A stretch of DNA of 64,000 nucleotides, taken from Oceanithermus desulfurans. Lineage in GTDB: Bacteria; Deinococcota; Deinococci; Deinococcales; Marinithermaceae. The notes under the pieces were generated by a model. The model made no database searches. It was not told where the DNA came from and worked only from the letters and a program-made list of their open reading frames with translations. Shown here in pieces: positions 1 through 64,000 of this stretch; positions within the stretch are counted from its first letter, which is position 1, and each line of letters opens with the position of its first letter. The translations under genes and the position numbers were made by a program. The stretch is taken from positions 14,640 to 78,639 of the forward strand of contig NZ_JACHEZ010000010.1 of assembly GCF_014201675.1 (NCBI RefSeq). Reading direction: 5' to 3'.

Positions 1-455
1 CCCAGGCTCGCGGTTCAACCGGTCGGTGACCTCGATGATCGGGTCGAAGGAAAGCTCGGGCGGATAGCCCCGGAAGCGTCCGGCGACGGCACGCCACCAG
101 GACGACCCGGTCGTGGTTTTGCGGGCTGGGGTCTTCCTTGAAGCAGGCCGCCTGGTAGGCGACGATCGGCGGCAAGCCCAGCTCGAGGGCATCGCTCACC
201 ACCCGCTCCAGATGATCCAGCAGCTCGGGTGGCGTCCTCGCGCACGCGGATGCGCACGTGGTCGAAACCCATCCGCTTGAAGGCCCGAGCCTCGTCCCGC
301 CGGTAGAGGCGCATGCCCCGGGGCGTCTTGGCCCAGTCCACGTCGACGCCGACCCCCAGGAGGCGCTGGTAGCTGCGGGGGCTCACGGGTGCCCCGGCGT
401 GCGCGTGGGGTGCGGCAAGCAGCAGCAGCCCAAGCCAAAGAACGATCCGCCGCAT
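1..455 (-). pseudogene. Secreted glycoside hydrolase (GH5/cellulase-like) gene, apparently frameshifted; C-terminal part runs off the window edge
   Basis: N-terminus has a signal peptide followed by 'GVDVDWAKTPRGMRLYRRDEARAFKRMGFDHVRIRV', a GH5-like beginning. Near ~240 the frame degenerates, and the sensible continuation ('...LDHLERVVSDALELGLPPIVAYQAACFKEDPSPQNHDRVV...') lies in another frame (track ORF 196..492). Confidence 0.4.
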
Positions 456-504
456 GCCCTTCAGGCCACACCCGCAACGGGCCCGCTCCCACGCGGATAC
501 GGCG

Positions 505-536
505 TGAACTAACTTGACTTAGCTAAGAACTTAGTT
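505..536. promoter_or_regulatory. Nested palindrome AACTAA-N5-CTTAGCTAAG-N3-TTAGTT with TTGACT hexamers upstream of vapB; putative autoregulatory operator/promoter of the toxin-antitoxin pair
   Basis: Perfect inverted repeats read directly in the AT-richer intergenic stretch before the 549 start. Confidence 0.35.
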
Positions 537-548
537 TACATTGACTTT

Positions 549-785
549 ATGGACAAACAGGTCAACGTGCACATGGCCAAGACCCATCTGTCCCGGCTCC
601 TCGAAGTGGTGCTCCTTGGGGAAGAGGTCGTAATCGCCCGCAGCGGCAAGCCCGTAGCCCGTCTGGTGCCTGTACAGGAAACTCCTTCCCGGCGTACCCC
701 GGGCACGGCCCGTGGCCTCGTGCGCATGGCGGACGACTTCGACGCGCCGCTCCCTGCAGACCTCGCGGAGGCCTTTGGGCCGTGA
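549..785 (+). CDS. vapB: Type II antitoxin, Phd/YefM (prevent-host-death) family, partner of VapC
   Basis: 78 aa. 'AKTHLSRLLEVV..GEEVVIARSGKPVARLVP' is typical of Phd/YefM-like antitoxins. Its stop overlaps the downstream PIN gene start (GTGA). Confidence 0.75.
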   Translation: MDKQVNVHMAKTHLSRLLEVVLLGEEVVIARSGKPVARLVPVQETPSRRTPGTARGLVRMADDFDAPLPADLAEAFGP

Positions 786-1171
786 GTCGCCTCCTTCTCG
801 ACACCCACGCCTTTCTCTGGTGGATTTCCGACGACCCGCGCCTTTCCCCCGCCGCGCGCGAGGCCATCGCCGACGGGGCCAGCGAGGTCTACCTGAGCGC
901 CGTCAGCGTCTGGGAGATGGTGATCAAGATGGGCCTCGGCCGGCTGGAGCTTCCGGAAGACCTCGAGTCCTTCCTGGCCCGCCAGCTGCAAGCCAACGGT
1001 TTTCGCCCCCTGGCCATGACCCTGCCCCACGCGCTGGCGGTGCGCCACCTTCCCGACGTGCACAAAGACCCCTTCGACCGCCTCCTCGTAGCCCAAGCAC
1101 GGCATGAGGAGCTGGTGCTCATAAGCGGCGACGAAGCCGTGCAACGCTACCCTGTTTCCGTGATCTGGTGA
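782..1171 (+). CDS. vapC: PIN-domain ribonuclease toxin VapC
   Basis: 129 aa. 'LLDTHAFLWW', 'SAVSVWEM', 'DPFDRLLVAQA' PIN motifs. Translationally coupled to the upstream antitoxin. Confidence 0.8.
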   Translation: MSRLLLDTHAFLWWISDDPRLSPAAREAIADGASEVYLSAVSVWEMVIKMGLGRLELPEDLESFLARQLQANGFRPLAMTLPHALAVRHLPDVHKDPFDRLLVAQARHEELVLISGDEAVQRYPVSVIW

Positions 1172-1173
1172 GC

Positions 1174-1200
1174 TAGATCCGCTCGAAGTAACGCTTGTGG
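1174..1200. repeat. Left copy of a 21-bp perfect (about 29 bp imperfect) direct repeat 'cta[g/a]ATCCGCTCGAAGTAACGCTTG[t/c]gg'. It duplicates the 3' end (KRYFERI-stop) of the glutamine-synthetase-family gene
   Basis: Identical 21-mer at 1177-1197 and 3747-3767. The right copy is the genuine 3' end of the 3743..5128 gene on the minus strand. Confidence 0.8.
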
Positions 1201-1270
1201 CCCTAATTGGCGATCGCTTCCTCGCAAACCTTCATTACAAACTCGAACGGCGCAGGGATACATTCACGAC

Positions 1271-2410
1271 TCATGATCCCGGGAAAAGCGGGATCAGCAA
1301 TTGCCCTTCCTCATCGATCTCCCACTCGATGTTCGGAAACTTCCACCCTTCTCCCAGTGGCTCAGCCTGGCTCGCTGAGAAGCTCCGGTAGTGGCCGCTG
1401 TTCTTCCAGGATGCGAAGCTTTGTTGACGTCGCTCCGCACTCTTTCTCAACACGCTACAGAAAGGCTGGTATACATGAGCCATCTTTTCATTGCGAGAGC
1501 CAAATTTCGTGCGCAGCACCGGGGCCACACCGACGGGGGAGCACAGGCCCCTGTAGGTTCCGTCCGCAACGAATCGGGTCGCACCGAGTAGGAGGTCTGT
1601 CGCCTGCAGAAGCTCGCTGTCCCCGCGCTCGCGTATGTCTGCCTCACATCTGCTCGGATTGGAGTCTACCGCACGGATCTCAAACCCCGGGGCGATGGAG
1701 AACCCGGGACGAAGCTCTGGCTTGAGGCGCTCTATCACGCGCATCTCGTCAATGGGCCTACGAAGGTGCTCGTCCCCGTCCAGAACCAACCCAAGTACTT
1801 CCACCTCAACGCTGGCAAAAACATGGTCAAGTCCTGTGTATCCGTAGTGCAACACACCTTTGATGGCCATCCGCATGAGAGTCTCGAAGTATTTGAGCTT
1901 CCTCTCAGGATCGTCCCCTGAATAAAACTCCCTCAAATACGGTGTGTTAGGCGGAAAAAAGAGTGCTCCAAAGCGAAAGAATGGGTAGGGGAGCTCACCT
2001 CTTGGTCCCTTTTGCCGGAGAGAATCGCAGGAAAGGTCAAGAACCCGTCTTCCGTATGCTTCTCGCTTGCTCCACTCCTTGCCCGTCATCTCCGAGGTGT
2101 GGAGCTCGCCATCGTACTTGATCTCTGTGCGTATCGCCTGAACCTGAGATAGGAACCCCTCTCTGGGTAAAAGCTGTTGAGCGGGTGTAATAACTTCTCC
2201 GAACAAAGGTGAATCTTCAGGCGGCCACTCAAGAGTCAAGGTCTCAGGCACAACCAGGATGCCGTGGGCATGTCGCTTGCCCTCAGGCAACTCGGCTTTC
2301 TTAGTCTCATCATGATAGAGCCATACCCTGAGAATGGCATTGGGTTTTATATTTGCCATCACTTCAGTATTGCTCAAAAACAGCGAGGCAAGTCGCGAAA
2401 TTTGAACCAT
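1271..2410 (-). CDS. Hypothetical protein (about 360-379 aa; likely real start at the internal 'MANIKPN...'), low-GC cargo gene with no recognisable motifs
   Basis: Long intact ORF in a roughly 52% GC segment (the neighbourhood is about 68%). An AT-rich promoter-like region lies upstream (2400-2650). No family recognised by eye. Confidence 0.55.
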   Translation of the reverse strand: MVQISRLASLFLSNTEVMANIKPNAILRVWLYHDETKKAELPEGKRHAHGILVVPETLTLEWPPEDSPLFGEVITPAQQLLPREGFLSQVQAIRTEIKYDGELHTSEMTGKEWSKREAYGRRVLDLSCDSLRQKGPRGELPYPFFRFGALFFPPNTPYLREFYSGDDPERKLKYFETLMRMAIKGVLHYGYTGLDHVFASVEVEVLGLVLDGDEHLRRPIDEMRVIERLKPELRPGFSIAPGFEIRAVDSNPSRCEADIRERGDSELLQATDLLLGATRFVADGTYRGLCSPVGVAPVLRTKFGSRNEKMAHVYQPFCSVLRKSAERRQQSFASWKNSGHYRSFSASQAEPLGEGWKFPNIEWEIDEEGQLLIPLFPGS

Positions 2411-2652
2411 ACCGGCGCAATTACAATGCGGAACTTATTACGGATGGACAATCCCCGGATGATAGCGGTAGAAGTATTCAAGGCACGTATAATTTTGGTT
2501 ATCACAACATATTTTGACAGCATATCAAAACCAAACTTTGATGTATCACAAATACGACACGGTGCATTCTTGTTGGCTCGTGGGTTCTATGAGTAGGACG
2601 GCGACTGCGATACCAAGGTTGAATACACTCAACCTTGATGCATATCACTCCT

Positions 2653-3669
2653 CTAGCTGTGTAGTCCGACCACGTTGTTCACACTAACCCCCAAGCGTGA
2701 GATCGGCGCCTGGTAGCCCAGGCTGCTGTGGGGGCGGTGCCAGTTGTAGTAGTGAAGCCACCGGGGAAGGCGGGCTGCCCGCTCCTCCGAGCTCTGGTAG
2801 ACGTGAGCATAAGCCCACTCACTCAGCAGGGTGCGGATGAAGCGTTCCACCTTCCCGTTCACCCTCGGCGTATAGGGCGGCGTGGTCCTGTGCCGGATGC
2901 CCAGCCACCGGAGCACCCTTTGGAAACGCTTGGATTGGAAGATCCGGGCGTTGTCGGTCATCACCGCCTGCACCCGGATGCCCAACCTCCGGTAGTGGCG
3001 GAGGGCAGAAAGCAGAAAGGCGACGGCGCTCTCTTTTCGCTCGTTCTCCTTCGTCTCCACGTAGGCCAGCCGGCTGTGGGCGTCCACCGCGGCGAAGACG
3101 AAGGCGTAGCCGGCCTTTGGTGAAGCCTGCCTCCTGTCCCCCGTCACCCGGTGCCCGGGGCTACGGAAGCGGGCCAGCTTCTTGGTGTCCAGGTGCAGGA
3201 GCACGCCGGGAGCCTTTACCTCGAAGCGCTTGGGCAGGGGCTTGGGTTCCAAAACAGAAAGGCGGTTCAGCCCCCGGGCCTTGAGGACACGAGCCACCGT
3301 ACTCTTGGAAAGGTTCAGCTTGAAAGCGATGGCGTGGTAGGTCCAGCGGCGCCTGCGGAGCTCGACGACCCGGCGGCGTAGACCCTCATGGGTTCTTCTT
3401 GGACTGCGGCAGGGACGTGAACTGCGGTCGTAGAGACCTGCTTCGCCTTCTTCACGAAAACGCCTGAGCCACTTGTAGGCCGTCCTCGGGCTCACCCCCT
3501 GGGCCTTGGCAACTTCCCTTACCGGCAGGCCCTCGTGGATAATACGAGACACAAGGATGCGTCTTCCCTCGAACGTTAGTCGCGCGTTCTTGTGGCTGTT
3601 CACTGGGGCTTGTCCCCGCGAAGGCGGGGGCCCCTCCTCTCGTGCCAAAAGCCATTCCTTCACAGGCAC
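2653..3669 (-). CDS. IS481-family DDE transposase
   Basis: 338 aa. N-terminal HTH ('RTAYKWLRRFREEG'), then an integrase-core DDE region ('HLDTKKL...', 'VMTDNARIF', 'YTPRVNGKVERF', 'YNWHRPHSSLG'). Confidence 0.9.
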   Translation of the reverse strand: MPVKEWLLAREEGPPPSRGQAPVNSHKNARLTFEGRRILVSRIIHEGLPVREVAKAQGVSPRTAYKWLRRFREEGEAGLYDRSSRPCRSPRRTHEGLRRRVVELRRRRWTYHAIAFKLNLSKSTVARVLKARGLNRLSVLEPKPLPKRFEVKAPGVLLHLDTKKLARFRSPGHRVTGDRRQASPKAGYAFVFAAVDAHSRLAYVETKENERKESAVAFLLSALRHYRRLGIRVQAVMTDNARIFQSKRFQRVLRWLGIRHRTTPPYTPRVNGKVERFIRTLLSEWAYAHVYQSSEERAARLPRWLHYYNWHRPHSSLGYQAPISRLGVSVNNVVGLHS

Positions 3670-3711
3670 CAGGGTACGGGGTTCCAGTGAACAACGTGTT
3701 GGGAGGTTACA
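2658..3711 (-). mobile_element. IS481-family insertion sequence (about 1.05 kb) with imperfect 25-bp terminal inverted repeats starting TGT (TGTGTAGTCCGACCACGTTGTTCAC / TGTAACCTCCCAACACGTTGTTCAC)
   Basis: The inverted repeats were found by reverse-complement comparison of both ends. A single DDE transposase ORF fills the element and its C-terminus overlaps the left IR. Confidence 0.75.
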
Positions 3712-3742
3712 TCAGCAAAGCCCCTTTGGGGTCCAGTGATAA

Positions 3743-3770
3743 CTAAATCCGCTCGAAGTAACGCTTGCGG
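3743..3770. repeat. Right copy of the direct repeat (the native 3' end of the GS-family gene) that bounds the inserted segment 1198-3742
   Basis: See the left copy at 1174-1200. Confidence 0.8.
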
Positions 3771-5128
3771 TCCCAGTCGGTCACCGCCTGCTCGTAGGCC
3801 TTCCACTCGGTGCGGAAGAAGTGCAGGTAGTGGGCGTGCACCTCCTCGCCCAGCACCCGGCGGGCGAGCTCGCTGGCTTCGAAGAGGTCGGCGGCCTCGC
3901 GCAGGCTGTAGGGCACCCGCGGCAGCTCGGCCGCAGCGTAGACGTCGCCCTCGAAGATCGGCGGCGGCTCGATCCGCTGCTCGATGCCCGCGAGGCCGCT
4001 GGCCAGCATGGCGGTGTAGGCCAGGTAGGGGTTCGTGTCGGCTCCGGGGATGCGGTTTTCCACACGCAACGAAGCGCCCGCGCCGACGACCCGGAAGCCC
4101 GCAGTGCGGTTGTCGTAGCTCCAGGCCAGCCGCGTGGGGGCCCAGGAGGCGTCCTCGTAGCGCTTGTAGCTGTTCACGGTGGGGGCGTAGAAGACCATCC
4201 AGTCGGGGGCGAAACGGATCAGCCCGCCGAGGAAGTGCAGGAAGATCTCGGAGGCCTGGACGCGGCCGATGGACCGCTCGCCGGCAAAGGCGTTCTGCGC
4301 CTCGGCCCAGAGGCTCATGTGGATGTGGCTGCTCGAGCCCGCCTGGCCACCGGCGGGCTTGGCCATGAAGGTGACGCTCATCTCCTGCTGGTCGGCGATC
4401 TCCTTGAGCGCCTCCTTCATGAGCACGTGGCGGTCGGCCATCTCCAGGGCTTCGGTGTAGCGCAGGTTGAGCTCGTGCTGGCCCCGGCCCCACTCGCCCT
4501 TGGTGCTCTCGACGGGGATGCCGGCGTCGCGCAGGTCGCGCCGGGCGGCGGAGTGGAAGGCCTCGGTGCGCGAACCCTGGAAGACGTGGTAGTCCTCCAG
4601 GTACCAGCCCGCGGGCCGAAGGGCGGCGAAGCCGCGATCGGCAAACTCACGGTAAGGGGTCTCGAAGAGGTAGTACTCGAGCTCGGAGGCCGCCATGACG
4701 GCGAACCCCGCCTCGGCGGTGCGCGCCAGCTGCGCCCTCAGCAGGTTGCGCGGGGCCACGGGCACGGGCTCGTGGTTCGCGGTGCTCAGCACGTCGGCGA
4801 GGACGATTGCGCTGCTGGAGGTCCGGTGCCAGGTGGCGGGGCGCAGGGTGTCGAGGTCGGGCACCAGGTGGACGTCGCCGTAGCCGCGCTCCCAGTTGGC
4901 GAAGGCGTAGCCGGGCACCGGGTTCATCTCCATGTCCACGGTGAGCAGGTAGTCGCAGGCGTGGGTACCGGCGCGGGCGGCGGCCTCGAGGAAGAACTCG
5001 GCGTCGAAGCGTTTGCCCATCAGGCGTCCATAGAGGTCGGGGAAAGCGACGATGACGGTGTCGATCTCGCCCTCGGCCACCAGGCCGGCCAGGGCATCGA
5101 GCGTGAGTTTGCCGCGGGGGTGGGGCAT
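3743..5128 (-). CDS. Glutamine synthetase family protein (GlnA3/PuuA-like, about 460 aa)
   Basis: Motifs typical of the GS catalytic domain ('KPAGGQAGSSSHIHMSLW', 'NSYKRY', 'NRTAGFRV..ENRIPGADTNPYLA'). Confidence 0.85.
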   Translation of the reverse strand: MPHPRGKLTLDALAGLVAEGEIDTVIVAFPDLYGRLMGKRFDAEFFLEAAARAGTHACDYLLTVDMEMNPVPGYAFANWERGYGDVHLVPDLDTLRPATWHRTSSSAIVLADVLSTANHEPVPVAPRNLLRAQLARTAEAGFAVMAASELEYYLFETPYREFADRGFAALRPAGWYLEDYHVFQGSRTEAFHSAARRDLRDAGIPVESTKGEWGRGQHELNLRYTEALEMADRHVLMKEALKEIADQQEMSVTFMAKPAGGQAGSSSHIHMSLWAEAQNAFAGERSIGRVQASEIFLHFLGGLIRFAPDWMVFYAPTVNSYKRYEDASWAPTRLAWSYDNRTAGFRVVGAGASLRVENRIPGADTNPYLAYTAMLASGLAGIEQRIEPPPIFEGDVYAAAELPRVPYSLREAADLFEASELARRVLGEEVHAHYLHFFRTEWKAYEQAVTDWDRKRYFERI

Positions 5129-5267
5129 CTTGGCTCCTTTGGACCAGTATACCGCCCGGCGGGTTTTAGCCTTCCTTCAGCGTCAGCTGCCCGCAGGCCG
5201 CGCCCACGTCCATACCTTGGTCCCGGCGAACGGTCGTGGAGATCTCCCCTTCTCATCCCAAAACACG

Positions 5268-5280
5268 CTAGCCTGGCTAG
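5268..5280. promoter_or_regulatory. Perfect palindrome CTAGCC-T-GGCTAG about 25 nt upstream of the second antitoxin start; putative operator
   Basis: 6-1-6 inverted repeat read in the intergenic region between the GS-family gene and the second VapB. Confidence 0.35.
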
Positions 5281-5305
5281 ACTGGGTGTAGAGGTGAGGA
5301 ACATC

Positions 5306-5554
5306 ATGAGAAGCTGGTCGCTTCAGGACGCCAAGAACAAGTTCAGTGAGCTGGCCCGCCGCGCTGAGGTCGAGGGTCCCCAGTTCGTCACCCGGCACGG
5401 ACGTGAAGCCGTGGTGGTGGTTTCCGCAGCCGAGTTCCGGCGCCTGACGGCTCCGCGGGAAGACTTGGTCAGCTTTTTAGCGCATTCGCCGCTGGTCGGT
5501 GAGGGGTTGGAGATTGAGCGCGACGCCTCGCCCGCACGCGAACTGGAACTCTAG
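5306..5554 (+). CDS. vapB: Type II antitoxin (Phd/YefM / VapB-like), second TA pair
   Basis: 82 aa. 'MRSWSLQDAKNKFSELARRAEVEGPQFVTRHGREAVVVVSAAEF' is the canonical Phd/VapB N-terminus. It is the tail of an otherwise antisense artefact ORF (3821..5554). The stop overlaps the downstream start (TAGTG). Confidence 0.75.
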   Translation: MRSWSLQDAKNKFSELARRAEVEGPQFVTRHGREAVVVVSAAEFRRLTAPREDLVSFLAHSPLVGEGLEIERDASPARELEL

Positions 5555-5979
5555 TGCGCTACCTACTCGACACCCCGGTCATTTCCGAGCTGGTGCGACC
5601 CCAGCCCGAGGCACGGGTGGCGGGGTGGGTTCGTCGCGCTGAACCCACCTCGCTGTACTTGTCGGTCATTACCTTTGGCGAGCTGGCCAAGGGCATCGAG
5701 AGGCTGGCCATTGGGGGCAAGCGCCGTCGGCTGCTGGCCTGGGTCGAGAACGACTTGAAGGGTTGGTTCGCGGGTCGCGTCCTGGCAGTGGACCTGGAGG
5801 TCGCCGAGCGCTGGGGGTTGCTCTTGGCTCGTGCGGAACTGGATGGGGCTCCACTGCCGGCGGTGGACGCGCTTCTGGCGGCCAGTGCGCTTACGCACAA
5901 CCTCGTCTTGGTCACCCGGAACACCCGCCACTTCCGGGTGCCGGGCCTGGAAGTCTTCGATCCCTGGACTGACGCCTAG
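5554..5979 (+). CDS. vapC: PIN-domain toxin VapC (second pair)
   Basis: 141 aa. '[16 protein letters not shown]...', '[11 protein letters not shown]', '[16 protein letters not shown]'. Confidence 0.8.
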
Positions 5980-7094
5980 CTTTCCTTCAGCGCCAGCTGC
6001 CCACAGGCCGCGCCCACGTCCACGCCGCGGCTCCAGCGGACCGAAACCGGAACCCCCGCCTCTTCGAGTGCGTGGGCGAAGCGCTGGATCCGCTTCCGGC
6101 CGCTGCCTTCCACCGGCGCGCCCTCCCAGGGGTTGAAGGGAATCAGGTTGACGTGGGCCACCAGGCCCTTCAGAATCCGGGCCAGCTCGCGGGCCTGCTC
6201 CTCGCGGTCGTTGACGCCCCGCAGCATGGTGTACTCGATCGTCACCCGCCGCTTGGTGCGGTCGAAGTAGGCCCGAACGGCGTCCATGATCTCGGCGATC
6301 GTGTAGCGGTGAGCCGTGGGGATGATCTTCTTCCGTGTCTCGTCGTCGGGGGCGTGCAGGCTGAGCGCCAGCTTGACCCCCAGGTCGTCCGCGGCCAGGC
6401 GCCGGATGCCGCGGGGAATACCCACGGTCGAGAGGGTGACGCGGCGGGGGCTCATGGCCAGGGCGCGCTTGTTCAGCATCCGCCGCACCGCCCAGGCGAC
6501 GTTCTCGTAATTGAGCAGCGGCTCGCCCATGCCCATCAGCACCACGTTGCGAATTTCACGGGGAGAAAGGCCCTGGTGGTAGGCCACGGCCAGGATCTGG
6601 TCGAGGATCTCGGGGCCCGTCAGGTTGCGGCCAAAGCCCATCTTGCCGGTGGCGCAGAAGCTGCAGCCGGCGGGGCAGCCCACCTGACTGGAGATGCAGA
6701 CGGTCTTGCGGTCGGCGTAGGGCAGGAAAACGGCCTCGGTGCGCTGGCCGTCGTGCAGGGTGAACAGGTACTTTACCGAGCCGTCGGCCGAAGGAAAGGC
6801 CTGCACCAGGGCGAACTCGCTGATGCGCCACTCGGCGGGCAGGGCCCCGCGCAGGCGGCGCGGCAGGTCGGTCATCTCGTCGAACTCGCGCGCCCCCTTC
6901 TTGTAAAGCCAGCTGGCGATCTGGTTCTTGCGGTAGCCCTTGCCGGGCAGCTCGTCCGGCGGCTCGGGCAGCAGAATAGGCCTGCGCTCGTCGGGCACCA
7001 CCGCCGCCTCGGGCGCCTGCGCGGGCACGTAGCAAGCCCCCCCGTCGGTCGGGGGTTCGTCTCGTTCGGTGCGGAAGGTAGGGCGTTCGTTCAT
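5976..7094 (-). CDS. rlmN: 23S rRNA (adenine2503-C2)-methyltransferase / tRNA m2A37 methyltransferase RlmN (radical SAM). The ORF as drawn probably over-extends the N-terminus
   Basis: '[26 protein letters not shown]' radical-SAM CxxxCxxC. '[12 protein letters not shown]' and '[10 protein letters not shown]' are RlmN signatures. Confidence 0.85.
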
Positions 7095-7182
7095 CGTCGG
7101 CGGTAGACGGCCGCCGCGCCCGGGGCGCGGGCGTCCATCGGAACAGTCTACCGCGTGGGCGCAGCAAGCGCGAGCCCCGGGC

Positions 7183-7515
7183 TCAGGCGTGCGGCACGGT
7201 CCTGGAGAAGGCGAAGATGACCACCACGCCCAGCACGATCAGCGCCATCCCCGCCACCGCCGCCGCGTCGGGCGCCTGACCGTAGAGCCGCCAACCGGCG
7301 AGGGTGATGAGAACGATGCCCACGCCCGACCAGACCGCGTAGGTGACGCCCAGGGGAATGGTCTTGAGGGTCAGGCTCATGAAGTAGAAGGCGGCGCCGT
7401 AGCCCAGGGCCACGATCAGGGTGGGCAGCGGACGGGCGAAACCCTCGGCGGCCTTGAGGGCGCTGGTGCCGACCACCTCGGCCAGGATCGCCAGGGCCAG
7501 GTAAAGGTAGGCCAT
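7183..7515 (-). CDS. SMR-family small multidrug resistance transporter (EmrE/QacE-like, 4 TM)
   Basis: 110 aa and hydrophobic. '[21 protein letters not shown]...[17 protein letters not shown]' is the conserved-Glu SMR pattern. Confidence 0.8.
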
Positions 7516-7571
7516 GGCCCCAATCTACCGGAGGGGGGCCGGTTCGGTGCAGGTCGGCTCTGGACGCGAGG

Positions 7572-7904
7572 CTAGGCGAAAACGCGTTCCCTGCCCAGGT
7601 CCTTGACCAGCAGGTAGTAGAAGACCGCGCGCGACTTGCGGCGCTCGGCCTTCATCCGCTCGCAGACCTTCTTGACGGCGGCGTCGAGCCCGGGGCCGTC
7701 CTTCAGCCCCAGCTTCTTGATCAGGAAGTTCTTCTTCACCGTCGCCAGCTCCTTGGGGTCGGAGCAGGAAACGAGCGCGGTATCGGGCCTCCGCATCACC
7801 AGGGCGTAGTTCTTGACCAGGGCGGCGAGCAGGGCCTCGTCGGGCTTGGGGTCGTACTTCCTGACGGCTTCCAGGGTCTTGGACAGCAGCTCTGCGTTGG
7901 TCAC
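7572..7904 (-). CDS. Small cytosolic hypothetical protein
   Basis: 110-aa intact ORF with high-GC codon usage. Family not recognised with certainty (possibly DUF2853-like). Confidence 0.5.
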   Translation of the reverse strand: MTNAELLSKTLEAVRKYDPKPDEALLAALVKNYALVMRRPDTALVSCSDPKELATVKKNFLIKKLGLKDGPGLDAAVKKVCERMKAERRKSRAVFYYLLVKDLGRERVFA

Positions 7905-8009
7905 GGTTGCTACCTCCCAAGGCCCAGGCTACGCCCGGGTGGCCCGAGAGGTGTAAAGCCGCGGTAAAACCCGGCCGCGTGGCGGCCGAGAGAAAGGGAG
8001 CGGCCGCGG

Positions 8010-8462
8010 TTACTCGCCCGCCGGTTCGCCCGCCAGCTCTTCCATCAGGTACTCGAGCCGCATCCGCGCGTTGTCCTGCGAGCCGTAGATGCTGCGCAGC
8101 AACTCGCCGCCCGGCGCGAAGACGAGCCAGTGGGGCGTGCCTTCCACTCCCCAGCCCCGGGCCAGCTCGCCCGTGAGGTCGAGCGCCACCGGGAAGGGCA
8201 GCTTGGCGAAGTCGCGCGCGAAGTACTCGAGCTGGGGCACGACCTCGTCGCGCTCGAAGCGCTTGTGCCCGTAGGCGGTGTGCACCGTCAGGACCTGCAG
8301 CCGGTCGCCGTACTCGCGGACGAGCTGCTTGAGGAAGGGGATGCCGCGGGCGATGCAGCCCGGGCACTCGAGGTTGAAGAACATTACGATGCCGGGCTTG
8401 TCCCAGCGCTCGGGCGGCGGCACCGGGTCCATCCAGACGAAGTCGGTCGGCCAGTCTCCCAT
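8010..8462 (-). CDS. Thioredoxin-like/redoxin family protein (CPGC active site)
   Basis: 'FFNLECPGCIARGIP' is a CxxC thioredoxin-fold motif; 150 aa. Confidence 0.7.
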   Translation of the reverse strand: MGDWPTDFVWMDPVPPPERWDKPGIVMFFNLECPGCIARGIPFLKQLVREYGDRLQVLTVHTAYGHKRFERDEVVPQLEYFARDFAKLPFPVALDLTGELARGWGVEGTPHWLVFAPGGELLRSIYGSQDNARMRLEYLMEELAGEPAGE

Positions 8463-8530
8463 ACCGGCGGACAGTGTAGCACACCCAGTTTGGGGTACCG
8501 CAGGCGCGCCTGGCAGCCTAGCCTGAGGGC

Positions 8531-9058
8531 ATGAAACGGATCCTGCTCTTCCTGGGCCTCAGCCTGACGCTCGCCGCCTGCAGCCTGGCGCCGATCACGA
8601 TCGACCTAATGCCCACCCTCCAGCAGAACGGCGCCGACGCCGGCACCCAGACGGTCACCGCCGCAGGCGCCCTCGACCTGAGGCTCCCCGACCGCTCCGG
8701 CTACGGGGTTAGCGGTTACGAGGTGCCCTCGCTGCGCCCGAACCAGGTCAGGCTCGAGTACACCCTGGTGCTCGAACAGGACGGCGGACTGAGCGGAAGC
8801 GCGGAACTGCGCTTCTACCTGGCCCCCACAGGAGCCGACCTCTGGAACGCCGCGGAGCAGGTCGGCGACCCAATCGCGGTGGACCTCAGCCAGACCTCCA
8901 CCACCCTCTCGGGCAGCCTGGAGCTCAGCCCCGAGCAGATCGACACGCTGATGTCGGGCACGCTCACGGTGGGCGCCCGCATCGCCGGCACGGCCAGCGG
9001 AACGGCCACGGTGAGCTACCGTTTCGAACGGCTGGTCCTCAAGGTCGCCTTCTTCTAA
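8531..9058 (+). CDS. Lipoprotein, hypothetical
   Basis: Signal peptide with lipobox 'LTLAAC'; 175 aa. Confidence 0.6.
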   Translation: MKRILLFLGLSLTLAACSLAPITIDLMPTLQQNGADAGTQTVTAAGALDLRLPDRSGYGVSGYEVPSLRPNQVRLEYTLVLEQDGGLSGSAELRFYLAPTGADLWNAAEQVGDPIAVDLSQTSTTLSGSLELSPEQIDTLMSGTLTVGARIAGTASGTATVSYRFERLVLKVAFF

Positions 9059-9122
9059 CCTTTGTCCGCGGCACCGCCGGGCGGCCTGCGGGCCGCCCCT
9101 CTTCTTGGCGCTAGAGTGGGGT

Positions 9123-10298
9123 ATGCGCCCGTGGCCGCTGGGGATCCTGCTCCTCCTGGGTTTGACCCTCGCCCAGCCCGCCCAGCTGGGCCCCCGCCCC
9201 TTCTTCCTGCTCGACCGCCTGGAGCCCGGCCCGCTCCACCAGCGGCTGGCCGCCTGCGCCGCCCGCACGGAGGCCTACCCGCGCTCGCCTTTGGCCGTCG
9301 GTCACCGCGGTGCGGCGCTCTTCTTCCCCGAGCACACCCGCGAGGGCTACCTGGCGGCGGTCCGCCAGGGCGCGGGCTTCGTGGAGTGCGACGCGGTGCC
9401 CACCGCGGACGGCGCGCTCGTCTGCCGCCACTCCGACCGTGATTTGGCCGAGACCACCAGTATCCTCAGCACCCCGCTGGCCGCGAAGTGCCGCAAGCCC
9501 TTCCGGCCCGGGCGCAAGCCCGACTGCCGCACCACCGACCTGACCCTGGCCGAGTTTTTGTCGCTCGAGGGCTGGCCCGAAGGCCGCAACGAGGCCGCCC
9601 GGAAGCCCGAAGACTACTACCGCGCCGCCCCCGCCTGGCGCACCCTGGCCTACGCCCCGGGCACGGTGATGAGCCACCGTCGGTACATCGAGCTGCTCAA
9701 GCCCACCGGGGTCAACTTCATCCCCGAACTCAAGAAGGCGGACCCGCCGCCGGGGATGAGCCTGGAGGCCTACCGACGGCGGATCGTGGACGACTACCGC
9801 GAGCTGGGCGTGCCCCCCGAGCGGGTCTACCTGCAGAGCTTCGACCTGGAAGACTTGCGTTTTTGGCGCCGCTACGCCCCCGAATACGCGAAGAACGCCG
9901 TCTGGCTCGACGGCCGCTACAGGGAGCGGGGCTTCGACCCCGCACATCCCGAGCGGCTGAAGCCGAGCATGGCGGCGCTGGCCGCGGAGGGGCTGCGCTT
10001 CTTGAGCCCGCCGCTATGGGTGCTGCTGGCGCTGGACGAAGACGGCGGGATCGTGCCCTCGGCCTACGCCGGCGCGGCGCGCGCCGCGGGGCTCGAGCTG
10101 ATCCCCTGGACGCTCGAGCGCTCGGGTCCGCTCACCGGGGGCGGGGGCTGGTACTACCGGAGCGTGCGGCCGGCCATCCGCTCGGACGGCGACGTCTACC
10201 GGGTGCTCGACGTGCTGGTGAACCAGATCGGCGTCTACGCGATCTTCTCCGACTGGCCGGCCACGGTGACCTTCTTCGACGCCTGCGGGCGCCGCTGA
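9123..10298 (+). CDS. Glycerophosphodiester phosphodiesterase family protein (secreted)
   Basis: 'AVGHRGAALFFPEHTREGYLAAVRQGAGFVECDAVPTADGALVCRHS' is the GDPD HR(G)...E.D signature. Signal peptide present. Start taken at the internal ATG (MRPWPLG). Confidence 0.75.
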   Translation: MRPWPLGILLLLGLTLAQPAQLGPRPFFLLDRLEPGPLHQRLAACAARTEAYPRSPLAVGHRGAALFFPEHTREGYLAAVRQGAGFVECDAVPTADGALVCRHSDRDLAETTSILSTPLAAKCRKPFRPGRKPDCRTTDLTLAEFLSLEGWPEGRNEAARKPEDYYRAAPAWRTLAYAPGTVMSHRRYIELLKPTGVNFIPELKKADPPPGMSLEAYRRRIVDDYRELGVPPERVYLQSFDLEDLRFWRRYAPEYAKNAVWLDGRYRERGFDPAHPERLKPSMAALAAEGLRFLSPPLWVLLALDEDGGIVPSAYAGAARAAGLELIPWTLERSGPLTGGGGWYYRSVRPAIRSDGDVYRVLDVLVNQIGVYAIFSDWPATVTFFDACGRR

Positions 10299-10356
10299 GG
10301 CCTCACCCGCGGCGCGGCGCGGTTGCGTAGACTACGGTTTACACGGGAGGTAGGCG

Positions 10357-12993
10357 TTGCGACGTTGGCTTTGGCTGCTGCTGGCGCTCGGGCTGTTCGC
10401 GGCCTGTTCCGCCCCCCCGGCGGGGCTGCGCGTCAGCCCTGTGGAGGCGACGCTCGAGCCCGGGGAGGAGCTGGTCCTCACCGCCGACGGCGCCGACCCC
10501 GACGACCTGGTCTGGACCGCCGAGTACGGGACCCTGATCCCCGAAGGGGCGCAGGCCCGCTACCGCGCCCCCGACTACCCGGTGGACGACCGGATCGAGG
10601 TCGTGCGCGGCTCCAACCCCCGCGAACGCATGGAGGTGCAGGTGCACGTGCGCGGTTCGGGCGTCCTCGCGCCGCGCGTCCGCGTCCGCAGCGACCTCGC
10701 CCTCCTCTTCACGCGCGCCGGGGAGGAGCGCGAGCTGGCGGTGGTGGTCTACGACGCCGCCGGCCGGCCCGACCCCGAGGCCGCGGTCCAGTTCAGCAGC
10801 GACGACCCCGACCGGGTGACCGTGGAGGCGACGGGCCCGCAGACCGCGCGGGTGCGCGCGCTGGTGAACGAACCGGGCACGGTGCGGCTGCGGATCCGCG
10901 CGCAGGACGCCGAAGCCTACGCCTGGGCGGTGACGGCGGAGCTGCGGCCCGAGGCGGTGCGGCTCGAGGACGGCTGGATCCTGGGCGCGACCTGGGACCC
11001 CGATGCCCTCGCCTGGACGGAGATCGTCCTCGAGCGGACCCCGGAGACCGAGGCCCTGCGCCCGGGCCAGGTCGTCTTCAGCGGCGACCGCGCCGGCGTC
11101 TGGGGGCGCGTCGAAGCGGTCCGCACCGAGGGGGGGCGGGTGGCGCTGGAGCTGGGCCCCGCGGGGCTGAGCGACGTCTTCTGGAACCTCGACTACCAAG
11201 CGGAGCTGCCCCCCTACCCGGTGACGCTGAGCGCCGCCGGTGAGGGGGTGCGGTTGGCCCGGGGCGCCGACGGCGGGGAACGCCTGGCCCCCGGCGAACC
11301 CTGTCCGGGGCTGGAACGCGGCGCGGATGCGGGCGGTCGGATCGAGGCGCGCGCCTTTTTGGAGCTGCGCGTCGTCGACGGCGCGCTCGAAGCCGCGCGC
11401 TGGCGCCTGGCCCTCGCGGGCGAGCTCGAGGACGGGGGGTTCACCCTGGACACCCAAGCCGGCGCAGCGGGCTGCGCCCTGGCGCGGCTGCAGACCCGGC
11501 TGCCCCCGCTCTCGTGGCTGCTCTTCTCGCTGCGGCTGCGCGCCCGGCTCGAGGCCCAAAGCGCCCTGGACCCCGACCCCGCGCCCGCGCGCCTGGTCTG
11601 GCCCGCCCAGCGGGCCCGCTTCCACGCCGAGCGTGCCTGGACGGCCGCCCCGGCGCCGCCCCGCGGCCCGCTGGCCGTCGACCCTCCGGAGCTGGAGGGC
11701 GAACCCGGGATCGGCTTCGCCGCTCCCGGCCGCCTGCGGCTGCGCCTCGAGCGGCGGCTGCGGCTCAGCGGCGAGGTGCGGGCCCAGGGCACCCCGCTCG
11801 GCGAGGGAACGCTGGCCGAGCCGGGGGACGCCCTCCTCCTCACGGCCGCGCTTGAGGGGCCGCTCGACCCCGCCGACCCCGACTACCGCGGTCCCGACTG
11901 GGAGCTCAGCTGGGCCCCCGAGGCCGCCGCCGAGGCCGGCGACCTGGAGACCCTGCTCGCCGCGGTGGCCGGAGTGCGCGCGCCCGCGCCCGCCGGCTCC
12001 ACAGCCGCGCCGCTGCGGCTGGCCGGACCGCCGCGGGTCTGGGGGCACCTCGACACCGGCGGGGTACGGCGGCTCGACCTGGGCGAGGCCGCCGCCGAGC
12101 CCGCGGCCCGCTTCAGCTTCGAGGCCGACCCTCCCGAGCCCGGCCGGGTGGAGGTCTGGCTGCGGGGCGGGGCCTGCGACGATCCCGCCGACTGCTTTTC
12201 AGGGCCGCTCGAGCCCGTCGCCGTGACCGACGAACCCGACGGACCGCTCGTCTGGCGCCCCGAAAAGGACGACCGCGGGGTGTACGAGGTCTTCTTCCGC
12301 TACCGCCTGGGGGCGGTGGGGGCGCGGCACCCCTACGCGGGGCGGCCGCCGGACCCCTGGCTCCTGGTGCAGAGCCCCGACCTCCAGGGGCTGCCGCTCG
12401 CGCTCGAGCTGCACGGCGCGCCCGGCGGAACGGCGACGGGGGTGCTGCGCTACCGCAACGCCGCCCTCGGCGGCGTCTTCCCGGACGGGACGCCGGCCCA
12501 ACTCACCAGCACCCTCTGGGTCTGGACGCCCCGCGAAGGGGTGGTGCGGGCGCAGCCGCGCAAGCTGGCCCTCGCCGCGGGGCTATGGGGGTACCAGCGG
12601 CTCAGCGCCGACTGCCCGGAAGCCGCCGGCCGCTTCGCGGCCGCGCTGCCCCTGTACACCAACGACCCGGAGCTGCCTGCCGTCGTCGTGCCCGTCGACG
12701 TCGTCTGCGAGCCGGGGCCGCGGGCCGTTCCCTGGCTCGAGGTCGACCGCAACGGGGGGGCGGCTTCGCTGGCCGTCACCTTCCGGCTGGGTGTGCGGGC
12801 GCCCCCCGGCGCAGCCACCGCCTGCGCGCTGGACTTCGGCGACGGCAGCCCGCCGCGCAGCTGGCCGGAGGGCTGCCCCGCGCAGCTGGACGTCCGCCAC
12901 GTCTACGAGCGCCCCGGCTTCTACCGCGCGGTCCTCTGGCTGATCGGCGGTGGCGGCGAGGACCTGGCCGCGGTCGAGCTGCGCGTCGACTGA
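10357..12993 (+). CDS. Large secreted/surface lipoprotein (878 aa) with Ig-like/BIG repeats and a C-terminal PKD-like domain
   Basis: Signal peptide with lipobox ('LFAACSAPPAG'). Repetitive beta-rich sequence. 'LDFGDGSP' PKD-like motif near the C-terminus. TTG start. Confidence 0.6.
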   Translation: MRRWLWLLLALGLFAACSAPPAGLRVSPVEATLEPGEELVLTADGADPDDLVWTAEYGTLIPEGAQARYRAPDYPVDDRIEVVRGSNPRERMEVQVHVRGSGVLAPRVRVRSDLALLFTRAGEERELAVVVYDAAGRPDPEAAVQFSSDDPDRVTVEATGPQTARVRALVNEPGTVRLRIRAQDAEAYAWAVTAELRPEAVRLEDGWILGATWDPDALAWTEIVLERTPETEALRPGQVVFSGDRAGVWGRVEAVRTEGGRVALELGPAGLSDVFWNLDYQAELPPYPVTLSAAGEGVRLARGADGGERLAPGEPCPGLERGADAGGRIEARAFLELRVVDGALEAARWRLALAGELEDGGFTLDTQAGAAGCALARLQTRLPPLSWLLFSLRLRARLEAQSALDPDPAPARLVWPAQRARFHAERAWTAAPAPPRGPLAVDPPELEGEPGIGFAAPGRLRLRLERRLRLSGEVRAQGTPLGEGTLAEPGDALLLTAALEGPLDPADPDYRGPDWELSWAPEAAAEAGDLETLLAAVAGVRAPAPAGSTAAPLRLAGPPRVWGHLDTGGVRRLDLGEAAAEPAARFSFEADPPEPGRVEVWLRGGACDDPADCFSGPLEPVAVTDEPDGPLVWRPEKDDRGVYEVFFRYRLGAVGARHPYAGRPPDPWLLVQSPDLQGLPLALELHGAPGGTATGVLRYRNAALGGVFPDGTPAQLTSTLWVWTPREGVVRAQPRKLALAAGLWGYQRLSADCPEAAGRFAAALPLYTNDPELPAVVVPVDVVCEPGPRAVPWLEVDRNGGAASLAVTFRLGVRAPPGAATACALDFGDGSPPRSWPEGCPAQLDVRHVYERPGFYRAVLWLIGGGGEDLAAVELRVD

Positions 12994-12996
12994 GCC

Positions 12997-15261
12997 TCAG
13001 ACCCGCAGGTGCACCACGGTGACGCCGTGGCCGCCCTCGTTCGGCATGGCGTCGTGGAAGCGCTCGACGCGCTTGTCATGACGCAGGAAGTTTTGGATCT
13101 CGCGGCGCAGCACCCCGGTGCCCTTGCCGTGCAGGATGCGCACCGGGGAGTTGCCGGTGGCCACGGCCTCGGCAAGGAAGTCGTGGACGGCCTCGACCGC
13201 CTCGGCTGCGGTCAGGCCGCGCACGTTCAGCTCGGTTTCGAACCCCGACTCGACGACGACCGCCTGCTTGGGGCGGGGCGCGCCCTCGCCGCGGGGCCGC
13301 AGCTCCGCGGTGGGCACGCGGATCTTGACCTGGCCGATCTGCACCAGCGTCTCCTCGCCCTCGACGCGCACCACCCGCCCCTTCTGGCGGTAGCTGGGCA
13401 CCTCGACGAGCATCCCCGGCTCCAGCCCCGGCAGCGGGTTCGTCCCCGCCGCCGGGCGCGGCTTGGTGCGCTCGCGAATCTTCATCACCTCGCGCAGGGC
13501 GTCGCGCTTCTGCGACCCGCCCTTGCGCGCCTTTGCCCGCAGCTCGCGGATCTGGCGGTGGGCCTCCTCGAGCATGCGGTCCACCTCGGCGCGGGCCGCG
13601 GCGAGCAGCGCCGCGCGCTCGCGCTCGATCCCCTCGAGGCGCGCTTGCAGCTCGCCGCGGGCGGTCTCGGCCTCGCGCCGCGTCCGCTCGGCCGCGGCCA
13701 GACGCGCTTCCAGCTCGGTCTGCTGCCGCTCCAGGCGCTCGAGCAGCTCCTCCACCCGCGCCCCGCCCTCGCCCAGGAAGCGTTCGGCGGCGCGCAGCAC
13801 CTCCTCGTCGAGCCCCAGGCGACGGGCAACGGCCAGCGCGTAGCTGCGCCCCGGCAGGCCGACCTGCAGGCGGAAGGTGGGGCGGAACTCTTCGAGCACG
13901 AACCCCATGCTGGCGTTCTCGAGCCCCCCAGCCCGGCCCGCCAGCGCCTTGAGCGGCGTCAGGTGGGTGGTGACGATGCCCCGCGCCCCCTTCTCGAGCA
14001 GCCGCAGGATCACCGCCTGGGCCAGCGCCGCGCCTTCCTCGGGGTCGGTGCCCGACCCCAGCTCGTCGACGAGCACCAGGGCGTCGGGGGCGGCGGACCC
14101 GAGGATGCGGTCGAGCTTCTTCAGGTGGGCGGCGAAGGTGGAGAGCCCGCCCTCGAGGCTCTGCTCGTCGCCGATGTCGACCTCGAGCCGGCGCACCCAA
14201 CCCAGCTCGGCCGCCTCGGCGGCGACGAACAGCCCCGCCTGATGCATGAGCACCGCCAGGCCCAGGGTCTTGAGCAGCACGGTCTTGCCCCCCATGTTGG
14301 GGCCGGTGACGAGGAGGATGCGGGTGCGCTCGTCCAGGTGCAGGTCGTTGGGCACCGGGTCCTCGAGCAGCGGGTGGCGCGCCCCCACGAGGTGGTAGCG
14401 GCCGGGCGGACCGTCCTGTGCCGGCGCCAGCCCCCAGTCCTCGGCCAGCAGGGCGGCGGCGCGCACCGCGTCCAGCCAGGCCAGCGCCTCGAGCGTGGCC
14501 TCGAGCTCGGCGTCGCCGGCGAGGAGGCCCGCCAGCTCGGCCAGCACCTTGAGGACCTCGGCCTCCTCCTCCAGCCGCAGCTGCGCGAGCTCGTTGTTCA
14601 GCGGCACCACCGAGGCCGGCTCCATGAAGACGGTCGCCCCGGTGTCGGACTGGGCCAGCACGATTCCCCCGATCTGGCGCTGCTGCTGGGCGCGCACGGG
14701 GATGACGTAGCGGTCGCGCCGCAGCGTCACGTAGCGCTCCTGCACGGCCTCGGGGTGGGCGTCCATCACCGCCTCGAGCCGCTTGATGATGCGCTCGCGC
14801 AAGGGGTTCAGGCTGCGGCGGATGCGCTTCAGCTTGGGGGTGGCGTCGTCCTTCACCTCGCCGGCCTCGTCGAGCGACTCGGCCACCCGCCGGCGGAAGA
14901 GCGCGTGCTCCCCGATGCCGGCGGCGACGCGCGCCAGCTCGCCCTCGCCGGCGGCGAGGATCTCGCGCTTGAGCTCGGCGGCGCGTTCCAGCGTGGCCGC
15001 GGCCTCCACCAGCTCGGCCCCCTCGGGCCGCTCGCCGCGGCGGATCCGCTCGAGCAGCGGCCGGGGGTCGAAGACCCCGCCCAGGCGGTAGCCCAGCGCG
15101 ACCGCCTCCTGGGTGGCCCGGCGGAAGCGCGCGGCCTCCTCGGGGGTGGGCAGCGGCCCCCAGGCGCGCACCCGGTCCTCCCCCATGCGCGTGGCGACCC
15201 GCTCCGCCAGCGCCCGGCGGATGCGTTCGAAGTCGAGGGTTTGCAGCGTGTCGTCCGTCAC
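12997..15261 (-). CDS. mutS2: Endonuclease MutS2 (MutS domain + C-terminal Smr domain)
   Basis: 'VTGPNMGGKT' Walker A, 'LVLVDELGSGTDPEEG' Walker B, C-terminal Smr ('ELNVRGLTAAEA...ILHGKGTGVLR'). Confidence 0.9.
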   Translation of the reverse strand: MTDDTLQTLDFERIRRALAERVATRMGEDRVRAWGPLPTPEEAARFRRATQEAVALGYRLGGVFDPRPLLERIRRGERPEGAELVEAAATLERAAELKREILAAGEGELARVAAGIGEHALFRRRVAESLDEAGEVKDDATPKLKRIRRSLNPLRERIIKRLEAVMDAHPEAVQERYVTLRRDRYVIPVRAQQQRQIGGIVLAQSDTGATVFMEPASVVPLNNELAQLRLEEEAEVLKVLAELAGLLAGDAELEATLEALAWLDAVRAAALLAEDWGLAPAQDGPPGRYHLVGARHPLLEDPVPNDLHLDERTRILLVTGPNMGGKTVLLKTLGLAVLMHQAGLFVAAEAAELGWVRRLEVDIGDEQSLEGGLSTFAAHLKKLDRILGSAAPDALVLVDELGSGTDPEEGAALAQAVILRLLEKGARGIVTTHLTPLKALAGRAGGLENASMGFVLEEFRPTFRLQVGLPGRSYALAVARRLGLDEEVLRAAERFLGEGGARVEELLERLERQQTELEARLAAAERTRREAETARGELQARLEGIERERAALLAAARAEVDRMLEEAHRQIRELRAKARKGGSQKRDALREVMKIRERTKPRPAAGTNPLPGLEPGMLVEVPSYRQKGRVVRVEGEETLVQIGQVKIRVPTAELRPRGEGAPRPKQAVVVESGFETELNVRGLTAAEAVEAVHDFLAEAVATGNSPVRILHGKGTGVLRREIQNFLRHDKRVERFHDAMPNEGGHGVTVVHLRV

Positions 15262-15338
15262 GGCGTTACCATCCTTAACTATACCGTTTCGAGTTTTTCA
15301 TCCTTTACTCCCGAAAAAGGCCCTATACTGAGCGCAGC

Positions 15339-16316
15339 ATGGAAGACGAAATCAGCTTGCGCGACCTTTACCTGATGCTCAAGCGGCAGAGCCGCTGGAT
15401 CCTGGCGGTGACCGTCCTCGTGACGGTGGCGGTCTTCGCCGTGAGCAGCCTCTGGCCGCCCACCTACGAGAGCGAGGCCGTGGCCCAGGCGCTGGTGCTC
15501 AACCAGGACGGCAACGACCTCGGCTTTCCCGCGGCGGCCTACGTCTTCCGCACCCTGCCCGCCGGCCCCGCGCTGGGGGTCGGCTTCAACAAACAGATCG
15601 AGACCAAGGGCCCCTACGTGGCCCGGGTCGTGGGCAACGCCCCCATCGAAGCCAAGGCCCGCTTCGACGACAAGAAGAACCTGCTCACGATCACGGTGCG
15701 CGGCGGCGACCCCGAGGAGGCCTGGCAGTTCGCCCTCGACCTGCTCAGCGCCTTCGACGACTACGTCAAGGACCGCGTCTTCCAAAGCGCCGGGGCCAAC
15801 CTGGCCGGCGCGCTGGCGCAGTCGCGGCTCAAGCTCGCCTCGGTGCAGTCGCAGATCAGCGAGCTCGAGGCCTCGCTGGACAAGGTGCCGCGCGTGAACG
15901 CCGGAACCGACACCCAGACCGCGCTCGAGTCCGCGGGGGTCCCCCCCAACGTGGCCCGCGCCAGCAACCCGGCGCTCGCCTACCTGGGGCTCGAGCTCGC
16001 CAAGCAGCAGGCGCAGCTCGCCAACCTCAACGCCGAGATCGCCTCGCTCGAGGCCCTGGCGGGCGACCCGGCCCAGCTGCGGCGGCTCAGCGAGCAGGTC
16101 GCTCAGGTGAACGTGCTCAGCCCGCCGGCCGTTCCCAAGGAGCCCGTCGCCCCCCGGGTGCTGCTCAACACCGCGCTCGCCGCCGTGCTCACGCTGATGC
16201 TCGCCGTCTTCCTCGCCTTCCTGCGCGAGGCGGTGGCCGCCGAGCCCGGGGTCAACGCAGCACCTGCCCCGGCTTCACGCTTAGAGCCCGACGAAGCGGC
16301 AACCACGCCGAAATAA
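15339..16316 (+). CDS. Wzz/GumC-like polysaccharide chain-length determinant family protein (two TM segments)
   Basis: N-terminal TM after 'LYLMLKRQSRWIL', a coiled-coil periplasmic region, and a C-terminal TM 'LLNTALAAVLTLMLAVFLAFL'. Confidence 0.6.
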   Translation: MEDEISLRDLYLMLKRQSRWILAVTVLVTVAVFAVSSLWPPTYESEAVAQALVLNQDGNDLGFPAAAYVFRTLPAGPALGVGFNKQIETKGPYVARVVGNAPIEAKARFDDKKNLLTITVRGGDPEEAWQFALDLLSAFDDYVKDRVFQSAGANLAGALAQSRLKLASVQSQISELEASLDKVPRVNAGTDTQTALESAGVPPNVARASNPALAYLGLELAKQQAQLANLNAEIASLEALAGDPAQLRRLSEQVAQVNVLSPPAVPKEPVAPRVLLNTALAAVLTLMLAVFLAFLREAVAAEPGVNAAPAPASRLEPDEAATTPK

Positions 16317-17379
16317 GCACGGTCCCGAACGCGAGCCCGCTGACCCAGACGAAGTCGGCGGGCTGAATCTGCACCGGCAACTGGGTGATGAAGTAGAGCT
16401 CGCCGGGAATCGTCACCGGCCGCAGGGCGAAGTAGCTCGAAAGCGCCCAGCCCAGCAGGTCGCCCAGGACCACCCCGGCCCCGCCCAGCAGCACCGCCTC
16501 GAGCGCGAAGGCCCCGGCCACCTGGCCCGCGCCGGCGCCGAGGACGCGCAGGATGGCGATGTCCGCCTTCTTCTCGAGGACGACCAGGACGAGCACGTTG
16601 GCGATGCCCAGCGCCGCCACGACGACGATGAGGAAGACGACGATGCCGATGACCCTTTTCTGCAGGGCGAGCTGCTCGATCAGGGTGCGGTTGGCGTCCT
16701 GCCAGGTCTGGGCCAGGTAGCGGCCGTCCGCCTCCAGCGCCCGCGCCACCTCCTGAGCCTTCTCGGGGTCGGCGAGGCGCAGGTGCCAGCCGCCGATGGC
16801 CCCCGGCGTCTCCAGCAGGGCCTGCACGTCGGCGATCGGCGCGAAGGCGAAGACCGAGTCGATCAGGTAGTTGCCGGTCACGAAGCGGCCGATCACGCGG
16901 AACGGCCGCCGCTGCTGGTTGACCGACAGGGCGTAGACGGTGTCGCCGGGCCAGGCCCCGAGCGAGCGGGCCAGCGCCGAGCCGAGGACCACGCCGCCCG
17001 GCGACAGCGCCTCGAGCCCCAGCCCCGGGTAGACCTGCGCCGCCCCCGGACCCACGCCGATCAGGGTCCCGAAGTCGACGCCGGCGCGCCGCCCCTCGCC
17101 GGCGCGGCGGGTGAGCAGCGCCTTGGCGATCAGCACCGGCGTTTCCGCGACGATCTCGGGGTGTTCGGGGCGGGGCGCGTCCTCGGGGTCGAGCGCCGTC
17201 AGGGTCACGTGCGGCACCGCGCGCAGGGTCGCCTCGATCAACCCCGCGGTGAAGCCGTTGGTGAGCGAGAGCGCCGTGGTCAGCACGGCCACGCCCGCGG
17301 CCACCCCCAGCACCGTGATCAGACTCTGGGTTTTTCGGTAGGTCAGGTGCTTGAGGGCCAGGAACCAGGCGAAACGCAC
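16252..17379 (-). CDS. ABC transporter permease, FtsX/LolC/E family
   Basis: 375 aa. Has an N-terminal TM, a large periplasmic domain, and the C-terminal FtsX 3-TM block ('IVVFLIVVVAALGIANVLVLVVLEKKADIAILRVLGA'). Confidence 0.8.
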   Translation of the reverse strand: MRFAWFLALKHLTYRKTQSLITVLGVAAGVAVLTTALSLTNGFTAGLIEATLRAVPHVTLTALDPEDAPRPEHPEIVAETPVLIAKALLTRRAGEGRRAGVDFGTLIGVGPGAAQVYPGLGLEALSPGGVVLGSALARSLGAWPGDTVYALSVNQQRRPFRVIGRFVTGNYLIDSVFAFAPIADVQALLETPGAIGGWHLRLADPEKAQEVARALEADGRYLAQTWQDANRTLIEQLALQKRVIGIVVFLIVVVAALGIANVLVLVVLEKKADIAILRVLGAGAGQVAGAFALEAVLLGGAGVVLGDLLGWALSSYFALRPVTIPGELYFITQLPVQIQPADFVWVSGLAFGTVLISAWLPLRRALSVKPGQVLR

Positions 17380-17388
17380 GCCCTCACT

Positions 17389-17823
17389 CTACCGCCCGCG
17401 CTGGAGCACGGTGATGCGGACCCGCCGCACCCCCCACTTGAGCGCGAGCGAGCGGTCGGGCATCCAGACGTCGATCTGCTGCCGCTTGCGCTTGTGCATG
17501 GTGTCCTCGACGACGAAGACGACGTCCTTGAGCATGGCGTCGAAACGGCCCTTGCCGCGGCCGGTGCGCCATTCGCCCAGGTCCTCGATCTTGACCTTGG
17601 AGCCGTAGGGGAGGTCGGAACCGAGCAGGTCGCGGCTCACCGCGATGATGCCGAAGCGCGTCCGCGCCCCGGTGGCGGTGACGAACGGGGTCGAGTCGGT
17701 CTCGCGCACCGACGAGGTGTACGCGGTCGCCTTAAGCACGAGCACTTCGGGCCCCGACGCCTGCACGCCCAGCGGCAACGCCACGGCGAGCGCAAGCAGA
17801 GCCAGCGTTCGTATCCACCGCAT
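17389..17823 (-). CDS. Secreted 3D-domain (MltA-like, YuiC-type) protein
   Basis: Signal peptide; 'TAYTSSVRETDSTPFVTATGARTRFGIIAVSRDLLG...VKIEDLG' is the 3D domain. Start taken at MRWIRT. Confidence 0.65.
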   Translation of the reverse strand: MRWIRTLALLALAVALPLGVQASGPEVLVLKATAYTSSVRETDSTPFVTATGARTRFGIIAVSRDLLGSDLPYGSKVKIEDLGEWRTGRGKGRFDAMLKDVVFVVEDTMHKRKRQQIDVWMPDRSLALKWGVRRVRITVLQRGR

Positions 17824-18009
17824 ACCCCTCACCTCCAAACGAAAGTGTAGAAAAAAACAAATAAATTGTTTAAGAGCCGGACGCAGATTTTCTCATCTTG
17901 GCGGTTTCGGCGCGGTCCTCCTCCGGGCCGGCCGCGGCGGACGCGTCCCCGACGGTGCTCACCGGCCATGCTAGACTGCGGCTAGGTTAAGGAGGAGGCG
18001 CGCATTCTC

Positions 18010-18675
18010 ATGAAGACGTCGCGGCACGGCTGGCTCGGACTCGCCCTGGTGGCGCTGGGGGTGCTCTACCTGGTGGGGCGGCCGCCCGGGGGCCCGGGCT
18101 GGCTGTGGGGCCTGCTGGGCGGCGGCCTCTTCCTGCTGCTGGCCCGGCGCGGCGCCCCGGCCGAAGCCGCGGGCCTCGGCAGCCTCCTGGTCGGCTGGGC
18201 GCTGGGGGCGCTGGCCGCCGACGCCACCGGCCTCGAGTCCCTCAAGCTGGTGGGGGCGGGGCTGGGGCTGGGGCTCTGGGGCGGCCTCGAGCGGCGGGAG
18301 CTCGCGACCTGGGGCGGCGGAGCCCTCCTCGCCGCGGGGGCGCTGGTCTTCTTCTGGGAGTCCCCCGGAGGGCTGTTCGTGGCCCTGGCGCTGCTGGCCT
18401 TCGGAGCCTACCTGCTGCTGCGGCCGCCGGCGCCGGCTCCTGCGGCCGCGGCGCGAACAGGCGCGGCGGTCTTCCGCGCCCTGGCCCGCTGGCGCAGCCT
18501 CCGCGCCGCCGAGCTGGGCACCGTCAACACCGAGGTGCTCTCCGACGCCGAGCTGGGCTGCCTGGCCGCGCTGGACGACCCCCGAAACCCCAAGCTCGTG
18601 GCGGGCTGCCTGGAAAAAGGCGGCGCCGAACGCGCCGCCGAGATCGTGCAGGTGATCGAAAAGGTCAGGGGATGA
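18010..18675 (+). CDS. Integral membrane protein, hypothetical
   Basis: Multiple Gly/Leu-rich TM segments; 221 aa. Confidence 0.5.
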   Translation: MKTSRHGWLGLALVALGVLYLVGRPPGGPGWLWGLLGGGLFLLLARRGAPAEAAGLGSLLVGWALGALAADATGLESLKLVGAGLGLGLWGGLERRELATWGGGALLAAGALVFFWESPGGLFVALALLAFGAYLLLRPPAPAPAAAARTGAAVFRALARWRSLRAAELGTVNTEVLSDAELGCLAALDDPRNPKLVAGCLEKGGAERAAEIVQVIEKVRG

Positions 18676-19453
18676 TCACCTGCAGGGTGTACTCGCCGCT
18701 GGTGATGCCGTCGGCGCACCCCGGAAGGGTGTTGCAAAAGCCCGCGAGCGCGCCGCTGCCCTGCGCCTGGACGTAGACGAAGTCGCCGTTTTGCAGGTCG
18801 GTGAACTCCTCGCCCGGCTCGAGGACCGTCTGGGTGTCGATGCCGCGCACGACCTTGGCCCGGGCGTGCACGGTGGTGCCGCCGGCGAGCTCGAGCGTCG
18901 CCGGACCGGTCCCGGTGTAGGTCCAGGTGTCGAGCTGGCCCAGGTAGAGCAGGGCGCCGGTAGCGGTGGCGTCGAAGCTATAGGCGTTGTCCTTCGCGAT
19001 GTCGCCCTGCCGGGTGACCGCGCTGACCCGGACCATGGTGGGGTCGCCCGCCAGGTTGGTAACCTCGACGTAGGCCTTGCCGAAGTTCGCGGGCAGGTTG
19101 ACCGAGTAGACCCCGTTTGGGGTGATGCCGAGCCCCACCGCGCCCGATCCCAGCACCTCCGGCTGCGGCGCGGTGAAGTACTGCCGGCTCACCGTCTGGG
19201 CGTAGACGGCGTCGTTGGCGTCGAAGACGCGCAGGCGCAGCGAACCGGCGGCGGCGTTGGTCACGTCGGTGGCGTCGATGCGCACCGGATCCGCACCCAC
19301 CAGCAGCTCGAAGCGGGCGGACTCGCCCTCGCCCAGCACGTTCGACTCGACCGCCGGGCCGTCCACGACGATGGGCGTCCCCGGCAGGATGATGTTGATG
19401 TTGCAGGCGGACAAAAACCCCAGGAGCAACGCCCCCAGCATCCACTTCTTCAT
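18665..19453 (-). CDS. Lipoprotein, hypothetical (start at MKKWML)
   Basis: Lipobox 'LLGFLSAC'; beta-rich secreted protein. Confidence 0.55.
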   Translation of the reverse strand: MKKWMLGALLLGFLSACNINIILPGTPIVVDGPAVESNVLGEGESARFELLVGADPVRIDATDVTNAAAGSLRLRVFDANDAVYAQTVSRQYFTAPQPEVLGSGAVGLGITPNGVYSVNLPANFGKAYVEVTNLAGDPTMVRVSAVTRQGDIAKDNAYSFDATATGALLYLGQLDTWTYTGTGPATLELAGGTTVHARAKVVRGIDTQTVLEPGEEFTDLQNGDFVYVQAQGSGALAGFCNTLPGCADGITSGEYTLQVIIP

Positions 19454-19535
19454 CGAACCCCTCCTTTGTTCCATTCTAGCGCAGGTCCCAAGGCCTTCCT
19501 TTGGAAACGATTAAGAAGACCTAAATGCGGCGGCC

Positions 19536-21161
19536 TTACTCGAGCACCGCCAGGTAGTCGTACAGGTCGGGCCCGCCCGCGTGCACCTCGACGTCGAGGT
19601 CCTCGTAGGCGGCCTCGATCTTCCGCACCAGTGCCTGTACCCGCTCGGCCTCGACGGCGGGGCTGTGGAAGAGGGTGAGGATCTCGTAGTCGTCGGCGTC
19701 GTCCAGCGTCAGCTTGAGCAGGTTGAGCAGCGCCTCTTCGGGATCGTCGGCCACCACGGTCAGCTTGCCGTCGCGCAGCCCGATCACCTGCCCCTCGCTG
19801 ACCTCGCCCACCTCCTCGACGACCGCGTCGCGGCTGGCGCGGGTTACCTCGAAGGTGACGGCGTGCGCGGCCGCTTCCTTCATCTCCTCGGTCAGCCCGG
19901 CGGCGTCCGACTCGGGGGCGTAGAGCACCGCCGCGGCCAGCCCCTGACCCAGGGTGCGGGTGGGCACGACGTAGACCTTCTTGCCCTCCTTCTCGGCCAG
20001 CTCAGCGGCCTTCTCGGCGGCGAGGATCACGTTCTTGTTGTTGGGCAGCACGATCACCTCGGGGTTGGGCAGGCTCTTGATGGCGTCGAGGATGTCCTGC
20101 ACGCTGGGGTTCTGCGTCTGCCCTCCGGCGACGATGCGCGCCCCCAGGCCGCGGAAGGCCTTGATCACGCCCCAACCGCTGGCCACGGCCACCAGGCCGG
20201 TGGGCGGCGGGGCCTCGTCGGCGGCGCCCACGGCCGAGAGGATCTCCGAGTGCTGCTCGGACATGTCCTCCACTTTGGTGCGCTTCATCCTGCCGTAGCG
20301 GGCCACCGTAGCCAGCAGCGCGTCGGGCTCGTTGGTGTGGATGTGCCCCTTGACGTAGCCCTCGGCCCCCACGACGAGGAGCGAGTCGCCGAAGGGGGCG
20401 ACGAGCTCGCGGATCTTCTCGACGGGCTCCTTGACGTCCTCCATCAGGAACTCGGTGCAGTAGCCGTATTCTTCTTCTTCGAAGGCCTCCTGGGCGTACT
20501 TCTCGATCTTGGGGGGCTCGGGCAGGGGCTTTTCCAGCACGAACCCCTCGAGCCCCTCGACGAGGTAGAGGTAGCCCTTGCCGCCGGCGTCGACGACGCC
20601 CGCGGTCTTCAGCACCGGCAGCATCTCGGGGGTCTGTTCCAACAGCTCGCCGCCGCGCCGGATCGCCCCCGCCAGCACCGCTTCGATCGTCGCAGCACCC
20701 TCCTCCACGGCCTGCTGCGCGCCCTCGGCCACGCCCCGCGCCACGGTGAGGATCGTGCCCTCGACCGGCTTCATCACCGCGCGGTAGGCCGACTGCGCCC
20801 CGGCCTCGAGGGCCTCGGCGAGCAGTTCGGGGGTCACCGCGGGGCTGCGCTTGATCGCCTCGGAAAAGCCCTTGAGCAGCTGCGAGAGGATGACGCCCGA
20901 GTTGCCCCGCGCGCCCAGGAGGCTGCCGTAGGCGAGCGCCCGCGCCACCTCGCGCATCTTGGTGTTGTCGCAGAGGTCGAGTTCGCGGCGCACCGACTGC
21001 AGGGTGAGGTGCATGTTGGTGCCGGTGTCGCCGTCGGGAACGGGATAGACGTTGAGGGCGTTGACCTCCTCGACGTAGACGGCGAACCAGTCGGTGGCGA
21101 AGCGGAAGGCGTCGGCCAGCGCCTCGGGCGACCACTTATCCACGGCTGACCCCCACGACAT
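19536..21161 (-). CDS. DAK2 domain fusion protein YloV family
   Basis: 'VPDGDTGTNMHLTL' Dak2 motif; 541 aa, matching YloV architecture. Confidence 0.8.
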   Translation of the reverse strand: MSWGSAVDKWSPEALADAFRFATDWFAVYVEEVNALNVYPVPDGDTGTNMHLTLQSVRRELDLCDNTKMREVARALAYGSLLGARGNSGVILSQLLKGFSEAIKRSPAVTPELLAEALEAGAQSAYRAVMKPVEGTILTVARGVAEGAQQAVEEGAATIEAVLAGAIRRGGELLEQTPEMLPVLKTAGVVDAGGKGYLYLVEGLEGFVLEKPLPEPPKIEKYAQEAFEEEEYGYCTEFLMEDVKEPVEKIRELVAPFGDSLLVVGAEGYVKGHIHTNEPDALLATVARYGRMKRTKVEDMSEQHSEILSAVGAADEAPPPTGLVAVASGWGVIKAFRGLGARIVAGGQTQNPSVQDILDAIKSLPNPEVIVLPNNKNVILAAEKAAELAEKEGKKVYVVPTRTLGQGLAAAVLYAPESDAAGLTEEMKEAAAHAVTFEVTRASRDAVVEEVGEVSEGQVIGLRDGKLTVVADDPEEALLNLLKLTLDDADDYEILTLFHSPAVEAERVQALVRKIEAAYEDLDVEVHAGGPDLYDYLAVLE

Positions 21162-21477
21162 GGACGTGCACGCGCTCGAGCTTCACCCCGGCCAGCTTCT
21201 CGGCCGCCCACTCGGCGCGCTCGGCGATGCCCTCGACCACCGTCGGCACCTTGACCCCGAAGGCCACGACGACGTAGAGGTCGGCCTGGTAGCTGCCGGG
21301 CTTGGCGGGGTCGGCCTTGATGACGACCCCCTGGCTGGCCTCGCTGCGGCCCAGGATGCGGCTGAGGCCGTCGCGGATGCCCACCGGGCTCATGCCCACC
21401 ACGCCCGGGACCTCGTGGGCCGCCAGCCCCACGATGGCCGCCAGGGCCTGTTCGGTTACGGTGATGTTCCCCTTCAT
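21136..21477 (-). CDS. Asp23/Gls24 family envelope stress response protein
   Basis: 113 aa. 'AIVGLAAHEVPGVVGM' is typical of alkaline shock protein 23. Directly upstream of the YloV gene, as is usual. Confidence 0.8.
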   Translation of the reverse strand: MKGNITVTEQALAAIVGLAAHEVPGVVGMSPVGIRDGLSRILGRSEASQGVVIKADPAKPGSYQADLYVVVAFGVKVPTVVEGIAERAEWAAEKLAGVKLERVHVHVVGVSRG

Positions 21478-21499
21478 GGCGTCTCCTTCCCCGTTCGCT

Positions 21500-22204
21500 T
21501 CAACGGATGCGTTCCACCCGGACGAGCTCGGCGGAGAGTCCTCCCCAAGACTGCCCGAAGTAAATTCGCAGCGGCCAGCGCGCTTCGTTGCGCCCGTACC
21601 ACACCTCGATCTGCGCCCCCTCGCCTTCGAAACGGTAGCCCTCGGCCTCTATGCGGCCGGTGGGCGACGAGAGCCGCCGTACCCCCAAGAACGCGAGCGG
21701 GGCCCGAACCAGGCGGGGGTAGTTGATCAACCAAAGCGGCTTCGGCTCGGGGTGCACCCTGACATAATACAGGACCGACAAATCGTCCAGCACGTCGGTC
21801 TGCGGCTCGCGAAAGGTGTACACCTGACCGGTGACCCAGACGAAGCGCACCGCGGTCTCCTGGCCCACCACGGCGGTGAGGACGCGCCGCCCCTCGCCGG
21901 GCACGGTCAGGTCCCGCTGGAACCGGCGGGTGAAGAGGTCGCGCCGGGTGTACGAGTCCGAAACCAGATCGAACCCCACCAGCTGCGCGAGCCCGCCGCC
22001 ACGCACCCGTCCGGCGTAGTGCCAGCCGCTCCCGGTGCGTACGGCCTCGATGGCCTGGTGCCCCACGACCAGCCCCTTCCAGCGCAACACGTAGACGAGC
22101 CGCTCGCCGTTGGGCCAGGGGACGGGCGGCGTCTCCGGCAGATCGGACCCGGCCGCGGCGAAGGCGGCCAGCGCGAGCGCCAGCCCCACCACGGTACGGC
22201 GCAT
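21500..22204 (-). CDS. Secreted DUF3108-like protein
   Basis: Signal peptide; 234 aa with a beta-rich repetitive pattern. Family assignment is from memory and tentative. Confidence 0.5.
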   Translation of the reverse strand: MRRTVVGLALALAAFAAAGSDLPETPPVPWPNGERLVYVLRWKGLVVGHQAIEAVRTGSGWHYAGRVRGGGLAQLVGFDLVSDSYTRRDLFTRRFQRDLTVPGEGRRVLTAVVGQETAVRFVWVTGQVYTFREPQTDVLDDLSVLYYVRVHPEPKPLWLINYPRLVRAPLAFLGVRRLSSPTGRIEAEGYRFEGEGAQIEVWYGRNEARWPLRIYFGQSWGGLSAELVRVERIR

Positions 22205-22267
22205 ACCCCCACTCTAACGGGACCGCCCCGGCGCGCGCGGCGCCGGGGCGGCGGGAGGGGGGAGGCG

Positions 22268-23377
22268 TCAGCTGCGCAGCGCGTCCTCGGGCGGGGTGTA
22301 GGGCAGGCCGAAGGCCTCGGCCACGGCGGCGTAGGTGAGCTTGCCGTGGTAGGTGTTCAACCCCTTCAGGAGCGCCGGGTCCTCCGCCAGCGCCGCCACG
22401 CCCTTCTCGGCCAGCTTCATCGCGTAGGGCAGCGTCTGGTTGGTGAGGGCGAAGGTGCTGGTGCGCGGTACCGCGCCGGGCATGTTGGCCACGCCGTAGT
22501 GCACCACCCCGTCGATCACGTAGGTGGGCTCGGCATGCGTGGTGGGCTTGATCGTCTCCACGCAGCCGCCCTGGTCCACGGCCACGTCCACGATCACCGA
22601 GCCCTCCTTCATGGTGGGCAGCATCTCGCGGGTCACCAGGTGGGGCGCCTTGGCCCCGGGGATGAGCACGGCGCCGATCAGCACGTCGGCATAACGCACC
22701 GCCTTTTTGATGTTGGCCTCGGTCGAGGTGAGCGTGGTCAGGCGGCCCGCGAAGACGTCGTCCAGGTACTGCAGGCGGGCGTGGTTGACGTCGAGGATCG
22801 TCACGTGCGCGCCCATCCCCACGGCGATCTTGGCGGCGTTGATGCCCACGGTGCCGCCGCCGAGGATGACCACGTCCGCAGGCGCCACGCCGGGCACGCC
22901 CCCGAGCAGCACCCCGCGGCCGCCGTACGACTTCTCCAGGTACTTCGCGCCCTCCTGGGTGGCCATGCGTCCGGCCACCTCGCTCATCGGCACCAGGAGC
23001 GGCAGCGCGCCGTCCGCGGTCTGCACGGTTTCGTAGGCGATGCCGATCACGCCCGACTCGAGCATCGCCCGGGTCAGCTCCTCGCTCGCGGCCAGGTGCA
23101 GGTAGGTGAAGAGGATCAGATCCGGGCGCAGGTAGGCGTACTCGGCGGGTAGCGGCTCCTTGACCTTGACCACCATCTCGGCGCTCCAGGCTTCCTCGGC
23201 GCTCACCAGCCGCGCCCCCGCCGCCTCGTACTCGGCGTCGGCGAGGCCCGAACCCGCTCCGGCGCCCCGCTCGACCCAGACCTCGTGCCCGCGCTTGGTC
23301 AGGCTCTCGACCCCGCCCGGCGTCATGGCCACGCGGTTTTCCAGCGTCTTGATCTCCTTGGGTACTCCGATCTTCAT
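22268..23377 (-). CDS. ald: Alanine dehydrogenase
   Basis: '[23 protein letters not shown]', '[20 protein letters not shown]' Rossmann; 369 aa. Confidence 0.92.
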
Positions 23378-23484
23378 AGCGGGCCTCCTTGATTCGAGGC
23401 TACGCCAAGCGCATTCCCGAATGGAAGGGCAAACCCAAAGCGTTCCGGCTGGATTTGTTAACGAACGTAAGCCATACTGGGGCC

Positions 23485-23964
23485 ATGGCTTTACGAAACA
23501 AAAACCGCCTGGACCGGGTGGACCTGGCCATCCTCACCGAGCTGCAGGCGGACGCCCGCATCTCGATCAGCGAGTTGGCGCGCCGCGTGGGGCGCAGCGC
23601 CCCCGCGGTGGCCGAGCGCGTGCGCAAGCTCGAGGAGGCGGGGGTGATCGAGGGCTACCGCGCCCAGATCAACCCCGCGGCGCTGGGCTTCTCGGTCATC
23701 GCCCTGATCGAGCTGACCACCACCCCCGCCCACTACGACGAGGTGAACCGCTACGCCGCGCGCACGCCCGAGGTGCAGGAGTGCCACTTCGTCACCGGCG
23801 GCGCGTCGTTCATCGTGCGCGTGGTGGCGCGCTCGATCGACAACCTGCGGCGGATCATCGAGGAGTTGAGCGTCTACGGCAGCACCCGCACCTCGGTGGC
23901 GCTGGCCTCGCCCATCATCAAGACCCGCTTCGATCTCGAGGCGCTGGCCCGCCCGGATGCCTAG
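23485..23964 (+). CDS. Lrp/AsnC family transcriptional regulator, divergent from ald (AldR-like)
   Basis: '[47 protein letters not shown]' HTH plus a RAM domain. Start taken at the internal ATG (MALRNKN). Confidence 0.85.
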
Positions 23965-24737
23965 AACCTGGGCTTGCGCTTTTCGAAGAAGGCCGCAAGC
24001 CCCTCCTCCAGGTCGGCGCTCTGGCGGATCCAGGCGCCGGCGGCGGCGGCGTAGCGCAGCGCGTCCTCGAGCCCCATCCCGTAGAACGAAGCCAGCAGCT
24101 CCTTGGTGAGCGCCAGCGAAGCGGGGGCGTTCTCGGCGATGCGGCCGGCCCAGGCCACGGCTTCGTCTACGCTGGTACCCGCCGCCGCCACGCGGCCCGC
24201 GAGCCCCATCCGGTAGGCGGTCGGCGCGTCCACCAGGTCGCCGGTGAGCAGCAACTCGCGGGCGTGCTTCTCGCCTACCGCGCGCACCAGCAGCACCCCC
24301 ACCAGCGCGGCTACGAAGCCGATCTTCACCTCGGTGTAGCCGATGCGCGCCTCCTCGTCCATCACGATCAGGTCGCAGGCGGTGGCCAGCCCGGCGCCGC
24401 CGGCGACCGCGGGGCCGTTCACCGCCGCCACCACCGGCTTGGGGAAGGTGTAGACCCGCAGGAAGAGGTCGCGCAGCCGCCCCGAGTGGGCCAGGTTGGC
24501 CTCGGCGGACTCGCTGCGTACCCGCCGGAGGAAGTCCAGGTCGGCCCCGGCCGAGAAGGCCCGGCCCGCGCCCGTGATCACCAGCGCCCGCACCTCCTCC
24601 GCCGCCTCGGCCGCGTCCAGGGCCTGGTGCAACGCCCGCGCCAGTGCGTCCGAAAGGGGGTTGCGGCGCTCGGGGTCGGAGAGGGTGAGCACGCGCACCC
24701 GCCCGATGTCCTTGGTGACGACCCGTTCGCTGCCCAT
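23961..24737 (-). CDS. Enoyl-CoA hydratase/isomerase (crotonase) family protein
   Basis: 'ALVITGAGRAFSAGADL' and 'AAVNGPAVAGGAGLATACD' are crotonase-fold signatures. Confidence 0.85.
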   Translation of the reverse strand: MGSERVVTKDIGRVRVLTLSDPERRNPLSDALARALHQALDAAEAAEEVRALVITGAGRAFSAGADLDFLRRVRSESAEANLAHSGRLRDLFLRVYTFPKPVVAAVNGPAVAGGAGLATACDLIVMDEEARIGYTEVKIGFVAALVGVLLVRAVGEKHARELLLTGDLVDAPTAYRMGLAGRVAAAGTSVDEAVAWAGRIAENAPASLALTKELLASFYGMGLEDALRYAAAAGAWIRQSADLEEGLAAFFEKRKPRF

Positions 24738-24770
24738 ACACCCAGACTACCCGTATTTCCGTGGAGCGGG

Positions 24771-25580
24771 TCAGTCCACGCGGATCGTCCGCGGGTCGAA
24801 ATCGACCTTGGGGAAGCGCGGGTCCATGGCCTCGAGCGTCTCCACGAGCACCCGCGCCACGATCAGGTTACGCTGCCACTTGCGGTCGGCGGGCACCGCG
24901 TACCAGGGGGCCGCGGCGGTGGAGGTGCGCTCGAGCATGACCCGGTAGGCCTCGGTGTAGGCGTCCCAGAGCTTGCGCTCCGCCAAATCGGCGGGGTTGA
25001 ACTTCCAGTTCTTCTCGGGGTTGGCGAGCCGCGCCTCGAGCCGCTCCTTCTGCTCTTCCTTGGAGATATGTAGAAAGAACTTGACGATGCGCGTGCCCTC
25101 GTCGGCCAGCAGCTGCTCGAAGGCGTTGATGTGGTCGTAGCGCCGCTCCCACACCTCGCGCGGCACCAGCCCGTGCACCCGCACCACCAGCACGTCCTCG
25201 TAGTGGCTGCGGTTGAAGATGCCGATCTCGCCCCGCGCCGGCGCGTGCCGGTGCACCCGCCAGAGGTAGTCGTGCGCCAGCTCGAGCGCGGTCGGTTTCT
25301 TGAACGTGGTGACCCGCACCCCCTGGGGATTGACCGCGCGGAAGACGTGGCGGATGGTGCCGTCCTTGCCGGCGGTGTCCATGCCCTGCAGCACGATCAG
25401 GAGGGCCTGGCGGCCCTCGGCGTAGAGGCGGGCTTGCAGTTCACCCAGCCGCCGCGAGAGTTCGACCAGCTGCTTGCGCGCCGTTTTCTTACCGCCGCCG
25501 AAGCCGTCGTCCTCGCGCGTAGGCCACCGCATGAGGTCGACGGGGGCGCCGGGTTCGATCCGGTACCGGGAAACGTCCAT
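24771..25580 (-). CDS. ppk2: Polyphosphate kinase 2 (PPK2) family protein
   Basis: 'IVLQGMDTAGKDGTIRHV' Walker A, 'FNRSHYEDVLVVRVHG' and 'WQRNLIVARVL' are PPK2 motifs. Confidence 0.85.
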   Translation of the reverse strand: MDVSRYRIEPGAPVDLMRWPTREDDGFGGGKKTARKQLVELSRRLGELQARLYAEGRQALLIVLQGMDTAGKDGTIRHVFRAVNPQGVRVTTFKKPTALELAHDYLWRVHRHAPARGEIGIFNRSHYEDVLVVRVHGLVPREVWERRYDHINAFEQLLADEGTRIVKFFLHISKEEQKERLEARLANPEKNWKFNPADLAERKLWDAYTEAYRVMLERTSTAAAPWYAVPADRKWQRNLIVARVLVETLEAMDPRFPKVDFDPRTIRVD

Positions 25581-25600
25581 GCTCCAGTCTACGCAAATCG

Positions 25601-25622
25601 GTTTTGTGACGGTTTTGTGACG
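25601..25622. promoter_or_regulatory. Tandem direct repeats GTTTTGTGACG x2 (11-bp phasing) between divergent ppk2 and the first Ig-like lipoprotein gene; putative response-regulator (PhoB/OmpR-like) box
   Basis: Exact 11-mer repeated twice, 36 nt upstream of the 25658 start and about 20 nt from the ppk2 start. A related pair sits upstream of the third paralog (27591-27612), followed in both cases by GCGRCCGC..CTA. Confidence 0.5.
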
Positions 25623-25657
25623 CGACCGCGCTACCCCTGAGGCGAGGTGATGAAACG

Positions 25658-26611
25658 ATGCGCATACGTTGGTGGATGCTGCTCACCCTCTTCCTCACCG
25701 CCTGTGGGACACAAGAACCACCGGCTCCCCAGGTGAACGCTTTCTACCCTCCGGACGGCTACCACGGTTTCAAGAAAGACGAGTCGCTCCGCATCGCCTT
25801 CAACGAACCCATGGACCCGGCCACCACCGAGGCCGCCTTCCAGTTGCTGGGCCCGGCCGGCGCTCCGGTAGCGGTGAGCTTTACCTGGGAAGACGGCGGC
25901 CGCCGACTCAAGATTACGCCGGCCAACCCGCTCGCCTACAGCCCCGACAGCAGCTACCAAAGCTACCGCTACCTGCTCTCCACCGGGGCACGCTCGCAAA
26001 GGGGAACGCCGTTGGAAAGCGACCTCGACGTCTCCTTTACGACGATGCGCACCCTCACCGAAGTGCGCGACGCGGTCGCGGCGCTGGACGGCGCGGTTTC
26101 CTCAGCCGGTTTCGTATACAACGACCCCAACGACCCCAGCGCCTACACGACCGCCCGAACCGGCGACACCGTGGCCGATAAGGGCCTGCGCAGCTTCTTC
26201 GCCTTCGACCTGAGCGGGCTCGACGTCGCCGCCGAAGACGTCGCCTTCGCCCGGCTGGACCTCTACAACACCGCGCTCCGGGGCGCTCCCTTCGGCCCCG
26301 GGAACCTCGGCAACCTGGTCACCGAAACCGTGGACTACCTGGACGACGATCAACTCGACGCGGGCGACTACGCCCTCGCGGCGGGCCGCATCCTGGGCAC
26401 GGTGGCGTCGTGGGGAAGTGGTGTCCACGTCAACCTCGATGTGGACGAGGGCTTGAAAGACGCGCTGGACGCCAGCGGCGCCTACCTGCAACTGCGACTG
26501 CGCTTTGAAAACGAGAGCAACGGCGACGGCTCAGAAGACAGCGTCAACCCCGCCACCGGGGAAGACACGAACCACCCGCCACGGCTGACCGTTGGTTACT
26601 ACGCGCCCTAA
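25658..26611 (+). CDS. Ig-like (SbsA/Big_5-type) domain lipoprotein, paralog 1 of 3
   Basis: Lipobox 'LTACG'. 'FYPPDGYHGFKKDESLRIAFNEPMDPATTEAAF...VSFTTMRTL' is shared with the next two genes. Confidence 0.7.
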   Translation: MRIRWWMLLTLFLTACGTQEPPAPQVNAFYPPDGYHGFKKDESLRIAFNEPMDPATTEAAFQLLGPAGAPVAVSFTWEDGGRRLKITPANPLAYSPDSSYQSYRYLLSTGARSQRGTPLESDLDVSFTTMRTLTEVRDAVAALDGAVSSAGFVYNDPNDPSAYTTARTGDTVADKGLRSFFAFDLSGLDVAAEDVAFARLDLYNTALRGAPFGPGNLGNLVTETVDYLDDDQLDAGDYALAAGRILGTVASWGSGVHVNLDVDEGLKDALDASGAYLQLRLRFENESNGDGSEDSVNPATGEDTNHPPRLTVGYYAP

Positions 26612-26614
26612 AAG

Positions 26615-27583
26615 GTGATGTTGATGTTGGCAAGACGAACTATCTTATCGCTGTTCGGACTCCTCCTGCTCGCCGCCTGCGGCGGCAGCCAACCCGCCGA
26701 CGCCACCGCGCCTACCGTGGTTTCGGTCTACCCCGCCGACGGCTTCCACGGCTTCAAACGGGGCGAGGCGATTACGATTACCTTCAACGAACCCGTCGAC
26801 CCGATCAGCGTCATGGAAGCCTACCGTTCGGACGACGAAGGGCTGAAGCCCGACCAAGTGACCTTCGCCTTCGCCGACGGTGGCAAGAAGGTGTACATCC
26901 AACCGGTCCAGCCGCTGCTCTACAGCCCCACCGACGCCTACCTCTACTACGCCTTCGAGCTCGGCCCTGAGGTCAGCGACCGCTCCGGCAACCCCCTGGC
27001 CCAGCCCCTGCGCGTAAGCTTTAGCACCATGCGCACGCTCACCGCCAACCTGCCCTCAGAACGCGCCTTCGACGGCAGCGCCTCGCCCACCGCCGCCGTA
27101 AGCGACCAGGCGCTCCTTTCCGTTGGCGACGGCGCCACCGACGCGGGCATCCGTGGCTTCTTCAGCTTCGCCTTTCCCGAAGACGCTGGCGGGGTGCTGG
27201 CGGCCGAGCTGCGCTTCTTCGTCCACCACATCAGCGGAACCCCCTTCGCCGATCTGGGCCGGTTGAGCCTCGAGCCGGTAACCCTGGGTGACGCGCTGGA
27301 CGCCACCGACTACTACGTCTCGGCGCTCGCGACCCCCATCACCGACGCCGGCACCGGCTGGACCGACGGCAGCTACCGCACCTACGGCGTGAGCGACTGG
27401 GCCATCGCCGCCTGGAACGAAGGGCGAGGTCGCCTGGAAGTCCGGCTCCGCTTCGACGCCGAGACCGACCACGACGGCTCTACCGACGCCCTCTTTCTCG
27501 TGGCTCAGGACGCCGAGGAAGTACCCGAAGCCATCGGCCCCGAGTACCTTCCGGTGCTGCGCCTTACCTACTACGGCCCCTGA
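26615..27583 (+). CDS. Ig-like domain lipoprotein, paralog 2 (4-nt gap after paralog 1; co-transcribed)
   Basis: 'VYPADGFHGFKRGEAITITFNEPVDP...VSFSTMRTL'; lipobox 'LLAACGG'. Confidence 0.7.
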   Translation: MMLMLARRTILSLFGLLLLAACGGSQPADATAPTVVSVYPADGFHGFKRGEAITITFNEPVDPISVMEAYRSDDEGLKPDQVTFAFADGGKKVYIQPVQPLLYSPTDAYLYYAFELGPEVSDRSGNPLAQPLRVSFSTMRTLTANLPSERAFDGSASPTAAVSDQALLSVGDGATDAGIRGFFSFAFPEDAGGVLAAELRFFVHHISGTPFADLGRLSLEPVTLGDALDATDYYVSALATPITDAGTGWTDGSYRTYGVSDWAIAAWNEGRGRLEVRLRFDAETDHDGSTDALFLVAQDAEEVPEAIGPEYLPVLRLTYYGP

Positions 27584-27590
27584 CCGGACG

Positions 27591-27612
27591 GCTTGTGACG
27601 GTTATGTGACGG
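27591..27612. promoter_or_regulatory. Second copy of the TGTGACGG x2 direct-repeat box (gcTTGTGACGG-ttaTGTGACGG), upstream of paralog 3
   Basis: Same 11-bp phasing and the same distance (about 36-47 nt) to the start codon as the 25601-25622 box. Confidence 0.5.
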
Positions 27613-27647
27613 TGCGGCCGCTAGGCTCCGGTCGTTAGGAGACGACC

Positions 27648-28571
27648 GTGAACCACACCTGGACCTACACCTTCACCGCACTGCTCCTCGTCCTCGCCAG
27701 CTGCGCCGGCACCGGCACCGCGCCCGACACCACGCCGCCCGAGGTGCGCTCCAGCTCCCCGGCCGACGGCTCCCACGGGGCCACCAAGAACGCCGTCATC
27801 TCCGTCGCCTTCAGCGAGCCGATGAACGAGGCGGCCACCGAAGCGGCCTTCGTGCTGGAGGACGCCGGCGGTTCGCCGGTGGCGGTCACGCTGAGCTGGG
27901 CCGACGAAGGCAAGCGCCTCGTGGCCGTACCCAGCGCCCCGCTCGCCTACAGTTCCGACGCCAGCTACCAAAGCTACACCTACCGCGTCGGTACCGGCGC
28001 CGCCGACAGCGCCGGCAACCACCTGGCCGCGGCCTACGAGGCGACGTTCAGCACCATGCGCCGGCTGGGGTTCACCCTGGAGGGGGAAGCGGAGCTCGAC
28101 GGGTCCGTTTACTCGAACGGGGGCGTCTACGACAACCTCTCAAACACCTTCGTGGGCGACGGCCCATCGGACTTCTACGTCCGCGCCTTCTTCTCCTTCC
28201 CGCTGAGCAGCCTGCCCGCGAACGTCGAGTCGGTGGAGCGGGCCCGGATCAACCTCTACAGCAAGAAAGAAAATAACGGCGACGCGCTTCACTATCGCCT
28301 GGAGCACGTCGACTACGGCGACCGCCTGGACGCGGCCGACTACGGCCTCACGGCCCTCGCCAGCGAGCCGGTCTTCCCGCCCGACGACGGCTGGTTGCGA
28401 GCCGACGAACGCGGCTGGCTCCAGGAAGACCTGAACGCCGGCCGCATCCGCTTCCAGATCCGCCTGAGCTCCGACAACAACGGCGACGGAAGCGAGGATG
28501 GCTACTGGCTGACCACCACCGACGCCGGCAGCGACAAGCCTTTCGTGCAGGTCGTCGTCTACGCGCCTTAG
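27648..28571 (+). CDS. Ig-like domain lipoprotein, paralog 3
   Basis: 'SSPADGSHGATKNAVISVAFSEPMNEAATEAAF...ATFSTMRRL'; GTG start; lipobox 'LASCAG'. Confidence 0.7.
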   Translation: MNHTWTYTFTALLLVLASCAGTGTAPDTTPPEVRSSSPADGSHGATKNAVISVAFSEPMNEAATEAAFVLEDAGGSPVAVTLSWADEGKRLVAVPSAPLAYSSDASYQSYTYRVGTGAADSAGNHLAAAYEATFSTMRRLGFTLEGEAELDGSVYSNGGVYDNLSNTFVGDGPSDFYVRAFFSFPLSSLPANVESVERARINLYSKKENNGDALHYRLEHVDYGDRLDAADYGLTALASEPVFPPDDGWLRADERGWLQEDLNAGRIRFQIRLSSDNNGDGSEDGYWLTTTDAGSDKPFVQVVVYAP

Positions 28572-29336
28572 CTAGCGTCGCCTCATCCGGCGCTCCCCGT
28601 AGGCGAAGAGGCGCACCCGCCAGCCCGCAGGGAGCGCCCGCAAAAGGCGCAAGGGCCAGGCCAGCCGCCTCGGGAAGGCGACCTCGAAGGCGCGGCCCGC
28701 AAGCCCACGGGCGATGATGCGCGCGGCCGCGTCGGCCTCGAGCATGAAGGGCATGGGGAACTCGTTGGCGGCGATGATCGGCGTCTTCACGAAGCCGGGA
28801 CTGATGAGCTTCAGGTCGATCTTCTCGCGCTGCAGCTCGGCCCAGAGCGCCTCGGCGTAGTAGGCGAGCGCCGCCTTGCTGGTGCCGTAGCCGCTGGTGC
28901 GCGGCAGCCCCGCGTAGCCGGCCAGCGAGCCCACCAGCGCGATGGTACCGCCGCCGGCGGCGCGCATGCGCGGCCTGAGGGCGTCGAGGGCGTAGGCCAC
29001 GCCCAGCAGGTTGACCTCAAGGTGCTTTTTCAGGTTCGCCGCGGTGTCGTCGCGGCCCGCGCGCTTGAACGCCGCGCCCGCGTTCAGGACGGCGAGGTCC
29101 AGAGGGCCCGTGTCCTCCCAGACGGCGGCCACCGTCCGCTCCACCGCCTCGGCGTCGGTGACGTCGAGGGGGTAGGCGGCGCCGCCGGTTTCGCGCGCCA
29201 CCGCTTCCAGCCGCTCGACGTTGCGCCCCGAGACCAGCACGTACGCCCCCTGGCGGGCGTAGTGCCGGGCCAGGGCCCGCCCGATGCCGCTCGAGCCGCC
29301 GGTGATCCAAACCCGATGAAACCTCTTTTCGCCCAT
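28572..29336 (-). CDS. SDR family short-chain dehydrogenase/reductase
   Basis: 'VWITGGSSGIGRAL' (TGxxxGxG), 'LNAGAA', and a YxxxK catalytic motif ('YGTSKAAL'). Confidence 0.85.
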   Translation of the reverse strand: MGEKRFHRVWITGGSSGIGRALARHYARQGAYVLVSGRNVERLEAVARETGGAAYPLDVTDAEAVERTVAAVWEDTGPLDLAVLNAGAAFKRAGRDDTAANLKKHLEVNLLGVAYALDALRPRMRAAGGGTIALVGSLAGYAGLPRTSGYGTSKAALAYYAEALWAELQREKIDLKLISPGFVKTPIIAANEFPMPFMLEADAAARIIARGLAGRAFEVAFPRRLAWPLRLLRALPAGWRVRLFAYGERRMRRR

Positions 29337-29394
29337 CTGCCCCCGATTCTACCCCCGGGACGCTCTGAAGCCGCGGGCGTACGCGGGCGCGGCG

Positions 29395-36445: not shown

Positions 36446-38566
36446 CTAGCCCCCGAGCCACAACAGCGCCAGGCGGTAGACCCCCCAGGCCAGCACCCAG
36501 GCGAGGATCAGCTCGTAGACCACCGCGACCGCGGCCCAGAAGCGCCCGAACTCGTTCTTGAGCGCGGTCACCGTGGCCACGCAGGGCGTGTAGAGCAGCA
36601 CGTAGACCATGTAGGCCAGCGCCGCCGCCGGGGCCGCCGACGCCCGCAGCGCCGCCTGCAACGCGGTGGGCGCGTCCGGCGGCGGCGGGGCCAACTGCGG
36701 CAGGCCGAAGAGCGCGGGCACCGCCCCCAGCGTGGTGAGAAGCGAGGCCCAGAAGGTGGCCAGGATCTGCCCCAGGCCCTGCGCCAACCCCAGCGCGGTG
36801 GTGGGCTCGGCCCCCAGGTAGCTGACCGCGAGGGTGCCCACGACCACCTCCTTGGCCACGAAGCCGGGGATGAGCGCCCCCAAGAGCCGCCAGTCGCCGA
36901 TGCCCAGGGGCGCGAAGAGGGGGGCCAGCCAGCCGGCCACGCGCGCGTAGAGGCTGCCCTCAAGGTCGCCGGGCGGCAGGTTGAGCAGCAGCCAGACGAA
37001 GAGCACCGCCAGCAGGATGGGACCGCCGGCGCCCTCCAGGAAGCTGCGGGTGCGGGCCCAGGCCTGCTTCAGCACCACCTGCATCGTGGGCAGGCGGTAC
37101 GGCGGCAGCTCCATGAGGCCGCTGCTCGCCGGCTGCCCCGCGGCCCGGCCCAGCAACCAGGCGGTGAGCAGGCCCACGACCATCCCCAGCAGGTAGAGGC
37201 CGAAGACCACCCAGGCCGCGTACCGGGGGAAGAAGACCGCGGCGAAGAGGGTAAAGACGACGAGCCGCGCGCTGCAGCTCATGAAGGGGATGGCGAGCCC
37301 GACGCGCAGGCGGTCAAAGCGTCCGGTGAGGATACGGGTGCTGTAGACGGCCGGCACGTTGCAGCCGAAACCGAGGATCAGCGGGATGAAGGCCCGGCCC
37401 GGCAGCCCCGCGAGCAGCATCATCTTGTCGGCGATGAAGGCCGCGCGGGCAAGGAAGCCGCTCGTCTCCAGGAAGGCGAGGGCCACGTAGAGGAAGAAGA
37501 GGACCGGGGCGAAGCTGATCACCGTCCCCACCCCGCCCACGAGGCCGTCGGCGAAGAACGAGGCGACGAGGGGCGGCAGCGGCAGGGCGGCGATCCAGCC
37601 GGCCAGGACCTCCTGCACCGCGCCGATGAAGTCCACCCAGGGCGTCGAAAAGAGGAAGGTGAAGCGGAACGCCAGCAGCATGCCCAGCAGGAAGATGGGC
37701 CCGCCCAACAGCGGGTGCAGCACCCAGCGGTCCACGCGGTCGGTGAGCGTCAGGCGCGGCTCCGACCCCAGCAGCGCGTCCTGCGCCAGCTCGTGCGCCC
37801 GCACGTAGCGGGCGTTTTCGATCTCGAGGTAGGGGTCGATGCCGACGCGCTCGAGCTCGCCGCGCAGCTGCCGCGCCAGCTCGAGCAGCTCGCCGTCCAG
37901 CTCGATCGGCACCTCCTCGCCCGCCAGCAGGGCGAGGGCGATCCAGCGCCCCGCGGGGTGGCGGATCCGCTTGGCGAGCCGCACCGCCGCGCGGTCCAGC
38001 TCTCCGGGGTAGCGCAGGCGCAGCTCGGGGACGCGCGCCCGCTCCAGCGCCGCGAGCAGCTCGTCCGTGCCGCGCCCGCGGCTGGCGACGAGCGGCACCA
38101 CCGGTACCCCCAGCGCCCGCTCCAGCGCCGCCGGGTCCAGGGTGTACCCCTTGGCCTCGGCCTCGTCCATGAGGTTCAGGGCCACCACCATGGGCAGCCC
38201 CAGCTCGGTCAGCTCGAGGGTGAGGTGCAAGTTGCGCTCGAGGTTGCCCGCGTCCACGACGTTGACCACCACGTCGGGCGGATGGGCCAGCAGCTCGCGG
38301 GCGGCCAGCGCCTCCTCCGGGGTGGTGGGGTTCAGGCTGTACGCCCCGGGCAGGTCGACGAGGCGGACCGTGCCCCCGGGAAGCCGCAGCTGCGCCTCCA
38401 GGCGGTCCACGGTGGTGCCCGGCCAGTTGCCCACCTTGAGGTTGGAGCCCGCGAGGGCGTTGATGAGCGTGGTCTTGCCGGTGTTGGGGTTGCCCACGGT
38501 GACGACCCGCATCCCGTCGGTCCGCAGGGCCGTGGCCACCGCTCCTTGGCATTCGGGACAACCCAC
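36446..38566 (-). CDS. feoB: Ferrous iron transporter FeoB (N-terminal G-protein domain + membrane permease)
   Basis: 'VVTVGNPNTGKTTLINALAG' G1, 'DLPGAYSL' G3, 'NLMDEAE' G4, followed by a large polytopic domain; 706 aa. Confidence 0.92.
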   Translation of the reverse strand: MGCPECQGAVATALRTDGMRVVTVGNPNTGKTTLINALAGSNLKVGNWPGTTVDRLEAQLRLPGGTVRLVDLPGAYSLNPTTPEEALAARELLAHPPDVVVNVVDAGNLERNLHLTLELTELGLPMVVALNLMDEAEAKGYTLDPAALERALGVPVVPLVASRGRGTDELLAALERARVPELRLRYPGELDRAAVRLAKRIRHPAGRWIALALLAGEEVPIELDGELLELARQLRGELERVGIDPYLEIENARYVRAHELAQDALLGSEPRLTLTDRVDRWVLHPLLGGPIFLLGMLLAFRFTFLFSTPWVDFIGAVQEVLAGWIAALPLPPLVASFFADGLVGGVGTVISFAPVLFFLYVALAFLETSGFLARAAFIADKMMLLAGLPGRAFIPLILGFGCNVPAVYSTRILTGRFDRLRVGLAIPFMSCSARLVVFTLFAAVFFPRYAAWVVFGLYLLGMVVGLLTAWLLGRAAGQPASSGLMELPPYRLPTMQVVLKQAWARTRSFLEGAGGPILLAVLFVWLLLNLPPGDLEGSLYARVAGWLAPLFAPLGIGDWRLLGALIPGFVAKEVVVGTLAVSYLGAEPTTALGLAQGLGQILATFWASLLTTLGAVPALFGLPQLAPPPPDAPTALQAALRASAAPAAALAYMVYVLLYTPCVATVTALKNEFGRFWAAVAVVYELILAWVLAWGVYRLALLWLGG

Positions 38567-38568
38567 GC

Positions 38569-38793
38569 CTACTCCTCCAGCTCCACACCCGCCGCCTCGG
38601 CGTGGCGGATGGCGATCAGGGTATCGCCCACGGCGATCTCCATGGGGTCGCCCAGGGGGGCCCGGCGCACCACGCGGACTTCCGCCCCCGGCCGCACCCC
38701 GAGCGCCAGCAAGCGCCGCCGGAGCAGCGGCGGCGTACGCAGCGCGCGGATGCGCGCGGGGGTGTCTTCGGGCAGGTCGGATAGGCGTCGCAT
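38569..38793 (-). CDS. feoA: FeoA family protein
   Basis: 74 aa, SH3-like 'RIRALRTPPLLRRRLLALGVRPGAEVRV...GDPMEIAVGDTLIAIR'. Confidence 0.85.
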   Translation of the reverse strand: MRRLSDLPEDTPARIRALRTPPLLRRRLLALGVRPGAEVRVVRRAPLGDPMEIAVGDTLIAIRHAEAAGVELEE

Positions 38794-38858
38794 CGTTCCA
38801 ACGGCATTCTAGTCCCGGGGGCTGAATCCCGTCAATGCCGGTCGGATTTCTTGGATTT

Positions 38859-38877
38859 GAGAATGCGAATCGTTATC
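38859..38877. promoter_or_regulatory. Fur-box-like palindrome GAGAATGCGAATCGTTATC (15/19 to GATAATGATAATCATTATC) upstream of a TTGACG-18-TAGAAT promoter for feoABC
   Basis: Read directly from the intergenic region and compared with the canonical Fur box. The -35/-10 hexamers lie at about 38830-35 and 38806-11 on the minus strand. Confidence 0.45.
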
Positions 38878-39634
38878 GCTTAGCGGAGCGCGGCGGCGGT
38901 TCGTCCTCCTCCGGACCGAAGGCCGCCCGGTCCAGGGCCCCCAGCTCGGAGGCGCTGAGCTCGCGCCAGGTCCCCGGCTTCTGCCCGCCCAGCCGGATCG
39001 GACCCATCTTCACCCGCACCAGGCGCTCGACGGGGTAGCCGATGGCGGCCATCATGTAGCGCACCTCGCGCTTCTTGCCCTCGGTCAGGGTGATGACGGC
39101 GCCGCCCTCCTTGGGCCGGGCCTTGAGCGCCTGCACGCGCACGCCCGACTTGAGGGTCACGCCCCGCTCCAGCTTGCGCAGCAGGTCGGAGGGCGGCGTG
39201 CCCTTCCGGCTCCAGACGCGGTAGACCTTCTTGACCCCGTAGCGCGGGTGGGTGAGGCGCTGGGTGAGCGCGCCGTCGTTGGTGAAGAGCAACAGCCCCT
39301 CCGAGTCGCGGTCGAGCCGCCCCACCGGGTGCAGGCCGGGCAGCTCGGGCAGCAGCTCGTAGACCGTGGGCGCGCCCGAGCGGCTGGTGCGGGTGGTCTC
39401 GTAGCCCTTGGGCTTGTGCAGCGCGAGGACGACCCGGCGCTCGGGCAGCTCGGCCTTGCGACCGCCGACGCGCACCTCGTCGCCGGGGTGCACCCGCGCC
39501 CCCAGCCGGGCCACCGCGCCGTTCACGGTCACCCGGCCGCCGCGGATCAGCTCCTCGGCCTTGCGGCGGCTGGGGGCGGCCCCGGCGAGGACCAGGTACT
39601 TTTGCAGGCGCAGGCCTTCTTCCATCCTTCCCAT
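38873..39634 (-). CDS. Pseudouridine synthase, RsuA/RluB family (S4 domain + catalytic domain)
   Basis: 'LRLQKYLVLAGAAPSRRKAEELIRGGRVTVNG' S4 domain. 'HPVGRLDRDSEGLLLFTNDG' is the catalytic-Asp motif. Confidence 0.85.
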   Translation of the reverse strand: MGRMEEGLRLQKYLVLAGAAPSRRKAEELIRGGRVTVNGAVARLGARVHPGDEVRVGGRKAELPERRVVLALHKPKGYETTRTSRSGAPTVYELLPELPGLHPVGRLDRDSEGLLLFTNDGALTQRLTHPRYGVKKVYRVWSRKGTPPSDLLRKLERGVTLKSGVRVQALKARPKEGGAVITLTEGKKREVRYMMAAIGYPVERLVRVKMGPIRLGGQKPGTWRELSASELGALDRAAFGPEEDEPPPRSAKR

Positions 39635-39684
39635 TCTGCCCTAGATTTCGCTTTTTGAACAGCAGTAGACTGAGGGAGGAAACC

Positions 39685-40683
39685 ATGAAAACCTGGCCCG
39701 GCAAGGTGGCAACGGCGCTTTGGACCCTGGCGGCGGGGCTCTGGGCCTACTGGGGCGCCGCCGAGTACTTTTTCGAGGCCTACGGCGTGCCCGACGCGCC
39801 CGGCTGGGCCTACCTGGTGCCGGCCGCCGCGCTCTGGCTCTTGGGCCTCGTCGCGCTGGCGTGGCCGCGCGCGGGCGGGACGCTGCTGGCGCTCGCGGGC
39901 CTAGCCTTCACGCTCTGGTGGTGGGGGCTGATGATCGCCCGCGGGCTTTTCGGCTGGGAGCAGGCGCTGGCCACCGCCCCGGTCAGCCTGGCGCTGGTGC
40001 TCGTGGGGTTGCTGTGGTGGCTGGAGGGGCGCGTCCGCGGCCCCAGGCCCCGCACCCGCTTCCTTCCCCTGGCGCTGCCGCCGGCAGTCGTGCTGGGGGC
40101 CGCCCTCTTCTACCTGCCCTACGTCAGCGGCCGCACCCCCGCGAGTCCCGGCCCCTGGCGGGTGACGACGGCTGCGGGGGAGCTCGAGTGGGCCCCTGCG
40201 GGACCGGGGTGGAACCTGCGCCTGGGCCCGCGCTTCCCCTCCTGGGCCGAGCTGGCCGCCTACGGCCGCGAGCCGCGGGGCCTCGGCGAAAAGCCGGGGC
40301 CTTACGATCCGGCCGCCGAGGGGCTGTGCGCCTACCTGGACGCCAGCGGCACCCGGCTGCTGGACGAGCCCGCGCACGTCTGGCGGCTGCCCACCCGCGC
40401 CGAGGTGGTGGCCTCGCTGGTGCGCGGCGGCGCCCTCGCGGGCTGCCGCTACCCCGGGGGCGAGCAGGCCACCTGCGAGCGGATTCCCAACAAGGAGGGG
40501 CCCCTGTGGGACCCGGCGGCCCCCGCGGTCTACTACTGGACGGCGGAGACCACCGCGGAGGGGGACGAAGCCTGGTACGTGCCCTACAGCGGCGGCCTGC
40601 GCTACGGCGGCCGCATCGCCAGCCAGCCGCTCACCTGGGGCAACCCGCGCCACGGCTACCGCTGCGTGCGGCGGCTGCGGTGA
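39685..40683 (+). CDS. Membrane-anchored protein with C-terminal DUF1566 (Lcl C-terminal)-like domain
   Basis: N-terminal Trp-rich TM segments. C-terminal 'HVWRLPTRAEVVASLV' resembles the DUF1566 WRLPT motif. Confidence 0.5.
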   Translation: MKTWPGKVATALWTLAAGLWAYWGAAEYFFEAYGVPDAPGWAYLVPAAALWLLGLVALAWPRAGGTLLALAGLAFTLWWWGLMIARGLFGWEQALATAPVSLALVLVGLLWWLEGRVRGPRPRTRFLPLALPPAVVLGAALFYLPYVSGRTPASPGPWRVTTAAGELEWAPAGPGWNLRLGPRFPSWAELAAYGREPRGLGEKPGPYDPAAEGLCAYLDASGTRLLDEPAHVWRLPTRAEVVASLVRGGALAGCRYPGGEQATCERIPNKEGPLWDPAAPAVYYWTAETTAEGDEAWYVPYSGGLRYGGRIASQPLTWGNPRHGYRCVRRLR

Positions 40684-40698
40684 TACAATCCGTGTGCT

Positions 40699-41634
40699 GT
40701 GGCCGTCTACGCCGTCTACAAACCCCTGGGCGCCACCTCACACGACGTCGTCGAGACGGCGCGCCGGGTGCTGGCCACCAAGAAGGTGGGGCACACCGGC
40801 ACCCTCGACCCGCTGGCCACCGGCGTGCTGGTGCTGGCCACGGGCTCGCACACCAAGCTCGTGCCCTTCCTGAGCGGCGAGGACAAAGAGTACCTGGCCT
40901 GGATCAGCTTCGGCGGCAGCACCCCCACCCTCGACGCCGAGGGGCCGCTCCAGCCCGCGACCCCCTGGACGCCCGACGAGGCGGCCCTGAAGCGGGCGCT
41001 GGCAAGGTTCCTGGAACTCGAGGAGCAGGTGCCCCCCGCCTTCTCGGCGGTCAAGGTGGGCGGGGTCAAGGCCTACGAGGCGGCGCGGCGTGGCGAGGCG
41101 CTGGCGCTCGAGCCCCGTCCGGTGCGCTACCACCAGGTGGAGCTGCTGGCGCTGCAGGAACGCCCCGAACCGCTACGCATCGCTCCGGGCGCCGAGGGCT
41201 GGCGGCCCGACCCCCGGGGCCGGCCGGTGGAGCTGCCGCCCGAGCTCGCCCCCCTGCCCACCGCGGTGGTGCGGCTGGTGGTGGGGTCGGGCACCTACGT
41301 GCGCGCCTTCGCCCGCGACCTTGGTGAGGCGCTGGGCACCGGCGCCTTCCTGAGCGGCCTGGTTCGGACGCGCGTGGGGCGGGTGGTGCTCGAGCAGACC
41401 GTACCCGCCGAGACGCTCGCCCAGGCGCGCCCCCTGGCCGCGGCCGAGGTGCTGCCCTTCCCCGCGGTCGAACTCGACCACACCGAGGTGCGCCGGGTGC
41501 TCCAGGGCGTGCCCCTGCCCATCCCCGCCCGCGGCCTGGTCGCGCTTACCGACCGTCAGGGCCGGCTCGTGGCCGTGGCCGAGGGCGACGGCTTCAAGCT
41601 CAAGGTGCGCCGCGTCTTCCGGCCCGAGGACTAA
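40699..41634 (+). CDS. truB: tRNA pseudouridine(55) synthase
   Basis: 'KPLGATSHDVVETARRVLATKKVGHTGTLDPLATGVLVLATG' is the TruB catalytic-Asp motif; 311 aa. Confidence 0.92.
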   Translation: MAVYAVYKPLGATSHDVVETARRVLATKKVGHTGTLDPLATGVLVLATGSHTKLVPFLSGEDKEYLAWISFGGSTPTLDAEGPLQPATPWTPDEAALKRALARFLELEEQVPPAFSAVKVGGVKAYEAARRGEALALEPRPVRYHQVELLALQERPEPLRIAPGAEGWRPDPRGRPVELPPELAPLPTAVVRLVVGSGTYVRAFARDLGEALGTGAFLSGLVRTRVGRVVLEQTVPAETLAQARPLAAAEVLPFPAVELDHTEVRRVLQGVPLPIPARGLVALTDRQGRLVAVAEGDGFKLKVRRVFRPED

Positions 41635-42173
41635 CCCGCCCACTCCTCGCGTAAAAGCCCCCAGACCACGCGGTCGTCGCAAAACTCGTGGGCGCAGAGC
41701 GCCCGCCGCAGCACCGCCTCGCGGGTGAAGCCCAGCCGTTCGGGAATCTTGCAGCTCGCGGTGTTGCCGGAGGCGCAGTGGATCTCGATCCGGTCCACCG
41801 GGAAGTGCGCGAAGGCGAGGTCCACCAGGCGCCGCACCGCCCGCGTCATCAGGCCCCGCCCCGTGGCCTCACGGGCGAGCCAGTAGCCGACCGAGGCCAC
41901 CCGGTTCACCGCATCCACGCGGTTCAGGCCCAGCACCCCCGCAGCCCGCCCCTCGTAAAACAGGGTGAGCGTGATCGCCCGCTCCTCGGCCAGTTCGCGC
42001 AGCTGGTTCTTCAGGAAGGCGCGGGTGTACGCGGCGTCCCGGGTGGCGTCCACGAAGGGCAGCCAGCGGCGCAGGTGCTCGCGGTTGCGGTCGATGAGCT
42101 CGAAAAGGGCTTCGGCGTGTTGGGGCACGGCCAGGGCCAGCTCGAGCCCCTCCCCCAGGTCTTCGCGCAGCAT
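41631..42173 (-). CDS. GNAT family N-acetyltransferase (RimJ/RimL-like)
   Basis: 'VGYWLAREATGRGLMTRAVRRLVDLAF' is acetyl-CoA-binding motif A. Confidence 0.8.
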   Translation of the reverse strand: MLREDLGEGLELALAVPQHAEALFELIDRNREHLRRWLPFVDATRDAAYTRAFLKNQLRELAEERAITLTLFYEGRAAGVLGLNRVDAVNRVASVGYWLAREATGRGLMTRAVRRLVDLAFAHFPVDRIEIHCASGNTASCKIPERLGFTREAVLRRALCAHEFCDDRVVWGLLREEWAG

Positions 42174-42306
42174 GTTTCATTGTACGCGGCCCGCGCGGCG
42201 CCCGCCCGACCTCGCCGTGAACCCCGCACCTCCAAGGCCTGCGCATCTTCCGGACGCGCGGATGGACGGGGGCGACATCATTGTGATATCATCTTGATAC
42301 TAGGAG

Positions 42307-43197
42307 GTGCAGATGAAACAGATTGCCGAGAAACCGGCGTTCAAGATCAACGGCTTCGCCATGCTGCTGGTGGCCCTGGCGCTGCTTGTCTTCAGCGGCT
42401 GGGAGGGCTGGCGCTTCTTCGCACAGCTCACCCTGCGCACGGACTGGGGCGCGCTGGCGTGGAGCACCCTCGCCCTGATCGCCTTCCTCCTCTTCGTACC
42501 GGGTTTCTTCACCGTCCAGCCCAACCGGGCCAAGGTGCTCATCTTTTTCGGCAAGTACACCGGCAGCGTGCGCGACGACGGCTTCTGGTGGGCCAACCCC
42601 TTCACCAGCAAGGTGGCCGTCAGCCTGCGGGTGCGCAACTTCAACTCCGACGTGCTCAAGGTCAACGACAAGCACGGCAACCCCATCGAGATCGGCACCG
42701 TGGTGGTCTGGCAGGTGGTGGACACGGCCAAGGCCGTCTTCGACGTGGACGACTACGAGGAGTTCGTGCGGGTGCAGGTGGAGACGGCCATCCGGGCGCT
42801 GGCGAGCCGCTACCCCTACGACGCCGAGGAACACGAGCTCTCGCTGCGGGGCAGCCCCGACGAGGTGGCGAAGGCCCTCACCGACGAGGTGCAGGAACGG
42901 CTCAAGGTGGCCGGGGTGAGGGTGCTCGAGGCCCGCATCAGCCACCTCGCCTACGCACCGGAGATCGCCCAGGCGATGCTGCGCCGGCAGCAGGCCCAGG
43001 CCATCATCTCGGCGCGGCGCCTCATCGTCGACGCCGCGGTGGGGATGGTGCAGCAGGCGCTCGAACACCTGGAACGCGAAAACGTGGTCGCCCTCGACGA
43101 GGAGAAGAAGGCCGCCATGGTCAACAACCTGATGGTCGTCCTCACCGGCGACCAGGCGGCGAGCCCGATCATTAACACCGGGACGCTGTACGGGTAG
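42307..43197 (+). CDS. SPFH/band 7 (stomatin/prohibitin-like) membrane protein
   Basis: N-terminal TM, then an SPFH domain ('RVRNFNSDVLKVNDKHGNPIEIGTVVVWQVVD') and a coiled-coil C-terminus. Confidence 0.8.
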   Translation: MQMKQIAEKPAFKINGFAMLLVALALLVFSGWEGWRFFAQLTLRTDWGALAWSTLALIAFLLFVPGFFTVQPNRAKVLIFFGKYTGSVRDDGFWWANPFTSKVAVSLRVRNFNSDVLKVNDKHGNPIEIGTVVVWQVVDTAKAVFDVDDYEEFVRVQVETAIRALASRYPYDAEEHELSLRGSPDEVAKALTDEVQERLKVAGVRVLEARISHLAYAPEIAQAMLRRQQAQAIISARRLIVDAAVGMVQQALEHLERENVVALDEEKKAAMVNNLMVVLTGDQAASPIINTGTLYG

Positions 43198-43228
43198 AAA
43201 ATGAGGCAAGAGCGTCGGGATAATAAAC

Positions 43229-43302
43229 GCCTGTGGCCTGTAGCCTGTGGCCTGTGGAGATCCACGCGCGCAACCACGTGCTACAAGCCACAAGCTACAG
43301 GC
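43229..43302. repeat. Palindromic REP/MITE-like element: arms GCCTGTGGCCTGTAGCCTGTGGCCTGTGG and CTACAAGCCACAAGCTACAGGC around a 23-nt spacer
   Basis: About 19 of 22 arm positions can pair. The same CCACAGGC/TACAGGC motif family recurs at 49241-49401 and 49795-49823. Confidence 0.65.
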
Positions 43303-43313
43303 TGCCTTTAGCC

Positions 43314-43496
43314 ATGAAAAAACGCTTCCTCCTCCGGCTCGATCCCAAGGTGTACGATGCCCTCGCCAAGTGGGCGGCCGACGACCTGCGCAGCGTCAAC
43401 GCCCAAATCGAGTACCTGCTCACCAAGGCGCTGAAGGAAGCGGGCCGCCTCCCACGGGAGGAGGAGCGCAGGGAGACGCAAGGTGAAGACGTTTGA
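43314..43496 (+). CDS. Arc-family ribbon-helix-helix DNA-binding protein
   Basis: 60 aa. '[40 protein letters not shown]' is a classic Arc/MetJ RHH. Its stop overlaps the next gene's GTG. Confidence 0.7.
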
Positions 43497-44004
43497 CCCC
43501 GACCTCGACACCGCCGGTCGGCCGCTGCGCGCCGCCGGCCTGCTCCTCATGGGGGCCGCCCTGGCCTACTACGCCTACGGCACGGCCGCAGGGCTGCCGC
43601 TCGGACGGGCGCTGGTGGCGCTGTGGGTCTTTCTGATCGTGGCCTTCTTCGTGGGGTTGCTTTGGTGGATGCCGGCGCGGCTGCGGTACCGGCTCTCGGA
43701 CCGGGACCTGGAGATCCAGCACTTCCTGGGCCGCCGCCGCATCCAGCTCGAGAACCTGCGCGAGGTCCACGAGGTAACCTTCGCGCTGGGCCGCCGCAGC
43801 GGCAGCGCCGCGCTGCCGGGGTACTACGTGGGGCGGTTCCAGAGCAACCTGGGCCGCCTCACCGCCTACACCGGCCGGGCCGCGGGCGAGGGGGTCCTGC
43901 TCGTGCTCCACACCGGCGAGCAGGTGCTGCTCGCCCCCAAGCGGGCCCGGCTGATGCTGGCGCAGCTGCGCAGCGCGCTCCCCGAGGGCGCCGAGGAGGC
44001 CTGA
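43483..44004 (+). CDS. Membrane protein with bacterial PH (bPH_2/DUF304-like) domain
   Basis: Two N-terminal TM helices, then '[27 protein letters not shown]', the typical YdbS/YdbT-type PH-domain beginning; 173 aa. Overlaps the CPBP start (ATGA). Confidence 0.55.
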
Positions 44005-44858
44005 TGAACCAAGCCGACCGAGCCGTAACCGTAACCATCGTCCTCAGCTGGCTGTTGTTCGCGGTCTACTACACGCAGGTGGGGACGCTGAACAGCCCCT
44101 GGTTCCTGGGGTTCAGCCTGGTCTACATGTGGATCCCGGGAATCGTCGCTCTGGTGCTCGCCCGGCGCGAGGGGCTGCGCCTCCGCCTCTGGGCGCGACC
44201 CAACCGCTGGTGGCTGGCCGCCTGGCTGCTGCCGGTGCTCTTCAGCCTGGCCAGCATCGCCGCCAGCCTGCCCCTCGACGAGTACGTAGGGCTTGCCCAA
44301 GTCCGCGAGGCGATCGCGGCCCGGAGCGGAGCCGAGGCGGCGAGCCTGCCCGAGTGGGCCTTGTGGACGGCGCTGATCGTCCAGGCGCTGCTGGCCGGCG
44401 CGACGATCAACCTGCTCTTCGCGCTGGGCGAAGAGCTGATGTGGCGCGGCTACCTCTGGGAGCGCACCCGCGAGCTGGGGTTCTGGCCCGCCTCGCTCTA
44501 CATCGGCGTGGTCTGGGGTGCCTGGCACGCGCCGCTCGTTTACTTCCTGGGCTACAACTACCCCGACCACCGCTTCCTGGGGGTCTTCTTCATGGTGGTC
44601 TTCGCGGTGCTGCTCACCCCCTGGATGCTCTACCTGCGCGATAAAGGCGGGGCGGTCGCGGTGCCGGCCCTCTTCCACGGCACCCTGAACGCCGTGGCCG
44701 GCCTGCCCTTGCTCGTTTTCGCGGGCAGCGCCGACCCCCTAAACCGCACGAACGACCTGCTCGTGGGCCTTACCGGTCTGGGCGGCTTCGTGGTGCTGGC
44801 GCTGGCAAACCTCTACCTGAGGCGCCTGGTGCCGCCGGATCGGGAAAGCGCAGGCTGA
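44004..44858 (+). CDS. CPBP family intramembrane glutamic endopeptidase (CAAX protease / Abi family)
   Basis: 'LFALGEELMWRGYL', 'FWPASLYIGVVWGAWH' and 'ALFHGTLN' are CPBP motifs 1-3. Confidence 0.85.
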   Translation: MNQADRAVTVTIVLSWLLFAVYYTQVGTLNSPWFLGFSLVYMWIPGIVALVLARREGLRLRLWARPNRWWLAAWLLPVLFSLASIAASLPLDEYVGLAQVREAIAARSGAEAASLPEWALWTALIVQALLAGATINLLFALGEELMWRGYLWERTRELGFWPASLYIGVVWGAWHAPLVYFLGYNYPDHRFLGVFFMVVFAVLLTPWMLYLRDKGGAVAVPALFHGTLNAVAGLPLLVFAGSADPLNRTNDLLVGLTGLGGFVVLALANLYLRRLVPPDRESAG

Positions 44859-44868
44859 ACAGCGGTCT

Positions 44869-45393
44869 TCACAGCTCCGGGAGTCTGCTGTTAATATCTT
44901 TTAATTCCGAGTAAAATTTTTTTGCTTTCTCTAGTCGCTCCGGTGTTGCTTTACGAGGCTTACGACGACTGGTTTCCTCCCAAGGGTCTTCGTACCCCTC
45001 TTCTTTTTTTAAATACAATGCTGTCGCCGCCAATTCTAGCGTGATGGAGTCTGTTTCATTCATTTTCTTTAGCAGTAAGTTTTGCTCATCAGCTTCGGTC
45101 GCATCATCAAGTGTCTTTTTAACTATTTCATATATTGAATATTTTCTCTTTCCATCAGCTGTTAGAGATTCAGTATGTTTGACTATACCCATTGCTGTTG
45201 CTATTTCAATGTGATTTGACAGATCTTCGCTGTATGGCCCATAGTGGAAGTATACATAGTCATAACCCATATCGATTCCGGCCGCCTCCATGATATAAAC
45301 CATTTTCTGAAGCCTAGTTTTACCTACGACTCTCCCACCTGCCTTCTCTATAATTGATACCACCTTCTTAGGGCTGATCACGGGTTTAATCAT
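44869..45393 (-). CDS. Panacea-domain (DUF4065, SocA/GepA-like) protein; putative antitoxin/immunity partner of the upstream HD protein
   Basis: 174 aa in the AT-rich island. 'GKTRLQKMVYIMEAAG...YVYFHYGPYSEDL' matches the Panacea 'T.LKLQKLLYYAQ...YGPV.PE.Y' core. Overlaps the HD gene by 4 nt (ATGA). Confidence 0.55.
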   Translation of the reverse strand: MIKPVISPKKVVSIIEKAGGRVVGKTRLQKMVYIMEAAGIDMGYDYVYFHYGPYSEDLSNHIEIATAMGIVKHTESLTADGKRKYSIYEIVKKTLDDATEADEQNLLLKKMNETDSITLELAATALYLKKEEGYEDPWEETSRRKPRKATPERLEKAKKFYSELKDINSRLPEL

Positions 45394-46835
45394 TTTGCCT
45401 CCTTGATCGCTTGCTCGACCGCACGTTTGGATATGTCCATTACTATACCATAACCATCATTGTCCCCCCTGTCTACGTAAGCCCTAAAAAGGTCCAACTT
45501 GTACGGCCTGGTGACTACAACAGGGGACTCTAATGCAATATCCTGTACTTCTCCATGCACATCCTCAATAAATATCTGACTAAAATTAGGAGTCTTGTTA
45601 TATTCATAGAGCTTTCGGGACTTGCCGTCTATTAATATTCTTGGTTGTTCTTTAGACAGTGCAGAATTGTATTGTTCAATTTCATTTATCACGTAGTTTT
45701 TTACGAGAGTGGATATACTAGGCATAATCTCATCAAATACACCTTTGTCTCTGAGCATTTGTTTTACTAATAGATGAATATCTATAGCTTTATATAAATT
45801 ACGTTCTAATAATTGCTTAGCTAATTTAGATATTCTTAGTATATCGGACTCTGCCAAGTAGTAGAGGCTATTCCAGAATACAGTGTCATCCAATTGCAGG
45901 ATGTTATCTATATTCTTAGGTTCGTTGACGAAATTGACATATTGGTGGTTCTCAGGTAAACCAAGCCTCTTGACGCCAGATGCTCCCTCACTTTTAATTA
46001 TCTTAAATACTTCGGTAAGCAAAGCGGTGAACATACTTTCTGCAGCACGAACTGCTTTATGAAAATACACAGTTGGATACAGCTGAAAAAGCGAGAGAAC
46101 ATAAGTTTCTGCAGCATATATAGCTTTTCTATTCAAAGTAAGCGTAGTTAGTTCGCTGTAACGCTCTCCGTCCTCAGAGTACAAAGGGATTATGCCGATC
46201 TCCATATTCGATAGCAGCCAGGTAAAGTCTATTGCGCTGTTCTGAATCCCTACCATAAGTCTATCCCGCTGCATGTAATCTAGGCGGTCTGCATCAAATT
46301 GACTCGATACAATAGCGTCATAGATATCCTCTGGCTCTTTGGAAATGACGTTTGCGACATCGTCAGGAAAGCCGCTACCCAGGCTTGATAACACGTCAGC
46401 AATCTCGCTATCCGTAATAAGTCGCCTACTTTTCTCCTCGTGGCTTATACTGTCTACCTTAGTAATAGCAAGCACATCTTCGAATGCATGACTGAACATA
46501 CCATGGCCAACATCGTGCAGCAAAGCTGCGGCCAGAACAATATTGGCCTTAGTAGCTGAAAAATTAATATCCAGTCTCCTTTTGATTATATTTATTAGTT
46601 TCCTTGCTATATGAAATGTTCCTATACTATGGATAAACCTAGTATGTGTGGCTCCAGGATACACAAGATCAGTAAAACCAAGCTGTTTGATTCTTCTGAG
46701 TCTTTGGAAGGGTCTAGTTTGAATGACTCTCCACATGTGGTATTCAAATTCTGTATTATCAAATTCAATTAGATTATGCACCGGATCTCTTATTCTCTGT
46801 GGTTTCCTCGTCACATGAATCGCCTCTGGTGTCAT
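45390..46835 (-). CDS. HD-domain dNTP triphosphohydrolase (dGTPase/SAMHD1-like) protein, 481 aa
   Basis: 'HTRFIHSIGTFHIARKL' (His), 'AALLHDVGHGMFSH' (HD motif), 'DADRLDYMQRDRLMVGI' (dGTPase/SAMHD1 catalytic Asp motif). About 38% GC versus about 68% for the flanks. Confidence 0.7.
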   Translation of the reverse strand: MTPEAIHVTRKPQRIRDPVHNLIEFDNTEFEYHMWRVIQTRPFQRLRRIKQLGFTDLVYPGATHTRFIHSIGTFHIARKLINIIKRRLDINFSATKANIVLAAALLHDVGHGMFSHAFEDVLAITKVDSISHEEKSRRLITDSEIADVLSSLGSGFPDDVANVISKEPEDIYDAIVSSQFDADRLDYMQRDRLMVGIQNSAIDFTWLLSNMEIGIIPLYSEDGERYSELTTLTLNRKAIYAAETYVLSLFQLYPTVYFHKAVRAAESMFTALLTEVFKIIKSEGASGVKRLGLPENHQYVNFVNEPKNIDNILQLDDTVFWNSLYYLAESDILRISKLAKQLLERNLYKAIDIHLLVKQMLRDKGVFDEIMPSISTLVKNYVINEIEQYNSALSKEQPRILIDGKSRKLYEYNKTPNFSQIFIEDVHGEVQDIALESPVVVTRPYKLDLFRAYVDRGDNDGYGIVMDISKRAVEQAIKEAK

Positions 46836-46900
46836 ATTACAAATGTAATAGCATGTTTAATGTTCATTTTCAACAGTGGTAACAGTGGTACAGTTGGTCC
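46836..46900 (-). promoter_or_regulatory. Putative promoter of the HD-Panacea operon (TTGAAA-17-TATTAC, about 9 nt before ATG) preceded by the tandem repeat TACCACTGT x2
   Basis: Read on the minus strand: '...tgtaccactgttaccactgTTGAAAatgaacattaaacatgcTATTACatttgtaatATG'. Confidence 0.35.
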
Positions 46901-47137
46901 TGGCACAGGCGCTCTTGTTCCCAAGGCTTTGCAGCGGAGAGTATTGCTAGAGGGCTTTGTTTTAGGCGCTCAGCTCACGGTGATAATAGCTGTACAAACG
47001 ATATAGCGCGCGGCTTAGATTGCTACATTGCTCGAGCTGAGTGCTGACCCATATCCCTAGTGTTAGACGCACGGAACTTACCATGCCACTCTTTGATTGT
47101 GAAGCGCGAAAGCCATAGACTGAAGGGGGAGGCCGCA

Positions 47138-47653
47138 ATGAAAGCCCTTTTGCGCCGCAGGTCGCCGGTACTGGCTCTGGCGATGCTGGCCCTATTTGCG
47201 TGGGCCCAGCCGCAGGACGTCCCCTGGCCGGTCGACACCGCCCAACCCGACTGGGACTACGGTTTCTGGTTCGACAAGAACACGGCGCGCTGGCAAACGT
47301 TCGCCCCGGCCCATCCCGAGCTGCGGGCGCTGGCCGTCTACGTCGACCGAATGGGGGACCCGGGTACGGTCGTGGTGGAGCTGCAAGACCCCGACGGCCA
47401 AGCGCTCGCGCGGGTCAGCGGCAAACCCGAAAGGGGAGGCTGGCTCTACCTGCCCTTCGAAAAGGCCGTCCGGGTGACCCCCGGCAGGCTCTACCGGATC
47501 TACGTATACAGCGACCGGGTATCGCCCAATCCCAGGCAGCGGTTCTTCTGGCGGGGAATCCGGTCGAGCCGCTTCTGCCCGGTCTGCACGACCGACGTCG
47601 CCAGTGGCTGGCCGCAGTTCCGCTACGCCTTCGTCGTCTACGCTTCCCGCTGA
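47138..47653 (+). CDS. Secreted hypothetical protein
   Basis: Signal peptide 'MKALLRRRSPVLALAMLALFAWAQP'; 171 aa from the internal Met. Confidence 0.55.
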   Translation: MKALLRRRSPVLALAMLALFAWAQPQDVPWPVDTAQPDWDYGFWFDKNTARWQTFAPAHPELRALAVYVDRMGDPGTVVVELQDPDGQALARVSGKPERGGWLYLPFEKAVRVTPGRLYRIYVYSDRVSPNPRQRFFWRGIRSSRFCPVCTTDVASGWPQFRYAFVVYASR

Positions 47654-47696
47654 ACCCGCTTGCCCGGGGCCCGCGGCCGCGGTTATAGTAAGCGCA

Positions 47697-47738
47697 ATGA
47701 AACGCTTCGCCGTTCGCTTCTGGTGGTGGCCCGGTTAA
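47697..47738 (+). CDS. trpL: trp operon leader peptide MKRFAVRFWWWPG (three consecutive Trp codons)
   Basis: 14-codon ORF with WWW. Followed by alternative hairpins sharing the self-complementary CCCGGGGCG segments and a terminator just upstream of trpE. Confidence 0.7.
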   Translation: MKRFAVRFWWWPG

Positions 47739-47765
47739 CCCCGGGGCGGACGGCCTGTGCTTGAT

Positions 47766-47800
47766 TCCCGGGGCGATGCACACCGGGAGTTTTTATTTTG
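47766..47800 (+). terminator. Attenuator terminator: TCCCGG...CCGGGA stem followed by GTTTTTATTTT
   Basis: Hairpin plus U-tract ending about 15 nt before the trpE start; an upstream CCCCGGGGCG copy can form the antiterminator. Confidence 0.65.
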
Positions 47801-47812
47801 CTTGCCAAGGAG

Positions 47813-49222
47813 ATGACGATGAAGACGAAACCCGTGGTCAAGACCCTGCTCGCCGATCTGGAAACGCCGGTGACCGCCTACCTGAAGCTGGCCGAGAAAG
47901 CGCCGGTAAGTTTCCTGCTCGAGTCGGTGGAGGCGGGCAAGCGCTGGAGCCGCTACTCGATCATCGGCGTCGGGGCCAGGCGCACCTTCCGGCTGAGGGA
48001 CGGCGCCTTCACCATCGACGGCACCGAGGTAAAGGCCGAGGACCCGCTGGCCACGCTCTACCACGCGGTGCATCGCGAGGTGGAAAACGGTCACGAGCTG
48101 CCGCCCTTCTGGGGCGGGGCGGTGGGCTACGTGGCCTACGACCTGGTGCGCTACTACGAAGAGCTGCCCGACGCCAACCCCGACGAGATCGGCGCGCCCG
48201 ACCTGCTCTTCGTCGAGCCCGAACTGGTGGTGGTCTTCGACCACCTGAAGCAGGTGCTGCACCTCGTGGCCCCGGCGCTGGGCGACGGCCCCTCGGCCGC
48301 CGCCCGCGCCCGGGAGCTGCTGGACGCCGCCGAGCGCAGGCTGCGGGGGCCGCTGCCGGGGGTGCCGGGCGGGCGCGGCGGGCGCAAGACCGCGTTCCGC
48401 GCTAACCTGAGCCCTGCGGACTACGCCCGCATCGTCGAAAAAAGCAAGGAGTACATCCGCGCCGGCGACATCTTCCAGGTGGTGCCCTCGGTGCGCTTCA
48501 CCGCCGAGCTGGGGGTGCACCCCTTCGCCCTCTACCGGGCGCTCAGGAGCGTCAACCCCAGCCCCTACATGGGCTACCTTGACCTGGGCGAGGTGACGCT
48601 CGTCTCGGCCAGCCCCGAGAGCCTGCTGCGCGCCGAAGGCCGCCGCGTGACCACCCGCCCCATCGCCGGCACCCGGCCGCGCGGGGCTACGCCCGAGGAG
48701 GACCGGGCGCTGGCCGAGGAGCTGCTGGCCGACGAGAAGGAGCGCGCCGAGCACGTGATGCTGGTGGACCTGAGCCGCAACGACCTCGGCCGGGTGGCCA
48801 AGCACGGAAGCGTTCGGGTGGAGGAGTTGATGCGGGTGGAGCATTACTCACACGTCATGCACATCGTCAGCACCGTGACCGGGGAGCTGGAAGAGGGCAA
48901 GACGCCGCTCGACGCGCTGGCGAGCGTGATTCCGATGGGCACGGTCAGCGGCGCGCCCAAGATTCGGGCGATGGAGATCATCGACGAACTCGAGCCCACC
49001 CGCCGCGGCCCCTACGGCGGCGCCTTCGGCTACATCGCCTACGACGGCGCCATGGACGTGGCGCTGACGCTGCGCACCTTCGTGATCGCCGGCGGCAAAG
49101 TGCACGTCCAGGCGGGGGCCGGCGTGGTGGCCGACAGCGACCCCGAGCGCGAGTACCAGGAGTGCGTGAACAAGGCGAAGGCGTTGATGAGAGCAGTCGA
49201 ATTGGCAGAGAAGGGGTTGTGA
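47813..49222 (+). CDS. trpE: Anthranilate synthase component I
   Basis: 'LLESVEAGKRWSRYS', 'GDIFQVVPS', 'SPESLLR...TRPIAGTRPRG', 'GAVGYIAYDGAMD'; 468 aa. Confidence 0.92.
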   Translation: MTMKTKPVVKTLLADLETPVTAYLKLAEKAPVSFLLESVEAGKRWSRYSIIGVGARRTFRLRDGAFTIDGTEVKAEDPLATLYHAVHREVENGHELPPFWGGAVGYVAYDLVRYYEELPDANPDEIGAPDLLFVEPELVVVFDHLKQVLHLVAPALGDGPSAAARARELLDAAERRLRGPLPGVPGGRGGRKTAFRANLSPADYARIVEKSKEYIRAGDIFQVVPSVRFTAELGVHPFALYRALRSVNPSPYMGYLDLGEVTLVSASPESLLRAEGRRVTTRPIAGTRPRGATPEEDRALAEELLADEKERAEHVMLVDLSRNDLGRVAKHGSVRVEELMRVEHYSHVMHIVSTVTGELEEGKTPLDALASVIPMGTVSGAPKIRAMEIIDELEPTRRGPYGGAFGYIAYDGAMDVALTLRTFVIAGGKVHVQAGAGVVADSDPEREYQECVNKAKALMRAVELAEKGL

Positions 49223-49240
49223 GGGTGGAAAGACGAATTA

Positions 49241-49401
49241 GCCTGTGGCTTGTAGCTTGTAGCTTGTGGAAAAACCATTCGATCAATCCCACAGGCTACG
49301 GGCCCCTGGCCACGGGCTCTTCTCGCTTGCGGCTTGTGACTCGTGGCTTGTGGAAAAACCATCCAATCGAGTCCGCAGACTACAAGCCACAGGCTACGGG
49401 C
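49241..49401. repeat. Two tandem copies (about 85 bp each) of the palindromic repeat family: GCYTGTRGCTYGTGG...CTTGTGGAAAAACCATYCRATC...CCRCAGRCTACRRGCCACAGGCTACGGGC
   Basis: Degenerate direct repeats with internal inverted symmetry, lying between trpE and the four-helix-bundle gene. Not exact, so not a CRISPR array. Confidence 0.6.
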
Positions 49402-49420
49402 CGTCCGTGGAGGTGTTTGA

Positions 49421-49783
49421 ATGCCTGAAAGCGTCGAAAACCTTCGCATCTGGCAGGAAGGTATGCAACTGGCCAAAGACATTTACCGGGCCTCGAGTTC
49501 CTGGCCCAAAGAAGAGGTTTATGGCTTAACTACCCAGGTGCGCCGGGCCGTTGTTTCCATTCCCGCCAACCTGGCCGAGGGCGTCGGCCGCGGCACGGCC
49601 GCCGAGCTTTCACGGTATTCGCGGATTGCACTGGGAAGCGCTTACGAATTGGGTACGCTGCTTAGGCTCGCGCGCGATTTTGGCTACTTGGCGCATGCAA
49701 ACTTCGAGGAACTGAACGTGCGCGTTTCGTCCCTTGCCAAGCAAATCTCCGCCTTCATCTCCTACCAGGAGGGCCGCAAATGA
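49421..49783 (+). CDS. Four-helix-bundle protein (23S rRNA intervening-sequence protein / Avd-like, TIGR02436 family)
   Basis: 120 aa. 'NLRIWQEGMQLAKDIYRASSSWPKEEVYGLTTQVRRAVVSIPANLAEGVGRGTAAE' is the family signature. Lies inside the trp operon; its stop overlaps the annotated trpG ATG. Confidence 0.75.
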   Translation: MPESVENLRIWQEGMQLAKDIYRASSSWPKEEVYGLTTQVRRAVVSIPANLAEGVGRGTAAELSRYSRIALGSAYELGTLLRLARDFGYLAHANFEELNVRVSSLAKQISAFISYQEGRK

Positions 49784-50475
49784 AAGGCAAGAAACCACAG
49801 GCCACAGGCCACGAGCTACAGGCTGAAGAGGTGCCCCCCACCTCCCACCCCCTATCCCCCGCCCCCCACCTCCTGCTCATCGACAACTACGACTCCTTCA
49901 CCTACAACCTCGCCGACTACCTGGGTCAGCTGGGGGCGCGGCTGACCGTCTGGCGCAACGACAAGTTCGCGCTCGAGGACGTGGAGCGGCTGGCCCCCGA
50001 CGCCGTGGTCATCTCGCCGGGACCGGGCACGCCCGAGGAGGCGGGGCTCTCGATCCCGCTCGTCCGGGAGTACGCCCCCAGGCTACCCATCCTCGGCGTC
50101 TGCCTGGGCCACCAGGCCATCGGCGCCGCCTTCGGCGCGAAGGTGGTGCCGGCACCGCGCATCATGCACGGCAAGACCAGCCCCATCGAGCACTCGGGGC
50201 AGGGCATCTTCATGGGGCTGCCCAACCCCTTCACCGCCACCCGCTACCACTCGCTGGTCATCGACGATCTGCCCGGCAAGCTCGAGGTGCTGGCCTGGAC
50301 GCCCGAGGAAGGGCAGCAGACCGTGCAGGCGGTGCGCCACGTGCGCTTCCCCACGGTCGGCGTGCAGTTCCACCCCGAGAGCATTCTCACCGAGCTGGGG
50401 CTGCAGCTCTTGGCCAACTGGCTCGGCGAGGTCGGGCTGTTCTGGAAGACCCACCCACGGGAGGAGGAGCAATGA
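49780..50475 (+). CDS. trpG: Anthranilate synthase component II (glutamine amidotransferase); true start possibly GTG at 49831
   Basis: 'LLLIDNYDSFTYNL', 'SPGPGTP', 'LGVCLGHQAI', 'HPES' are class-I GATase motifs. Confidence 0.9.
   Translation: MKGKKPQATGHELQAEEVPPTSHPLSPAPHLLLIDNYDSFTYNLADYLGQLGARLTVWRNDKFALEDVERLAPDAVVISPGPGTPEEAGLSIPLVREYAPRLPILGVCLGHQAIGAAFGAKVVPAPRIMHGKTSPIEHSGQGIFMGLPNPFTATRYHSLVIDDLPGKLEVLAWTPEEGQQTVQAVRHVRFPTVGVQFHPESILTELGLQLLANWLGEVGLFWKTHPREEEQ
49795..49823. repeat. Partial copy of the repeat (CCACAGGCCACAGGCCACGAGCTACAGGC) overlapping the annotated 5' end of trpG
   Basis: Same motif family. It encodes the 'KPQATGHELQAE' N-terminal extension if the ATG at 49780 is used. 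Confidence 0.55.
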
Positions 50476-51470
50476 ACGCGTTGCACAAGGTACTCGACGG
50501 CAAGACCCTGACCCAGGACGAAGCCCGGGCGCTGATGGGCCGGATGATGGCCGGCGAGCTCAGCCCGGTGCAGACGGCGGCGCTGCTCGCGGCGCTCAAG
50601 GTGCGCGGCGAAACGCCCGACGAGATCGCCGGCTTCGCCCACGCCATGCGCGAGGCGGCGCGGCCGGTGCAGGTGAAGGGCGAACTGGTGGACGTGGTGG
50701 GCACCGGCGGCGACGGCGCGGGCACCTTCAACATCTCGACCACCGTCGCCTTCGTGCTGGCGGCGGCGGGCCTGCGGGTCGCCAAGCACGGCAACCGCGC
50801 CGCCAGCTCCAAGAGCGGCTCGGCCGACCTGCTCGAGGCCCTGGGGGTGAACATCGAGCTGGAGCCAGAGCGGGTGGCCCGGGTGATCGAGGAGGTGGGC
50901 ATCGGCTTCCTCTTCGCCCGTACCCACCACCCGGCCATGCGCCACGTCGCCCCGGTGCGGGCCGAGCTGAAGACCCGCACCGTCTTCAACGTGCTGGGGC
51001 CGCTCACCAACCCGGCGCGGGCGCGGTACTTCCTGCTGGGCGTCTACGGCCCCGAACTGCTCGAGCCCATGGCCTACGCCCTGGCCGAACTGGGGGTGAA
51101 GGGGGCGTGGGTGGTCCATTCGCGCGGCACCGACGAGCTGACGTTGGGCGAAAACGAGGTGGTGGAGCTCCGGGACGGGCGCACCCGGCGCTTCAGCTTC
51201 CGCGCCGCCGACTACGGTCTGGAAGAGGCCCCGCTGGAAGCGCTGGCCGGGGGCACGCCCGAAGAGAACGCCGCGCTGACCCGCCGCATCCTCAGCGGCC
51301 AGGAAGCCGGGCCCAAGCGCGACGTGGTGGCGCTCAACGCCGCCGCCGCGCTGGTGGCCGCGGGCCGGGCCGCTGCGCTGGAAGAGGGGCTCGAGCAGGC
51401 GGGCAAGGTGCTGTACAGCGGCGCGGCGCTGGAGGTGCTCGAACGCCTGGTCGCGGCCACGCAGGGGTAA
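50472..51470 (+). CDS. trpD: Anthranilate phosphoribosyltransferase
   Basis: 'VDVVGTGGDGAGTFNISTTVAFVLAAAG', 'KHGNRAASSKSGSADLLEALG'; 332 aa. Confidence 0.92.
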   Translation: MNALHKVLDGKTLTQDEARALMGRMMAGELSPVQTAALLAALKVRGETPDEIAGFAHAMREAARPVQVKGELVDVVGTGGDGAGTFNISTTVAFVLAAAGLRVAKHGNRAASSKSGSADLLEALGVNIELEPERVARVIEEVGIGFLFARTHHPAMRHVAPVRAELKTRTVFNVLGPLTNPARARYFLLGVYGPELLEPMAYALAELGVKGAWVVHSRGTDELTLGENEVVELRDGRTRRFSFRAADYGLEEAPLEALAGGTPEENAALTRRILSGQEAGPKRDVVALNAAAALVAAGRAAALEEGLEQAGKVLYSGAALEVLERLVAATQG

Positions 51471-51476
51471 ACCGCG

Positions 51477-51506
51477 GACCGCCGCGGGCCGGGCCCGCGG
51501 CGGTCC
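51477..51506. terminator. Perfect 15-bp inverted repeat GGACCGCCGCGGGCC/GGCCCGCGGCGGTCC between convergent trpD and the 51528 gene; likely bidirectional terminator (no U-tract)
   Basis: Reverse-complement comparison of the 3' intergenic region. Confidence 0.5.
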
Positions 51507-51527
51507 AGATCATGTAACAGCCAGGGG

Positions 51528-52727
51528 CTACGGAGCGGTGTAGGTGTCCCGGTCCCCAGCGATCCGAGCGGACTCGCCCGCAGGAAGCCCGAAAAGGCTG
51601 TCCTCGGTCGAGAGGTCGAACATCTCGGAGGTCGTCAGAGACGAATAAAATGCGCTGCTGTTTACGCTCACGGTGTCCCCGCTCGCCGGGGCGAAGCCGG
51701 TAAACCCGGTCAGACCCGTCAGATCGGGCAGGGTGTACGACGTCGCGCTCGCTAAGAAGCCCGTCGACACCATCGCGCTGAGGGTCTTGGTCGCCCAGCT
51801 CATGGTGATGCCGTACATGCGCAGCTGCGGGTCGCTGACACTCAGCCCGCTGATCGTGGGGAAGGTGTCGGAACTGACCGTGACGCTAAAGGGTGCGGGC
51901 AGATCAGCCGTAAAGCTGGCGCCCGGAGTCGTCGACGTGGCCAGGTGGATCAGGTTCTGCACACCGGACCCGTCCGAGGCCATGACGAAGGCCAGATCGT
52001 GGTCGCTGAACGCGAACGAAGTGAAGGAGCCTCCTGAGGATCCGAGGATCCCGCCCATCACTCCCGTACCTTTCGGCGTTATCGTAAGCATCATCGCACC
52101 GGCCGTCGGCCAGCCCGCGGGCACCTGGGCACTGAAGTCGGCGATGCTGCCGGAGATCACGTTGGCTGTGTCGCCCGCGGCGAGGGTGATGCTGTAGCTC
52201 CCGCCAGCGGTTACGTTGACGGTCAACATGTCGGCAGCGATGGGCGTACCGCTACCGTCGAGCGCCACGAGCACCAGGTCCTGCTCCCCCGTGCTGCCGT
52301 CGGTAACGTTGAAGGTGCCCGCGGTGGTGCCCGCGGTCATCGCGTTGTCCCCGTAGTAAAGGGCCGCCTCTACGGCGCCCGCGACGCTCGTTACGTCAAA
52401 GGTCACGTCGAAGGCTATGGGGCTCGCGGCTGCCGGTGGGCAGGAGAGGTCGGGCGTCTCGGTGTCGGCCTTGGTAAGCGACCATACGGTGGTGTCGTCG
52501 CCGCAGCGTACGGCCACCTCGTAGGCGCCCGTCGCCGTGAACGCGAACGACGTCACATCGTCCGGAACCTGCCAGCTACCGCTGCCCACGCGGTAGGCGG
52601 CGGCATCGGCACCGGTGGCCGTGACGCTCACGTTCTTCGCCGGCGCGGGGCTGGGGCAGGCGGTGAGGACCAGGGCCGTCAATACCAGCAACATTAAACC
52701 TGCTAACGTTCGTATCATCGGTATCAC
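51528..52727 (-). CDS. Secreted lipoprotein, hypothetical (399 aa, Thr/Ser/Gly-rich beta protein)
   Basis: Signal peptide with lipobox 'LVLTACPSP'. Confidence 0.5.
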   Translation of the reverse strand: MIPMIRTLAGLMLLVLTALVLTACPSPAPAKNVSVTATGADAAAYRVGSGSWQVPDDVTSFAFTATGAYEVAVRCGDDTTVWSLTKADTETPDLSCPPAAASPIAFDVTFDVTSVAGAVEAALYYGDNAMTAGTTAGTFNVTDGSTGEQDLVLVALDGSGTPIAADMLTVNVTAGGSYSITLAAGDTANVISGSIADFSAQVPAGWPTAGAMMLTITPKGTGVMGGILGSSGGSFTSFAFSDHDLAFVMASDGSGVQNLIHLATSTTPGASFTADLPAPFSVTVSSDTFPTISGLSVSDPQLRMYGITMSWATKTLSAMVSTGFLASATSYTLPDLTGLTGFTGFAPASGDTVSVNSSAFYSSLTTSEMFDLSTEDSLFGLPAGESARIAGDRDTYTAP

Positions 52728-52928
52728 CTCAGCGCGATTGTAGGACGTATGCCCCTTCCGTTTTGGTCATTACCGCTCCCAACATATAGTTTGTACCAAG
52801 TCAAACCAGAAGACCTCGCAGTCACCCCCAGGGGGCGTAGTTGGCGCCGTCTTTCTCCGAAACGGTAAGCCCGGCCCCAACCAGCGGGCGCCCGGGGCCT
52901 CCCCCGGGCGCCCGAGTCGGCGCTACAG

Positions 52929-53831
52929 TTAAGAGTTCGGCACGCACACGGGATCCTGGGAATCCACCGTGATGCACACCTGCGCGGCCGACCAAGTGAT
53001 CGTCACGCTCGTGCTGGTCCCGTCGCAGTCGGTACCGCTGAAGCTGGCGGTTCCGCTATCGATCAAACCGCCCGTGTAGTGCACACCCGATAGGCTCACC
53101 TCGAGGTCCCAACCGGAGGCGCAAGAGGCATCGGTTCCACTAAAGCTTCCGATGGCGTTCAGGGTGCCGTCGCCCCAGGGGTTCTGCGCATCGTCGGGCG
53201 TCCAGGTGCCGCTGAGGTTGTAGCTGAAGGTGTAGGTATCGCCGTTGTAATCGACCTGCCAGCTTCCCTCGTAGTCGAAGTCGTACTGGCTCCCCTGCTT
53301 GACGAGGTCGTGCCGGGTCAACGTCCAGGTCCAGGTCAGGGAATCCCCGCCGCCGCTGAACCCCCATTCCACCTCGCCGCTCACCTTGATGCCGGCTTCG
53401 GGGTCGGCGTCGTTGGGGTCCTGCACGTTGAGGTCGTTGTACTGCCAGTACCCGCTGAACGAGCCCTCACCGCCGCTGTAGCTCCAGGTGCAGCGGCCGT
53501 TGTAGCTGGCGTTTACGGGAATGCCGTCACCGTCGGCATCGGTTAGCGCTCCCGTCACCGTCACGCTGTCGCAATCCCAGCTCGCCACATCCAGTGGAGC
53601 CGCTCCCGAAGAAAAGGGCAGGAAGAGCACCGGTATCGGCATTCCGGCCAGCGTCAGCGGCTCCGACAGCTTGTAGAGCTGTTCGTTGGCGGTGCTAAGC
53701 GGAGCCGCCACGTCCCGCGGGTCCAGCGAGCTACCCCCGCCGCCGCTCCCACCGCCGGGAGCCTGCCCTCCGCAGGCTGCCAGAAGAGCGGCCAAGGCAA
53801 CGCCAAGAAGCATCCACCACTTCCTCATCAC
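52929..53831 (-). CDS. Secreted lipoprotein, hypothetical (Gly/Ser/Thr/Asp-rich)
   Basis: Lipobox 'LLAACGG'; 300 aa. Confidence 0.5.
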   Translation of the reverse strand: MMRKWWMLLGVALAALLAACGGQAPGGGSGGGGSSLDPRDVAAPLSTANEQLYKLSEPLTLAGMPIPVLFLPFSSGAAPLDVASWDCDSVTVTGALTDADGDGIPVNASYNGRCTWSYSGGEGSFSGYWQYNDLNVQDPNDADPEAGIKVSGEVEWGFSGGGDSLTWTWTLTRHDLVKQGSQYDFDYEGSWQVDYNGDTYTFSYNLSGTWTPDDAQNPWGDGTLNAIGSFSGTDASCASGWDLEVSLSGVHYTGGLIDSGTASFSGTDCDGTSTSVTITWSAAQVCITVDSQDPVCVPNS

Positions 53832-53994
53832 GCACCTCCTTCGTTCGGTAGGCGTCGTCAGGGAGAAGCAGAAGACGGCAACGGAGCTTCCAGCGACTTC
53901 AGGTACATTTTATCACGCGCATATGCAGTCACCCGAACCTGCAGGAATTGGTCGGAAGCCACCTCAGGAACTCAAGGTCGGTTAGACTGAGCCC

Positions 53995-54501
53995 ATGCGT
54001 CGCTGGTTCGCGCTCCTGTTCCTGCTCGCAGCCGCTCAGGCCCAGACCCACGTCTTCCACACCCCCCTGCCCATGGACCGGGTGCAGGGTGTCTTCGCCA
54101 TGCAGGGGGCGGGCACGGTCGACTTCGGCCTCGACCCCGCCGCCCGCGCCGGCGGCTTCCTGGACCTCTGGACCTACCGCGGACGCTTCGCGATGAGCGC
54201 GGTTTCGCTGTCGAGCCCCGTTCCGGCCGCGGGCCTGTGCTACACCGCGGCCCTCGACTACCTGGGCTGGGCCCTGGTTCGCGAGACCACCTTCCGCATC
54301 CGCTACGGCGCCGGAGGCGGGGCCCAGCTCTGCCGCCTGCGCGACGTCCACGGGGCGGAGCTCCGCCGCCTTTGGCCGCTGGTCGAGGGGGTGGCGAGCC
54401 TGCAGTACCGGATCTTCCCCAACGTAGTGGGCGACGTCAGCCTGAGCGCAGGCTGGCCCGAAGGGTTGGGGGCGGCGGTGGCCTTCGGCTTCGCCTTCTG
54501 A
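53995..54501 (+). CDS. Secreted hypothetical protein (possible small beta-barrel)
   Basis: Signal peptide 'MRRWFALLFLLAAAQA'. Alternating hydrophobic pattern with a C-terminal 'FGFAF'. Confidence 0.45.
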   Translation: MRRWFALLFLLAAAQAQTHVFHTPLPMDRVQGVFAMQGAGTVDFGLDPAARAGGFLDLWTYRGRFAMSAVSLSSPVPAAGLCYTAALDYLGWALVRETTFRIRYGAGGGAQLCRLRDVHGAELRRLWPLVEGVASLQYRIFPNVVGDVSLSAGWPEGLGAAVAFGFAF

Positions 54502-54613
54502 GTGGACGAGTTCCCGACAATTGGGCTTTTCATTGCTAAAGAATTGCGTGGCTCACTGCGTCCTCATGTCGACGGAAACGCGCCCGGGTGGTATAATGAA
54601 ACGAGCGAGGTAG

Positions 54614-56557
<1,944 letters not shown>

Positions 56558-56670
56558 CCTGAGCGCGCGGCACCCAGTTCGCGGTGCGTGGTACGGGCGG
56601 GCCTTGGCCCGCCCGAAACCTTTCGCGCCAGTCTTGCGAAACCAAGAGCACGCGCCCGGCCTGATTTACA

Positions 56671-58242
56671 ATGGGGGCCAAAGCAGTCGCGAAAGGACGG
56701 TGTTCCGTGGAAGGTCGCCCTTTATTGCTGCCCCTGCTCGACGAGGCCCTGAAGCGCCGGGGCTGGCTCGAGCCCGCGGACGTCGAGGCCGCCGCCCGTG
56801 AGGCGCGCGTGCCCCTGGCCCAGGCGTGGGAAGCGGTGCGCTTCTACCCCCGCTACCGCACCCAACCCCCCGAGAAGCGGCTCCTGCTGGTGGACGACCC
56901 GGTGGTCCGCGCCCGCGACTTCGCCCGGCTCTGGGCCGAACTGGAGGACGCCGCCCCGCGCGCGGAGGCGCGCGCCGGCACGGTCTACAGCCAGGGGCTG
57001 GAGGCCGTGGGGCCGGCGCTGGTGATCGAAGAGGGAGCCCGCTGGCGCGTCTTCGCCCCGGTGCAGGTCGCCGACCTACGGGCGCTGGCCGTGGGCAAGC
57101 TGCCCCCGAACGAGCTGGAAACCCTGCCCGCCGAGCTGGCCCGGAATGACGGCGTTCTCTTCGAGGCGCCGGACCCGCTCCCCGAGTTTCCCGGGGCCGA
57201 CGCCCTCATCGCCGCCGTGCGCGACGCGGGCCTCAGGGGGCTGGGCGGCGCGCTCTTCCCCACCTGGCGCAAGCTCGAGGCCGTGCGCAGTGCGGCCGGC
57301 GCAAAGTACGTGGTCGTGAACGGCGACGAGTCCGAGCCCGGCAACTTCAAGGACCGCTGGCTGATGGAGCACAACCCCCGCCTGGTCTGGGCGGGGGCGG
57401 CGCTGGCCGCGCGCGCGGTGGGCGCGCGCACGGTCTACTTCTACGTGCGCGGCGAATACCCCGCCGCGCTCGAGCGCGTGGAGGCGGCGCGGACGGCGCT
57501 GGAGGGCGAGGGCTACTTCGAGGGCCTCGCGACGCACACCTTCCGCGGCGGCGGCCTCTACGTCTGCGGCGAGGAGAGCGCTTTGCTCGAGAGCCTCGAG
57601 GGGCGCCGCGCCGAGCCGCGGCTCAAGCCGCCCTACCCGGCCGAGTCGGGCCTGTTCGGCCGGCCCACGCTGGTCAATAACGTGGAGACGCTGGCGCACC
57701 TGGCCTGGATCGCCGCCCACGGCGCAGAGGCCTACCGCGAGCGGCGGCCCAAGCTGTTTTCGATCTCGGGCGACGTGGACCGGCCCGGGGTCTACGAGCT
57801 GGCGCTCGGTACCCCGCTGGCGGAGGCCCTGGAGGCGGCCGGCGGCCGCCCGGACGAGCTGCAGGCGGTGCTGATGGGCGGGGCCGCGGGCACCTTCCTC
57901 AGGCTGCCCGACGCCGCCGAGCTGCCGCTCGACTTCGAAGCCCCGAAGCTCTCGGGCGACGCGGTGGGGCCGGGGGCGCTCGTGGCCTTCGGCGCCGACC
58001 GCGACCTCTGGGCGGTGGCCGAGGGCATCGCCGCCTTCTTCGCCCACGAGTCGTGCGGCAAATGCTTTCCCTGCAGCCTGGGCACCCCCCACCTGCACGC
58101 GGCCGTGGCCCGGCGCGAGCGGGGTCCGCAGCTGGAAGAGCTCTTTTTGGCGCTCGAGCAGGGCAGCCTCTGCGGGCTGGGGCAGGCCGCCCCCTGGGCG
58201 GTCCGCAGCCTGATCCGGCGTTTCGGGGGGGTGAGGACGTGA
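56671..58242 (+). CDS. fdsB: NAD-dependent formate dehydrogenase beta subunit-like protein: NuoF-like FMN/4Fe-4S domain with a NuoE-like N-terminal domain lacking the 2Fe-2S cysteines
   Basis: 'GGALFPTWRKLE', 'VVVNGDESEPGNFKDR', 'ESCGKCFPCSLGT' (NuoF 4Fe-4S). The N-terminal 150 aa are thioredoxin-like but have only one Cys. Confidence 0.75.
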   Translation: MGAKAVAKGRCSVEGRPLLLPLLDEALKRRGWLEPADVEAAAREARVPLAQAWEAVRFYPRYRTQPPEKRLLLVDDPVVRARDFARLWAELEDAAPRAEARAGTVYSQGLEAVGPALVIEEGARWRVFAPVQVADLRALAVGKLPPNELETLPAELARNDGVLFEAPDPLPEFPGADALIAAVRDAGLRGLGGALFPTWRKLEAVRSAAGAKYVVVNGDESEPGNFKDRWLMEHNPRLVWAGAALAARAVGARTVYFYVRGEYPAALERVEAARTALEGEGYFEGLATHTFRGGGLYVCGEESALLESLEGRRAEPRLKPPYPAESGLFGRPTLVNNVETLAHLAWIAAHGAEAYRERRPKLFSISGDVDRPGVYELALGTPLAEALEAAGGRPDELQAVLMGGAAGTFLRLPDAAELPLDFEAPKLSGDAVGPGALVAFGADRDLWAVAEGIAAFFAHESCGKCFPCSLGTPHLHAAVARRERGPQLEELFLALEQGSLCGLGQAAPWAVRSLIRRFGGVRT

Positions 58243-58892
58243 GCAAGGTACCGCTCGTCATCGACGGCTACCTGGTCCAGGCCGAGCCCGGCGAGACGCT
58301 GCTCGACGCTGCGCGCCGCGCCGGGGTGGAGGTGCCCACGCTCTGCCACCACGAGCAGAGCGGCACCCGCGGCCTCTGCCGGCTGTGCGTCGTCGAGGTG
58401 GAGGGCTGGGGCCGGCCGGTGCCCGCCTGCGCCACCGAGGTGCAGCCGAACCTGGTGGTGCGCACCGAGACCGCGGCGCTCGCCGACCTGCGGCGGGTGG
58501 TGCTCGAGCTGCTGGCGCACGAGACCGACCTGAGCCTCGACACGGGCACCCAGGCCCTCCTGGAGCGCTACCACGCCCGCCCCGAGCGCTGGGGGGCGCC
58601 GCTGGCCGCGCGGCGCGAACGCGAACCCGTGCAGGACAACCCCTTCTTCGTGCGCGACTACGCCAAGTGCTACACCTGCCGGCGCTGCATCGACGCCTGC
58701 GGCGAGGGCGTCCAGGGCCTCTGGGCCTACGCCACGACCGGCCGCGGCCACGCCGCGGTGCCCGGCACCCCGCTGGACCTGCCGCTGCCCGAGACGCCCT
58801 GCGTCTTCTGCGGCAACTGCGTGCAGGTCTGCCCCACGGGGGCGCTGGTGCCGCTTGCCGAACTGGCCGCAGCCGAAGGAGGAGACGCATGA
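58239..58892 (+). CDS. fdsA: Formate dehydrogenase alpha subunit, N-terminal Fe-S domain (2Fe-2S + 4Fe-4S ferredoxin, NuoG-like), separate ORF
   Basis: GTG start overlapping the fdsB stop. 'CHHEQSGTRGLCRLCVVEV' and 'CYTCRRCIDAC...CVFCGNCVQVCPTGAL'. Confidence 0.7.
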   Translation: MSKVPLVIDGYLVQAEPGETLLDAARRAGVEVPTLCHHEQSGTRGLCRLCVVEVEGWGRPVPACATEVQPNLVVRTETAALADLRRVVLELLAHETDLSLDTGTQALLERYHARPERWGAPLAARREREPVQDNPFFVRDYAKCYTCRRCIDACGEGVQGLWAYATTGRGHAAVPGTPLDLPLPETPCVFCGNCVQVCPTGALVPLAELAAAEGGDA

Positions 58893-58913
58893 AACCGCTC
58901 GCGTGCTGGACAC

Positions 58914-58983
58914 GGGAAGTGGGGTGTGGGAAGTGGGGTGTGGGAAGCCTGTGCCTACCTCCCACCTCCCACCTCCCACCTCC
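58914..58983. repeat. G-rich tandem repeat (GGGAAGTGGGGTGT x2 + GGGAAG) facing a C-rich repeat (CCTCCCA x4) in the 107-nt spacer that splits fdsA
   Basis: Read directly. The two halves are partially complementary (hairpin or G4/i-motif potential). The spacer length shifts the frame by +2. Confidence 0.6.
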
Positions 58984-58998
58984 GAGCCGGAGGCACCC

Positions 58999-61119
58999 AT
59001 GATCCCCCTCCGCGTCCAACCCGACCGGGTGGTGCCCACCGTCTGCCCCTACTGCGGGGTCGGCTGCCGGGTGGACCTCTACGTCAAGGACGCGCGCATC
59101 TACCGGGTGATGGCCCGCGAGGAACCCCCGAACCACGGGGCGCTCTGCGTCAAGGGGCGGTTCGGACTGGGTTTCCTGCACCACCCCGACCGCCTGAAGA
59201 CCCCGCTCATCCGCCGCCGCAAGGGGGCCGAGCTCGAGCCCGTCTCCTGGGACGAGGCCCTCGACTTCGCCGCCGCCCGCCTCGCCCGCATCGCCGACGC
59301 GTCGGGCCCCGACGCCCTCTTCTTCGTCTCCAGTGCCAAGGCCAGCAACGAGGAAAACTACCTGATGCAAAAGCTGGCCCGCGCCGCGGTGGGCACCCAC
59401 AACGTCGACCACTGCGCCCGGCTCTGCCACTCCAGCTCCACCGCCGCGCTCTCGCGCTCGCTGGGCTCGGCGGCGATGAGCAACACCCTCGAGGAGATCG
59501 GGCTCTCCGACGTGATCCTCGTCACCGGGTCCAACACCACCGAGACCCACCCGGTGGTGGGCGCGATGATCAAGAAGGCCGCGCGCAACGGTGCCTTCCT
59601 GATCGTCGCCGACCCGCGGCGCATCGGCCTCGCCGAAGCCGCGCATTTGTGGCTGCGGCTCCGCCCCGGCAGCGACGCGGTGCTCTTCGGCGCGATGGCC
59701 CGCTACCTGGTCGAGTCGGGCCGCTTCGACCGCGCCTTCGTGGAACGGCGCACCGAGGGGTTCGACGCCTGGTGGGAAAGCGTCAGGGACTACACCCTCG
59801 AGTTCGCCGAAGGGGTCACCGGCGTGCCCGCGGCGCGCATTCGCGAGGCCGCCGAGCGCTACGCCGGCGCCCGCGCCGCCGCGATCTACTGGGCCATGGG
59901 CATCACCCAGCACAGCCACGGCACCGACAACGCCCAGGCCCTCATCAACCTGGCCCTGATCGCCGGGCAGCTGGGCAAGCCCGGCGCCGGGCTCAACCCG
60001 CTGCGCGGCCAGAACAACGTCCAGGGCGCGGGCGACATGGGGGCCTTGCCCAACGTCTACCCGGGCTACCAACCCGCCGCCGACCGGCAGGTGCAAAAGC
60101 GCTGGAAGGCGCTGTGGCACACCCCCCAGCCCGAGACCCCGGGCCGCACCATGACCGAGGCCTTCGAGTCGATCGGCGCCAAGGACGGGGTGCGCGGGGT
60201 CTACCTGATGGGCGAGGACCCCATCACCTCCGAGCCCTACCAGGATCACGTGCGCGCCGCGCTCGAGAAGCTGGACCTGCTGATCGTGCAGGACATCCTG
60301 AAGAACGAGACCTTCCCCTACGCCGACGTGGTGTTGCCCGCGGCCTCCTTTGCCGAAAAGCAGGGCACTTTCACCAACACCGACCGGCGGGTGCAGCGCA
60401 TCCGGCCCGTCTTCGAGCCGCCGGGCGAGGCGCGCCCGGACTGGTGGATCACCGCCCAGCTGGGGCGGCGGCTCGCCGCGCGGACGGGCCGGGGCTGGAC
60501 CGAGGGCTGGAACTACGCCGGCCCCGAGGCGGTGTGGGAGGAGATCCGGCTGGCGCTGCCACGGATGTTCGGCGGCATCGACTACGCCCGGCTCGAGCGC
60601 GAACCCCTGCGCTGGCCCTGCCCCCACGAGCGCTCGCCGGGCGTGAGCGTGCTCTTCACCGACCGCTTCTACACGCCAAGCGGCAAGGCGCGGCTGCTGC
60701 CCGCCGTTTGGCGGCCGCCGGCCGAACGGCCGGGCGGCGACTACCCGCTCGTCCTCTCCACCGGCCGCGTCCTCTACCACTGGCACGGCGGCACCCTGAG
60801 CCGCCGTAGCGACCTGGAGCGGGCCTACCCGAAGATGAAGGTGGAGGTCCACCCCGCCGACGCCGAACGCTACGGAATCTCCGACGGCGAGCCGGTCTGG
60901 GTGGTGAGCCGCCGCGGCCGCATCCAGGCGACCGCCTGGGTCACCGACCGCACCCCCGAGGGCGTCGTCTTCGCCCCCTTCCACTTCGCCGAGCAGCCCG
61001 CCAACCGGCTCACCCTCGACGCCTACGACCCCACCTCGAAGATCCCCGAGTACAAGTTCGCGGCGGTCCGGCTCGAGCCCGCGGGACACGAGGCCCCGAA
61101 GCCCGCGGGGCCGGGGTAG
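58999..61119 (+). CDS. fdsA: Formate dehydrogenase alpha subunit, molybdopterin (Mo-bisPGD) catalytic domain, Cys-type
   Basis: 'VCPYCGVGC' 4Fe-4S of MopB enzymes, 'RLCHSSSTAALS' Cys-His active-site pair, and C-terminal 'EPVWVVSRRGRI' (molybdopterin dinucleotide-binding); 706 aa. Confidence 0.85.
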   Translation: MIPLRVQPDRVVPTVCPYCGVGCRVDLYVKDARIYRVMAREEPPNHGALCVKGRFGLGFLHHPDRLKTPLIRRRKGAELEPVSWDEALDFAAARLARIADASGPDALFFVSSAKASNEENYLMQKLARAAVGTHNVDHCARLCHSSSTAALSRSLGSAAMSNTLEEIGLSDVILVTGSNTTETHPVVGAMIKKAARNGAFLIVADPRRIGLAEAAHLWLRLRPGSDAVLFGAMARYLVESGRFDRAFVERRTEGFDAWWESVRDYTLEFAEGVTGVPAARIREAAERYAGARAAAIYWAMGITQHSHGTDNAQALINLALIAGQLGKPGAGLNPLRGQNNVQGAGDMGALPNVYPGYQPAADRQVQKRWKALWHTPQPETPGRTMTEAFESIGAKDGVRGVYLMGEDPITSEPYQDHVRAALEKLDLLIVQDILKNETFPYADVVLPAASFAEKQGTFTNTDRRVQRIRPVFEPPGEARPDWWITAQLGRRLAARTGRGWTEGWNYAGPEAVWEEIRLALPRMFGGIDYARLEREPLRWPCPHERSPGVSVLFTDRFYTPSGKARLLPAVWRPPAERPGGDYPLVLSTGRVLYHWHGGTLSRRSDLERAYPKMKVEVHPADAERYGISDGEPVWVVSRRGRIQATAWVTDRTPEGVVFAPFHFAEQPANRLTLDAYDPTSKIPEYKFAAVRLEPAGHEAPKPAGPG

Positions 61120-61134
61120 TAGAATGCGGAGCGT

Positions 61135-61947
61135 ATGTTAGCCATCGACCTATCGGGCAAGAAGGCGCTGGTCATGGGCGTGGCCAACGAACGCTCCATC
61201 GCCTTCGCCACCGCCCAAAAACTCCACGAGGCCGGCGCTGAGCTGGCCATCACCTATCAAGGCGACCGCGTGCGCCCTCTGGTGGAAAAGGCCACGCGGC
61301 ACATGCCCAACATTCGCCTCTACGAACTCGACGTGACCGACGAGGCCCGCCTGAAGGAGGTCATGGCCGACCTGGGCGAGAGCTGGGGCGGCATCGACTA
61401 CATCGTCCACTCCATCGCCTTCGCGCCCCGCCGCGCCATGGAGGGCCGCTACATCGAGACGACCAAGGAAGACTGGCTGCTGGCCATGGAGATCTCCGCC
61501 TACAGCCTGGTGGCGGTCGCCCGCGAGGCCGAGCCCTACTGGAACGAGGGCGGCAGCATGGTCACCTTCAGCTACTACGCCGCCGAGAAGGTGGTGCCCA
61601 AGTACAACGTCATGGGCATCGCCAAGAGCGCGCTCGAGGCCAGCGTGCGCATGCTCGCCTACGAGCTGGGCCCGGGGGGGCGGCGGGTCAACGCCGTCTC
61701 CGCGGGGGCGCTGCGCACCCTTTCGGCGCGCGGCATCCCCGGGTTCACCCTGCTGTGGGACCACGTCAACGCCGTCGCGCCGCTTAAGCGCCCCGTAACC
61801 CACGAGGAGGTGGCCCAGGCGAGCGTCTTCCTGCTCAGCCCGCTGGCCAGCGGTGTCACCGGCGAGACGCTCTACGTGGACGCCGGGTACCACATCGTGG
61901 GCATCGGCCTCGCCGACGAGCACGTCCCCGGCAACCGCAAGGACTGA
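61135..61947 (+). CDS. fabI: Enoyl-[acyl-carrier-protein] reductase (NADH)
   Basis: 'KALVMGVANERSIAFA', 'SYYAAEKVVPKYNVMGIAKSALEASVRMLA' (FabI Y-x6-K), 'GIDYIVHSIAF'. Confidence 0.92.
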   Translation: MLAIDLSGKKALVMGVANERSIAFATAQKLHEAGAELAITYQGDRVRPLVEKATRHMPNIRLYELDVTDEARLKEVMADLGESWGGIDYIVHSIAFAPRRAMEGRYIETTKEDWLLAMEISAYSLVAVAREAEPYWNEGGSMVTFSYYAAEKVVPKYNVMGIAKSALEASVRMLAYELGPGGRRVNAVSAGALRTLSARGIPGFTLLWDHVNAVAPLKRPVTHEEVAQASVFLLSPLASGVTGETLYVDAGYHIVGIGLADEHVPGNRKD

Positions 61948-61957
61948 CCGGGCTTCC

Positions 61958-62001
61958 CCGGCGCGCGGGCCCGCGGGCCCGCGGGCCCGCGCGTTTTTTT
62001 C
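61958..62001 (+). terminator. Rho-independent terminator: GC hairpin (GCGCGCGGGCCCGCGGGCCCGCGGGCCCGCGCG) + TTTTTTT after fabI
   Basis: Strong palindromic GC stem followed by a 7-T run. Confidence 0.8.
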
Positions 62002-62018
62002 GACGGTAAACTAGAGCC

Positions 62019-63245
62019 ATGCGCACCTCCCTGACCGTCGAAGAAGCGCTGGCTACGGTACTGGAACACACCCGTCCGCTCCCGGACGTCGAAGAGGTAC
62101 CCCTCGAAGCGGCCCTCGGCCGCGTGCTCGCTCGCGACCTCGAAGCCCTGGCCGACCACCCCGACGTCGACAACACCGCCGTGGACGGCTACGCCGCCCG
62201 CGCCGCCGACACCGCGGGCGCCAGCCCCGAAAACCCGGTGCGCCTGCGCTGGATCGGCGAGTCGCCCGCGGGGCGGCCCTTCCAGGGCCGGCTGGGCCCC
62301 GGCGAGGCCGTGAGCGTCTACACCGGTGCGTCCCTGCCCGAGGGCGCCGACGCGGTGGTGGCCGTCGAGGACACCGAGCGCGACGGCGAGTACGTGCTGC
62401 TGTACAAGCCCGCCAGCCCCAAGGACATCCGCCCGAAGGCCCAGGACCTGCAGCAGGGCCGGGTCTACCTGAAGCGCGGCGACCGGCTCACCCCGGGCCG
62501 CGTGGGGCTGGCCGCGGGGATGGGCCACCGCACCCTGCCGGTGGTGCGCCGTCCGCGCGTCGGCGTGCTCTCGACCGGCGACGAGGTCGTCGAACCCGGC
62601 ACGCCGCTCCCTCCCGGCGGGGTCTACAACTCCAACGCCTACTCGGTGGCCGCGCTGGTGCGCGAGGCCGGCGGCGAACCGGTCCTGCTGGGCAAGGCCG
62701 GCGACCGGGTGGAGGCCGTCAGGGAACAGCTCGCCGCGGCGGGCGACCTGGACCTCGTCCTCACCACCGGCGGCGTCAGCATGGGCGACTACGACATCGT
62801 CCGCCACCTGCTCGAGCGCGAGGGGAAGATCCACTTCTGGAAGATCCTGCAGCGGCCCGGCGGCCCCCCCATCTTCGCCGAGTTCCTGGGCCGCCCCTTC
62901 TTCGGCCTGCCGGGCAACCCGGTGAGCGCGATGGTCACCTTCTTCCTCTACGGCCGGCCCATGCTCTTCAAGATGCTGGGGCGCAGCGACCCGCCCTACC
63001 GCAGGGTGCGGGCGCTGGCCGAGGACTTCTTCAAGGGCGCCGGCAAGAAGACGGCCTTCCGCCGCGCGGTGCTGCGCTACGACCCCGAAGCCCCGGGCGG
63101 TCACCGCGCCGCCAGCGTGGACAGCCAGTCTTCGGGGGTGCTGCGCAGCATGGCCTTCGGCAACGCGCTGGTCGTCGTCCCGCCCCACACCCACGTCGAG
63201 GCGGGCGAGGTGGTGGAGGTCATCCCCTTCGGGGAGGTCGTTTAG
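62019..63245 (+). CDS. moeA: Molybdopterin molybdotransferase
   Basis: 'VDGYAARAADTAGAS', 'LSTGDEVVEPGTPLPPGGVYNSN', 'LVLTTGGVSMGDYD'; 408 aa. Functionally linked to the Mo-dependent fdsA upstream. Confidence 0.9.
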   Translation: MRTSLTVEEALATVLEHTRPLPDVEEVPLEAALGRVLARDLEALADHPDVDNTAVDGYAARAADTAGASPENPVRLRWIGESPAGRPFQGRLGPGEAVSVYTGASLPEGADAVVAVEDTERDGEYVLLYKPASPKDIRPKAQDLQQGRVYLKRGDRLTPGRVGLAAGMGHRTLPVVRRPRVGVLSTGDEVVEPGTPLPPGGVYNSNAYSVAALVREAGGEPVLLGKAGDRVEAVREQLAAAGDLDLVLTTGGVSMGDYDIVRHLLEREGKIHFWKILQRPGGPPIFAEFLGRPFFGLPGNPVSAMVTFFLYGRPMLFKMLGRSDPPYRRVRALAEDFFKGAGKKTAFRRAVLRYDPEAPGGHRAASVDSQSSGVLRSMAFGNALVVVPPHTHVEAGEVVEVIPFGEVV

Positions 63246-63255
63246 CCCAGCGTCG

Positions 63256-63977
63256 CTACCCGTCCTTCCGGGCGAGCGGCCACCCGGCCCCGAGGCCCCG
63301 GATCCAGTCCGGGGCAGATTCGGAATCTTGACGTGCCACGAAATCCGTCCTTCCGGACGAGGGGGCCACGCGGCCCCCGAGATCCAGAATCTTAAAGTGC
63401 GCCGCTAAGGGACCGGTGACTCGCAATGCGGACGGTGACGACAGCCCGTCGGTTCCTTCGTAACCCGCAGCCACGACAAGATCCCCGATCCCGGCGCTTT
63501 GCGCCTCGTCGGGGATGACGAAATAAGGGGCTAGGGGATGTAAGGGGTGGGGTGTAGGGGACGAATAAGGCGGAGGAAACCAAGGAGGCGCGCAAGCACC
63601 GGGTCTTCGCGGCTTTGGGACGGCGAAGAAAAGGCTGGCGGGCTTGCAGCCGCTGCCTGTTGGCCCTGCCGCTCTTCTCTCCAGCTCCTGTACGCTTGCC
63701 GCCCACCATCTACCAAATACTACGTACCTCGTACCACGTACCGCCGTCATCCGTCATTCCGGGCGAGCCGACCCCTGGGTTGGCGAGACCCGGAATCTAA
63801 ATAGTTGCGGATGCGATGTCGGTCACTTGATGAATGGAAGGTGACGACGGCGCCGGTTCGTTTTGGCGTACGTAGCCACGACAAGATCCCCGATCTCGAC
63901 GCTTCGCGCCGCGTCGGGGATGACGAACAATAGGGCGGGTGGTCGGTCACGGCATGGACCCCGGCTCGCGGGCGCAA
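63256..63977. repeat. Repeat-rich non-coding region: two about 95-bp 'B' repeats (63436-63531, 63841-63940; GTGACGACRGC..AGCCACGACAAGATCCCCGATC..CGTCGGGGATGACGAA) and three degenerate 'A' repeats (63261, 63347, 63752; CGTCmTTCCGGGCGAG..GGCC..CGGAATCT)
   Basis: Direct comparison of the sequence; each B unit contains a conserved 8-bp-stem hairpin ATCCCCGA...TCGGGGAT. The only ORFs present are short high-GC artefacts. Confidence 0.6.
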
Positions 63978-64000
63978 GGCGCCCTTGGCCGGGGAATCGT

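Follow-up and report, generated by a model that had tools for sequence, protein, structure and literature searches.

The window analysed here is a 64,000-nt stretch of the Oceanithermus desulfurans genome, and the section of interest holds three genes for lipoproteins on the plus strand and a divergent ppk2 gene, each with a predicted promoter apart from the second lipoprotein gene. The original prediction had read this arrangement as tandem Ig-like lipoprotein genes next to a divergent ppk2, and a domain search agrees: Big_5 (PF13205) is found in the lipoproteins encoded by lipo1, lipo2 and lipo3, and the product of the divergent gene is PPK2. The features are as follows.

24771-25580, minus strand: ppk2 (PF03976), divergent from lipo1
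25586-25591, minus strand: predicted -10 element of ppk2, TAGACT, followed by GGAGC and then ATG
25604-25625, plus strand: box 1, upstream repeat (DRup) TTGTGACGGTT at 25604-25614 and downstream repeat (DRdown) TTGTGACGCGA at 25615-25625
25632-25637, plus strand: predicted -10 element of lipo1-lipo2, TACCCC, 6 nt past box 1
25658-26611, plus strand: lipo1, lipoprotein (lipobox LTAC) whose Big_5 Ig-like domain is accompanied by a jelly-roll domain at the C-terminus
26615-27583, plus strand: lipo2, lipoprotein paralogous to lipo1, without a box of its own
27593-27614, plus strand: box 2, DRup TTGTGACGGTT at 27593-27603 and DRdown ATGTGACGGTG at 27604-27614
27622-27627, plus strand: predicted -10 element of lipo3, TAGGCT, 7 nt past box 2
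27648-28571, plus strand: lipo3, lipoprotein combining a Big_5 Ig-like domain with a CBM-like jelly roll

The three products are surface lipoproteins combining an Ig-like domain with a domain resembling a carbohydrate-binding module (CBM). The predicted structure of Lipo3 has a pLDDT of 88, and in the PDB the model is matched best by 8WAB, a CBM that binds chondroitin sulfate, and 7VBO, a CBM that binds alginate. Since lipo2 starts 3-12 nt past the lipo1 stop codon, the two genes are probably co-transcribed; in Oceanithermus sp. S144_44 (L059), the lipo2 orthologue has its own box.

Each 22-bp box consists of two 11-bp direct repeats, made up of TTGTGACG and three variable bases. The exact duplication previously reported at 25601-25622 is confirmed, with GTTTTGTGACG present as a perfect tandem copy at 25601-25611 and 25612-25622, and so is the near-identical pair before the third paralogue (27594-27611), which lies at practically the same distance from its start codon (36 nt from box end to the lipo3 GTG at 27648, versus 35 nt to the lipo1 ATG at 25658). 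The longer word TGTGACGGTTNTGTGACG occurs at 25605-25622 and 27594-27611, both instances being intergenic and on the plus strand, and these are the only two in the 64-kb window; allowing up to three mismatches, 0.08 instances are expected by chance, and two copies were obtained in 0 of 100 shuffles. The bare TGTGACG heptamer, by contrast, is not enriched in the window (6 seen, 5.9 expected), and hence it is the phased pair, rather than the single word, that constitutes the signal. A T precedes TGTGACG in 36 of 39 sites, in each repeat, and the next three positions after the heptamer are variable. A CRP/FNR site (inverted TGTGA-N6-TCACA) was ruled out, the half-sites being direct repeats on the same strand.

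A search for sigma-70 -35/-10 pairs within 24500-29500 returned none, and the repeats, one helical turn apart and cis-regulatory as predicted, take the place of a -35 element, with a gap of 6-7 nt between the box and a TAnnnT -10. Box 1 is a predicted activator site spanning approximately -40 to -19 of the lipo1 promoter. The TACCCC -10 of lipo1-lipo2 is suboptimal, lacking the T at -7; transcription would start near 25644, upstream of the Shine-Dalgarno (SD) sequence GAGGTGAT, and that of lipo3 near 27634. Of the GCGRCCGC..CTA element proposed to follow both boxes, the CTA is kept in relatives as part of the TAnnnT -10 and the remainder is not conserved. Towards ppk2, 20 nt separate the start of the first repeat from that gene's start codon (25580), in line with the roughly 20 bp originally noted, and box 1 spans about -24 to -45 of the ppk2 promoter in reversed orientation. 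The ppk2 mRNA is probably leaderless, since the predicted TAGACT -10 is followed by GGAGC and directly by the ATG; this -10 (TAGACT/TAAACT) and its spacing are kept in L003, L085, L107 and L059.

Conservation was assessed in related loci and by a genome scan. The original prediction stood to be undermined by absence of the motif upstream of orthologues; the box is present before them at L002, L003, L054, L059, L085, L107 and L111. The position of box 1 between ppk2 and the Big_5 lipoprotein gene is kept at L003, L085, L107, L059 and L111, and box 2 is kept before lipo3 orthologues at L002, L003, L054, L085 and L107. In relatives with 48-73% identical proteins the box is invariant and its 7-nt spacer and flanks are scrambled, and metagenomic relatives likewise retain the box while the flanking DNA diverges. 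The TTGTGACG repeat box is thus real and conserved. The ppk2-box-lipoprotein synteny is conserved as well, although the orientation of the box is away from ppk2.

The genome-wide motif search that had been proposed for defining a regulon was run with a pattern combining the box and the -10 on 185,579 genomes, yielding 121 sites. Because the pattern fixed both TGTGACG copies and GCTA, the degeneracy of real sites is not measurable from the scan; TGTGACG is nevertheless unchanged at L002, L003, L128 and L129, sites that were found independently. Most of the 121 sites are promoter-like and lie before genes for lipoproteins or secreted proteins in Deinococcota, Chloroflexota, Armatimonadota and rumen Clostridia. 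At -7, the sixth hexamer position, which the pattern left unconstrained, T is found in 34/39 sites of Deinococcota, 32/33 of Clostridia, 14/14 of Chloroflexota and 10/10 of Armatimonadota (90/96 for the four main groups together), against 11/24 in other taxa. In Deinococcota, a lipobox is present in 28 of the 31 SD-preceded ORFs downstream of sites, and the predicted regulon of surface lipoproteins is supported. The frequency of T at the unconstrained -7 and the lipobox ORFs downstream both argue that the scan sites are real promoters. Unrelated genes are also found behind the box, encoding DUF5122 propeller lipoproteins, a 61-aa ORF product, a globin and SH3/LysM secreted proteins.

Using a SARP-domain profile, a SARP gene was found to abut the box directly at 16 of 118 pattern loci, in about eight independent lineages belonging to the Thermaceae, Anaerolineae, Chloroflexales, Burkholderiales, Clostridia and one unclassified MAG. 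The arrangement varies, with the box located after the gene, upstream of it or divergent from it, and the regulators encoded combine an OmpR-like DNA-binding domain, BTAD, a NOD ATPase and TPR. One such gene of O. desulfurans encodes a large SARP of 1079 aa, WP_147146592.1, and lies on a different contig from the boxes of the window. For WP_147146592.1 and for Ocepr_0808 of O. profundus, Pfam calls BTAD, AAA_16, AAA_22 and TPR_1/2/12, the architecture of large SARPs. Within residues 1-110 of the Oceanithermus regulator, Pfam alone does not call Trans_reg_C; a profile of the N-terminal 262 aa matches the AfsR SARP domain 8HVR (residues 45-285; 1.9e-16) and EmbR 2FEZ (1.6e-15), both matches taking in the DNA-binding part, and a Chloroflexota homologue scores for Trans_reg_C and NB-ARC. 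Given a score of 26 bits versus the cut-off of 1430 for the NCBIfam AfsR equivalog NF053617, the regulator is not an AfsR orthologue, although its architecture is alike. A recognition helix LRQxLxRL is common to most box-linked regulators across phyla, with L034 and L051 differing; at the same place AfsR has VRTYASRL, of which T88 and R92 contact bases. In more distant homologues, phased repeats are found at the same position with altered sequence:

L130: TTGTAACG / CGGTAACG
L131 (Calidithermus): CCTAACGC / GCTAACGC
L132 (Deinococcus): GGTGACG
L133 (Meiothermus): TGAGACG / TGTAACG

The genomic linkage and this drift of the repeat with the adjacent regulator suggest that the SARP binds the box.

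In the O. desulfurans assembly itself, a third box (TTGTGACGCAG TTGTGACGCAG; L129) overlaps the stop codon of the WP_147146592.1 gene. It is followed by CCCGCC, TAAGCT and GGGGCC and then by the ATG of the 61-aa ORF, which looks leaderless because no SD precedes its ATG. With +1 set at the A of this ATG, the box extends from -40 to -19 and the -10 from -12 to -7, and at L128, counting likewise from the leaderless ATG, the box again falls at -40 to -19; both sites share the 11-bp repeat spacing, one helical turn, of the two window boxes. The gap to the -10 at L129 is likewise matched by the 6-7 nt of the window boxes. At the regulator-linked sites of O. desulfurans and O. profundus, GCTA reads CCTA. 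The small ORF product is modelled with a beta-beta-beta-alpha fold. The adjacency in Thermaceae could merely reflect targeting of the small ORF by some other factor.

The geometry of the box had originally suggested an OmpR/PhoB-type reader and a phosphate- or envelope-stress regulon. On this reading, a phosphorylated regulator of that family (PhoB, or one resembling WalR or MtrA) would bind head to tail as a class II activator. E. coli pho promoters carry 7+4+7 direct repeats about 10 bp before the -10 and lack a -35, and this is the layout observed here, with 7+4+7 repeats approximately 10 bp upstream of the -10 and no -35; the geometry is, however, common to Pho and SARP boxes and does not discriminate between them. 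Boxes of WalR (TGTWAH-N5-TGTWAH), MtrA and C. glutamicum PhoR also look like TGTGA, ppk2 runs divergently from box 1, envelope proteins make up the regulon, one PhoX gene lies downstream of a site, and at L070 (Chloroflexia) the box precedes an operon of a histidine kinase and an OmpR-type response regulator. Yet no pstS, pstCAB or phoU was found among the 90 ORFs downstream of the 121 sites, and the glycerophosphodiester phosphodiesterase gene noted nearby, although present (9105-10298), has no box. An OmpR seed run over the 118 loci identified a real response regulator at three, of which L070 alone is operonic behind the box, compared to 16 with an abutting SARP, and it is with the adjacent SARP gene that the repeat sequence drifts. 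We therefore regard this reading as unlikely, and the box is probably not a phosphate (PhoB) box. The reading holds in part, for geometry and DNA-binding fold: because the SARP DNA-binding domain is OmpR-like, the predicted reader would still be an OmpR-fold winged helix, whereas its being a response regulator is unsupported.

Conserved upstream and downstream elements at a fixed distance across 121 sites, before genes for envelope proteins as is typical of ECF regulons, would also fit a promoter read by an alternative (ECF-type) sigma factor, in which TGTGAC would be the -35 and GCTA the -10. ECF promoters have a single AAC-type -35, a CGT-type -10 and a 16-17 nt spacer, often with the sigma gene adjacent. 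Here both repeats are equally conserved in an 11-bp phase, TTGTGA stands 11 or 22 nt from the -10 and misfits a spacer of 16-18 nt, the -10 is of the sigma-A type TAnnnT rather than CGT-type (see the -7 T above), CCTA replaces GCTA at the two Oceanithermus regulator-linked sites, and no ECF sigma gene was detected at the 118 loci with an RpoE seed, all of which makes an ECF promoter very improbable. The least probable account, to which we give almost no weight, is that the repeats have no regulatory role and are a relic of lipoprotein paralogue duplication or a chance tandem duplication. Paralogous genes do follow the box, and in box 1 an 11-bp unit is exactly duplicated in tandem, but the comparative sequence data already contradict this account, given an invariant box amid scrambled spacer and flanks at the protein identities above, its occurrence before the unrelated genes listed, and the absence of a box before lipo2, itself a paralogue, in the window.

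We consider it likely that the boxes are sites of an AfsR-like large SARP activator, with WP_147146592.1 as candidate, that activates the lipoprotein genes. Following Streptomyces AfsR, two SARP domains would sit side by side, one per 11-bp repeat, each contacting the conserved first 8 bp (TTGTGACG) and leaving the last 3 bp free. The dimer, spanning approximately -40 to -19, would stand in for the missing -35 and give sigma-A region 4 a place to dock ("sigma adaptation"), after which RNA polymerase would use the TAnnnT -10. The expected outcome is that lipo1-lipo2 and lipo3 are switched on, activation being presumed rather than repression, and the NOD-TPR part may gate activity upon a signal. 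The back-to-back lipo1 and ppk2 promoters are probably mutually exclusive, so that activation of lipo1 may lower ppk2 expression.

On a broader scale, the balance tips somewhat towards an AfsR-like STAND family of a single specificity (TGTGACG/LRQxLxRL) in at least four to five phyla (Deinococcota, Chloroflexota, Armatimonadota, Clostridia and some Burkholderiales), with dispersed regulons of lipoproteins and secreted proteins and, in Deinococcota and Chloroflexota, a small, seemingly leaderless partner ORF comparable to AfsS. In O. desulfurans, a deep-sea thermophile, the surface lipoprotein genes are most likely switched on by an activator class so far regarded as restricted to actinobacteria that produce antibiotics; if the wider reading holds, SARP "sigma adaptation" would be an ancient, widespread form of envelope control rather than an actinobacterial antibiotic speciality.

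The closest known system is AfsR-afsS. The afsS product has about 63 aa and its gene is located 3' of afsR; here, too, a very small ORF (58-61 aa) directly 3' of the regulator gene is a putative target, although it is unrelated to AfsS in sequence as far as can be tested, and we know of no AfsK-type kinase link for the present system. AfsR likewise combines an OmpR-like DNA-binding domain, BTAD, NOD ATPase and TPR. For AfsR-afsS of Streptomyces coelicolor, structures are available (8HVR, 8JKE, 8K60; PMC10936776, PMC11301090), and the afs box comprises two 11-bp repeats, 22 bp in all, from -40 to -19, with only the first 8 bp of each contacted (PMC10936776). The boxes described here share the 22-bp layout of two 11-bp direct repeats, in each of which 8 positions are conserved and 3 are free, placed at -40 to -19 over a missing or poor -35 and 6 nt from the -10. 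They differ in repeat sequence (TTGTGACG), in recognition helix (LRQ, versus VRT in AfsR), in targets, which are lipoproteins and not antibiotic clusters, and in hosts, which are Deinococcota and other non-actinobacteria, whereas a 2024 review places SARPs exclusively in actinobacteria (PMC10972967).

The pathway-specific small SARPs ActII-ORF4, RedD and DnrI, and EmbR of M. tuberculosis (2FEZ), have the SARP domain fold in common with the regulator but lack NOD-TPR, and EmbR has an FHA domain. Small SARPs bind heptameric direct repeats in an 11-bp phase, the 3' repeat lying some 8 bp before the -10 (PMC10936776, PMC10972967); three repeats are frequent, and the biosynthetic clusters they regulate lie beside their own gene, in contrast to the chromosome-dispersed regulon here. 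The Pho boxes of E. coli PhoB and Streptomyces PhoP resemble the present box in helical-turn repeats that replace the -35 and in an OmpR-fold reader, but their repeat is CTGTCAT and not TTGTGACG, and, the response-regulator loci and the single PhoX gene mentioned above aside, the present system has no box-linked receiver-domain regulator and no Pho genes in its regulon. At pstS, phoRP and afsS of Streptomyces, the sites of AfsR overlap those of PhoP (PMC10936776); a phosphate tie of a SARP box therefore has precedent, and ppk2 adjoins box 1.

The exact duplication of GTTTTGTGACG at 25601-25622 was confirmed, as was, at 27594-27611, the near-identical phased pair that the original prediction had placed ahead of the third lipoprotein paralog. 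The repeats define two 22-bp elements, box 1 (25604-25625) and box 2 (27593-27614), each composed of two 11-bp direct repeats (DRup and DRdown). The locus is present on contig BJXN01000016 of GCA_007991015.1, and the gene map that had been described was matched by annotation, as follows.

24771-25580, minus strand: ppk2, polyphosphate kinase 2, divergent from lipo1
25658-26611, plus strand: lipo1, Big_5 lipoprotein
26615-27583, plus strand: lipo2, Big_5 lipoprotein
27648-28571, plus strand: lipo3, Big_5 lipoprotein
9105-10298, plus strand: glycerophosphodiester phosphodiesterase (GDPD) gene, about 15 kb off and without a box

The 18-mer TGTGACGGTTNTGTGACG, searched with up to 3 mismatches, occurs in only two places in the 64 kb (0.08 expected; two matches in 0 of 100 shuffled sequences); the single heptamer is not enriched in the window. 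The two promoters are arranged as follows.

Box 1 promoter: DRup TTGTGACGGTT, DRdown TTGTGACGCGA, gap CCGCGC, -10 hexamer TACCCC, 20 nt to ATG
Box 2 promoter: DRup TTGTGACGGTT, DRdown ATGTGACGGTG, gap CGGCCGC, -10 hexamer TAGGCT, 20 nt to GTG

The distance from TTGTGA to the -10 hexamer is 11 nt for one repeat and 22 nt for the other, so that neither repeat stands at a workable -35 distance, and a consensus scan of 24500-29500 returned no sigma-70 promoter. The box 1 hexamer (25632-25637) lacks the T at -7 that is present in 34 of 39 related sites, which could make the lipo1 promoter weaker, or more dependent on an activator, than that of lipo3. Since lipo2 starts a few bases past the lipo1 stop codon and has no box of its own, it is presumably co-transcribed with lipo1. 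Synteny with the window was seen in two short metagenome contigs, whose lipo3 relatives are 73% and 48% identical. Both contigs keep TTGTGACG-N3-TTGTGACG and the (G)CTA that follows but diverge in the 7-nt gap and in all flanking sequence, which indicates selection on the box rather than common ancestry of the surrounding DNA.

Genome contigs were scanned with the pattern TGTGACG-N4-TGTGACG-N7/8-GCTA, which fits all five sites known beforehand. Assuming equal base frequencies, chance alone would give about 35 matches in the 596 Gb covered; the scan identified 121 sites in 118 loci. No match came from O. desulfurans even though box 1 fits the pattern exactly, and the source genome thus seems to be masked in, or absent from, the scanned collection. 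Four groups account for 97 of the 121 sites: Deinococcota (40 sites, mostly Oceanithermus/Thermaceae and several per genome), rumen Clostridia (33), Chloroflexota (14) and Armatimonadota (10). The sixth hexamer position, left free by the pattern, is T in 34/39, 32/33, 14/14 and 10/10 of these sites, respectively, and in 11 of the 24 sites from the remaining taxa, which indicates that the sites of the four groups are promoters with a sigma-A type -10 element.

In these four groups most of the sites stand ahead of genes for lipoproteins or secreted proteins. A lipobox is present in 28 of the 31 downstream Deinococcota ORFs preceded by a Shine-Dalgarno (SD) sequence, and 11 downstream ORFs in Clostridia code for SH3_3-domain proteins that have a double-glycine leader; the Pfam families found in 90 downstream ORFs include Big_5 (10), SH3_3 (11), LysM, PepSY and DUF5122. 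In rumen Clostridia MAGs (L011, L019, L037, L040, L076, L087, L088, L091, L112 and others) the box precedes 96-aa proteins of this double-glycine-leader SH3_3 type, as well as LysM and PepSY secreted proteins, and several of these loci have a common 5' leader, gcaagcaagggaa. Loci of the distant Big_5 homologue P0004 (L004-L009) have neither an upstream box nor a nearby SARP gene. A structural model of lipo3 (pLDDT 88) combines an Ig-like domain with a jelly roll that is closest, among PDB entries, to chondroitin-sulfate-binding (8WAB) and alginate-binding (7VBO) CBMs, and NCBIfam gives a sub-threshold DNRLRE-domain match. Judging from these domain and model matches, the three window genes probably encode surface-anchored glycan-binding lipoproteins.

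The phased repeats next to ppk2 had been compared with the sites of OmpR/PhoB-type response regulators, including the Pho box, and, with the nearby GDPD gene, taken to suggest a phosphate- or envelope-stress regulon. The GDPD gene has no box, and the 90 downstream ORFs include one PhoX and no Pst proteins, a gene content that does not correspond to a Pho regulon; no tie of the regulon to phosphate was found. To look for response regulators and ECF sigma factors encoded near the box, every ORF in the 118 loci was compared by phmmer with OmpR and RpoE seed sequences. The RpoE seed detected no ECF sigma factor and the OmpR seed three response regulators; the two Clostridial 'OmpR' matches are receiver-GGDEF-EAL proteins. 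Reading by a response regulator is favored by a single locus, in a Chloroflexia MAG (L070, 4513-6187), where the operon behind the box encodes a soluble histidine kinase together with a response regulator of the OmpR type. Within the window, neither a two-component gene nor a SARP gene was detected. The adjacent Lrp/AsnC gene (23389-23964) was considered as a source of the regulator and set aside, since members of its family recognize inverted repeats rich in A and T and the gene shows no linkage to the box elsewhere.

A different type of regulator emerged from a Pfam census of the 144 ORFs within 3 kb of Deinococcota sites, in which five proteins, each about 1075 aa long, combine BTAD, AAA_16 and TPR domains. 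The box overlaps the 3' end of such a gene in six loci (L013, L079, L033, L095, L103 and L077). Using a profile of the N-terminal 262 residues of the regulator, a SARP-domain gene was found to abut the box in 16 of the 118 loci (six Thermaceae, five Chloroflexota, two Burkholderiales, two Clostridia and one unclassified MAG), which amount to about eight independent lineages; the gene may precede the box, diverge from it or follow it. Against the PDB, the same profile matched the SARP domain of AfsR (8HVR, 1.9e-16), EmbR (2FEZ, 1.6e-15) and full-length AfsR (8K60, 8JKE). The N-terminal profile was needed here, as direct phmmer with the full-length regulator returned only a designed TPR protein. 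One Chloroflexota homologue scores for Trans_reg_C and NB-ARC. The O. profundus orthologue, Ocepr_0808, is annotated as 'transcriptional regulator, SARP family', and WP_147146592.1 of O. desulfurans belongs to the same 90% identity cluster. The leading candidate for the box-reading protein, and a fairly likely one, is an AfsR-like SARP-NOD-TPR protein rather than a PhoB-type response regulator. The original interpretation is thus partly supported: the activator site read by an OmpR-fold domain and the lipoprotein regulon are retained as predictions, while the PhoB-type response regulator and the phosphate link are not supported.

In more distant regulator homologues (32-43% identity), phased repeats occur at the same place with altered sequence.

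L130, Thermaceae relative: TTGTAACG / CGGTAACG, then a leaderless 58-aa ORF
L133, Meiothermus: TGAGACG / TGTAACG, then a 59-aa ORF
L131, Calidithermus: CCTAACGC / GCTAACGC, then a lipoprotein gene
L132, Deinococcus sonorensis: GGTGACG pairs, then a globin gene and a small ORF beside the regulator

The GGTGACG direct-repeat boxes of L132 (8860-9160) keep their spacing to TAnnnT, and its SARP-NOD-TPR gene is flanked by DUF5122 propeller proteins. Most box-linked regulators across phyla have the recognition helix LRQxLxRL (L034 and L051 differ); that of AfsR is VRTYASRL, with T88 and R92 contacting bases. At the two loci with the most deviant boxes, L131 and L133, the recognition helix is altered as well, reading LRQALFTL and LRVVLHRA, respectively. 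This co-variation, correlative in nature, supports the link between regulator and box.

On the minus strand, at 25578-25591, ppk2 is preceded by TAGACT-GGAGC-ATG, and the box begins 12 nt beyond TAGACT. The arrangement of TAGACT, five bases and ATG is kept in four Oceanithermus relatives (L003, L085, L107 and L059) and leaves no room for an SD sequence, so that the ppk2 mRNA looks leaderless. PPK2 is a conserved neighbor, present in four related loci. The box is oriented away from ppk2, at about -24 to -45 of its putative promoter, and the back-to-back lipo1 and ppk2 promoters probably compete.

With respect to genomic context, third-position GC is 0.84-0.92 in the three lipoprotein genes (25658-28571) versus 0.93-0.96 in their neighbors. 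A low-GC island at 44000-48000 (0.52-0.53 versus 0.69 for the whole window) is possibly acquired DNA and contains the following genes.

45390-46835, minus strand: HD + HD_assoc_2 protein
44869-45393, minus strand: 174-aa ORF of no known family
47060-47653, plus strand: DUF4082 protein

GC is also lowered at 1-4000 (0.59-0.62), where an IS481-type transposase is encoded (2653-3669, minus strand). Rfam and tRNA scans detected no RNA genes in the window.

Work on SARPs has dealt almost entirely with their role as switches of antibiotic clusters, and according to a 2024 review (PMC10972967) they occur only in actinobacteria. The literature searched yielded nothing relevant on the raw motif and no SARP operator or regulon outside Actinobacteria; for Deinococcota/Thermaceae, it yielded only an unrelated use of the acronym and a D. 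deserti receiver-SARP protein with no targets given. For Thermaceae, among them the cultured and fully sequenced O. profundus DSM 14977, the present analysis provides the predicted operator, regulon and candidate regulator of a SARP system, and several further phyla have the box too. The system lends itself to direct tests, its thermostable proteins suit structural work on sigma adaptation, and the defined 22-bp box makes regulon prediction possible. It also gives a first regulatory context to otherwise uncharacterized surface lipoproteins with Ig-like and CBM-like domains, and cautions against a Pho box as the default reading of an 11-bp phased direct repeat beside a phosphate gene.

The closest parallel is Streptomyces AfsR. 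At the O. desulfurans regulator locus (L129; GCA_007991015.1, contig BJXN01000006), the first repeat contains the TGA stop codon of the regulator gene, and the order is TTGTGACGCAG TTGTGACGCAG CCCGCC TAAGCT GGGGCC ATG, the ATG opening a 61-aa ORF; this layout recurs in O. profundus, where CCTA replaces the GCTA of the scan pattern. If this mRNA is leaderless, the box spans -40 to -19 and the hexamer -12 to -7. In the AfsR system, two 11-bp repeats make up the 22-bp afs box, which occupies -40 to -19 with its center at -29.5; a SARP protomer contacts positions 1-8 of its repeat but leaves the final 3 untouched, sigma region 4 rests on the SARP dimer instead of a -35 element, and for SARPs in general about 8 bp separate the 3' repeat from the -10 element (PMC10936776). 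Given a leaderless mRNA, the L129 geometry closely matches these data, and the window boxes have the same spacing. A conserved 58-61 aa ORF lies directly 3' of the SARP-NOD-TPR gene in L129 (13275-13460), L128 (11275-11460), L130, L133 and the six loci with overlapping boxes; in those six its ATG falls 6-7 nt past TAnnnT without an SD sequence, and the ORF is apparently leaderless and box-driven. The 61-aa product has no Pfam or NCBIfam family and only Oceanithermus-like homologues, and its beta-beta-beta-alpha model (pLDDT 76) has no significant structural match in the PDB. Small ORFs downstream of the box in Chloroflexota (L010 and L099) match its pattern (approximately aromatic-x-x-L/I, second strand, G-E-x-x-x-F-x-S-x-x-A-L-x-x-F/Y-L), and homology is plausible. 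The layout of a regulator gene followed by a small 3' ORF recalls afsR-afsS.

Follow-up and report, generated by a model that had tools for sequence, protein, structure and literature searches.

A mobile gene pair of a SAMHD1-like HD phosphohydrolase and a YwgA-family protein as a possible toxin–antitoxin or abortive-infection module

In a 64-kb stretch of the Oceanithermus desulfurans chromosome (the window, by which we mean the whole of the DNA that was analyzed), a short AT-rich block carries two overlapping genes, one for an HD-domain phosphohydrolase and one for a small protein. An earlier note, made from the letters of this DNA, saw here a new pairing of a dNTP-depleting enzyme with a Panacea antitoxin, recently acquired and lodged in a neighborhood resembling a defense island. 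The locus raises the question of what the two proteins are, whether they belong together, and whether the smaller could hold the larger in check.

A two-gene cassette of foreign composition

Positions 44869-46900 contain 40.0% GC, and the two genes together 40.2%, versus 69.6% in the remainder of the window, close to the 38% that the earlier note had estimated for the block. The fall in GC starts exactly at the stop codon of the small gene, 10 bp beyond the point (44858) at which the convergent CPBP gene stops, and the background is regained by ~47100. We count the spacer ahead of the HD gene (46.4% GC) within the foreign block. A scan of this leader for promoters (sigma-70 consensus) and terminators gave no minus-strand site, so its promoter is only presumed. 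The cassette contains no integrase, no tRNA was found at it, and no convincing direct repeats flank it; a 12-nt exact repeat pair (D14), considered as an integration scar, sits in the GC-rich flanking genes and was set aside as a chance match.

In a sister Oceanithermus lineage, the island occupies the same site and shares 89% DNA identity with ours, as against 79-86% in the flanks. The foreign composition agrees with the horizontal acquisition proposed earlier, but to call that acquisition recent is an overstatement, because the sister lineage shares it. Compared with that lineage, dN/dS is 0.13 for the HD gene and 0.11 for the small gene, which establishes that both genes are real and under purifying selection.

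As the earlier note had described, the two genes lie on the minus strand and overlap by 4 nt (Table 1). The junction, ATCAAGGAGGCAAAATGATT, holds a perfect AAGGAGG within the last HD codons, 5 nt ahead of the ATG of the small gene, and this arrangement, together with the stop/start overlap, implies that translation of the small gene is probably coupled to that of the HD gene. At related loci, the junction is mostly an overlap of -4, -1 or another short length. Two starts are conceivable for the HD gene: no Shine-Dalgarno sequence precedes the ATG at 46835, the GTG at 46814 has GAGG ahead of it, and the NCBI annotation of 474 aa corresponds to the latter. All of the motifs quoted earlier for the two proteins (LLHDVGHGMFSH, DADRLDYMQRD, TRLQKMVYIMEA, and YVYFHYGPYSEDL) are present in the translations of the open reading frames.

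Table 1. Coordinates of the cassette and its parts within the window
Feature	Position	Strand	Basis
Whole foreign-composition cassette, ~2.2 kb, both genes and leader	44869..47059	.	Composition; same cassette at the same site in sister lineage
Small YwgA-family gene, 174 aa	44869..45393	-	ORF
Gene junction, ATGA stop/start overlap at 45390-45393	45390..45405	-	Sequence read directly
HD phosphohydrolase gene, 481 aa	45390..46835	-	ORF
Leader ahead of HD gene, non-coding and AT-rich (46% GC), presumed promoter region	46836..47059	-	Composition

The surroundings do not form a defense island of the kind suggested for them. The neighboring genes in the window (Band_7, a weak Arc/RHH match, bPH_5, an Rce1-like CPBP, and DUF4082) all have native GC, and none has a match in PADLOC.

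The enzyme and its small partner

By its sequence, the HD protein belongs to the SAMHD1/EF1143/YwfO type (COG1078, “YdhJ”), making it a predicted dNTP triphosphohydrolase and the candidate effector, or “toxin.” In Pfam, it matches PF01966 (HD) at 46.9 bits (cut-off 22, 3.8e-12), followed by PF19276 (HD_assoc_2) at 32.1 bits (cut-off 23.1, 1e-7), and nearly all of its more than 4800 homologues have both domains. Its best solved relative in the PDB is EF1143 (2o6i, 1.9e-36); further matches include 2q14 and 9mr6, the latter a fungal SAMHD1, with SAMHD1 itself at about 1e-18 and solved Dgt structures at just 4e-3. All of the solved structures among its matches were EF1143-like, SAMHD1 or Dgt entries.

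The earlier note had spoken of a dGTPase/SAMHD1 signature and had proposed PF01966 and PF13286 as the profiles by which to check it. The SAMHD1 part stands, and PF01966 is matched, but the protein is not a Dgt-type dGTPase: PF13286 has no match in it, the TIGR01353 score is 43 bits (cut-off 152), that of NF041026 (antiphage_dGTPase) 22 bits (cut-off 400), and the matches to dGTPase profiles in PADLOC and NCBIfam are confined to residues 20-125. Across 31 sequences, YwfO included, the following residues are invariant or nearly so: H64/R66/H69, H107-D108, H111, H116, E119, and the H132-E133 pair; D181/D183/R184/D186/Y187/R190/D191; and Y253/Y257/H259/R263. The metal ligands of the H...HD...D feature (H69, H107-D108, and D183) are thereby kept, as are the subfamily motifs HDxGHGxFSH, the H-E pair, DxDRxDYxxRD, and YxxVYxHxxxR throughout the clade. 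We take the conserved residues to correspond to numbered residues of SAMHD1. This conservation suggests that the enzyme is catalytically competent, and we consider dNTPase chemistry likely.

The small protein can be placed, from sequence and a predicted structure, in the YwgA family, and it resembles the DarT-binding C-terminal domain of DarG. Its relatives comprise 2529 cluster representatives, and an hhalign comparison with Priestia YwgA gives a probability of 98.7% (E 2e-16). An AF2 model (pLDDT 93.7) has a winged-helix-like N-terminal half and a helical C-terminal half, and the only significant matches to it in a Foldseek search of the PDB are 7yk3_B/D, at a probability of 1.00 and TM scores of 0.55-0.61; for 7yk3_B alone, the TM score is 0.59 over the full length of the small protein. 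The 7yk3 entry is a DarT-DarG complex, and the match is limited to the DarG C-terminal domain. Profile searches point to the same region, with PADLOC DarG matched over profile positions 168-310 of 329 (6.5e-10) and NCBIfam antitoxin_DarG over positions 184-305 of 338 (1.7e-7). The latter score is 31 bits against a cut-off of 250, and thus the small protein is not a DarG. No NTase domain or fold was found in it by Pfam or by Foldseek against the PDB. The top matches to the model in a fold search of BFVD are unnamed archaeal-virus proteins and were uninformative.

Nor is it a member of the Pfam Panacea (DUF4065) family, as the earlier note had supposed. None of 62 relatives (the window protein and 61 further family members) matches PF13274 at E<=1, and Priestia YwgA has no match either, whereas a positive control, the validated PanA of phage phi52237, is matched at 8.4e-18; membership by profile is therefore rejected. 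In UniRef, P0001 and P0004 nonetheless carry the name “SocA-like Panacea domain-containing.” An hhalign comparison with the Panacea alignment gives probabilities of 27-74% over only ~55 N-terminal columns. After a conserved LQK helix, a beta-strand of the family carries an invariant G52-P53 with Y/F as the next residue, an arrangement laid out as in Panacea but with a different third residue. Profile-profile and structural comparison alike leave room for no more than a remote and partial kinship with Panacea.

An obligate, mobile pair and what it might do

The two genes are seldom found apart. Searches started from the partner find an HD gene directly upstream on the same strand in 73 of 80 genome loci, with four of the seven unpaired loci being contig ends; started from the HD protein, they find the partner in 70 of 80 metagenome loci, with eight others leaving no room for it. 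Nearly all of the unpaired loci are contig ends or truncated matches. Conservation as neighbors in other genomes, on which the earlier proposal depended, is thus borne out, and the two genes almost certainly constitute an obligate functional pair. It is present in at least 249 species-level genomes. Among the matches listed there was no protein long enough to be a fusion of the two (~650 aa), the HD protein measuring 456-547 aa and the small protein 92-260 aa.

The Oceanithermus-type clade is scattered across phyla. In 64 of 71 loci, the GC content of the pair lies below that of the flanking DNA (mean -0.10), and neighbor families are not conserved, the most frequent accounting for 4 of 131 immediate neighbors; the lower GC and varying context show that the pair is horizontally mobile, frequently transferred as a unit. 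Tight linkage, a bicistronic layout, conservation, and mobility are features of type II toxin–antitoxin systems that this pair displays. Frequent carriage on plasmids, prophages, and mobile elements is not: the only plasmid locus with the pair is a Priestia ywfO-ywgA, no phage among those searched has it, and in IMG/VR it occurs in 3 of 2.9 million viral contigs. This near-absence from plasmids and phages is unlike typical toxin–antitoxin systems.

The best overall explanation, to which we assign a probability of about 40%, is that the cassette is a self-contained mobile two-gene module of the toxin–antitoxin or abortive-infection type. In such a module, the HD enzyme would hydrolyze dNTPs to deoxynucleosides and triphosphate, and its YwgA-family partner, as the candidate inhibitor or regulator (“antitoxin”), would bind it directly and restrain its activity. 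Were the partner lost or displaced, as might happen when a phage infects or host translation is shut off, the enzyme would be released, and the resulting dNTP depletion would stop replication of phage and cellular DNA alike, in the style of type II toxin–antitoxin or abortive-infection systems. What we infer is that dNTPs are the substrate, that the two proteins bind each other physically, that the effect of the partner is inhibition, and that the role is one in defense or addiction. To binding and restraint of the enzyme by its partner, which the modeled fold suggests, we would give even odds; a role in defense or as a toxin–antitoxin pair is more tentative, falling somewhat short of that.

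The most serious alternative, possible if rather doubtful, is that the pair forms a two-subunit housekeeping or regulatory enzyme. Here, the HD protein would be a hydrolase of the dNTP pool or one that sanitizes non-canonical nucleotides, the YwgA-like protein would be its stable regulatory, specificity, or targeting subunit, possibly even an activator, and the Oceanithermus copy would be a horizontally acquired metabolic accessory. The Priestia ywfO-ywgA pair, homologous to both genes, sits among pta, hemQ, rsfA, ywhB/C/D, a PBP, and speEB, and such a position among core housekeeping genes of the Bacillaceae fits a metabolic role. In the mobile clade, too, the 131 immediate neighbors are mostly housekeeping genes. 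The rarity of the pair on plasmids, phages, and viral contigs points the same way, as does the sister lineage, which keeps its same-site island under purifying selection. The partner is also as conserved as the enzyme (40-50% and 45-50% identity, respectively), and its seemingly slow evolution is unlike that of fast-evolving, labile antitoxins. As a point against the toxin–antitoxin reading itself, EF1143-type enzymes have been made recombinantly for crystallography, which suggests that they are not extremely toxic. Against this alternative stand the GC-poor composition of the pair relative to its flanks and its variable context, the embedding of some loci among DISARM or restriction-modification genes, and the fact that the sole structural relative of the partner is a toxin-inhibiting domain. 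The 131 neighbors include DISARM genes (3 DrmMI, 3 DrmD, and 2 DrmA), 3 type IIG restriction-modification genes, and 2 AbiEii-like ATPases, counts that come without a background rate. Also counting against the defense reading, PADLOC v2 has no dedicated model for either protein, and the PADLOC comparison proposed in the earlier note yielded partial matches but no system spanning both proteins: the matches are to dGTPase (N-terminal), DarG (C-terminal), and PDC-M19A (N-terminal, ~85 residues, 6.8e-8).

Less probable is that the HD enzyme acts on another substrate, such as nucleic acid (as in SAMHD1-like binding or cleavage of single-stranded DNA or RNA), NTPs, or a signaling nucleotide, and does not deplete dNTPs. 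The HD superfamily is chemically diverse, and sequence cannot reveal the substrate; the HD_assoc_2 match covers just residues 231-278, as against nearly the whole profile in YwfO, and the last ~130 residues (about 350-481) have no solved relative. Nevertheless, the closest characterized relatives, EF1143 and SAMHD1, are dNTP triphosphohydrolases, and subfamily residues beyond the metal ligands are conserved in the clade. Finally, the small protein could act chiefly as a winged-helix transcription factor autoregulating its operon and exert no direct control over the enzyme, as weak winged-helix matches (e.g. PadR-like 3elk_B, probability 0.98, 81 columns, E 0.28), a basic N-terminal half (pI 9.3, in a charge analysis that was not decisive), and the DNA binding of many type II antitoxins might suggest, but this is the least probable reading, as over its full length the small protein matches the C-terminal domain of DarG, which inhibits by binding to a protein, the most strongly conserved motifs (ELELAATA and DPWxET.RRKPxKA) sit in the C-terminal helical half, and strict translational coupling and one-to-one co-occurrence with a single enzyme clade exceed what a generic repressor needs.

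At its broadest, the proposal of a restrained dNTPase would make HD-YwgA a widespread and experimentally unrecognized anti-phage or abortive-infection system of at least 2,500 clusters, the B. subtilis ywfO-ywgA pair included, in which a protein of the DarG-CTD/Panacea superfamily directly gates a SAMHD1-like dNTPase. We consider so broad a claim doubtful. No functional study of either member of the pair was found in the literature on YwgA, YwfO, PDC-M19, and Panacea/dNTPase toxin–antitoxin pairs. If true, it would provide the first dNTP-depletion effector under the control of a protein antitoxin and would stand closer than any other prokaryotic system to regulated restriction by SAMHD1. Should the partner truly gate the enzyme, the antitoxin fold shared by DarG-CTD and Panacea would reach a metabolic “toxin,” the long-unannotated YwgA family and the conserved Bacillus pair ywfO-ywgA would gain a function, and the SAMHD1-like enzymes of bacteria would be linked to immunity.

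Relation to known systems

The ywfO-ywgA pair of Bacillus is the same two-gene unit as the cassette. YwfO is 34% identical to the HD protein (5e-49), and its gene is followed by one for a true YwgA homologue. The Bacillaceae pair differs in being inherited vertically in the core genome, with housekeeping genes around it, whereas the Oceanithermus clade is mobile and GC-deviant, with a diverged C-terminal third of the HD protein. The single-gene Dgt-type dGTPases, which have no partner gene, were reportedly described by Tal et al. in 2022 as an anti-phage defense. They share the HD superfamily and the predicted depletion of dNTPs but belong to a different subfamily, with only ~100 N-terminal residues aligning (22-43 bits against cut-offs of 152-400).

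For the small protein, the closest parallel is DarTG. The C-terminal domain of DarG inhibits DarT by binding to it (Deep et al. 2023, as cited in PMC13621843), and the small protein shares the fold of this domain with weak-to-moderate sequence similarity, including an “LQK...Y” helix and a “YGPYSE” strand common to both; in both systems, the effector gene comes first and the inhibitor gene second. Unlike DarG, the small protein (174 aa) contains no macrodomain, so it would have no enzymatic (type IV) antidote activity, and the effector here is an HD phosphohydrolase, with no DarT (DUF4433) ADP-ribosyltransferase adjacent.

PanAT pairs offer a second parallel, that of a small, promiscuous antitoxin-type domain beside a potentially toxic enzyme. 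The core of N-terminal alpha-helix, “LQK” helix, and GP-strand is analogous in the two families, and for both the best match in the PDB is the DarG C-terminal domain, to which Panacea has also been likened (PMC13621843). The signature of Panacea is a GPV motif in strand beta2 beside a conserved central helix (Kurata et al. 2022, PMC8832971); the small protein differs in having GPY instead, in an additional beta-hairpin (residues 71-90), and in its C-terminal half. The pairing, which the earlier note had believed to be undescribed, is already catalogued and is not new: in Dataset S1 of Kurata et al. 2022 (PMC8832971), PanA is paired with “HD domain-containing protein (YdhJ)” as class pT33/T34, in the order T|A with an overlap of -4 and the entry “notest,” and the ywfO-ywgA pair of the Bacillaceae is homologous. 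The T34 loci resemble ours in having HD first and partner second, with overlaps of -4/0/-17, a likeness drawn from the catalogue entry and not from sequence. The window therefore holds an ordinary member of a large, catalogued family, and is a pointer to a widespread module rather than a unique discovery.

In its logic, the proposed module resembles Clover, a two-gene operon in which the HD dNTPase effector CloA is toxic when on its own and the operon partner, CloB, keeps it in check until infection (PMC12265719). CloB is a nucleotidyltransferase that makes the inhibitory nucleotide p3diT, whereas the partner here has no NTase and a DarG-CTD-like fold. A non-enzymatic partner of this kind suggests inhibition through protein-protein contact instead of a nucleotide signal. 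If the partner does gate the enzyme, the pair would represent a third mode of control for bacterial dNTP-depleting immunity, after the constitutive or allosteric dGTPases and the nucleotide signal of Clover.

Composition and history of the island

The two genes sit in a genuine, well-delimited cassette. The earlier note's description of an AT-rich block carrying two overlapping minus-strand genes is borne out by composition counts, with a GC content of 40.0% at 44869-46900 against 69.6% in the remainder of the window (window mean, 68.7%). The edge of the GC drop coincides exactly with the stop codon of the gene for the small partner protein, 10 bp past the stop of the convergent CPBP gene, and native GC is regained ~200 bp upstream of the HD gene. 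At the junction of the two genes (ATCAAGGAGGCAAAATGATT), an ATGA overlap is accompanied by a perfect Shine-Dalgarno sequence within the final HD codons. The HD start is ambiguous (46812-46835): no Shine-Dalgarno sequence accompanies the ATG at 46835, and a GTG at 46814 is preceded by GAGG; NCBI annotates 474 aa versus 481 aa in the JGI, ENA and Logan gene calls. No tRNA, integrase or credible flanking repeat marks the island.

Acquisition had been proposed to be recent; the foreign composition stands, but the recency is overstated. Both proteins are 100% identical to O. desulfurans database entries, and in a sister lineage, metagenome contigs have the cassette at the identical site, where it again converges on the Rce1-like and bPH genes, with island GC of ~0.39-0.42 in both lineages. 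Between the lineages, both island genes share 0.89 DNA identity, compared with 0.79 in the CPBP gene and 0.86 upstream; dN/dS is 0.13 for HD, 0.11 for the partner and 0.28 for the CPBP gene. Thus, the island predates the lineage split and has been retained by selection. In a reference-genome scan, the best match of the small protein was just 50% identical (Roseospirillum), in contrast to O. desulfurans assembly GCA_007991015.1, which encodes it at 100%. Either the collection's species representative lacks the island or a different or masked assembly was used; the mismatch may point to strain-level presence/absence.

Pfam recovers Band_7, a weak RHH/Arc match, bPH_5 and Rce1-like genes on the CPBP side and DUF4082 and trpE on the other. 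The gene identities of the proposed Arc/PH/CPBP operon therefore hold, Arc weakly, but these neighbors have native GC and gave no match in a PADLOC search, and there is no defense island at this site.

Features of the window
Feature	Position	Strand	Length	Remark
Partner ORF	44869-45393	-	174 aa	
HD ORF	45390-46835	-	481 aa	
Palindromic intergenic repeat, (TGTRGCY)n units	43232-43306; 49244-49398; 49795-49820			
23S rRNA-intervening sequence protein	49421-49783	+	120 aa	PF05635, 3.7e-33
Low-GC stretch	~1601-2900			Under 56% GC
379-aa ORF	1271-2410	-	379 aa	In low-GC stretch
338-aa ORF	2653-3669	-	338 aa	DDE (rve-type) transposase look with N-terminal HTH, judged by eye

Elsewhere in the window, the copies of the palindromic repeat form inverted arms flanking short spacers, resembling a REP/MITE-like element that belongs to this genome; TGTRGCYTGTRGCYTGTGG has 12 matches with ≤2 mismatches, against 0.02 expected. 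These repeats flank the gene for the 23S rRNA-intervening sequence protein (GC 0.57-0.58), which lies between trpE (end 49222) and trpG (start ~49780), suggesting a small insertion into the trp operon. The low-GC stretch is the only other one below the tabulated value in 500-nt windows. The 379-aa ORF, for which no solved relative was found, could represent further foreign cargo; a search of positions 1-6000 found no Rfam family.

The two proteins

Pfam matches in the HD protein are HD (3.8e-12) and HD_assoc_2 (1e-7). Its best solved relative is the E. faecalis dNTPase EF1143 (1.9e-36 in a PDB sequence search), followed by 2q14, 9mr6 (fungal SAMHD1), 2hek and vertebrate SAMHD1 (about 1e-18). 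Across 31 aligned members of the HD clade, Bacillaceae YwfO among them, full or almost full conservation is seen at the metal ligands and at the catalytic residues of the subfamily (H69, H107-D108, D183, H111, H116, H132-E133, R184, Y187, D191 and Y253/Y257/H259/R263). These domains, relatives and residues identify the protein, by sequence, as a SAMHD1/EF1143-type enzyme (COG1078), and it is probably an active dNTP triphosphohydrolase. Of the earlier dGTPase/SAMHD1 assignment, only the SAMHD1 half survives. Membership in the Dgt-type dGTPases is ruled out: the Pfam search did not find their C-terminal region (PF13286), NCBIfam and PADLOC dGTPase profiles cover only the N-terminal ~100 residues with scores far under cut-offs, and solved Dgt-type enzymes reach only 4e-3.

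The partner had been placed in the Panacea (DUF4065) family. Recognition of the motif was itself reasonable, but the assignment fails the profile test: PF13274 has no match at E≤1 in the partner or in 61 further diverse family members, and none in Priestia YwgA. The positive control, a PanA from Burkholderia phage phi52237 that has been validated by experiment and whose MTISAL… start agrees with the primer given in PMC8832971, matches at 8.4e-18. Panacea membership is thus rejected at the level of the profile. Homologues are named "YwgA" at JGI and, for some, "SocA-like Panacea domain-containing" at UniRef; the annotations thus disagree, since P0001, P0004 and P0098 of this family carry "SocA-like Panacea" or "DUF4065" names at UniRef, yet the current PF13274 model matches neither them nor any of 62 relatives at E≤1 and the precomputed Pfam field is blank.

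The partner instead aligns to the C-terminal part of DarG profiles (PADLOC, 6.5e-10; NCBIfam, 1.7e-7), and its AlphaFold model (pLDDT 93.7) has a DarG-CTD-like fold, the sole significant PDB match being the C-terminal domain with which DarG binds DarT, as solved in the DarT-DarG complex (7yk3_B/D; probability 1.00, TM 0.55-0.61, full length). Its N terminus weakly matches PADLOC PDC-M19A (6.8e-8) and phrog_14939 (3e-8), both of unknown function. Against 34 bona fide PF13274 proteins, profile-profile comparison gives probabilities of 74% (A1) and 27% (A2) over only ~55 N-terminal columns, comprising helix alpha1, the LQK helix and the GP strand. The best PDB match of a true Panacea protein model (pLDDT 95.6) is also 7yk3_B, weakly (probability 0.77, TM 0.46). 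Homology between DUF4065 proteins and the inhibitor domain at the DarG C terminus is also stated, independently, in a 2026 paper (PMC13621843). We read YwgA-like proteins, DarG-CTD and Panacea as one distant superfamily, in which the partner lies close to DarG-CTD and outside the Panacea family.

Linkage, distribution and proposed mechanism

The small-protein family comprises 2,529 representatives at 50% identity, with relatives in 249 species-level genomes, and is obligately linked to the HD gene. Conservation of the pair as neighbors is confirmed from both sides. The HD gene lies directly upstream on the same strand in 73/80 best loci of the small protein (four of the seven exceptions are contig ends), and the partner lies downstream in 70 of 80 metagenome loci found from the HD protein. 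Eight of the others lack room and two have truncated HD matches, one keeping the partner at the expected full-length HD end. Junctions are mostly -4, -1 or another short overlap. GC of the pair is below that of the flanks in 64/71 loci (mean, -0.10), and neighbor conservation is absent, any Pfam family occurring in ≤4/131 immediate neighbors. Housekeeping genes make up most of these, and DISARM (DrmMI, DrmD, DrmA), type IIG R-M and AbiEii-like genes a minority. In a few genomes the pair apparently sits amid DISARM (3 DrmMI, 3 DrmD, 2 DrmA) or beside type IIG R-M genes; candidates are loci L003, L040, L041, L048 and L053, where same-strand ORFs of 1000+ aa flank the pair.

Phage genomes yielded no copy of the pair, 3 of 2.9 million viral contigs carried it, and a plasmid search recovered it only in one Priestia "plasmid." That locus is a classical ywfO-ywgA, flanked by pta, hemQ, rsfA, ywhB/C/D-like genes, PBP and speEB. 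The record (L081, Priestia megaterium p2_CACC119, NZ_CP140268.1 314437-324907; 410 kb, labeled plasmid) carries a core-type ywf-ywh-speEB region including pta, hemQ, PBP1A and ywfO-ywgA, and is either a chromid or a mislabeled/misassembled chromosomal segment. YwfO shares 34% identity with the HD protein (5e-49), and Priestia YwgA matches the small-protein profile at 98.7% (profile-profile); the two-gene unit is thus ancient. It has two forms, a Bacillaceae core-genome pair and a mobile cassette scattered across Alphaproteobacteria, Desulfovibrio, Synergistaceae, Acidobacteriota, Myxococcota and, here, Deinococcota.

The best-supported reading, to which we assign a probability of roughly 0.4, is a two-component module in which a dNTP-hydrolyzing HD enzyme would be bound and restrained by its translationally coupled partner, which has the build of a toxin-silencing domain; set free, the enzyme would deplete dNTPs in an immune or addictive role. 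We infer the substrate, the physical binding, inhibition rather than activation, and that role. That HD-YwgA is a widespread protein-gated dNTP-depletion immune system is somewhat unlikely. The main rival is a housekeeping enzyme carrying a stable regulatory subunit. In its favor are the existence of a core-genome pair in Bacillaceae, a partner that evolves slowly, the scarcity of the pair on mobile replicons and neighbors that are mostly housekeeping genes; beside the scattered, low-GC mobile form, we consider this rival, too, somewhat unlikely. A non-dNTP substrate is improbable for a relative of EF1143 with intact catalytic residues, and a merely autoregulatory winged-helix partner is still less probable given the DarG-like fold.

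Comparison with known systems

The pairing had been thought undescribed. Dataset S1 of Kurata et al. 2022 (PMC8832971), however, lists for Ammonifex, Desulfofundulus and Caldicellulosiruptor a putative class pT33/T34, in which an "HD domain-containing protein" (CDD YdhJ) precedes a PanA lacking an N-terminal domain (order T|A; overlap -4/0/-17). The class is marked "notest"; the pairing was therefore already catalogued in 2022, and was neither tested nor discussed there. A literature search turned up no functional work on YwgA, on YwfO-YwgA or on any HD + DUF4065 pair, and a 2026 survey of dGTPase homologues mentions neither Panacea, DUF4065, antitoxins nor operons. The cassette thus belongs to a very large family of gene pairs that is catalogued and uncharacterized. 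Mechanistically, the nearest precedent is Clover: its dNTPase CloA is toxic by itself, and the NTase CloB, encoded in the same operon, keeps CloA in check via an inhibitory nucleotide (PMC12265719). Relative to characterized systems, what is new is the combination of a dNTPase effector with a partner of the DarG-CTD/Panacea superfamily.

Follow-up and report, generated by a model that had tools for sequence, protein, structure and literature searches.

For some 30 years, intervening sequences (IVSs) that carry an S23p ORF have been regarded as a curiosity of 23S rRNA, and neither a function nor an origin is known for them. The cyanobacterial STRR repeats were reportedly described by Mazel et al. 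in 1990. S23p-bearing 23S rRNA IVSs are found in Leptospira, Coxiella burnetii, Brucella, and Xanthomonas (PMC4990558). In the Coxiella IVS, RNase III cuts a terminal stem of 28 bp; the loop contains the S23p ORF, with a variable set of GACAGAT heptamers 5' of it (PMC4990558). Rehm et al. 2015 (PMC4692102) described heptameric simple-sequence repeats, paired in inverted orientation, in Xanthomonas (GGGAATC) and Nostoc (GGGGAYT). In the REP/REPIN–RAYT system, inverted copies of a dispersed intergenic repeat lie on both sides of a single-copy gene (Bertels and Rainey 2011, PMC3116915). Avd, an accessory protein of DGRs, has a four-helix-bundle fold and works in a nucleic-acid-handling complex.

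We found an S23p-type four-helix-bundle (4HB) gene between inverted heptamer arrays in the trp operon of the window, which is the whole 64,000-nucleotide stretch of DNA that was analysed. We think it probable that this is an IVS-type cassette that became fixed in the trp operon, is co-transcribed from the attenuated promoter, and is coupled translationally to trpG. The operon and its leader contain the following features.

47660..47689, + strand: promoter-like site TTGCCC-18-TATAGT, 5' of the trp leader (consensus match only)
47698..47739, + strand: ORF of the trp leader peptide MKRFAVRFWWWPG, which has three Trp codons in tandem
47763..47800, + strand: attenuator terminator made up of the GC hairpin UUCCCGGGG...CCGGGAG and, after it, the T-run UUUUUAUUUU (RNA fold)
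47819..49222, + strand: trpE, for component I of anthranilate synthase (its reading frame is open from 47798; a start at 47819 fits the orthologue length)
50472..51470, + strand: trpD, overlapping the trpG stop

TrpE was identified by its match to TIGR00564 (564 bits), and the WWW codons of the leader are at 47722-47730. Ribosome-mediated attenuation of the E. coli trpL type has this arrangement, in which an intrinsic terminator (hairpin and T-run) stands between a short leader rich in tandem Trp codons and trpE, although the attenuator here is predicted from sequence and the likeness concerns the operon context only, outside the cassette. The Trp-codon leader is kept in 13 related loci. Homologous leader peptides (...RFWWWPG, ...WWPG) are encoded 72-98 nt 5' of trpE in Thermaceae, Thermus, and Deinococcus loci. 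A sequence scan between trpE and trpD found no promoter-like or terminator-like site. Together with the Trp leader and terminator before trpE, this agrees with the proposal in an earlier note on this DNA that the 4HB gene is co-transcribed with an attenuation-controlled operon.

The 4HB gene lies between trpE and trpG, as that note had placed it, and has a ribosome-binding site of its own.

49421..49783, + strand: gene of a 4HB protein of 120 aa (PF05635/TIGR02436, S23p family), between trpE and trpG (profile matches, AlphaFold/Foldseek)
49409..49413, + strand: Shine-Dalgarno sequence GGAGG of the 4HB gene, 7 nt 5' of its ATG

The family assignment made earlier holds, with scores far above the cut-offs. 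The 120-aa protein matched PF05635, its sole Pfam match, with an E-value of 3.7e-33 (114.4 bits; cut-off 33.8), and TIGR02436 with 108 bits (cut-off 24). The AlphaFold model of the monomer has four helices and a pLDDT of 96.5. Foldseek gave TM scores of 0.86-0.96 to XCC0516 (2GSC) and about 0.8-0.9 to BT_0352 (2RLD), and phmmer matched the protein to 2GSC with an E-value of 2.8e-19. The structures 2GSC, 2RLD, and 4DWL each contain five chains (A-E). By analogy with these solved relatives, the 4HB protein is probably a nucleic-acid-binding homopentamer. The earlier worry that the ORF might prove disrupted on resequencing can largely be set aside: the ORF is intact and is unlikely to be a sequencing artefact because orthologues of 96, 91, and 76% identity exist, and an identical protein has been recorded from two contigs, including one of assembly GCA_007991015.1. 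The protein had no match in PADLOC and none in PHROGs; therefore, these searches gave no evidence of a defence or phage role.

The 4HB protein might also be a remnant or a stand-alone part of a DGR, that is, an Avd accessory protein. Its fold resembles that of Avd (4DWL, 8UB7; TM 0.75-0.85), the solved relatives share pentameric assembly, and Avd-like proteins match PF05635 (PMC10053308). However, the 120-aa protein is only 10-13% identical to Avd, compared to 35-37% identical to the S23p protein XCC0516, and the absence of PADLOC and PHROGs matches also argues against a DGR. A search for reverse transcriptase and other DGR components, which the earlier note had advised, found no reverse transcriptase (RVT family) in the genes called up to 10 kb to the left and right of the 4HB gene. 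The heptamer arrays are the only repeats of the locus, which has no TR/VR pair of ~100 bp. We consider a DGR part at the trp locus to be effectively refuted.

The earlier note had reported repeats on both sides of the 4HB gene. We found that these are two heptamer hairpins on the 5' side and one complementary arm on the 3' side. Further heptamer arrays are present next to the cassette and elsewhere in the window.

49240..49318, + strand: hairpin A (-46.4 kcal/mol), in which a loop of 19 nt separates four GCTTGTR/GCYTGTR heptamers (5' arm) from four CCACAGG-like heptamers (3' arm)
49325..49402, + strand: hairpin B, a diverged tandem copy of A (77% identical); in the minimum-energy fold, its 5' arm is paired to the downstream arm
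49795..49824, + strand: downstream arm of four CCACAGG-type heptamers, complementary to the 5' arms of A and B and translated as PQATGHELQA in TrpG
49834..49874, + strand: second array, of CCCACCT/CCCCCCA type, with periods 7 and 21 and without a partner here; its complement is the upstream arm in the L171 allele
43229..43310, + strand: hairpin of the same CCTGTGG/CCACAGG family but with no ORF, in a spacer whose neighbours are a Band_7 gene and a small RHH gene
58914..58983, + strand: ORF-less heptamer hairpin (GGGAAGT/GGGGTGT against an ACCTCCC arm), between ferredoxin-type and molybdopterin oxidoreductase genes

Hairpins A and B correspond to two 84-nt units at 49241-49317 and 49325-49401, each with four heptamers per arm around a 19-nt loop, and hairpin A is kept in three related loci (L004, L006, and L002). 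The repeats at the trp locus are not due to chance. The window has three strict period-7 arrays, compared to 0.05 in shuffled sequences, and the hairpin-loop word occurs twice with 0.01 occurrences expected. The downstream arm (49795-49824) is 80% complementary to 49240-49269, giving arms of 30 nt. Its calculated duplex energies, -50.8 kcal/mol with the 5' arm of A and -43.7 kcal/mol with that of B, are equal to or better than those of the local hairpins. The minimum-energy fold of the trp locus has the long-range stem between the 5' arm of hairpin B and the downstream arm.

These features are much like those of a 23S rRNA IVS. Both have a PF05635 protein encoded in the loop, terminal inverted repeats that can form a stem of ~28-30 bp (at least 20 bp being expected around the ORF), and tandem heptamers of variable copy number 5' of the ORF. 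Like the IVSs, the trp cassette has no detectable promoter of its own and is predicted to be part of a host transcript. In contrast to the IVSs, the trp cassette is between two protein-coding genes, trpE and trpG, and not in helix 9, 25, or 45 of 23S rRNA; an Rfam scan of the whole window at gathering thresholds found no family and no rRNA. The trp cassette also differs in being coupled to the downstream gene, with its 3' arm translated within TrpG, and in having additional complete hairpins upstream.

The arms are also like the heptameric repeats of Xanthomonas and Nostoc and the cyanobacterial STRR repeats. Those consist of about four tandem 7-nt units, are intergenic, and lie mostly between co-oriented genes, often as convergent pairs capable of forming stem-loops. 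Their position is conserved between relatives and their length varies. The inverted pair at the trp locus has this organization, but its heptamers are not G-quadruplex formers. The studies of these repeats drew no link to 4HB genes, whereas the inverted pair encloses a PF05635 ORF here and at the accB/accC locus described below.

We found that the cassette extends into the start of trpG.

49780..50475, + strand: trpG, starting at ATG 49780 (ATGA overlap with the 4HB stop); residues 1-29 are an extension encoded by heptamer arrays
49767..49773, + strand: Shine-Dalgarno sequence AGGAGGG of trpG, inside the final 4HB codons (YQEG), kept in all window-type loci including L002, whose 4HB ORF ends 12 nt sooner

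The 4HB stop codon, TGA at 49781-49783, overlaps the first ATG of the trpG ORF, and the four CCACAGG heptamers of the downstream arm are codons 6-15 of that ORF. The overlap and the repeat-encoded N terminus had both been noticed before. The GATase domain begins at approximately residue 30. The native start had been placed at the GTG at about 49831, and this part did not hold up. The overlapping ATG has a strong Shine-Dalgarno sequence and is in frame with the GATase domain in 9/9 related loci, at six differing distances of 30-132 nt; five of the nine have no alternative in-frame start. Comparison of these loci indicates that ATG 49780, and not GTG 49831, is the start of trpG, with a predicted N-terminal peptide of MKGKKPQATGHELQ... 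Close alleles differ in the length of this spacer by 21 or 42 nt (21 being 3 x 7). The final 4HB codons carry the trpG Shine-Dalgarno sequence and the 4HB stop overlaps the trpG ATG; therefore, translation of trpG depends on the cassette, and the two are translationally coupled. For annotation, this means that trpG of these genomes begins at the overlapping ATG and bears a repeat-encoded tail. A cassette of this type can become structurally indispensable: here, an essential biosynthetic enzyme owes to it a ribosome-binding site, a start codon, and an N-terminal tail.

The arrangement is old. The layout trpE-4HB-ATGA-trpG, always with heptamer arms, is present in several marine Thermaceae lineages, with TrpE identity down to 77%, and it is also present with repeats in Deinococcus carri. 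The recent insertion that the earlier note had implied from the flanking repeats does not fit this distribution. That note had added that relatives with the gene but without the repeats would indicate ancestral linkage. The linkage is indeed old, but the repeats are always present. Thermus has a bare trpE-ATGA-trpG junction with no cassette, and relative to this native junction the cassette appears to be an insertion. The GTGGAGG junction, from the last heptamer to the Shine-Dalgarno sequence, recurs in three of the related loci (L007, L010, and L172). We also considered whether the 3' end of the 4HB gene is a duplicated trpE 3' end (a target duplication) and rejected this, because the YQEG/Shine-Dalgarno ending is common to subfamily members in unrelated operons. 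Cassettes of the same type thus live inside ordinary operons and can be kept for very long periods.

The linkage of trpE, the 4HB gene, and trpG in both Deinococcus and marine Thermaceae might indicate a host regulator specific to trp. The ring protein would bind tandem heptamers in trp mRNA in the manner of TRAP or HutP and tune trpG translation or the TrpE:TrpG ratio. The repeats are at the trpG translation start, the 4HB ORF is under purifying selection (see below), and a pentameric toroid facing ~4-5 heptamers per arm would be geometrically suggestive. However, the same subfamily with ATGA coupling is found in unrelated operons (LbH/DegT, UDP-glucose dehydrogenase/epimerase, and accB/accC) and also occurs in 23S rRNA, while Thermus and Meiothermus have the same attenuated operon without a 4HB gene. 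Furthermore, 4HB alleles at the trp site are 42-53% identical where TrpE is 77-94% identical, and a dedicated partner of the enzyme would not be expected to diverge so far. We consider such a regulator improbable. The 4HB protein probably acts on the repeat arrays, or on RNA that bears them, and not in tryptophan synthesis.

We found that the 4HB protein is under purifying selection. Over four alleles, dN/dS was 0.13-0.26. Eleven alignment columns are invariant, and most of the residues are polar (W11, P29, E32, Q39, R41, R42, S46, N50, E53, G54, and E76). For the S23p ORF of Coxiella, in contrast, decay and a probable lack of translation have been reported (PMC4990558). That case raises the alternative that the trp ORF is the relic of a decaying neutral passenger, with only the RNA hairpins being of consequence, for example as REP-like mRNA stabilisers or processing sites. 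Hairpins without an ORF are indeed present in other operon spacers, and the L002 allele has a premature TAG, five codons early. However, the ORF is full-length in every lineage examined, and a strong Shine-Dalgarno sequence is kept at ideal spacing. With the dN/dS values and the invariant columns, this makes a neutral passenger highly improbable.

Our results are best accounted for by the IVS-type cassette. It consists of an S23p-family 4HB ORF and its ribosome-binding site inside inverted arrays of about four tandem heptamers and, with no promoter of its own detected, lies downstream of the Trp-codon leader and attenuator. In the trp transcript, a 5' arm could fold back locally, as in hairpins A and B, or join the downstream arm in a stem of ~30 bp around the ORF. 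By analogy with the IVSs of Coxiella, Leptospira, and Salmonella, RNase III might cut the long stem, yielding separate trpE, 4HB, and trpGD RNAs. However, a cut in the downstream arm would part the trpG mRNA from its start codon, to the detriment of the host. The long-range stem may also form rarely because the complete local hairpins 5' of the ORF would fold first during transcription. No such stem could form in L010, where the arms come from different heptamer families. The cassette would be retained because its removal would strip trpG of its Shine-Dalgarno sequence and start codon. On the other hand, a host function could be the reason why this junction is conserved between Deinococcus and Thermaceae.

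Folding energies were mixed with respect to strand. The sense-strand fold was favoured in 7/7 orthologous hairpins at the trp locus, although the seven are not independent. The antisense strand was favoured by the ORF-less hairpins and by the arms of L007, L008, and Deinococcus. Because sense and antisense stabilities are mixed, the arms may act at the level of DNA rather than as an RNA stem.

We found that the association of gene and repeats is not limited to the trp locus. We analysed 79 diverse metagenomic PF05635 genes, using the flanks of neighbouring ORFs as controls. Tandem arrays of period 7 or 8 were ~15 times more common beside PF05635 genes than beside neighbouring ORFs: they were present in 33/74 upstream and 22/76 downstream flanks, compared to 7/251 and 6/251 control flanks, respectively. 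No period other than 7 or 8 scored. In 48/71 loci the flanks were inverted repeats above the 95th percentile of controls (p 2.5e-19), where the upstream arm stopped ~30 nt short of the start codon and the downstream arm started ~6 nt past the stop. In a wobble test for an RNA-level stem, mismatches between the arms of these 48 inverted repeats were not enriched for sense-strand G.U pairs (41 G.U, 53 A.C, p 0.26; 61 transversions). One locus in the sample, L123, is a true IVS of 23S rRNA, and its heptamer arms are of the same type. Other cassettes with ATGA coupling are in sugar-nucleotide operons. In Xanthomonas, a homolog with 86% identity to XCC0516, a protein of known crystal structure, is encoded between accB and accC, enclosed by inverted GGGAATC x4 arrays. 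The trp cassette is one case of a gene–repeat association that spans several phyla.

The heptamers that flank a 4HB gene are of the heptamer-hairpin family that is dispersed in its genome. Among distant arrays on the same contig, 12/20 were within one mismatch of the 4HB-flanking heptamer, compared to 2.5% across contigs. We compared this with the REP/RAYT system, in which the gene is likewise flanked by inverted copies of a repeat dispersed in its genome; in the window, the repeat at 43229 is of the family that flanks the 4HB gene from 49240. By this comparison, the 4HB protein would be a trans-acting factor that creates, spreads, or maintains dispersed heptamer hairpins. The trp copy would be a master element inside its own hairpin, and the ORF-less hairpins at 43229 and 58914 would be non-autonomous derivatives. 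The purifying selection on the ORF fits this, and the eleven invariant, mostly polar residues resemble an active or binding site more than a scaffold. The flanking of L157 by GGGGACT, the cyanobacterial STRR1 repeat, also fits. The GGGAATC repeat that flanks the Xanthomonas homolog occurs at 186 sites in that genome, which has 70 inverted pairs of it (PMC4692102). In addition, close relatives can have different heptamer families at orthologous sites, one family having been swapped for another; for example, the spacer in L002 that is orthologous to that of the 43229 hairpin has a hairpin of another heptamer family.

Several findings make a REP/RAYT-like element an unlikely reading. RAYTs are HUH Y1 transposases and REPs are single palindromic units, whereas the 4HB protein is a small helical bundle matching PF05635 only and the repeats are tandem heptamer arrays. 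No fold or catalytic motif of a nuclease, recombinase, or polymerase is known for the protein, and its closest characterised relative, Avd, is an accessory protein. Sequence-specific recognition is difficult to reconcile with closely related proteins that have different heptamer families: the 4HB protein of L171 is 72% identical to that of the window and has a different family, and in L010 the two arms are from different families and are unable to pair. No mobility event was caught. Two 150-aa cassettes of L169 that might have been a recent duplication are different genes with different heptamers. The loops of the ORF-less hairpins, inspected by eye as possible remnants of cassette ends, had no convincing similarity.

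We tentatively raise the broader idea that S23p proteins are the missing partner of dispersed heptamer and octamer hairpins. A pentamer contacting about one heptamer per subunit would drive formation, spread, or turnover of the arrays, and IVSs and operon cassettes would be the autonomous copies. If so, the role would cover the cyanobacterial STRR repeats, the Xanthomonas GGGAATC repeats, and the Thermaceae hairpins, in a relation like that of RAYTs and REPINs. A full-text search of the accessible literature, with incomplete coverage, found no description of a link between PF05635 genes and heptamer arrays. The strong association joins three puzzles that were published separately: S23p/Avd-like proteins of unknown function, the stems of IVSs, and the excess of heptameric repeats in bacterial genomes. 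It also makes concrete tests possible in the tractable Xanthomonas and Deinococcus.

Repeat period follows protein similarity only loosely, a weak link that also counts against a REP/RAYT-like factor. The nearest protein neighbour shared the period (7 or 8) in 50/58 cases, compared to ~38 expected. Protein identities within and between the two period classes are nearly equal on average, and the members of one 64%-identical pair differ in period. Both neighbouring genes were co-oriented with the PF05635 gene in 33/48 loci, a moderate enrichment based on crude gene calls.

The 120-aa four-helix-bundle (4HB) gene between trpE and trpG lies in a cassette, consisting of the ORF and the inverted arrays of tandem heptamers that bracket it. 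Upstream of the ORF lie hairpins A and B, in each of which a 19-nt loop separates four GCTTGTR heptamers (5' arm) from four CCACAGG-like heptamers (3' arm). The single arm downstream of the ORF shows 80% complementarity to the hairpin A 5' arm. Strict period-7 arrays are ~60 times more common in the window than in shuffled sequence.

Features of the trp locus and related repeats (window coordinates)
43229-43310: ORF-less hairpin, built as at the trp locus, in the spacer of Band_7/RHH genes
47660-47689: promoter-like site
47698-47739: trp leader ORF, MKRFAVRFWWWPG, with three Trp codons
about 47763-47800: GC hairpin and T-run (terminator), just 5' of trpE
47798-49222, + strand: trpE (ORF opens at 47798, probable start 47819; TIGR00564, 564 bits)
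49241-49317: hairpin A, 84-nt unit, between trpE and the 4HB ORF
49325-49401: hairpin B, 84-nt unit, between trpE and the 4HB ORF
49421-49783, + strand: 4HB ORF, 120 aa (PF05635 and TIGR02436)
49780-50475, + strand: trpG ORF (GATase domain from ~residue 30)
49795-49824: downstream arm, single CCACAGG x4, 3' of the 4HB ORF
49834-49874: second array, CCCACCT type, without a partner
50472-51470, + strand: trpD
58914-58983: ORF-less hairpin, built as at the trp locus, in the spacer of a ferredoxin-type gene and a molybdopterin oxidoreductase

On the transcribed strand, both ORF-less hairpins have a G/T-rich 5' arm and a C/A-rich 3' arm. A TACCACG array stands alone at 63718-63742.

The observation in the earlier note stands, and the family assigned there is correct. 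The protein scores 114 bits with PF05635 (E 3.7e-33) against a cut-off of 33.8, and 108 bits with TIGR02436 against 24. The identical protein is recorded on two contigs, one in assembly GCA_007991015.1, probably of an Oceanithermus strain. Its AlphaFold model is a four-helix bundle (pLDDT 96.5) that superposes on Xanthomonas XCC0516 (2GSC; TM ~0.9, 35-37% identity) and also on BT_0352 (2RLD). Its likeness to the DGR protein Avd (4DWL) is at the level of the fold only (10-13% identity). A DGR role for the 4HB protein is excluded for this locus, with no reverse transcriptase among the genes called up to 10 kb away on either side and heptamer arrays as the only repeats found.

We found sequence support for attenuation control of the operon, as had been proposed: a leader peptide with Trp codons, then a terminator hairpin and T-run, precede trpE. 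In 13 related loci, among them Thermus, other Thermaceae and Deinococcus, a homologous leader peptide (...WWWPG or ...WWPG) is found upstream of trpE; no Rfam family matched the leader (47698-47800). A simple scan from trpE to trpD found no promoter-like or terminator-like site. Given this and the attenuator before trpE, the 4HB gene is most simply transcribed by read-through from upstream.

Initiation of trpG depends on the cassette. GGAGG lies 7 nt 5' of the 4HB ATG, and the 4HB stop overlaps a second ATG in the sequence ATGA (49780-49783), preceded by AGGAGGG (49767-49773). The GTG at about 49831 had been taken as the likely native trpG start. We compared nine loci with a 4HB gene at the trpE/trpG junction. 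In all nine, the overlapping ATG is in frame with the DNYD motif of TrpG, at one of six distances (30, 54, 81, 90, 102 or 132 nt). Close alleles differ in this distance by 21 or 42 nt, and only such multiples of 7 preserve the frame. The GTG is dispensable, because it is missing from two comparison loci of the window lineage (L004 and L171). Since the frame is constant in nine loci and five of them (5/9) contain no other in-frame ATG, GTG or TTG, the sequence comparison indicates that trpG starts at the ATG at 49780. TrpG thereby carries a heptamer-encoded N-terminal tail (MKGKKPQATGHELQAEEVPPTSHPLSPAPH in the window; 9-43 residues across loci).

In L002, a 91%-identical 4HB allele has a TAG (6343-6348) five codons before the usual stop and encodes 115 aa; the Shine-Dalgarno sequence and ATG of trpG are unchanged. 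Many members of the subfamily end in ...YQE(G/S/N)xx, and these codons (TAC CAG GAG G..) are also the Shine-Dalgarno sequence of the downstream gene, so the apparent C-terminal conservation of the protein may partly reflect constraint on a translation signal.

The relatives are 'Deinococcota bacterium DY0809b' and MAGs of marine Thermaceae. The window lineage (L002, L004, L006 and L171) has a 4HB gene there, 72-96% identical to that of the window. L007 and L008 have TrpE 90-94% identical to the window's, but a 4HB protein only 48% identical at the same junction, and their arms are CGTGGTR heptamers rather than CCTGTGG. In L010, L011 and L172 the figures are 77-78% for TrpE and 45-58% for 4HB. 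A cassette with GCGGTRC arms occupies the junction in Deinococcus carri (L174), and Thermus species have a bare trpE-ATGA-trpG junction. This distribution, from the window lineage to Deinococcus carri, means that the trpE-4HB-trpG linkage is old or was re-established repeatedly at the same spot. The recent repeat-mediated insertion implied by the earlier note is not upheld, with the same junction occupied in several marine Thermaceae and in Deinococcus carri. Synteny thus extends the linkage to other genomes; relatives with the gene and without repeats were not among them, as repeats always accompany it.

In a Meiothermus MAG (L018, 5413-6095), the junction holds a different gene, with a HIT-like motif (HYHVHVFPR) recognized by eye and an ATGA stop/start overlap on either side. 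Because this gene differs and yet is coupled on both sides, the junction has accepted unrelated insertions, each keeping translational coupling.

The 4HB cargo and its arms turn over far more rapidly than the genes on either side. A neighbor-joining tree places the window-type 4HB protein among those from other contexts and apart from its counterpart at the same position in L007. The allele of L004 is a mosaic: its synonymous divergence is 0.93, compared with 0.28 in trpE next to it. The upstream arm of L171 is of the GGGAGGT type, the arms of L010 belong to two different heptamer families, and the hairpin in the orthologous Band_7/RHH spacer is built of CCTGTGG heptamers in the window and of CGTGGTR heptamers in L002. 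The dN/dS of the 4HB ORF is 0.13-0.26 despite this turnover; such purifying selection contradicts a decaying relic.

We found that heptamer arrays accompany PF05635 genes generally. We retrieved 80 diverse metagenomic PF05635 genes (36-60% identity) and analyzed 79, scoring four-unit tandem arrays of period 7 or 8 with at least 80% self-match within 120 nt of the gene. Arrays were present upstream of 33/74 genes and downstream of 22/76, compared with 7/251 and 6/251 control ORFs on the same contigs. Periods 5 to 11 other than 7 and 8 scored zero around these genes. At a 75% threshold, 58 of the 79 genes had period-7/8 arrays. At 48/71 loci the inverted-repeat match between the two flanks exceeded the 95th percentile of the controls (p 2.5e-19). 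The median gap between the end of the upstream arm and the start codon is 30 nt, and this arm is G+T-rich on the sense strand at 38/48 loci; between the stop and the downstream arm the median gap is 6 nt. This family-wide link is the part that should surprise specialists, and it is directly testable. Our full-text literature search, of incomplete coverage, found no paper in which PF05635 genes and the heptamer arrays beside them are connected.

The contexts are diverse. L123 (about 2890-3450) is a real 23S rRNA intervening sequence (IVS), its upstream flank resembling, by eye, the 23S helix-45 region, and has a PF05635 ORF with GGGAAGTGAGAGG-type heptamer arms of the same kind as other loci. 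A cassette lies directly 3' of trpG in L025 (Chloroflexota), and others in sugar-nucleotide operons have the same ATGA coupling. In Xanthomonas campestris (L176, 1925-2372), the accB/accC junction holds a homolog 86% identical to the crystallized XCC0516, with GGGAATC x4 on one side and the inverted array on the other. These many unrelated contexts, and the poor conservation of the protein at the trp site itself, make it unlikely that the protein is a regulator specific to trp, for example a TRAP-like ring that binds repeated RNA.

X. campestris has 186 GGGAATC arrays, most of four units, with 70 inverted pairs; they lie mostly between co-oriented genes and their function is unknown according to the authors, who studied GGGAATC as a G-quadruplex repeat and made no mention of a four-helix-bundle gene (Rehm et al. 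2015, PMC4692102). The Coxiella IVS has a 28-bp terminal stem that RNase III cleaves; its loop contains an S23p ORF, and upstream are GACAGAT heptamers, two to three in number depending on the strain (PMC4990558). The same paper cites the X. campestris S23p protein as a homopentameric toroid.

Heptamer sequences vary widely among lineages. Arrays >300 nt away on the same contig were within one mismatch of the 4HB-flanking heptamer in 12/20 cases, compared with 2.5% across contigs. The gene thus sits inside inverted copies of its genome's own dispersed repeat, and the protein has eleven invariant residues, mostly polar, as might be expected if it served the hairpins as RAYTs serve REPINs. We consider this improbable, as different heptamers accompany near-identical proteins and the protein is without a known catalytic motif.

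The locus is better seen as a cassette of the rRNA-IVS type that became fixed in an operon than as a recent insertion mediated by repeats, and we think this overall picture probably correct. The cassette would be a promoter-less passenger, tolerated because translational coupling to the downstream gene was restored, and losing it would now require the trpG start to be precisely repaired. Within the trp transcript, either 5' arm could pair locally (hairpin A, -46 kcal/mol; B, -34 kcal/mol) or with the downstream arm (-50.8 and -43.7 kcal/mol for the arms of A and B). The minimum-energy fold of 49215-49880 selects the duplex of the B 5' arm with the downstream arm, enclosing the 4HB ORF. Such a ~30-bp duplex would be the type of RNase III substrate cut in rRNA IVSs. 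Cleavage here is a tentative proposal, somewhat doubtful on our analysis: arm mismatches show no bias towards G.U, the strand preference of folding is mixed, and cutting the downstream arm would separate the trpG message from its start codon.

Other loci provided minor observations. L169 has two different cassettes (2614-3066 and 5067-5519) at two junctions of one sugar-nucleotide operon, each with a separate heptamer family; in the first, the downstream array is read as a 4HB C-terminal extension, not as the N-terminal tail of the next gene. The flanks in L157 are GGGGACT/CCCCAGT arrays, which we take to be the STRR1 repeat of cyanobacteria. In L125 the flanking arrays consist of GGGTTTA, which is also the plant-type telomere unit, presumably a coincidence. 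The region 5' of the trp operon is variable, probably through horizontal acquisition: a low-GC island (45000-47000; 38-42% vs about 70%) encodes a 481-aa HD-domain protein (45390-46835, minus strand), the gene is missing from the orthologous region of L002, and L004 has a PIN/PSK toxin-antitoxin pair in its place, directly upstream of trpE.

Follow-up and report, generated by a model that had tools for sequence, protein, structure and literature searches.

A heptamer-repeat hairpin between the Fe-S and catalytic subunit genes of the two-gene formate dehydrogenase of Oceanithermus desulfurans, with a putative small open reading frame bridging it

In the FdsABG formate dehydrogenases (R. capsulatus FdsA, PDB 6TG9/6TGA; Methylorubrum FoDH1, 7E5Z), the cofactor modules have the same order as in the Oceanithermus gene pair described here, ORF1 (Fe-S) and ORF2 (catalytic), and a NuoF-like subunit gene adjoins the Oceanithermus pair. 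The Oceanithermus enzyme differs in that the domain boundary divides it into two polypeptides, one for the N-terminal Fe-S module and one for the Mo-bisPGD module. In size and domain content, ORF1 resembles the HoxU modules of NAD-reducing hydrogenases (5XF9_B), judging from sequence. A catalytic subunit that is separate from a NuoG/HydA-like Fe-S protein, as in Oceanithermus, is also found in HylABC-FdhF2 of G. acidurici (PMC6085437) and for FdhF of the HDCR (7QV7). The HylA protein of Gottschalkia acidurici is much larger and HydA-like, unlike ORF1, and a bifurcation partner, for instance a separate HylC, was not identified for the Oceanithermus enzyme.

Between the two genes lies a repeat-containing spacer. 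Intercistronic palindromic repeats are known in enterobacterial operons as REP or BIME elements; these operons also use overlapping stop and start codons (ATGA) to couple translation. REPs belong to fixed-sequence families that are mobilised by RAYT transposases. The fdh spacer shares with REP/BIME the palindromic repeats between cistrons and the possible termination and reinitiation at an overlapping stop and start. It differs in that no such fixed-sequence family or RAYT gene was seen in the Oceanithermus case, and a relay ORF across an inserted hairpin is, to our knowledge, not a described REP feature. In cyanobacteria, the uptake hydrogenase genes hupS and hupL are separated by an STRR heptamer hairpin, for which a role in transcript stability or translational coupling has been proposed (PMC2670836). 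Both the STRR and the fdh spacer consist of 7-nt units in short tandem arrays, can form hairpins and stand between co-transcribed oxidoreductase subunit genes. Oceanithermus, however, belongs to the Deinococcota, has 69% GC and uses other heptamers; documented for it are a bridging ORF that preserves the frame and an exchange of one heptamer type for another at one orthologous site. The G-rich heptamers of Xanthomonas (GGGAATC) and Nostoc (GGGGAYT) have been described by Rehm et al. (2015, PMC4692102), with 70-75 convergent, stem-loop-capable heptamer pairs per Xanthomonas genome. Like the Oceanithermus heptamers they are G-rich, prefer about four units, lie between co-directional ORFs and differ in array length and sequence among close relatives at conserved sites. 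Xanthomonas and Nostoc have one dominant heptamer per genome, whereas Oceanithermus has at least three unrelated types and its G-quadruplex (G4) potential is not conserved at the fdh site. The 23S rRNA IVS with an S23p/four-helix-bundle ORF (Coxiella, Leptospira, Salmonella) have a long terminal inverted-repeat stem, as does the fdh spacer. GACAGAT heptamers stand beside the S23p ORF in the Coxiella burnetii IVS (PMC4990558), where, as in the IVS locus L222, the heptamer repeats are inside the stem and next to the ORF. The fdh element differs from these in that its site is an mRNA operon instead of helix 25 or 45 of the rRNA, and it lacks a four-helix-bundle ORF.

The window, that is the whole 64-kb stretch of O. 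desulfurans DNA that was analysed, contains the following three genes:
56671 to 58242, forward strand: NuoE/NuoF-like FMN/NAD(H) subunit gene (Pfam Complex1_51K, NADH_4Fe-4S, SLBB, 2Fe-2S_thioredx).
58239 to 58892, forward strand: ORF1, stand-alone Fe-S subunit of 217 aa (Fer2_4 and 4Fe-4S dicluster domains).
58999 to 61119, forward strand: ORF2, complete Mo/W-bisPGD catalytic subunit of formate dehydrogenase of 706 aa (Molybdop_Fe4S4, Molybdopterin, Molydop_binding).

The product of the first gene matched NCBIfam nuoF_fam under the cut-off, and its TGA stop shares a GTGA with the GTG start of ORF1 at 58239. The domain search identified ORF1, which ends with a TGA at 58890-58892, as a NuoG-N-terminal/HoxU-like module with a 2Fe-2S cluster and 4Fe-4S clusters; with the HoxU equivalog it scored 131.7 bits, below the cut-off of 333. 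ORF2 by itself passed the equivalog for the full-length formate dehydrogenase alpha subunit (NCBIfam TIGR01591 Fdh-alpha; 794.6 bits, cut-off 666.25, profile positions 1-671 of 672), and its nearest solved structure was 7qv7_S FdhF. A Shine-Dalgarno sequence, GGAGG, is located at 58989-58993 with the ATG 5 nt downstream. When both were aligned to R. capsulatus FdsA (6tg9_A), ORF1 covered the residues 25-241 and ORF2 the residues 249-932, so the cut is at the domain boundary. The initial annotation had described an Fe-S ORF that stops at 58892 and a catalytic ORF that restarts at 58999, and both positions were found as described. The spacer of 107 nt and the frame change of +2 were corrected: the non-coding gap is 106 nt (58893-58998) and the frame of ORF2 is +1 relative to ORF1 (760 mod 3 = 1), i.e. 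-2.

The exact ORF1 and ORF2 proteins were each present in two O. desulfurans assemblies (ORF1: GEM90815.1, MBB6030891.1 and WP_147148902.1; ORF2: GEM90814.1 and MBB6030892.1). The complete O. profundus genome and many metagenomes have the stop and restart too, and the spacers of the metagenome loci L001 and L134 had 1 substitution in 106 nt compared to the window (99% identity for the L134 spacer). A sequencing or assembly slip, one of the four origins suggested initially, is excluded by the independent assemblies with the same junction and proteins. The best 120 homologs of ORF1 came from Thermus, Oceanithermus, Caldinitratiruptor, Anaerolineae and Armatimonadota and were stand-alone proteins of 195-306 aa without exception (120/120). 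When 80 metagenomic loci were inspected, about 60 had an ORF1 stop followed by the catalytic gene, about 45 of them with a gap of a few tens of nt and about 15 with longer spacers; 9/80 were fused or split elsewhere, and 9/80 were on a contig without an informative junction. Separate Fe-S and catalytic genes were thus found in the two O. desulfurans assemblies, O. profundus, Thermus and many other phyla. The two genes are separated by 1 nt in Thermus amyloliquefaciens and overlap by 4 nt in an ATGA in the metagenomic relative L012 (61% identical), both without a repeat. Since the genes abut or overlap there without a repeat, the split is ancestral and was not caused by the repeat. This contradicts the initial claim of an alpha subunit split by a repeat spacer, for which orthologs split without a repeat had been named beforehand as the refuting observation, and leaves the genuine gene split as the correct one of the four origins. 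The initial annotation had also regarded FdsA as a single chain; this holds for R. capsulatus and its relatives with about 958 aa, but in Thermales and several other phyla the two-polypeptide form is the rule. The comparison shows that the Fe-S and the catalytic modules were already separate genes in the ancestor, coupled in translation, as their junctions suggest, by an overlap or a 1-nt gap.

A single fdsA that was disrupted, as a pseudogene or by a slip in sequencing or assembly, or that is rescued as one protein of about 920 aa by programmed frameshifting or by hopping over the spacer, would be in line with the single-chain enzymes and with the ORF2 frame, which is open back to 58855 in this species. 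We regard this as hardly credible: the two genes are each intact and conserved, an identical stop and restart recurs in the two assemblies of the species, the complete O. profundus genome and many metagenomes, and Thermus and L012 are split without any repeat. No obvious slippery site was seen by eye in 58855-58892. In the 94-nt and 124-nt spacer variants of the relatives and in one 97-nt variant, a spacer stop closes the ORF2 frame, which makes the suggested programmed recoding to a fused protein unlikely. We conclude that the O. desulfurans formate dehydrogenase is a normal two-gene enzyme and not a broken gene.

The spacer region has the following features:
58893 to 58998, forward strand: intercistronic spacer of 106 nt, absent in Thermus (L010) and L012 and of four lengths in Oceanithermus relatives.
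58914 to 58947, forward strand: G-rich arm of alternating GGGAAGT and GGGGTGT heptamers (TRF score 68, 100% matches).
58957 to 58983, forward strand: C-rich arm, ACCTCCC heptamer x3.9 (TRF score 54, 100% matches).
58979 to 58993, forward strand: mini-hairpin CCTCCG-AGC-CGGAGG, from RNA folds.
58889 to 59002, forward strand: putative bridging small ORF of 37 codons, MKPLACWTREVGCGKWGVGSLCLPPTSHLPPPSRRHP, read from the sequence, with the same layout in all variants examined.

The facing repeats had been recognised correctly, with the 14-mer GGGAAGTGGGGTGT in 2.4 copies at 58914-58947 (TRF, 100% matches) opposite to ACCTCCC in 3.9 copies at 58957-58983. Their proposed partial complementarity was confirmed by the inverted repeat I1, which has arms of 30 nt each (58915-58944 and 58954-58983) that are 77% complementary, separated by 9 nt and form stems with mismatches and bulges. 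The repeats exceed the chance level: the search for CCTCCCACCTCCCA with up to 2 mismatches gave 6 matches in the window where 1.15 were expected, and 0/100 shuffles reached 6. The spacer RNA folded at -54.2 kcal/mol (z = -2.25; 3/200 shuffles folded as well), and the predicted hairpin was still present at 60 C with -33.8 kcal/mol. The mini-hairpin, predicted at -9.2 kcal/mol at 37 C and -5.0 at 60 C, pairs the Shine-Dalgarno sequence of ORF2 with the last repeat unit. A comparable anti-SD/SD hairpin was predicted for L005, and L002 has a weaker one.

The G4 potential noted initially was confirmed in part, as a canonical motif (G3+N1-7 x4) is present at 58914-58938 on the sense strand in this species and is missing from the sense strand of the other variants. 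The G-rich arm as a G-quadruplex and the C-rich arm as an i-motif might serve as a switch that regulates at the DNA or the mRNA level, and the G-rich heptamers of Xanthomonas and Nostoc do form G4s in vitro with four units preferred (PMC4692102). We consider such a switch very improbable at this site. The motif is one of 14 in the 64-kb window, and G4-aware folding gave the hairpin at 37 and at 60 C. In the 124-nt variants both strands lack the motif, and in the 94/97-nt variants it is on the antisense strand only; since the sense-strand motif occurs only in the spacer of this species, the G4 is not a conserved feature. The GCCTGTR and TACCACG heptamers elsewhere in the window have no runs of three G and therefore cannot form a G4.

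The spacers at 13 loci had four lengths (94, 97, 106 and 124 nt) and were built from no fewer than three unrelated kinds of heptamer, and related lineages have unrelated heptamers at the same orthologous site. By comparison with the relatives, the spacer is an insertion confined to the Oceanithermus lineage. Between spacers of one type, conservation equalled or exceeded that of the coding flanks, as for the 124-nt spacers of L136 and L005 with 96% identity and 77-80% in the flanking genes. The folds of the 124-nt variants were not significant against dinucleotide shuffles (z = -1.25 and -0.64). All four lengths are 1 mod 3; only three or four independent length changes underlie this, so that P is about 0.01-0.04. 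The bridging ORF, which is unannotated in the public records, starts in O. desulfurans with an ATG that overlaps the ORF1 stop (ATGA) and ends with a TGA that overlaps the ORF2 start (ATGA). At all 13 spacer loci, an ATG or GTG lay on the ORF1 stop (NTGA), no internal stop followed and a TGA lay on the ORF2 ATG, giving 33-43 codons. The first base of ORF2 codon 2 was invariably A, with different amino acids (I, T, S). The frame of the bridging ORF was open in 25-68% of shuffled spacers and the other spacer frames were likewise almost stop-free; in DNA of 69% GC, the open frame is weak evidence.

Taken together, our results suggest that an ancestral two-gene enzyme later received a hairpin insertion and retained its coupling through a relay ORF. 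We give this explanation as a whole a probability of about 0.5, a figure that includes the reading of the locus as an ordinary three-gene NAD-linked formate dehydrogenase operon (NuoE/F-like, 217-aa Fe-S and 706-aa Mo-bisPGD catalytic subunits) and of the bridging peptide as not conserved, with only its frame and end points kept. In the Oceanithermus lineage, a hairpin of inverted heptamer arrays would have been inserted just past the old ATGA junction, and apparently still allows ribosomes to pass from the Fe-S gene to the catalytic gene. Ribosomes that end the Fe-S gene would reinitiate at the old start codon on its stop and read the ORF of 33-43 codons through the whole hairpin. Their passage would open both the hairpin and the small stem in which the catalytic gene's Shine-Dalgarno sequence is hidden, and they would then stop at the TGA overlapping the catalytic ATG and start anew at that ATG. 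If so, the insertion is tolerated thanks to the relay ORF, which keeps the original coupling of the two subunits. We infer this relay from the arrangement of the codons; ORF2 could also start independently, since it has its own good Shine-Dalgarno sequence.

The window has period-7 arrays in 7 places, none of them within a gene identified in this analysis, and among them are two further elements:
43229 to 43303, forward strand: same-class hairpin (GCCTGTR x4 / GCYACAR) between two co-directional genes, fold -50 kcal/mol, z = -4.0.
49237 to 49874, forward strand: full-form element between trpE and trpG, a four-helix-bundle gene with flanking heptamer arrays.

ACCTCCC x3 arrays occurred in more than 120 stretches from many phyla, and the array copy number at the gyrB 3' flank differed among close relatives. 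This shows that the fdh spacer hairpin is one of a class of fast-evolving heptamer-repeat elements that occupy other intergenic sites of this genome and occur in many phyla, with the cyanobacterial STRRs and the stems of the 23S rRNA IVS as examples. Alternatively, the hairpin may be a neutral or selfish heptamer insertion without a role that stands at a place where insertions are tolerated; ORF2 would then be translated from a Shine-Dalgarno sequence of its own, and the bridging ORF would be a by-product of GC-rich, stop-poor repeats. We hold this to be the less probable reading. The hypervariable arrays among close relatives, their presence at many intergenic sites in many phyla, the small-ORF frame open in 25-68% of shuffles and the strong Shine-Dalgarno sequence 5 nt before ORF2 are in its favour. 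It is also favoured by the low-GC relatives L181 and L190, whose unrelated palindromic spacers at the fdh junction hold stop triplets, seen by eye with the frames uncounted; if these stops are in frame, a relay ORF is not general to such insertions. However, a neutral insertion does not explain that four lengths are all 1 mod 3 and that the NTGA/ATGA ends are kept despite unrelated repeats, and neutral DNA is not expected to exceed its coding flanks in identity, as the 124-nt spacer does. The junction of the four-helix-bundle gene to trpG also keeps its frame across species (102 vs 84 nt).

The four-helix-bundle gene (49421-49783) belongs to the 23S rRNA IVS protein family (TIGR02436, 108 bits, cut-off 24) and is bracketed by heptamer arrays at 49237-49272, 49325-49353, 49792-49824 and 49834-49874, whose joined arms fold at -47.9 kcal/mol. 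In O. profundus, the left and right arms of the fdh spacer match the flanks of the four-helix-bundle gene in 28/34 and 28/31 nt. Because of this match the spacer has the appearance of a gene-less copy of the IVS-type element that carries the four-helix-bundle gene in its loop, although the similarity could in part reflect shared heptamer units and not common descent. Among 8 plasmid-borne homologs of this gene, 7 were bracketed by heptamer-type arrays (6 inverted pairs, 1 mainly direct), and one bracketed homolog of this set is a true 23S rRNA IVS.

By analogy to the 23S rRNA IVS, RNase III might cut the spacer duplex and part the cistrons, and the stem halves could then alter stability or translation. 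We regard this as somewhat more doubtful than a neutral insertion; it need not exclude the relay ORF. The shared arms in O. profundus, the same architecture in the true 23S IVS of L222, the RNase III cut in the first heptamer repeat of the Coxiella IVS (PMC4990558), the stem of about 30 bp predicted to be stable at 60 C and the effect on transcript stability or coupling proposed for the hupS-hupL STRR hairpin (PMC2670836) are consistent with it. The stems are just 77% complementary with mismatches and bulges, however, and processing alone leaves the conserved frame and the ATGA ends unexplained. Elsewhere in the window, a 36-codon ORF (43201-43311) spans the hairpin at 43229-43303, starting 3 nt past the upstream stop and ending 2 nt before the downstream ATG, and a bridging ORF similar to the one at the fdh junction was also found at 49219-49428.

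The initial annotation had read this region as one formate dehydrogenase alpha subunit split into two reading frames by a repeat. The domain search and the Pfam assignments placed two genes here, ORF1 for the Fe-S subunit and ORF2 for the catalytic subunit. They are separated by a spacer (the fdh spacer) with two tandem arrays, and a small bridging reading frame (the sORF) runs across it.

Features at the formate dehydrogenase junction
58239-58892, + strand: ORF1, GTG 58239 to TGA 58890-58892, 217 aa, 2Fe-2S domain and 4Fe-4S dicluster (domain search)
58889-59002, + strand: sORF, ATG 58889 to TGA 59000-59002, 37 codons through the whole hairpin (sequence reading)
58893-58998, + strand: fdh intercistronic spacer, 106 nt
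58914-58947, + strand: G-rich array GGGAAGTGGGGTGT, 2.4 copies, two heptamers with period 14, perfect tandem (TRF)
58957-58983, + strand: C-rich array ACCTCCC, period 7, 3.9 copies, perfect tandem (TRF)
58999-61119, + strand: ORF2, start ATG 58999, 706 aa, Molybdop_Fe4S4, Molybdopterin and Molydop_binding (Pfam)

The GTG of ORF1 shares a GTGA with the stop (TGA) of the NuoF-like gene upstream, and a GGAGG is found 5 nt before the ATG of ORF2. ORF2 matched TIGR01591 above the equivalog cut-off (794.6 versus 666.25 bits; profile positions 1-671 of 672), and by this NCBIfam equivalog it passes alone as a predicted complete formate dehydrogenase alpha subunit. The motif DHCARLCHSS was read in its translation, which we take to be the counterpart of the FdhH active site U140-H141, and the closest solved relative is 7qv7_S, the stand-alone FdhF of the HDCR complex. 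When the single-chain FdsA (6tg9_A) was aligned, its residues 25-241 corresponded to ORF1 and 249-932 to ORF2, and therefore the cut lies at the domain boundary. The architecture of a single chain of about 920-960 aa is interrupted here by the stop at 58890-58892 and the new start at 58999. The Fe-S and Mo-bisPGD genes were separate in all close relatives compared, and the enzyme itself is ordinary.

The best 120 homologs of ORF1, from Thermus, Oceanithermus, Caldinitratiruptor, Anaerolineae and Armatimonadota, were all stand-alone proteins of 195-306 aa. About 60 of 80 metagenomic loci (40-97% identity) showed the ORF1 stop followed by the catalytic gene, within a few tens of nt in about 45 and behind a longer spacer in about 15. 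Among the remaining loci, three were fully fused, in six the split instead followed the Molybdop_Fe4S4 domain, and in nine the contig lacked an informative junction. In Thermus amyloliquefaciens 1 nt lies between both genes (...GGAGGTGTAGCGTG...), and in L012, a metagenomic relative, an ATGA overlap joins them; the repeat is absent from both. Because these orthologs show the same split without the repeat, we conclude with a probability of about 0.97 that the two-gene form is the ancestral state, and the repeat, as judged from the compared sequences, is a later insertion at a pre-existing, translationally coupled junction. The initial annotation had itself named orthologs with the same split and no repeat as the finding that would refute it, and Thermus amyloliquefaciens and L012 are such orthologs. 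Its two separate genes stand, but the repeat is not their cause. In Thermales and several other phyla FdsA is normally encoded by two genes, and in genome annotation a split FdsA of this type should not be labelled as a pseudogene or a frameshift.

A sequencing or assembly slip, which had been put forward for this repetitive tract, is excluded by the junction shared with L001 and L134 and by the presence of both proteins in two assemblies. The exact protein look-up found ORF2 (GEM90814.1 / MBB6030892.1) and ORF1 (GEM90815.1 / MBB6030891.1; named '2Fe-2S iron-sulfur cluster-binding protein' in the public record) each in two O. desulfurans assemblies, and likewise the GyrB and FabI of the window. 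The independent metagenome contigs L001 and L134 have the same junction with 1 substitution in 106 nt relative to the window spacer (99% identity for the window/L134 pair), and the L001/L134 substitution is synonymous within the sORF. The arrays and their partial complementarity were described correctly before, but the gap is 106 and not 107 nt, and the frame change is +1 (760 mod 3 = 1) and not +2.

The two arrays pair as 30-nt arms that are 77% complementary and 9 nt apart, and the spacer RNA is predicted to fold with -54.2 kcal/mol (z = -2.25). The C-rich motif is enriched in the window, with 6 matches versus 1.15 expected; 6 were reached in none of 100 shuffles. In the predicted fold, the SD of ORF2 pairs with the last repeat unit (CCUCCG-AGC-CGGAGG, 58979-58993). 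This small masking stem is predicted at -9.2 kcal/mol (37 C) and -5.0 kcal/mol (60 C); L005 has an analogous predicted stem and L002 a weaker one. The scan of 56400-61400 found no promoter or terminator inside the spacer (58893-58998), and an intrinsic terminator or internal promoter was therefore rejected. A known RNA family was also rejected, as the Rfam search of the whole window at the gathering threshold gave no match, rRNA included. Compared with MITE/REP elements, the arms are inverted, but the heptamers vary from copy to copy and a transposase was not seen.

A hairpin was present at the ORF1-ORF2 junction in all Oceanithermus-like lineages, and it occurs in three unrelated sequence types.

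Spacer types at the ORF1-ORF2 junction
Type A, 106 nt: GGGAAGT / GGGGTGT facing ACCTCCC; window, L001, L134
Type B, 94 or 97 nt: GGGAGGT facing CCCCACA-like units; L007, L135, L138, L214, L216, O. profundus DSM 14977 (L217)
Type C, 124 nt: GTGGTAC facing CACCACG; L002, L005, L136, L137, L139

Spacers of different types cannot be aligned with one another (a forced global alignment gives 45-63%). Within one type the spacer is conserved at least as well as the coding flanks; between L136 and L005 it is 96% identical and the genes 77-80%. In an NJ tree of ORF2, which is a rough one from identity distances, the spacer types are not clades. Type C occupies the deepest position as well as two branches of the crown, type A arises from among type C, and the repeat-free L012 groups with a type-B lineage. 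The simplest reading would be a repeated replacement or loss of the hairpin at one site.

The comparison of the types also bears on two further proposals of the initial annotation. A fused protein made by recoding would find the ORF2 frame open through the spacer in type A and some of type B, but only there. In eight relatives (L138, L136, L005, L139, L002, L214, L216 and L217) this frame is closed by a stop in the spacer, which speaks against a programmed frameshift or bypass, and recoding was rejected. Of the hairpin or G-quadruplex potential, the hairpin is borne out by the arms and the fold, but the G-quadruplex was rejected as a conserved feature: the sense-strand motif is confined to type A, and neither strand of type C carries one. 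In the window spacer the motif (four or more G3+ tracts, loops of 1-7 nt) lies at 58914-58938, with 14 such motifs window-wide, and G4-aware folding retained the hairpin at 37 and 60 C.

In distant lower-GC relatives (40-45% identity), palindromic or heptamer-like inverted repeats were seen at the same junction (spacers of L174, L175, L181, L184, L186, L187, L190, L192, L193, L200, L203 and L204), for example TGGTAAA/TTACCAA, GTGTCAA/TTGACAC and AAGTCAA/TTGACTT. Other lower-GC relatives have a widespread GTCATTGCGAGCGRAGCGAAGCAATC-type palindrome there. Hairpins seem to have landed repeatedly at this Fe-S / catalytic junction. A run of about 30 G in the intergenic L012:6291-6335 may be an assembly artefact or a homopolymer tract.

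The fdh spacer very probably belongs to a class of heptamer-array hairpins that is known but unexplained; to our knowledge, the cyanobacterial heptamer repeats of the STRR type have had no explanation since 1990. Like these, it has a 7-nt unit in tandem, an intergenic site and convergent pairs able to form a stem-loop. The window holds 7 period-7 arrays at 4-5 sites, none inside the genes identified there.

Intergenic period-7 arrays in the window
43229-43303: GCCTGTR x4 facing GCYACAR
49237-49400: two hairpins of the heptamer type
49792-49874: heptamer arrays
63715-63745: heptamer array

The other window arrays fold well (z = -4.0, -4.1 and -2.65). Among the STRRs of cyanobacteria, one is a hairpin between hupS and hupL (PMC2670836). 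The G-rich heptamers of Xanthomonas and Nostoc prefer four units and lie between aligned ORFs, with 70-75 convergent pairs per Xanthomonas genome, and the plasmids of both are without them (PMC4692102). Beggiatoaceae carry TAACTGA repeats (PMC4679880). In the first 50 kb of the O. profundus plasmid pOCEPR01 (L133, 1-50000) heptamer arrays were essentially absent, unlike the chromosomal window with about one heptamer locus per 15 kb.

In a scan of one genome per species, three copies of ACCTCCC were found in at least 120 stretches; the matches listed came from Chloroflexota, Gemmatimonadota, Planctomycetota, Verrucomicrobiota, Cyanobacteria, Patescibacteria and others, and other heptamer types often adjoin. 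Since a complementary G-rich array lay upstream in only about 16 of the 99 loci tested among the matches listed, most ACCTCCC arrays there are solitary and the hairpin form is a subset. Heptamer arrays evolve fast. At the gyrB 3' flank the window has only a remnant (56558-56670), whereas relatives that are 81-97% identical in ORF1 have GTGGTAC / GGTAGGT arrays of 39-72 nt (L001:1248-1415, L002:1168-1355, L137:5276-5343, L139:6234-6305). These arrays sit just upstream of a conserved GGGCGGGCC...GGCCCGCCC stem, by look the gyrB terminator. Downstream of moeA, several hundred nt are dense with several heptamer types (L139:13470-14200; window 63715-63745), a region of which the window, by its end, includes only a small part.

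The ATG of the sORF lies on the ORF1 stop and its TGA on the ORF2 ATG, each as ATGA, with a GGAGG 6 nt upstream of the sORF start. The ATG at 58889 is a remnant of the old coupled start and this GGAGG the old SD. Every spacer variant examined had an ATG or GTG on the ORF1 stop, no internal stop and a TGA on the ORF2 ATG, and the bridging frames measured 33, 34, 37 or 43 codons. The spacer lengths of 94, 97, 106 and 124 nt are all 1 mod 3, including the 3-nt difference within type B, and the first base of ORF2 codon 2 is always A, though I, T or S is encoded. The bridging peptide has no sequence conservation outside the flanks. Because 25-68% of dinucleotide shuffles of the spacer remain open, the openness of the sORF alone is weak evidence; the chance of keeping the frame in three independent length changes is 1/27.

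Ribosomes leaving ORF1 would restart at the sORF start, translate the sORF and unwind the hairpin on their way. They would then terminate on the ORF2 start and reinitiate there, and the ancestral coupling would be kept. We put the odds that such a relay operates slightly below even. The spacer is a clean natural experiment, in which genes that once overlapped and were coupled have been moved 94-124 nt apart by a structured repeat, and all surviving versions link the old start to the new start by a reading frame. If this frame linkage holds up, it would show how operons absorb structured insertions without loss of subunit stoichiometry. A frame-preserving relay ORF across unrelated repeat contents would seem worth following up.

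Bridging frames were also found at other arrays between co-directional genes. At 43201-43311, a 36-codon ORF crosses the hairpin, starting 3 nt past the preceding stop and ending 2 nt short of the following ATG. At 49219-49428, a 69-codon ORF crosses two hairpins, starting with GTGA on the trpE stop and ending 8 nt inside the next gene. The trpG frame is open upstream through C-rich arrays to an ATGA start that overlaps the stop of a four-helix-bundle gene, and this extension is in frame in the window (102 nt) and in O. profundus (84 nt), with differing content (window 49780-49875; L217:2197-2280; L137:1-40). Either the arrays before trpG encode an N-terminal tail of TrpG or they form a relay.

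The gene between trpE and trpG encodes a four-helix-bundle protein of the kind found in 23S rRNA intervening sequences (IVS). We know of no explanation for these S23p / IVS proteins since 1993.

The four-helix-bundle gene and its arrays
49421-49783, + strand: four-helix-bundle gene between trpE and trpG, 120 aa (TIGR02436, 108 bits versus cut-off 24; Pfam 23S_rRNA_IVP family)
49237-49272, 49325-49353, 49792-49824 and 49834-49874: flanking arrays

The flanking arrays are complementary, with a joined fold of -47.9 kcal/mol. The O. profundus ortholog lies between GGGAGGT and ACCTCCC-type arrays (L217:1766-2275), and these arms match the two halves of the O. profundus fdh spacer at 28/34 and 28/31 nt. 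The match extends to bases outside the repeats (CAGGATGT...) and to the order in which the variant units occur, so that the fdh spacer looks like a copy of the element without its gene. The spacer is located between two protein-coding genes and not in helix 25 or 45 of the 23S rRNA, where an IVS inserts; the inverted-repeat stem is present, and its 9-nt loop holds no S23p / four-helix-bundle ORF. On balance we lean towards the fdh spacer being a gene-less relative of an IVS-type cassette. The sORF begins with MKPL, similar to the MIPL start of ORF2, and the spacer start ATGAAACCGCTCGCGTGC resembles the ORF2 start ATGATCCCCCTCCGCGTCC and that of L012, ATGAACCGACCC. This may hint at a duplicated junction (target-site duplication), kept as a hint only because the match is short and GC-biased.

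The association of four-helix-bundle genes with heptamer arrays is general. Among the at least 120 ACCTCCC loci, five of six four-helix-bundle homologs lay within tens of nt of the array, and the sixth (L018) has complementary arrays on both sides. These arms were judged by eye, as RNAduplex gave inflated energies for the 160-nt gene flanks and its values were not used. In an unbiased sample of plasmid-borne homologs, heptamer-type arrays bracket seven of eight, with inverted arms in six (Geminocystis, Picosynechococcus at cmr2-X-cmr3, Riemerella, Gemmatirosa, Nostoc and Azospirillum). Pseudanabaena (cas6-X-cas4) has mainly direct arrays on the flanks, plus a short inverted one farther upstream. 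The Azospirillum homolog (L222) lies in a genuine 23S rRNA IVS (Rfam LSU, 708 bits). Genes flanked by arrays, most of them inverted, were found in Deinococcota, Cyanobacteria, Bacteroidota, Gemmatimonadota, Chloroflexota, Verrucomicrobiota and Pseudomonadota. The Coxiella IVS likewise has GACAGAT heptamers beside the S23p ORF, in a number that varies by strain, with an RNase III cut at the first repeat (PMC4990558). Members of this gene family are noted as insertions between cas genes in one paper (PMC3936711), and we found no paper in the literature that generalises the link to heptamers.

It is possible, though we hold it rather doubtful, that heptamer hairpins and S23p/IVS proteins are parts of one widespread element. 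In its full form, a stem of inverted heptamer arrays would enclose the protein gene in its loop, and this form would insert into helices of rRNA and between the genes of operons. The fdh spacer would be a copy that lacks the gene, and operon insertions in Oceanithermus would persist only with a relay ORF. Such persistence would explain the 1 mod 3 lengths despite the heptamer swaps between lineages. The apparent kinship of the fdh spacer with IVS elements bearing four-helix-bundle genes is worth following up, and the link of these genes to heptamers may matter more than the spacer, as a testable tie between two long-unexplained genome features.

Four-helix-bundle genes (PF05635 / TIGR02436) between arrays were seen in the window, L217, L219-L226, L018, L020, L041, L049, L063 and L093. 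Their insertion sites between co-directional operon genes are trpE-trpG, cas6-cas4 and cmr2-cmr3.
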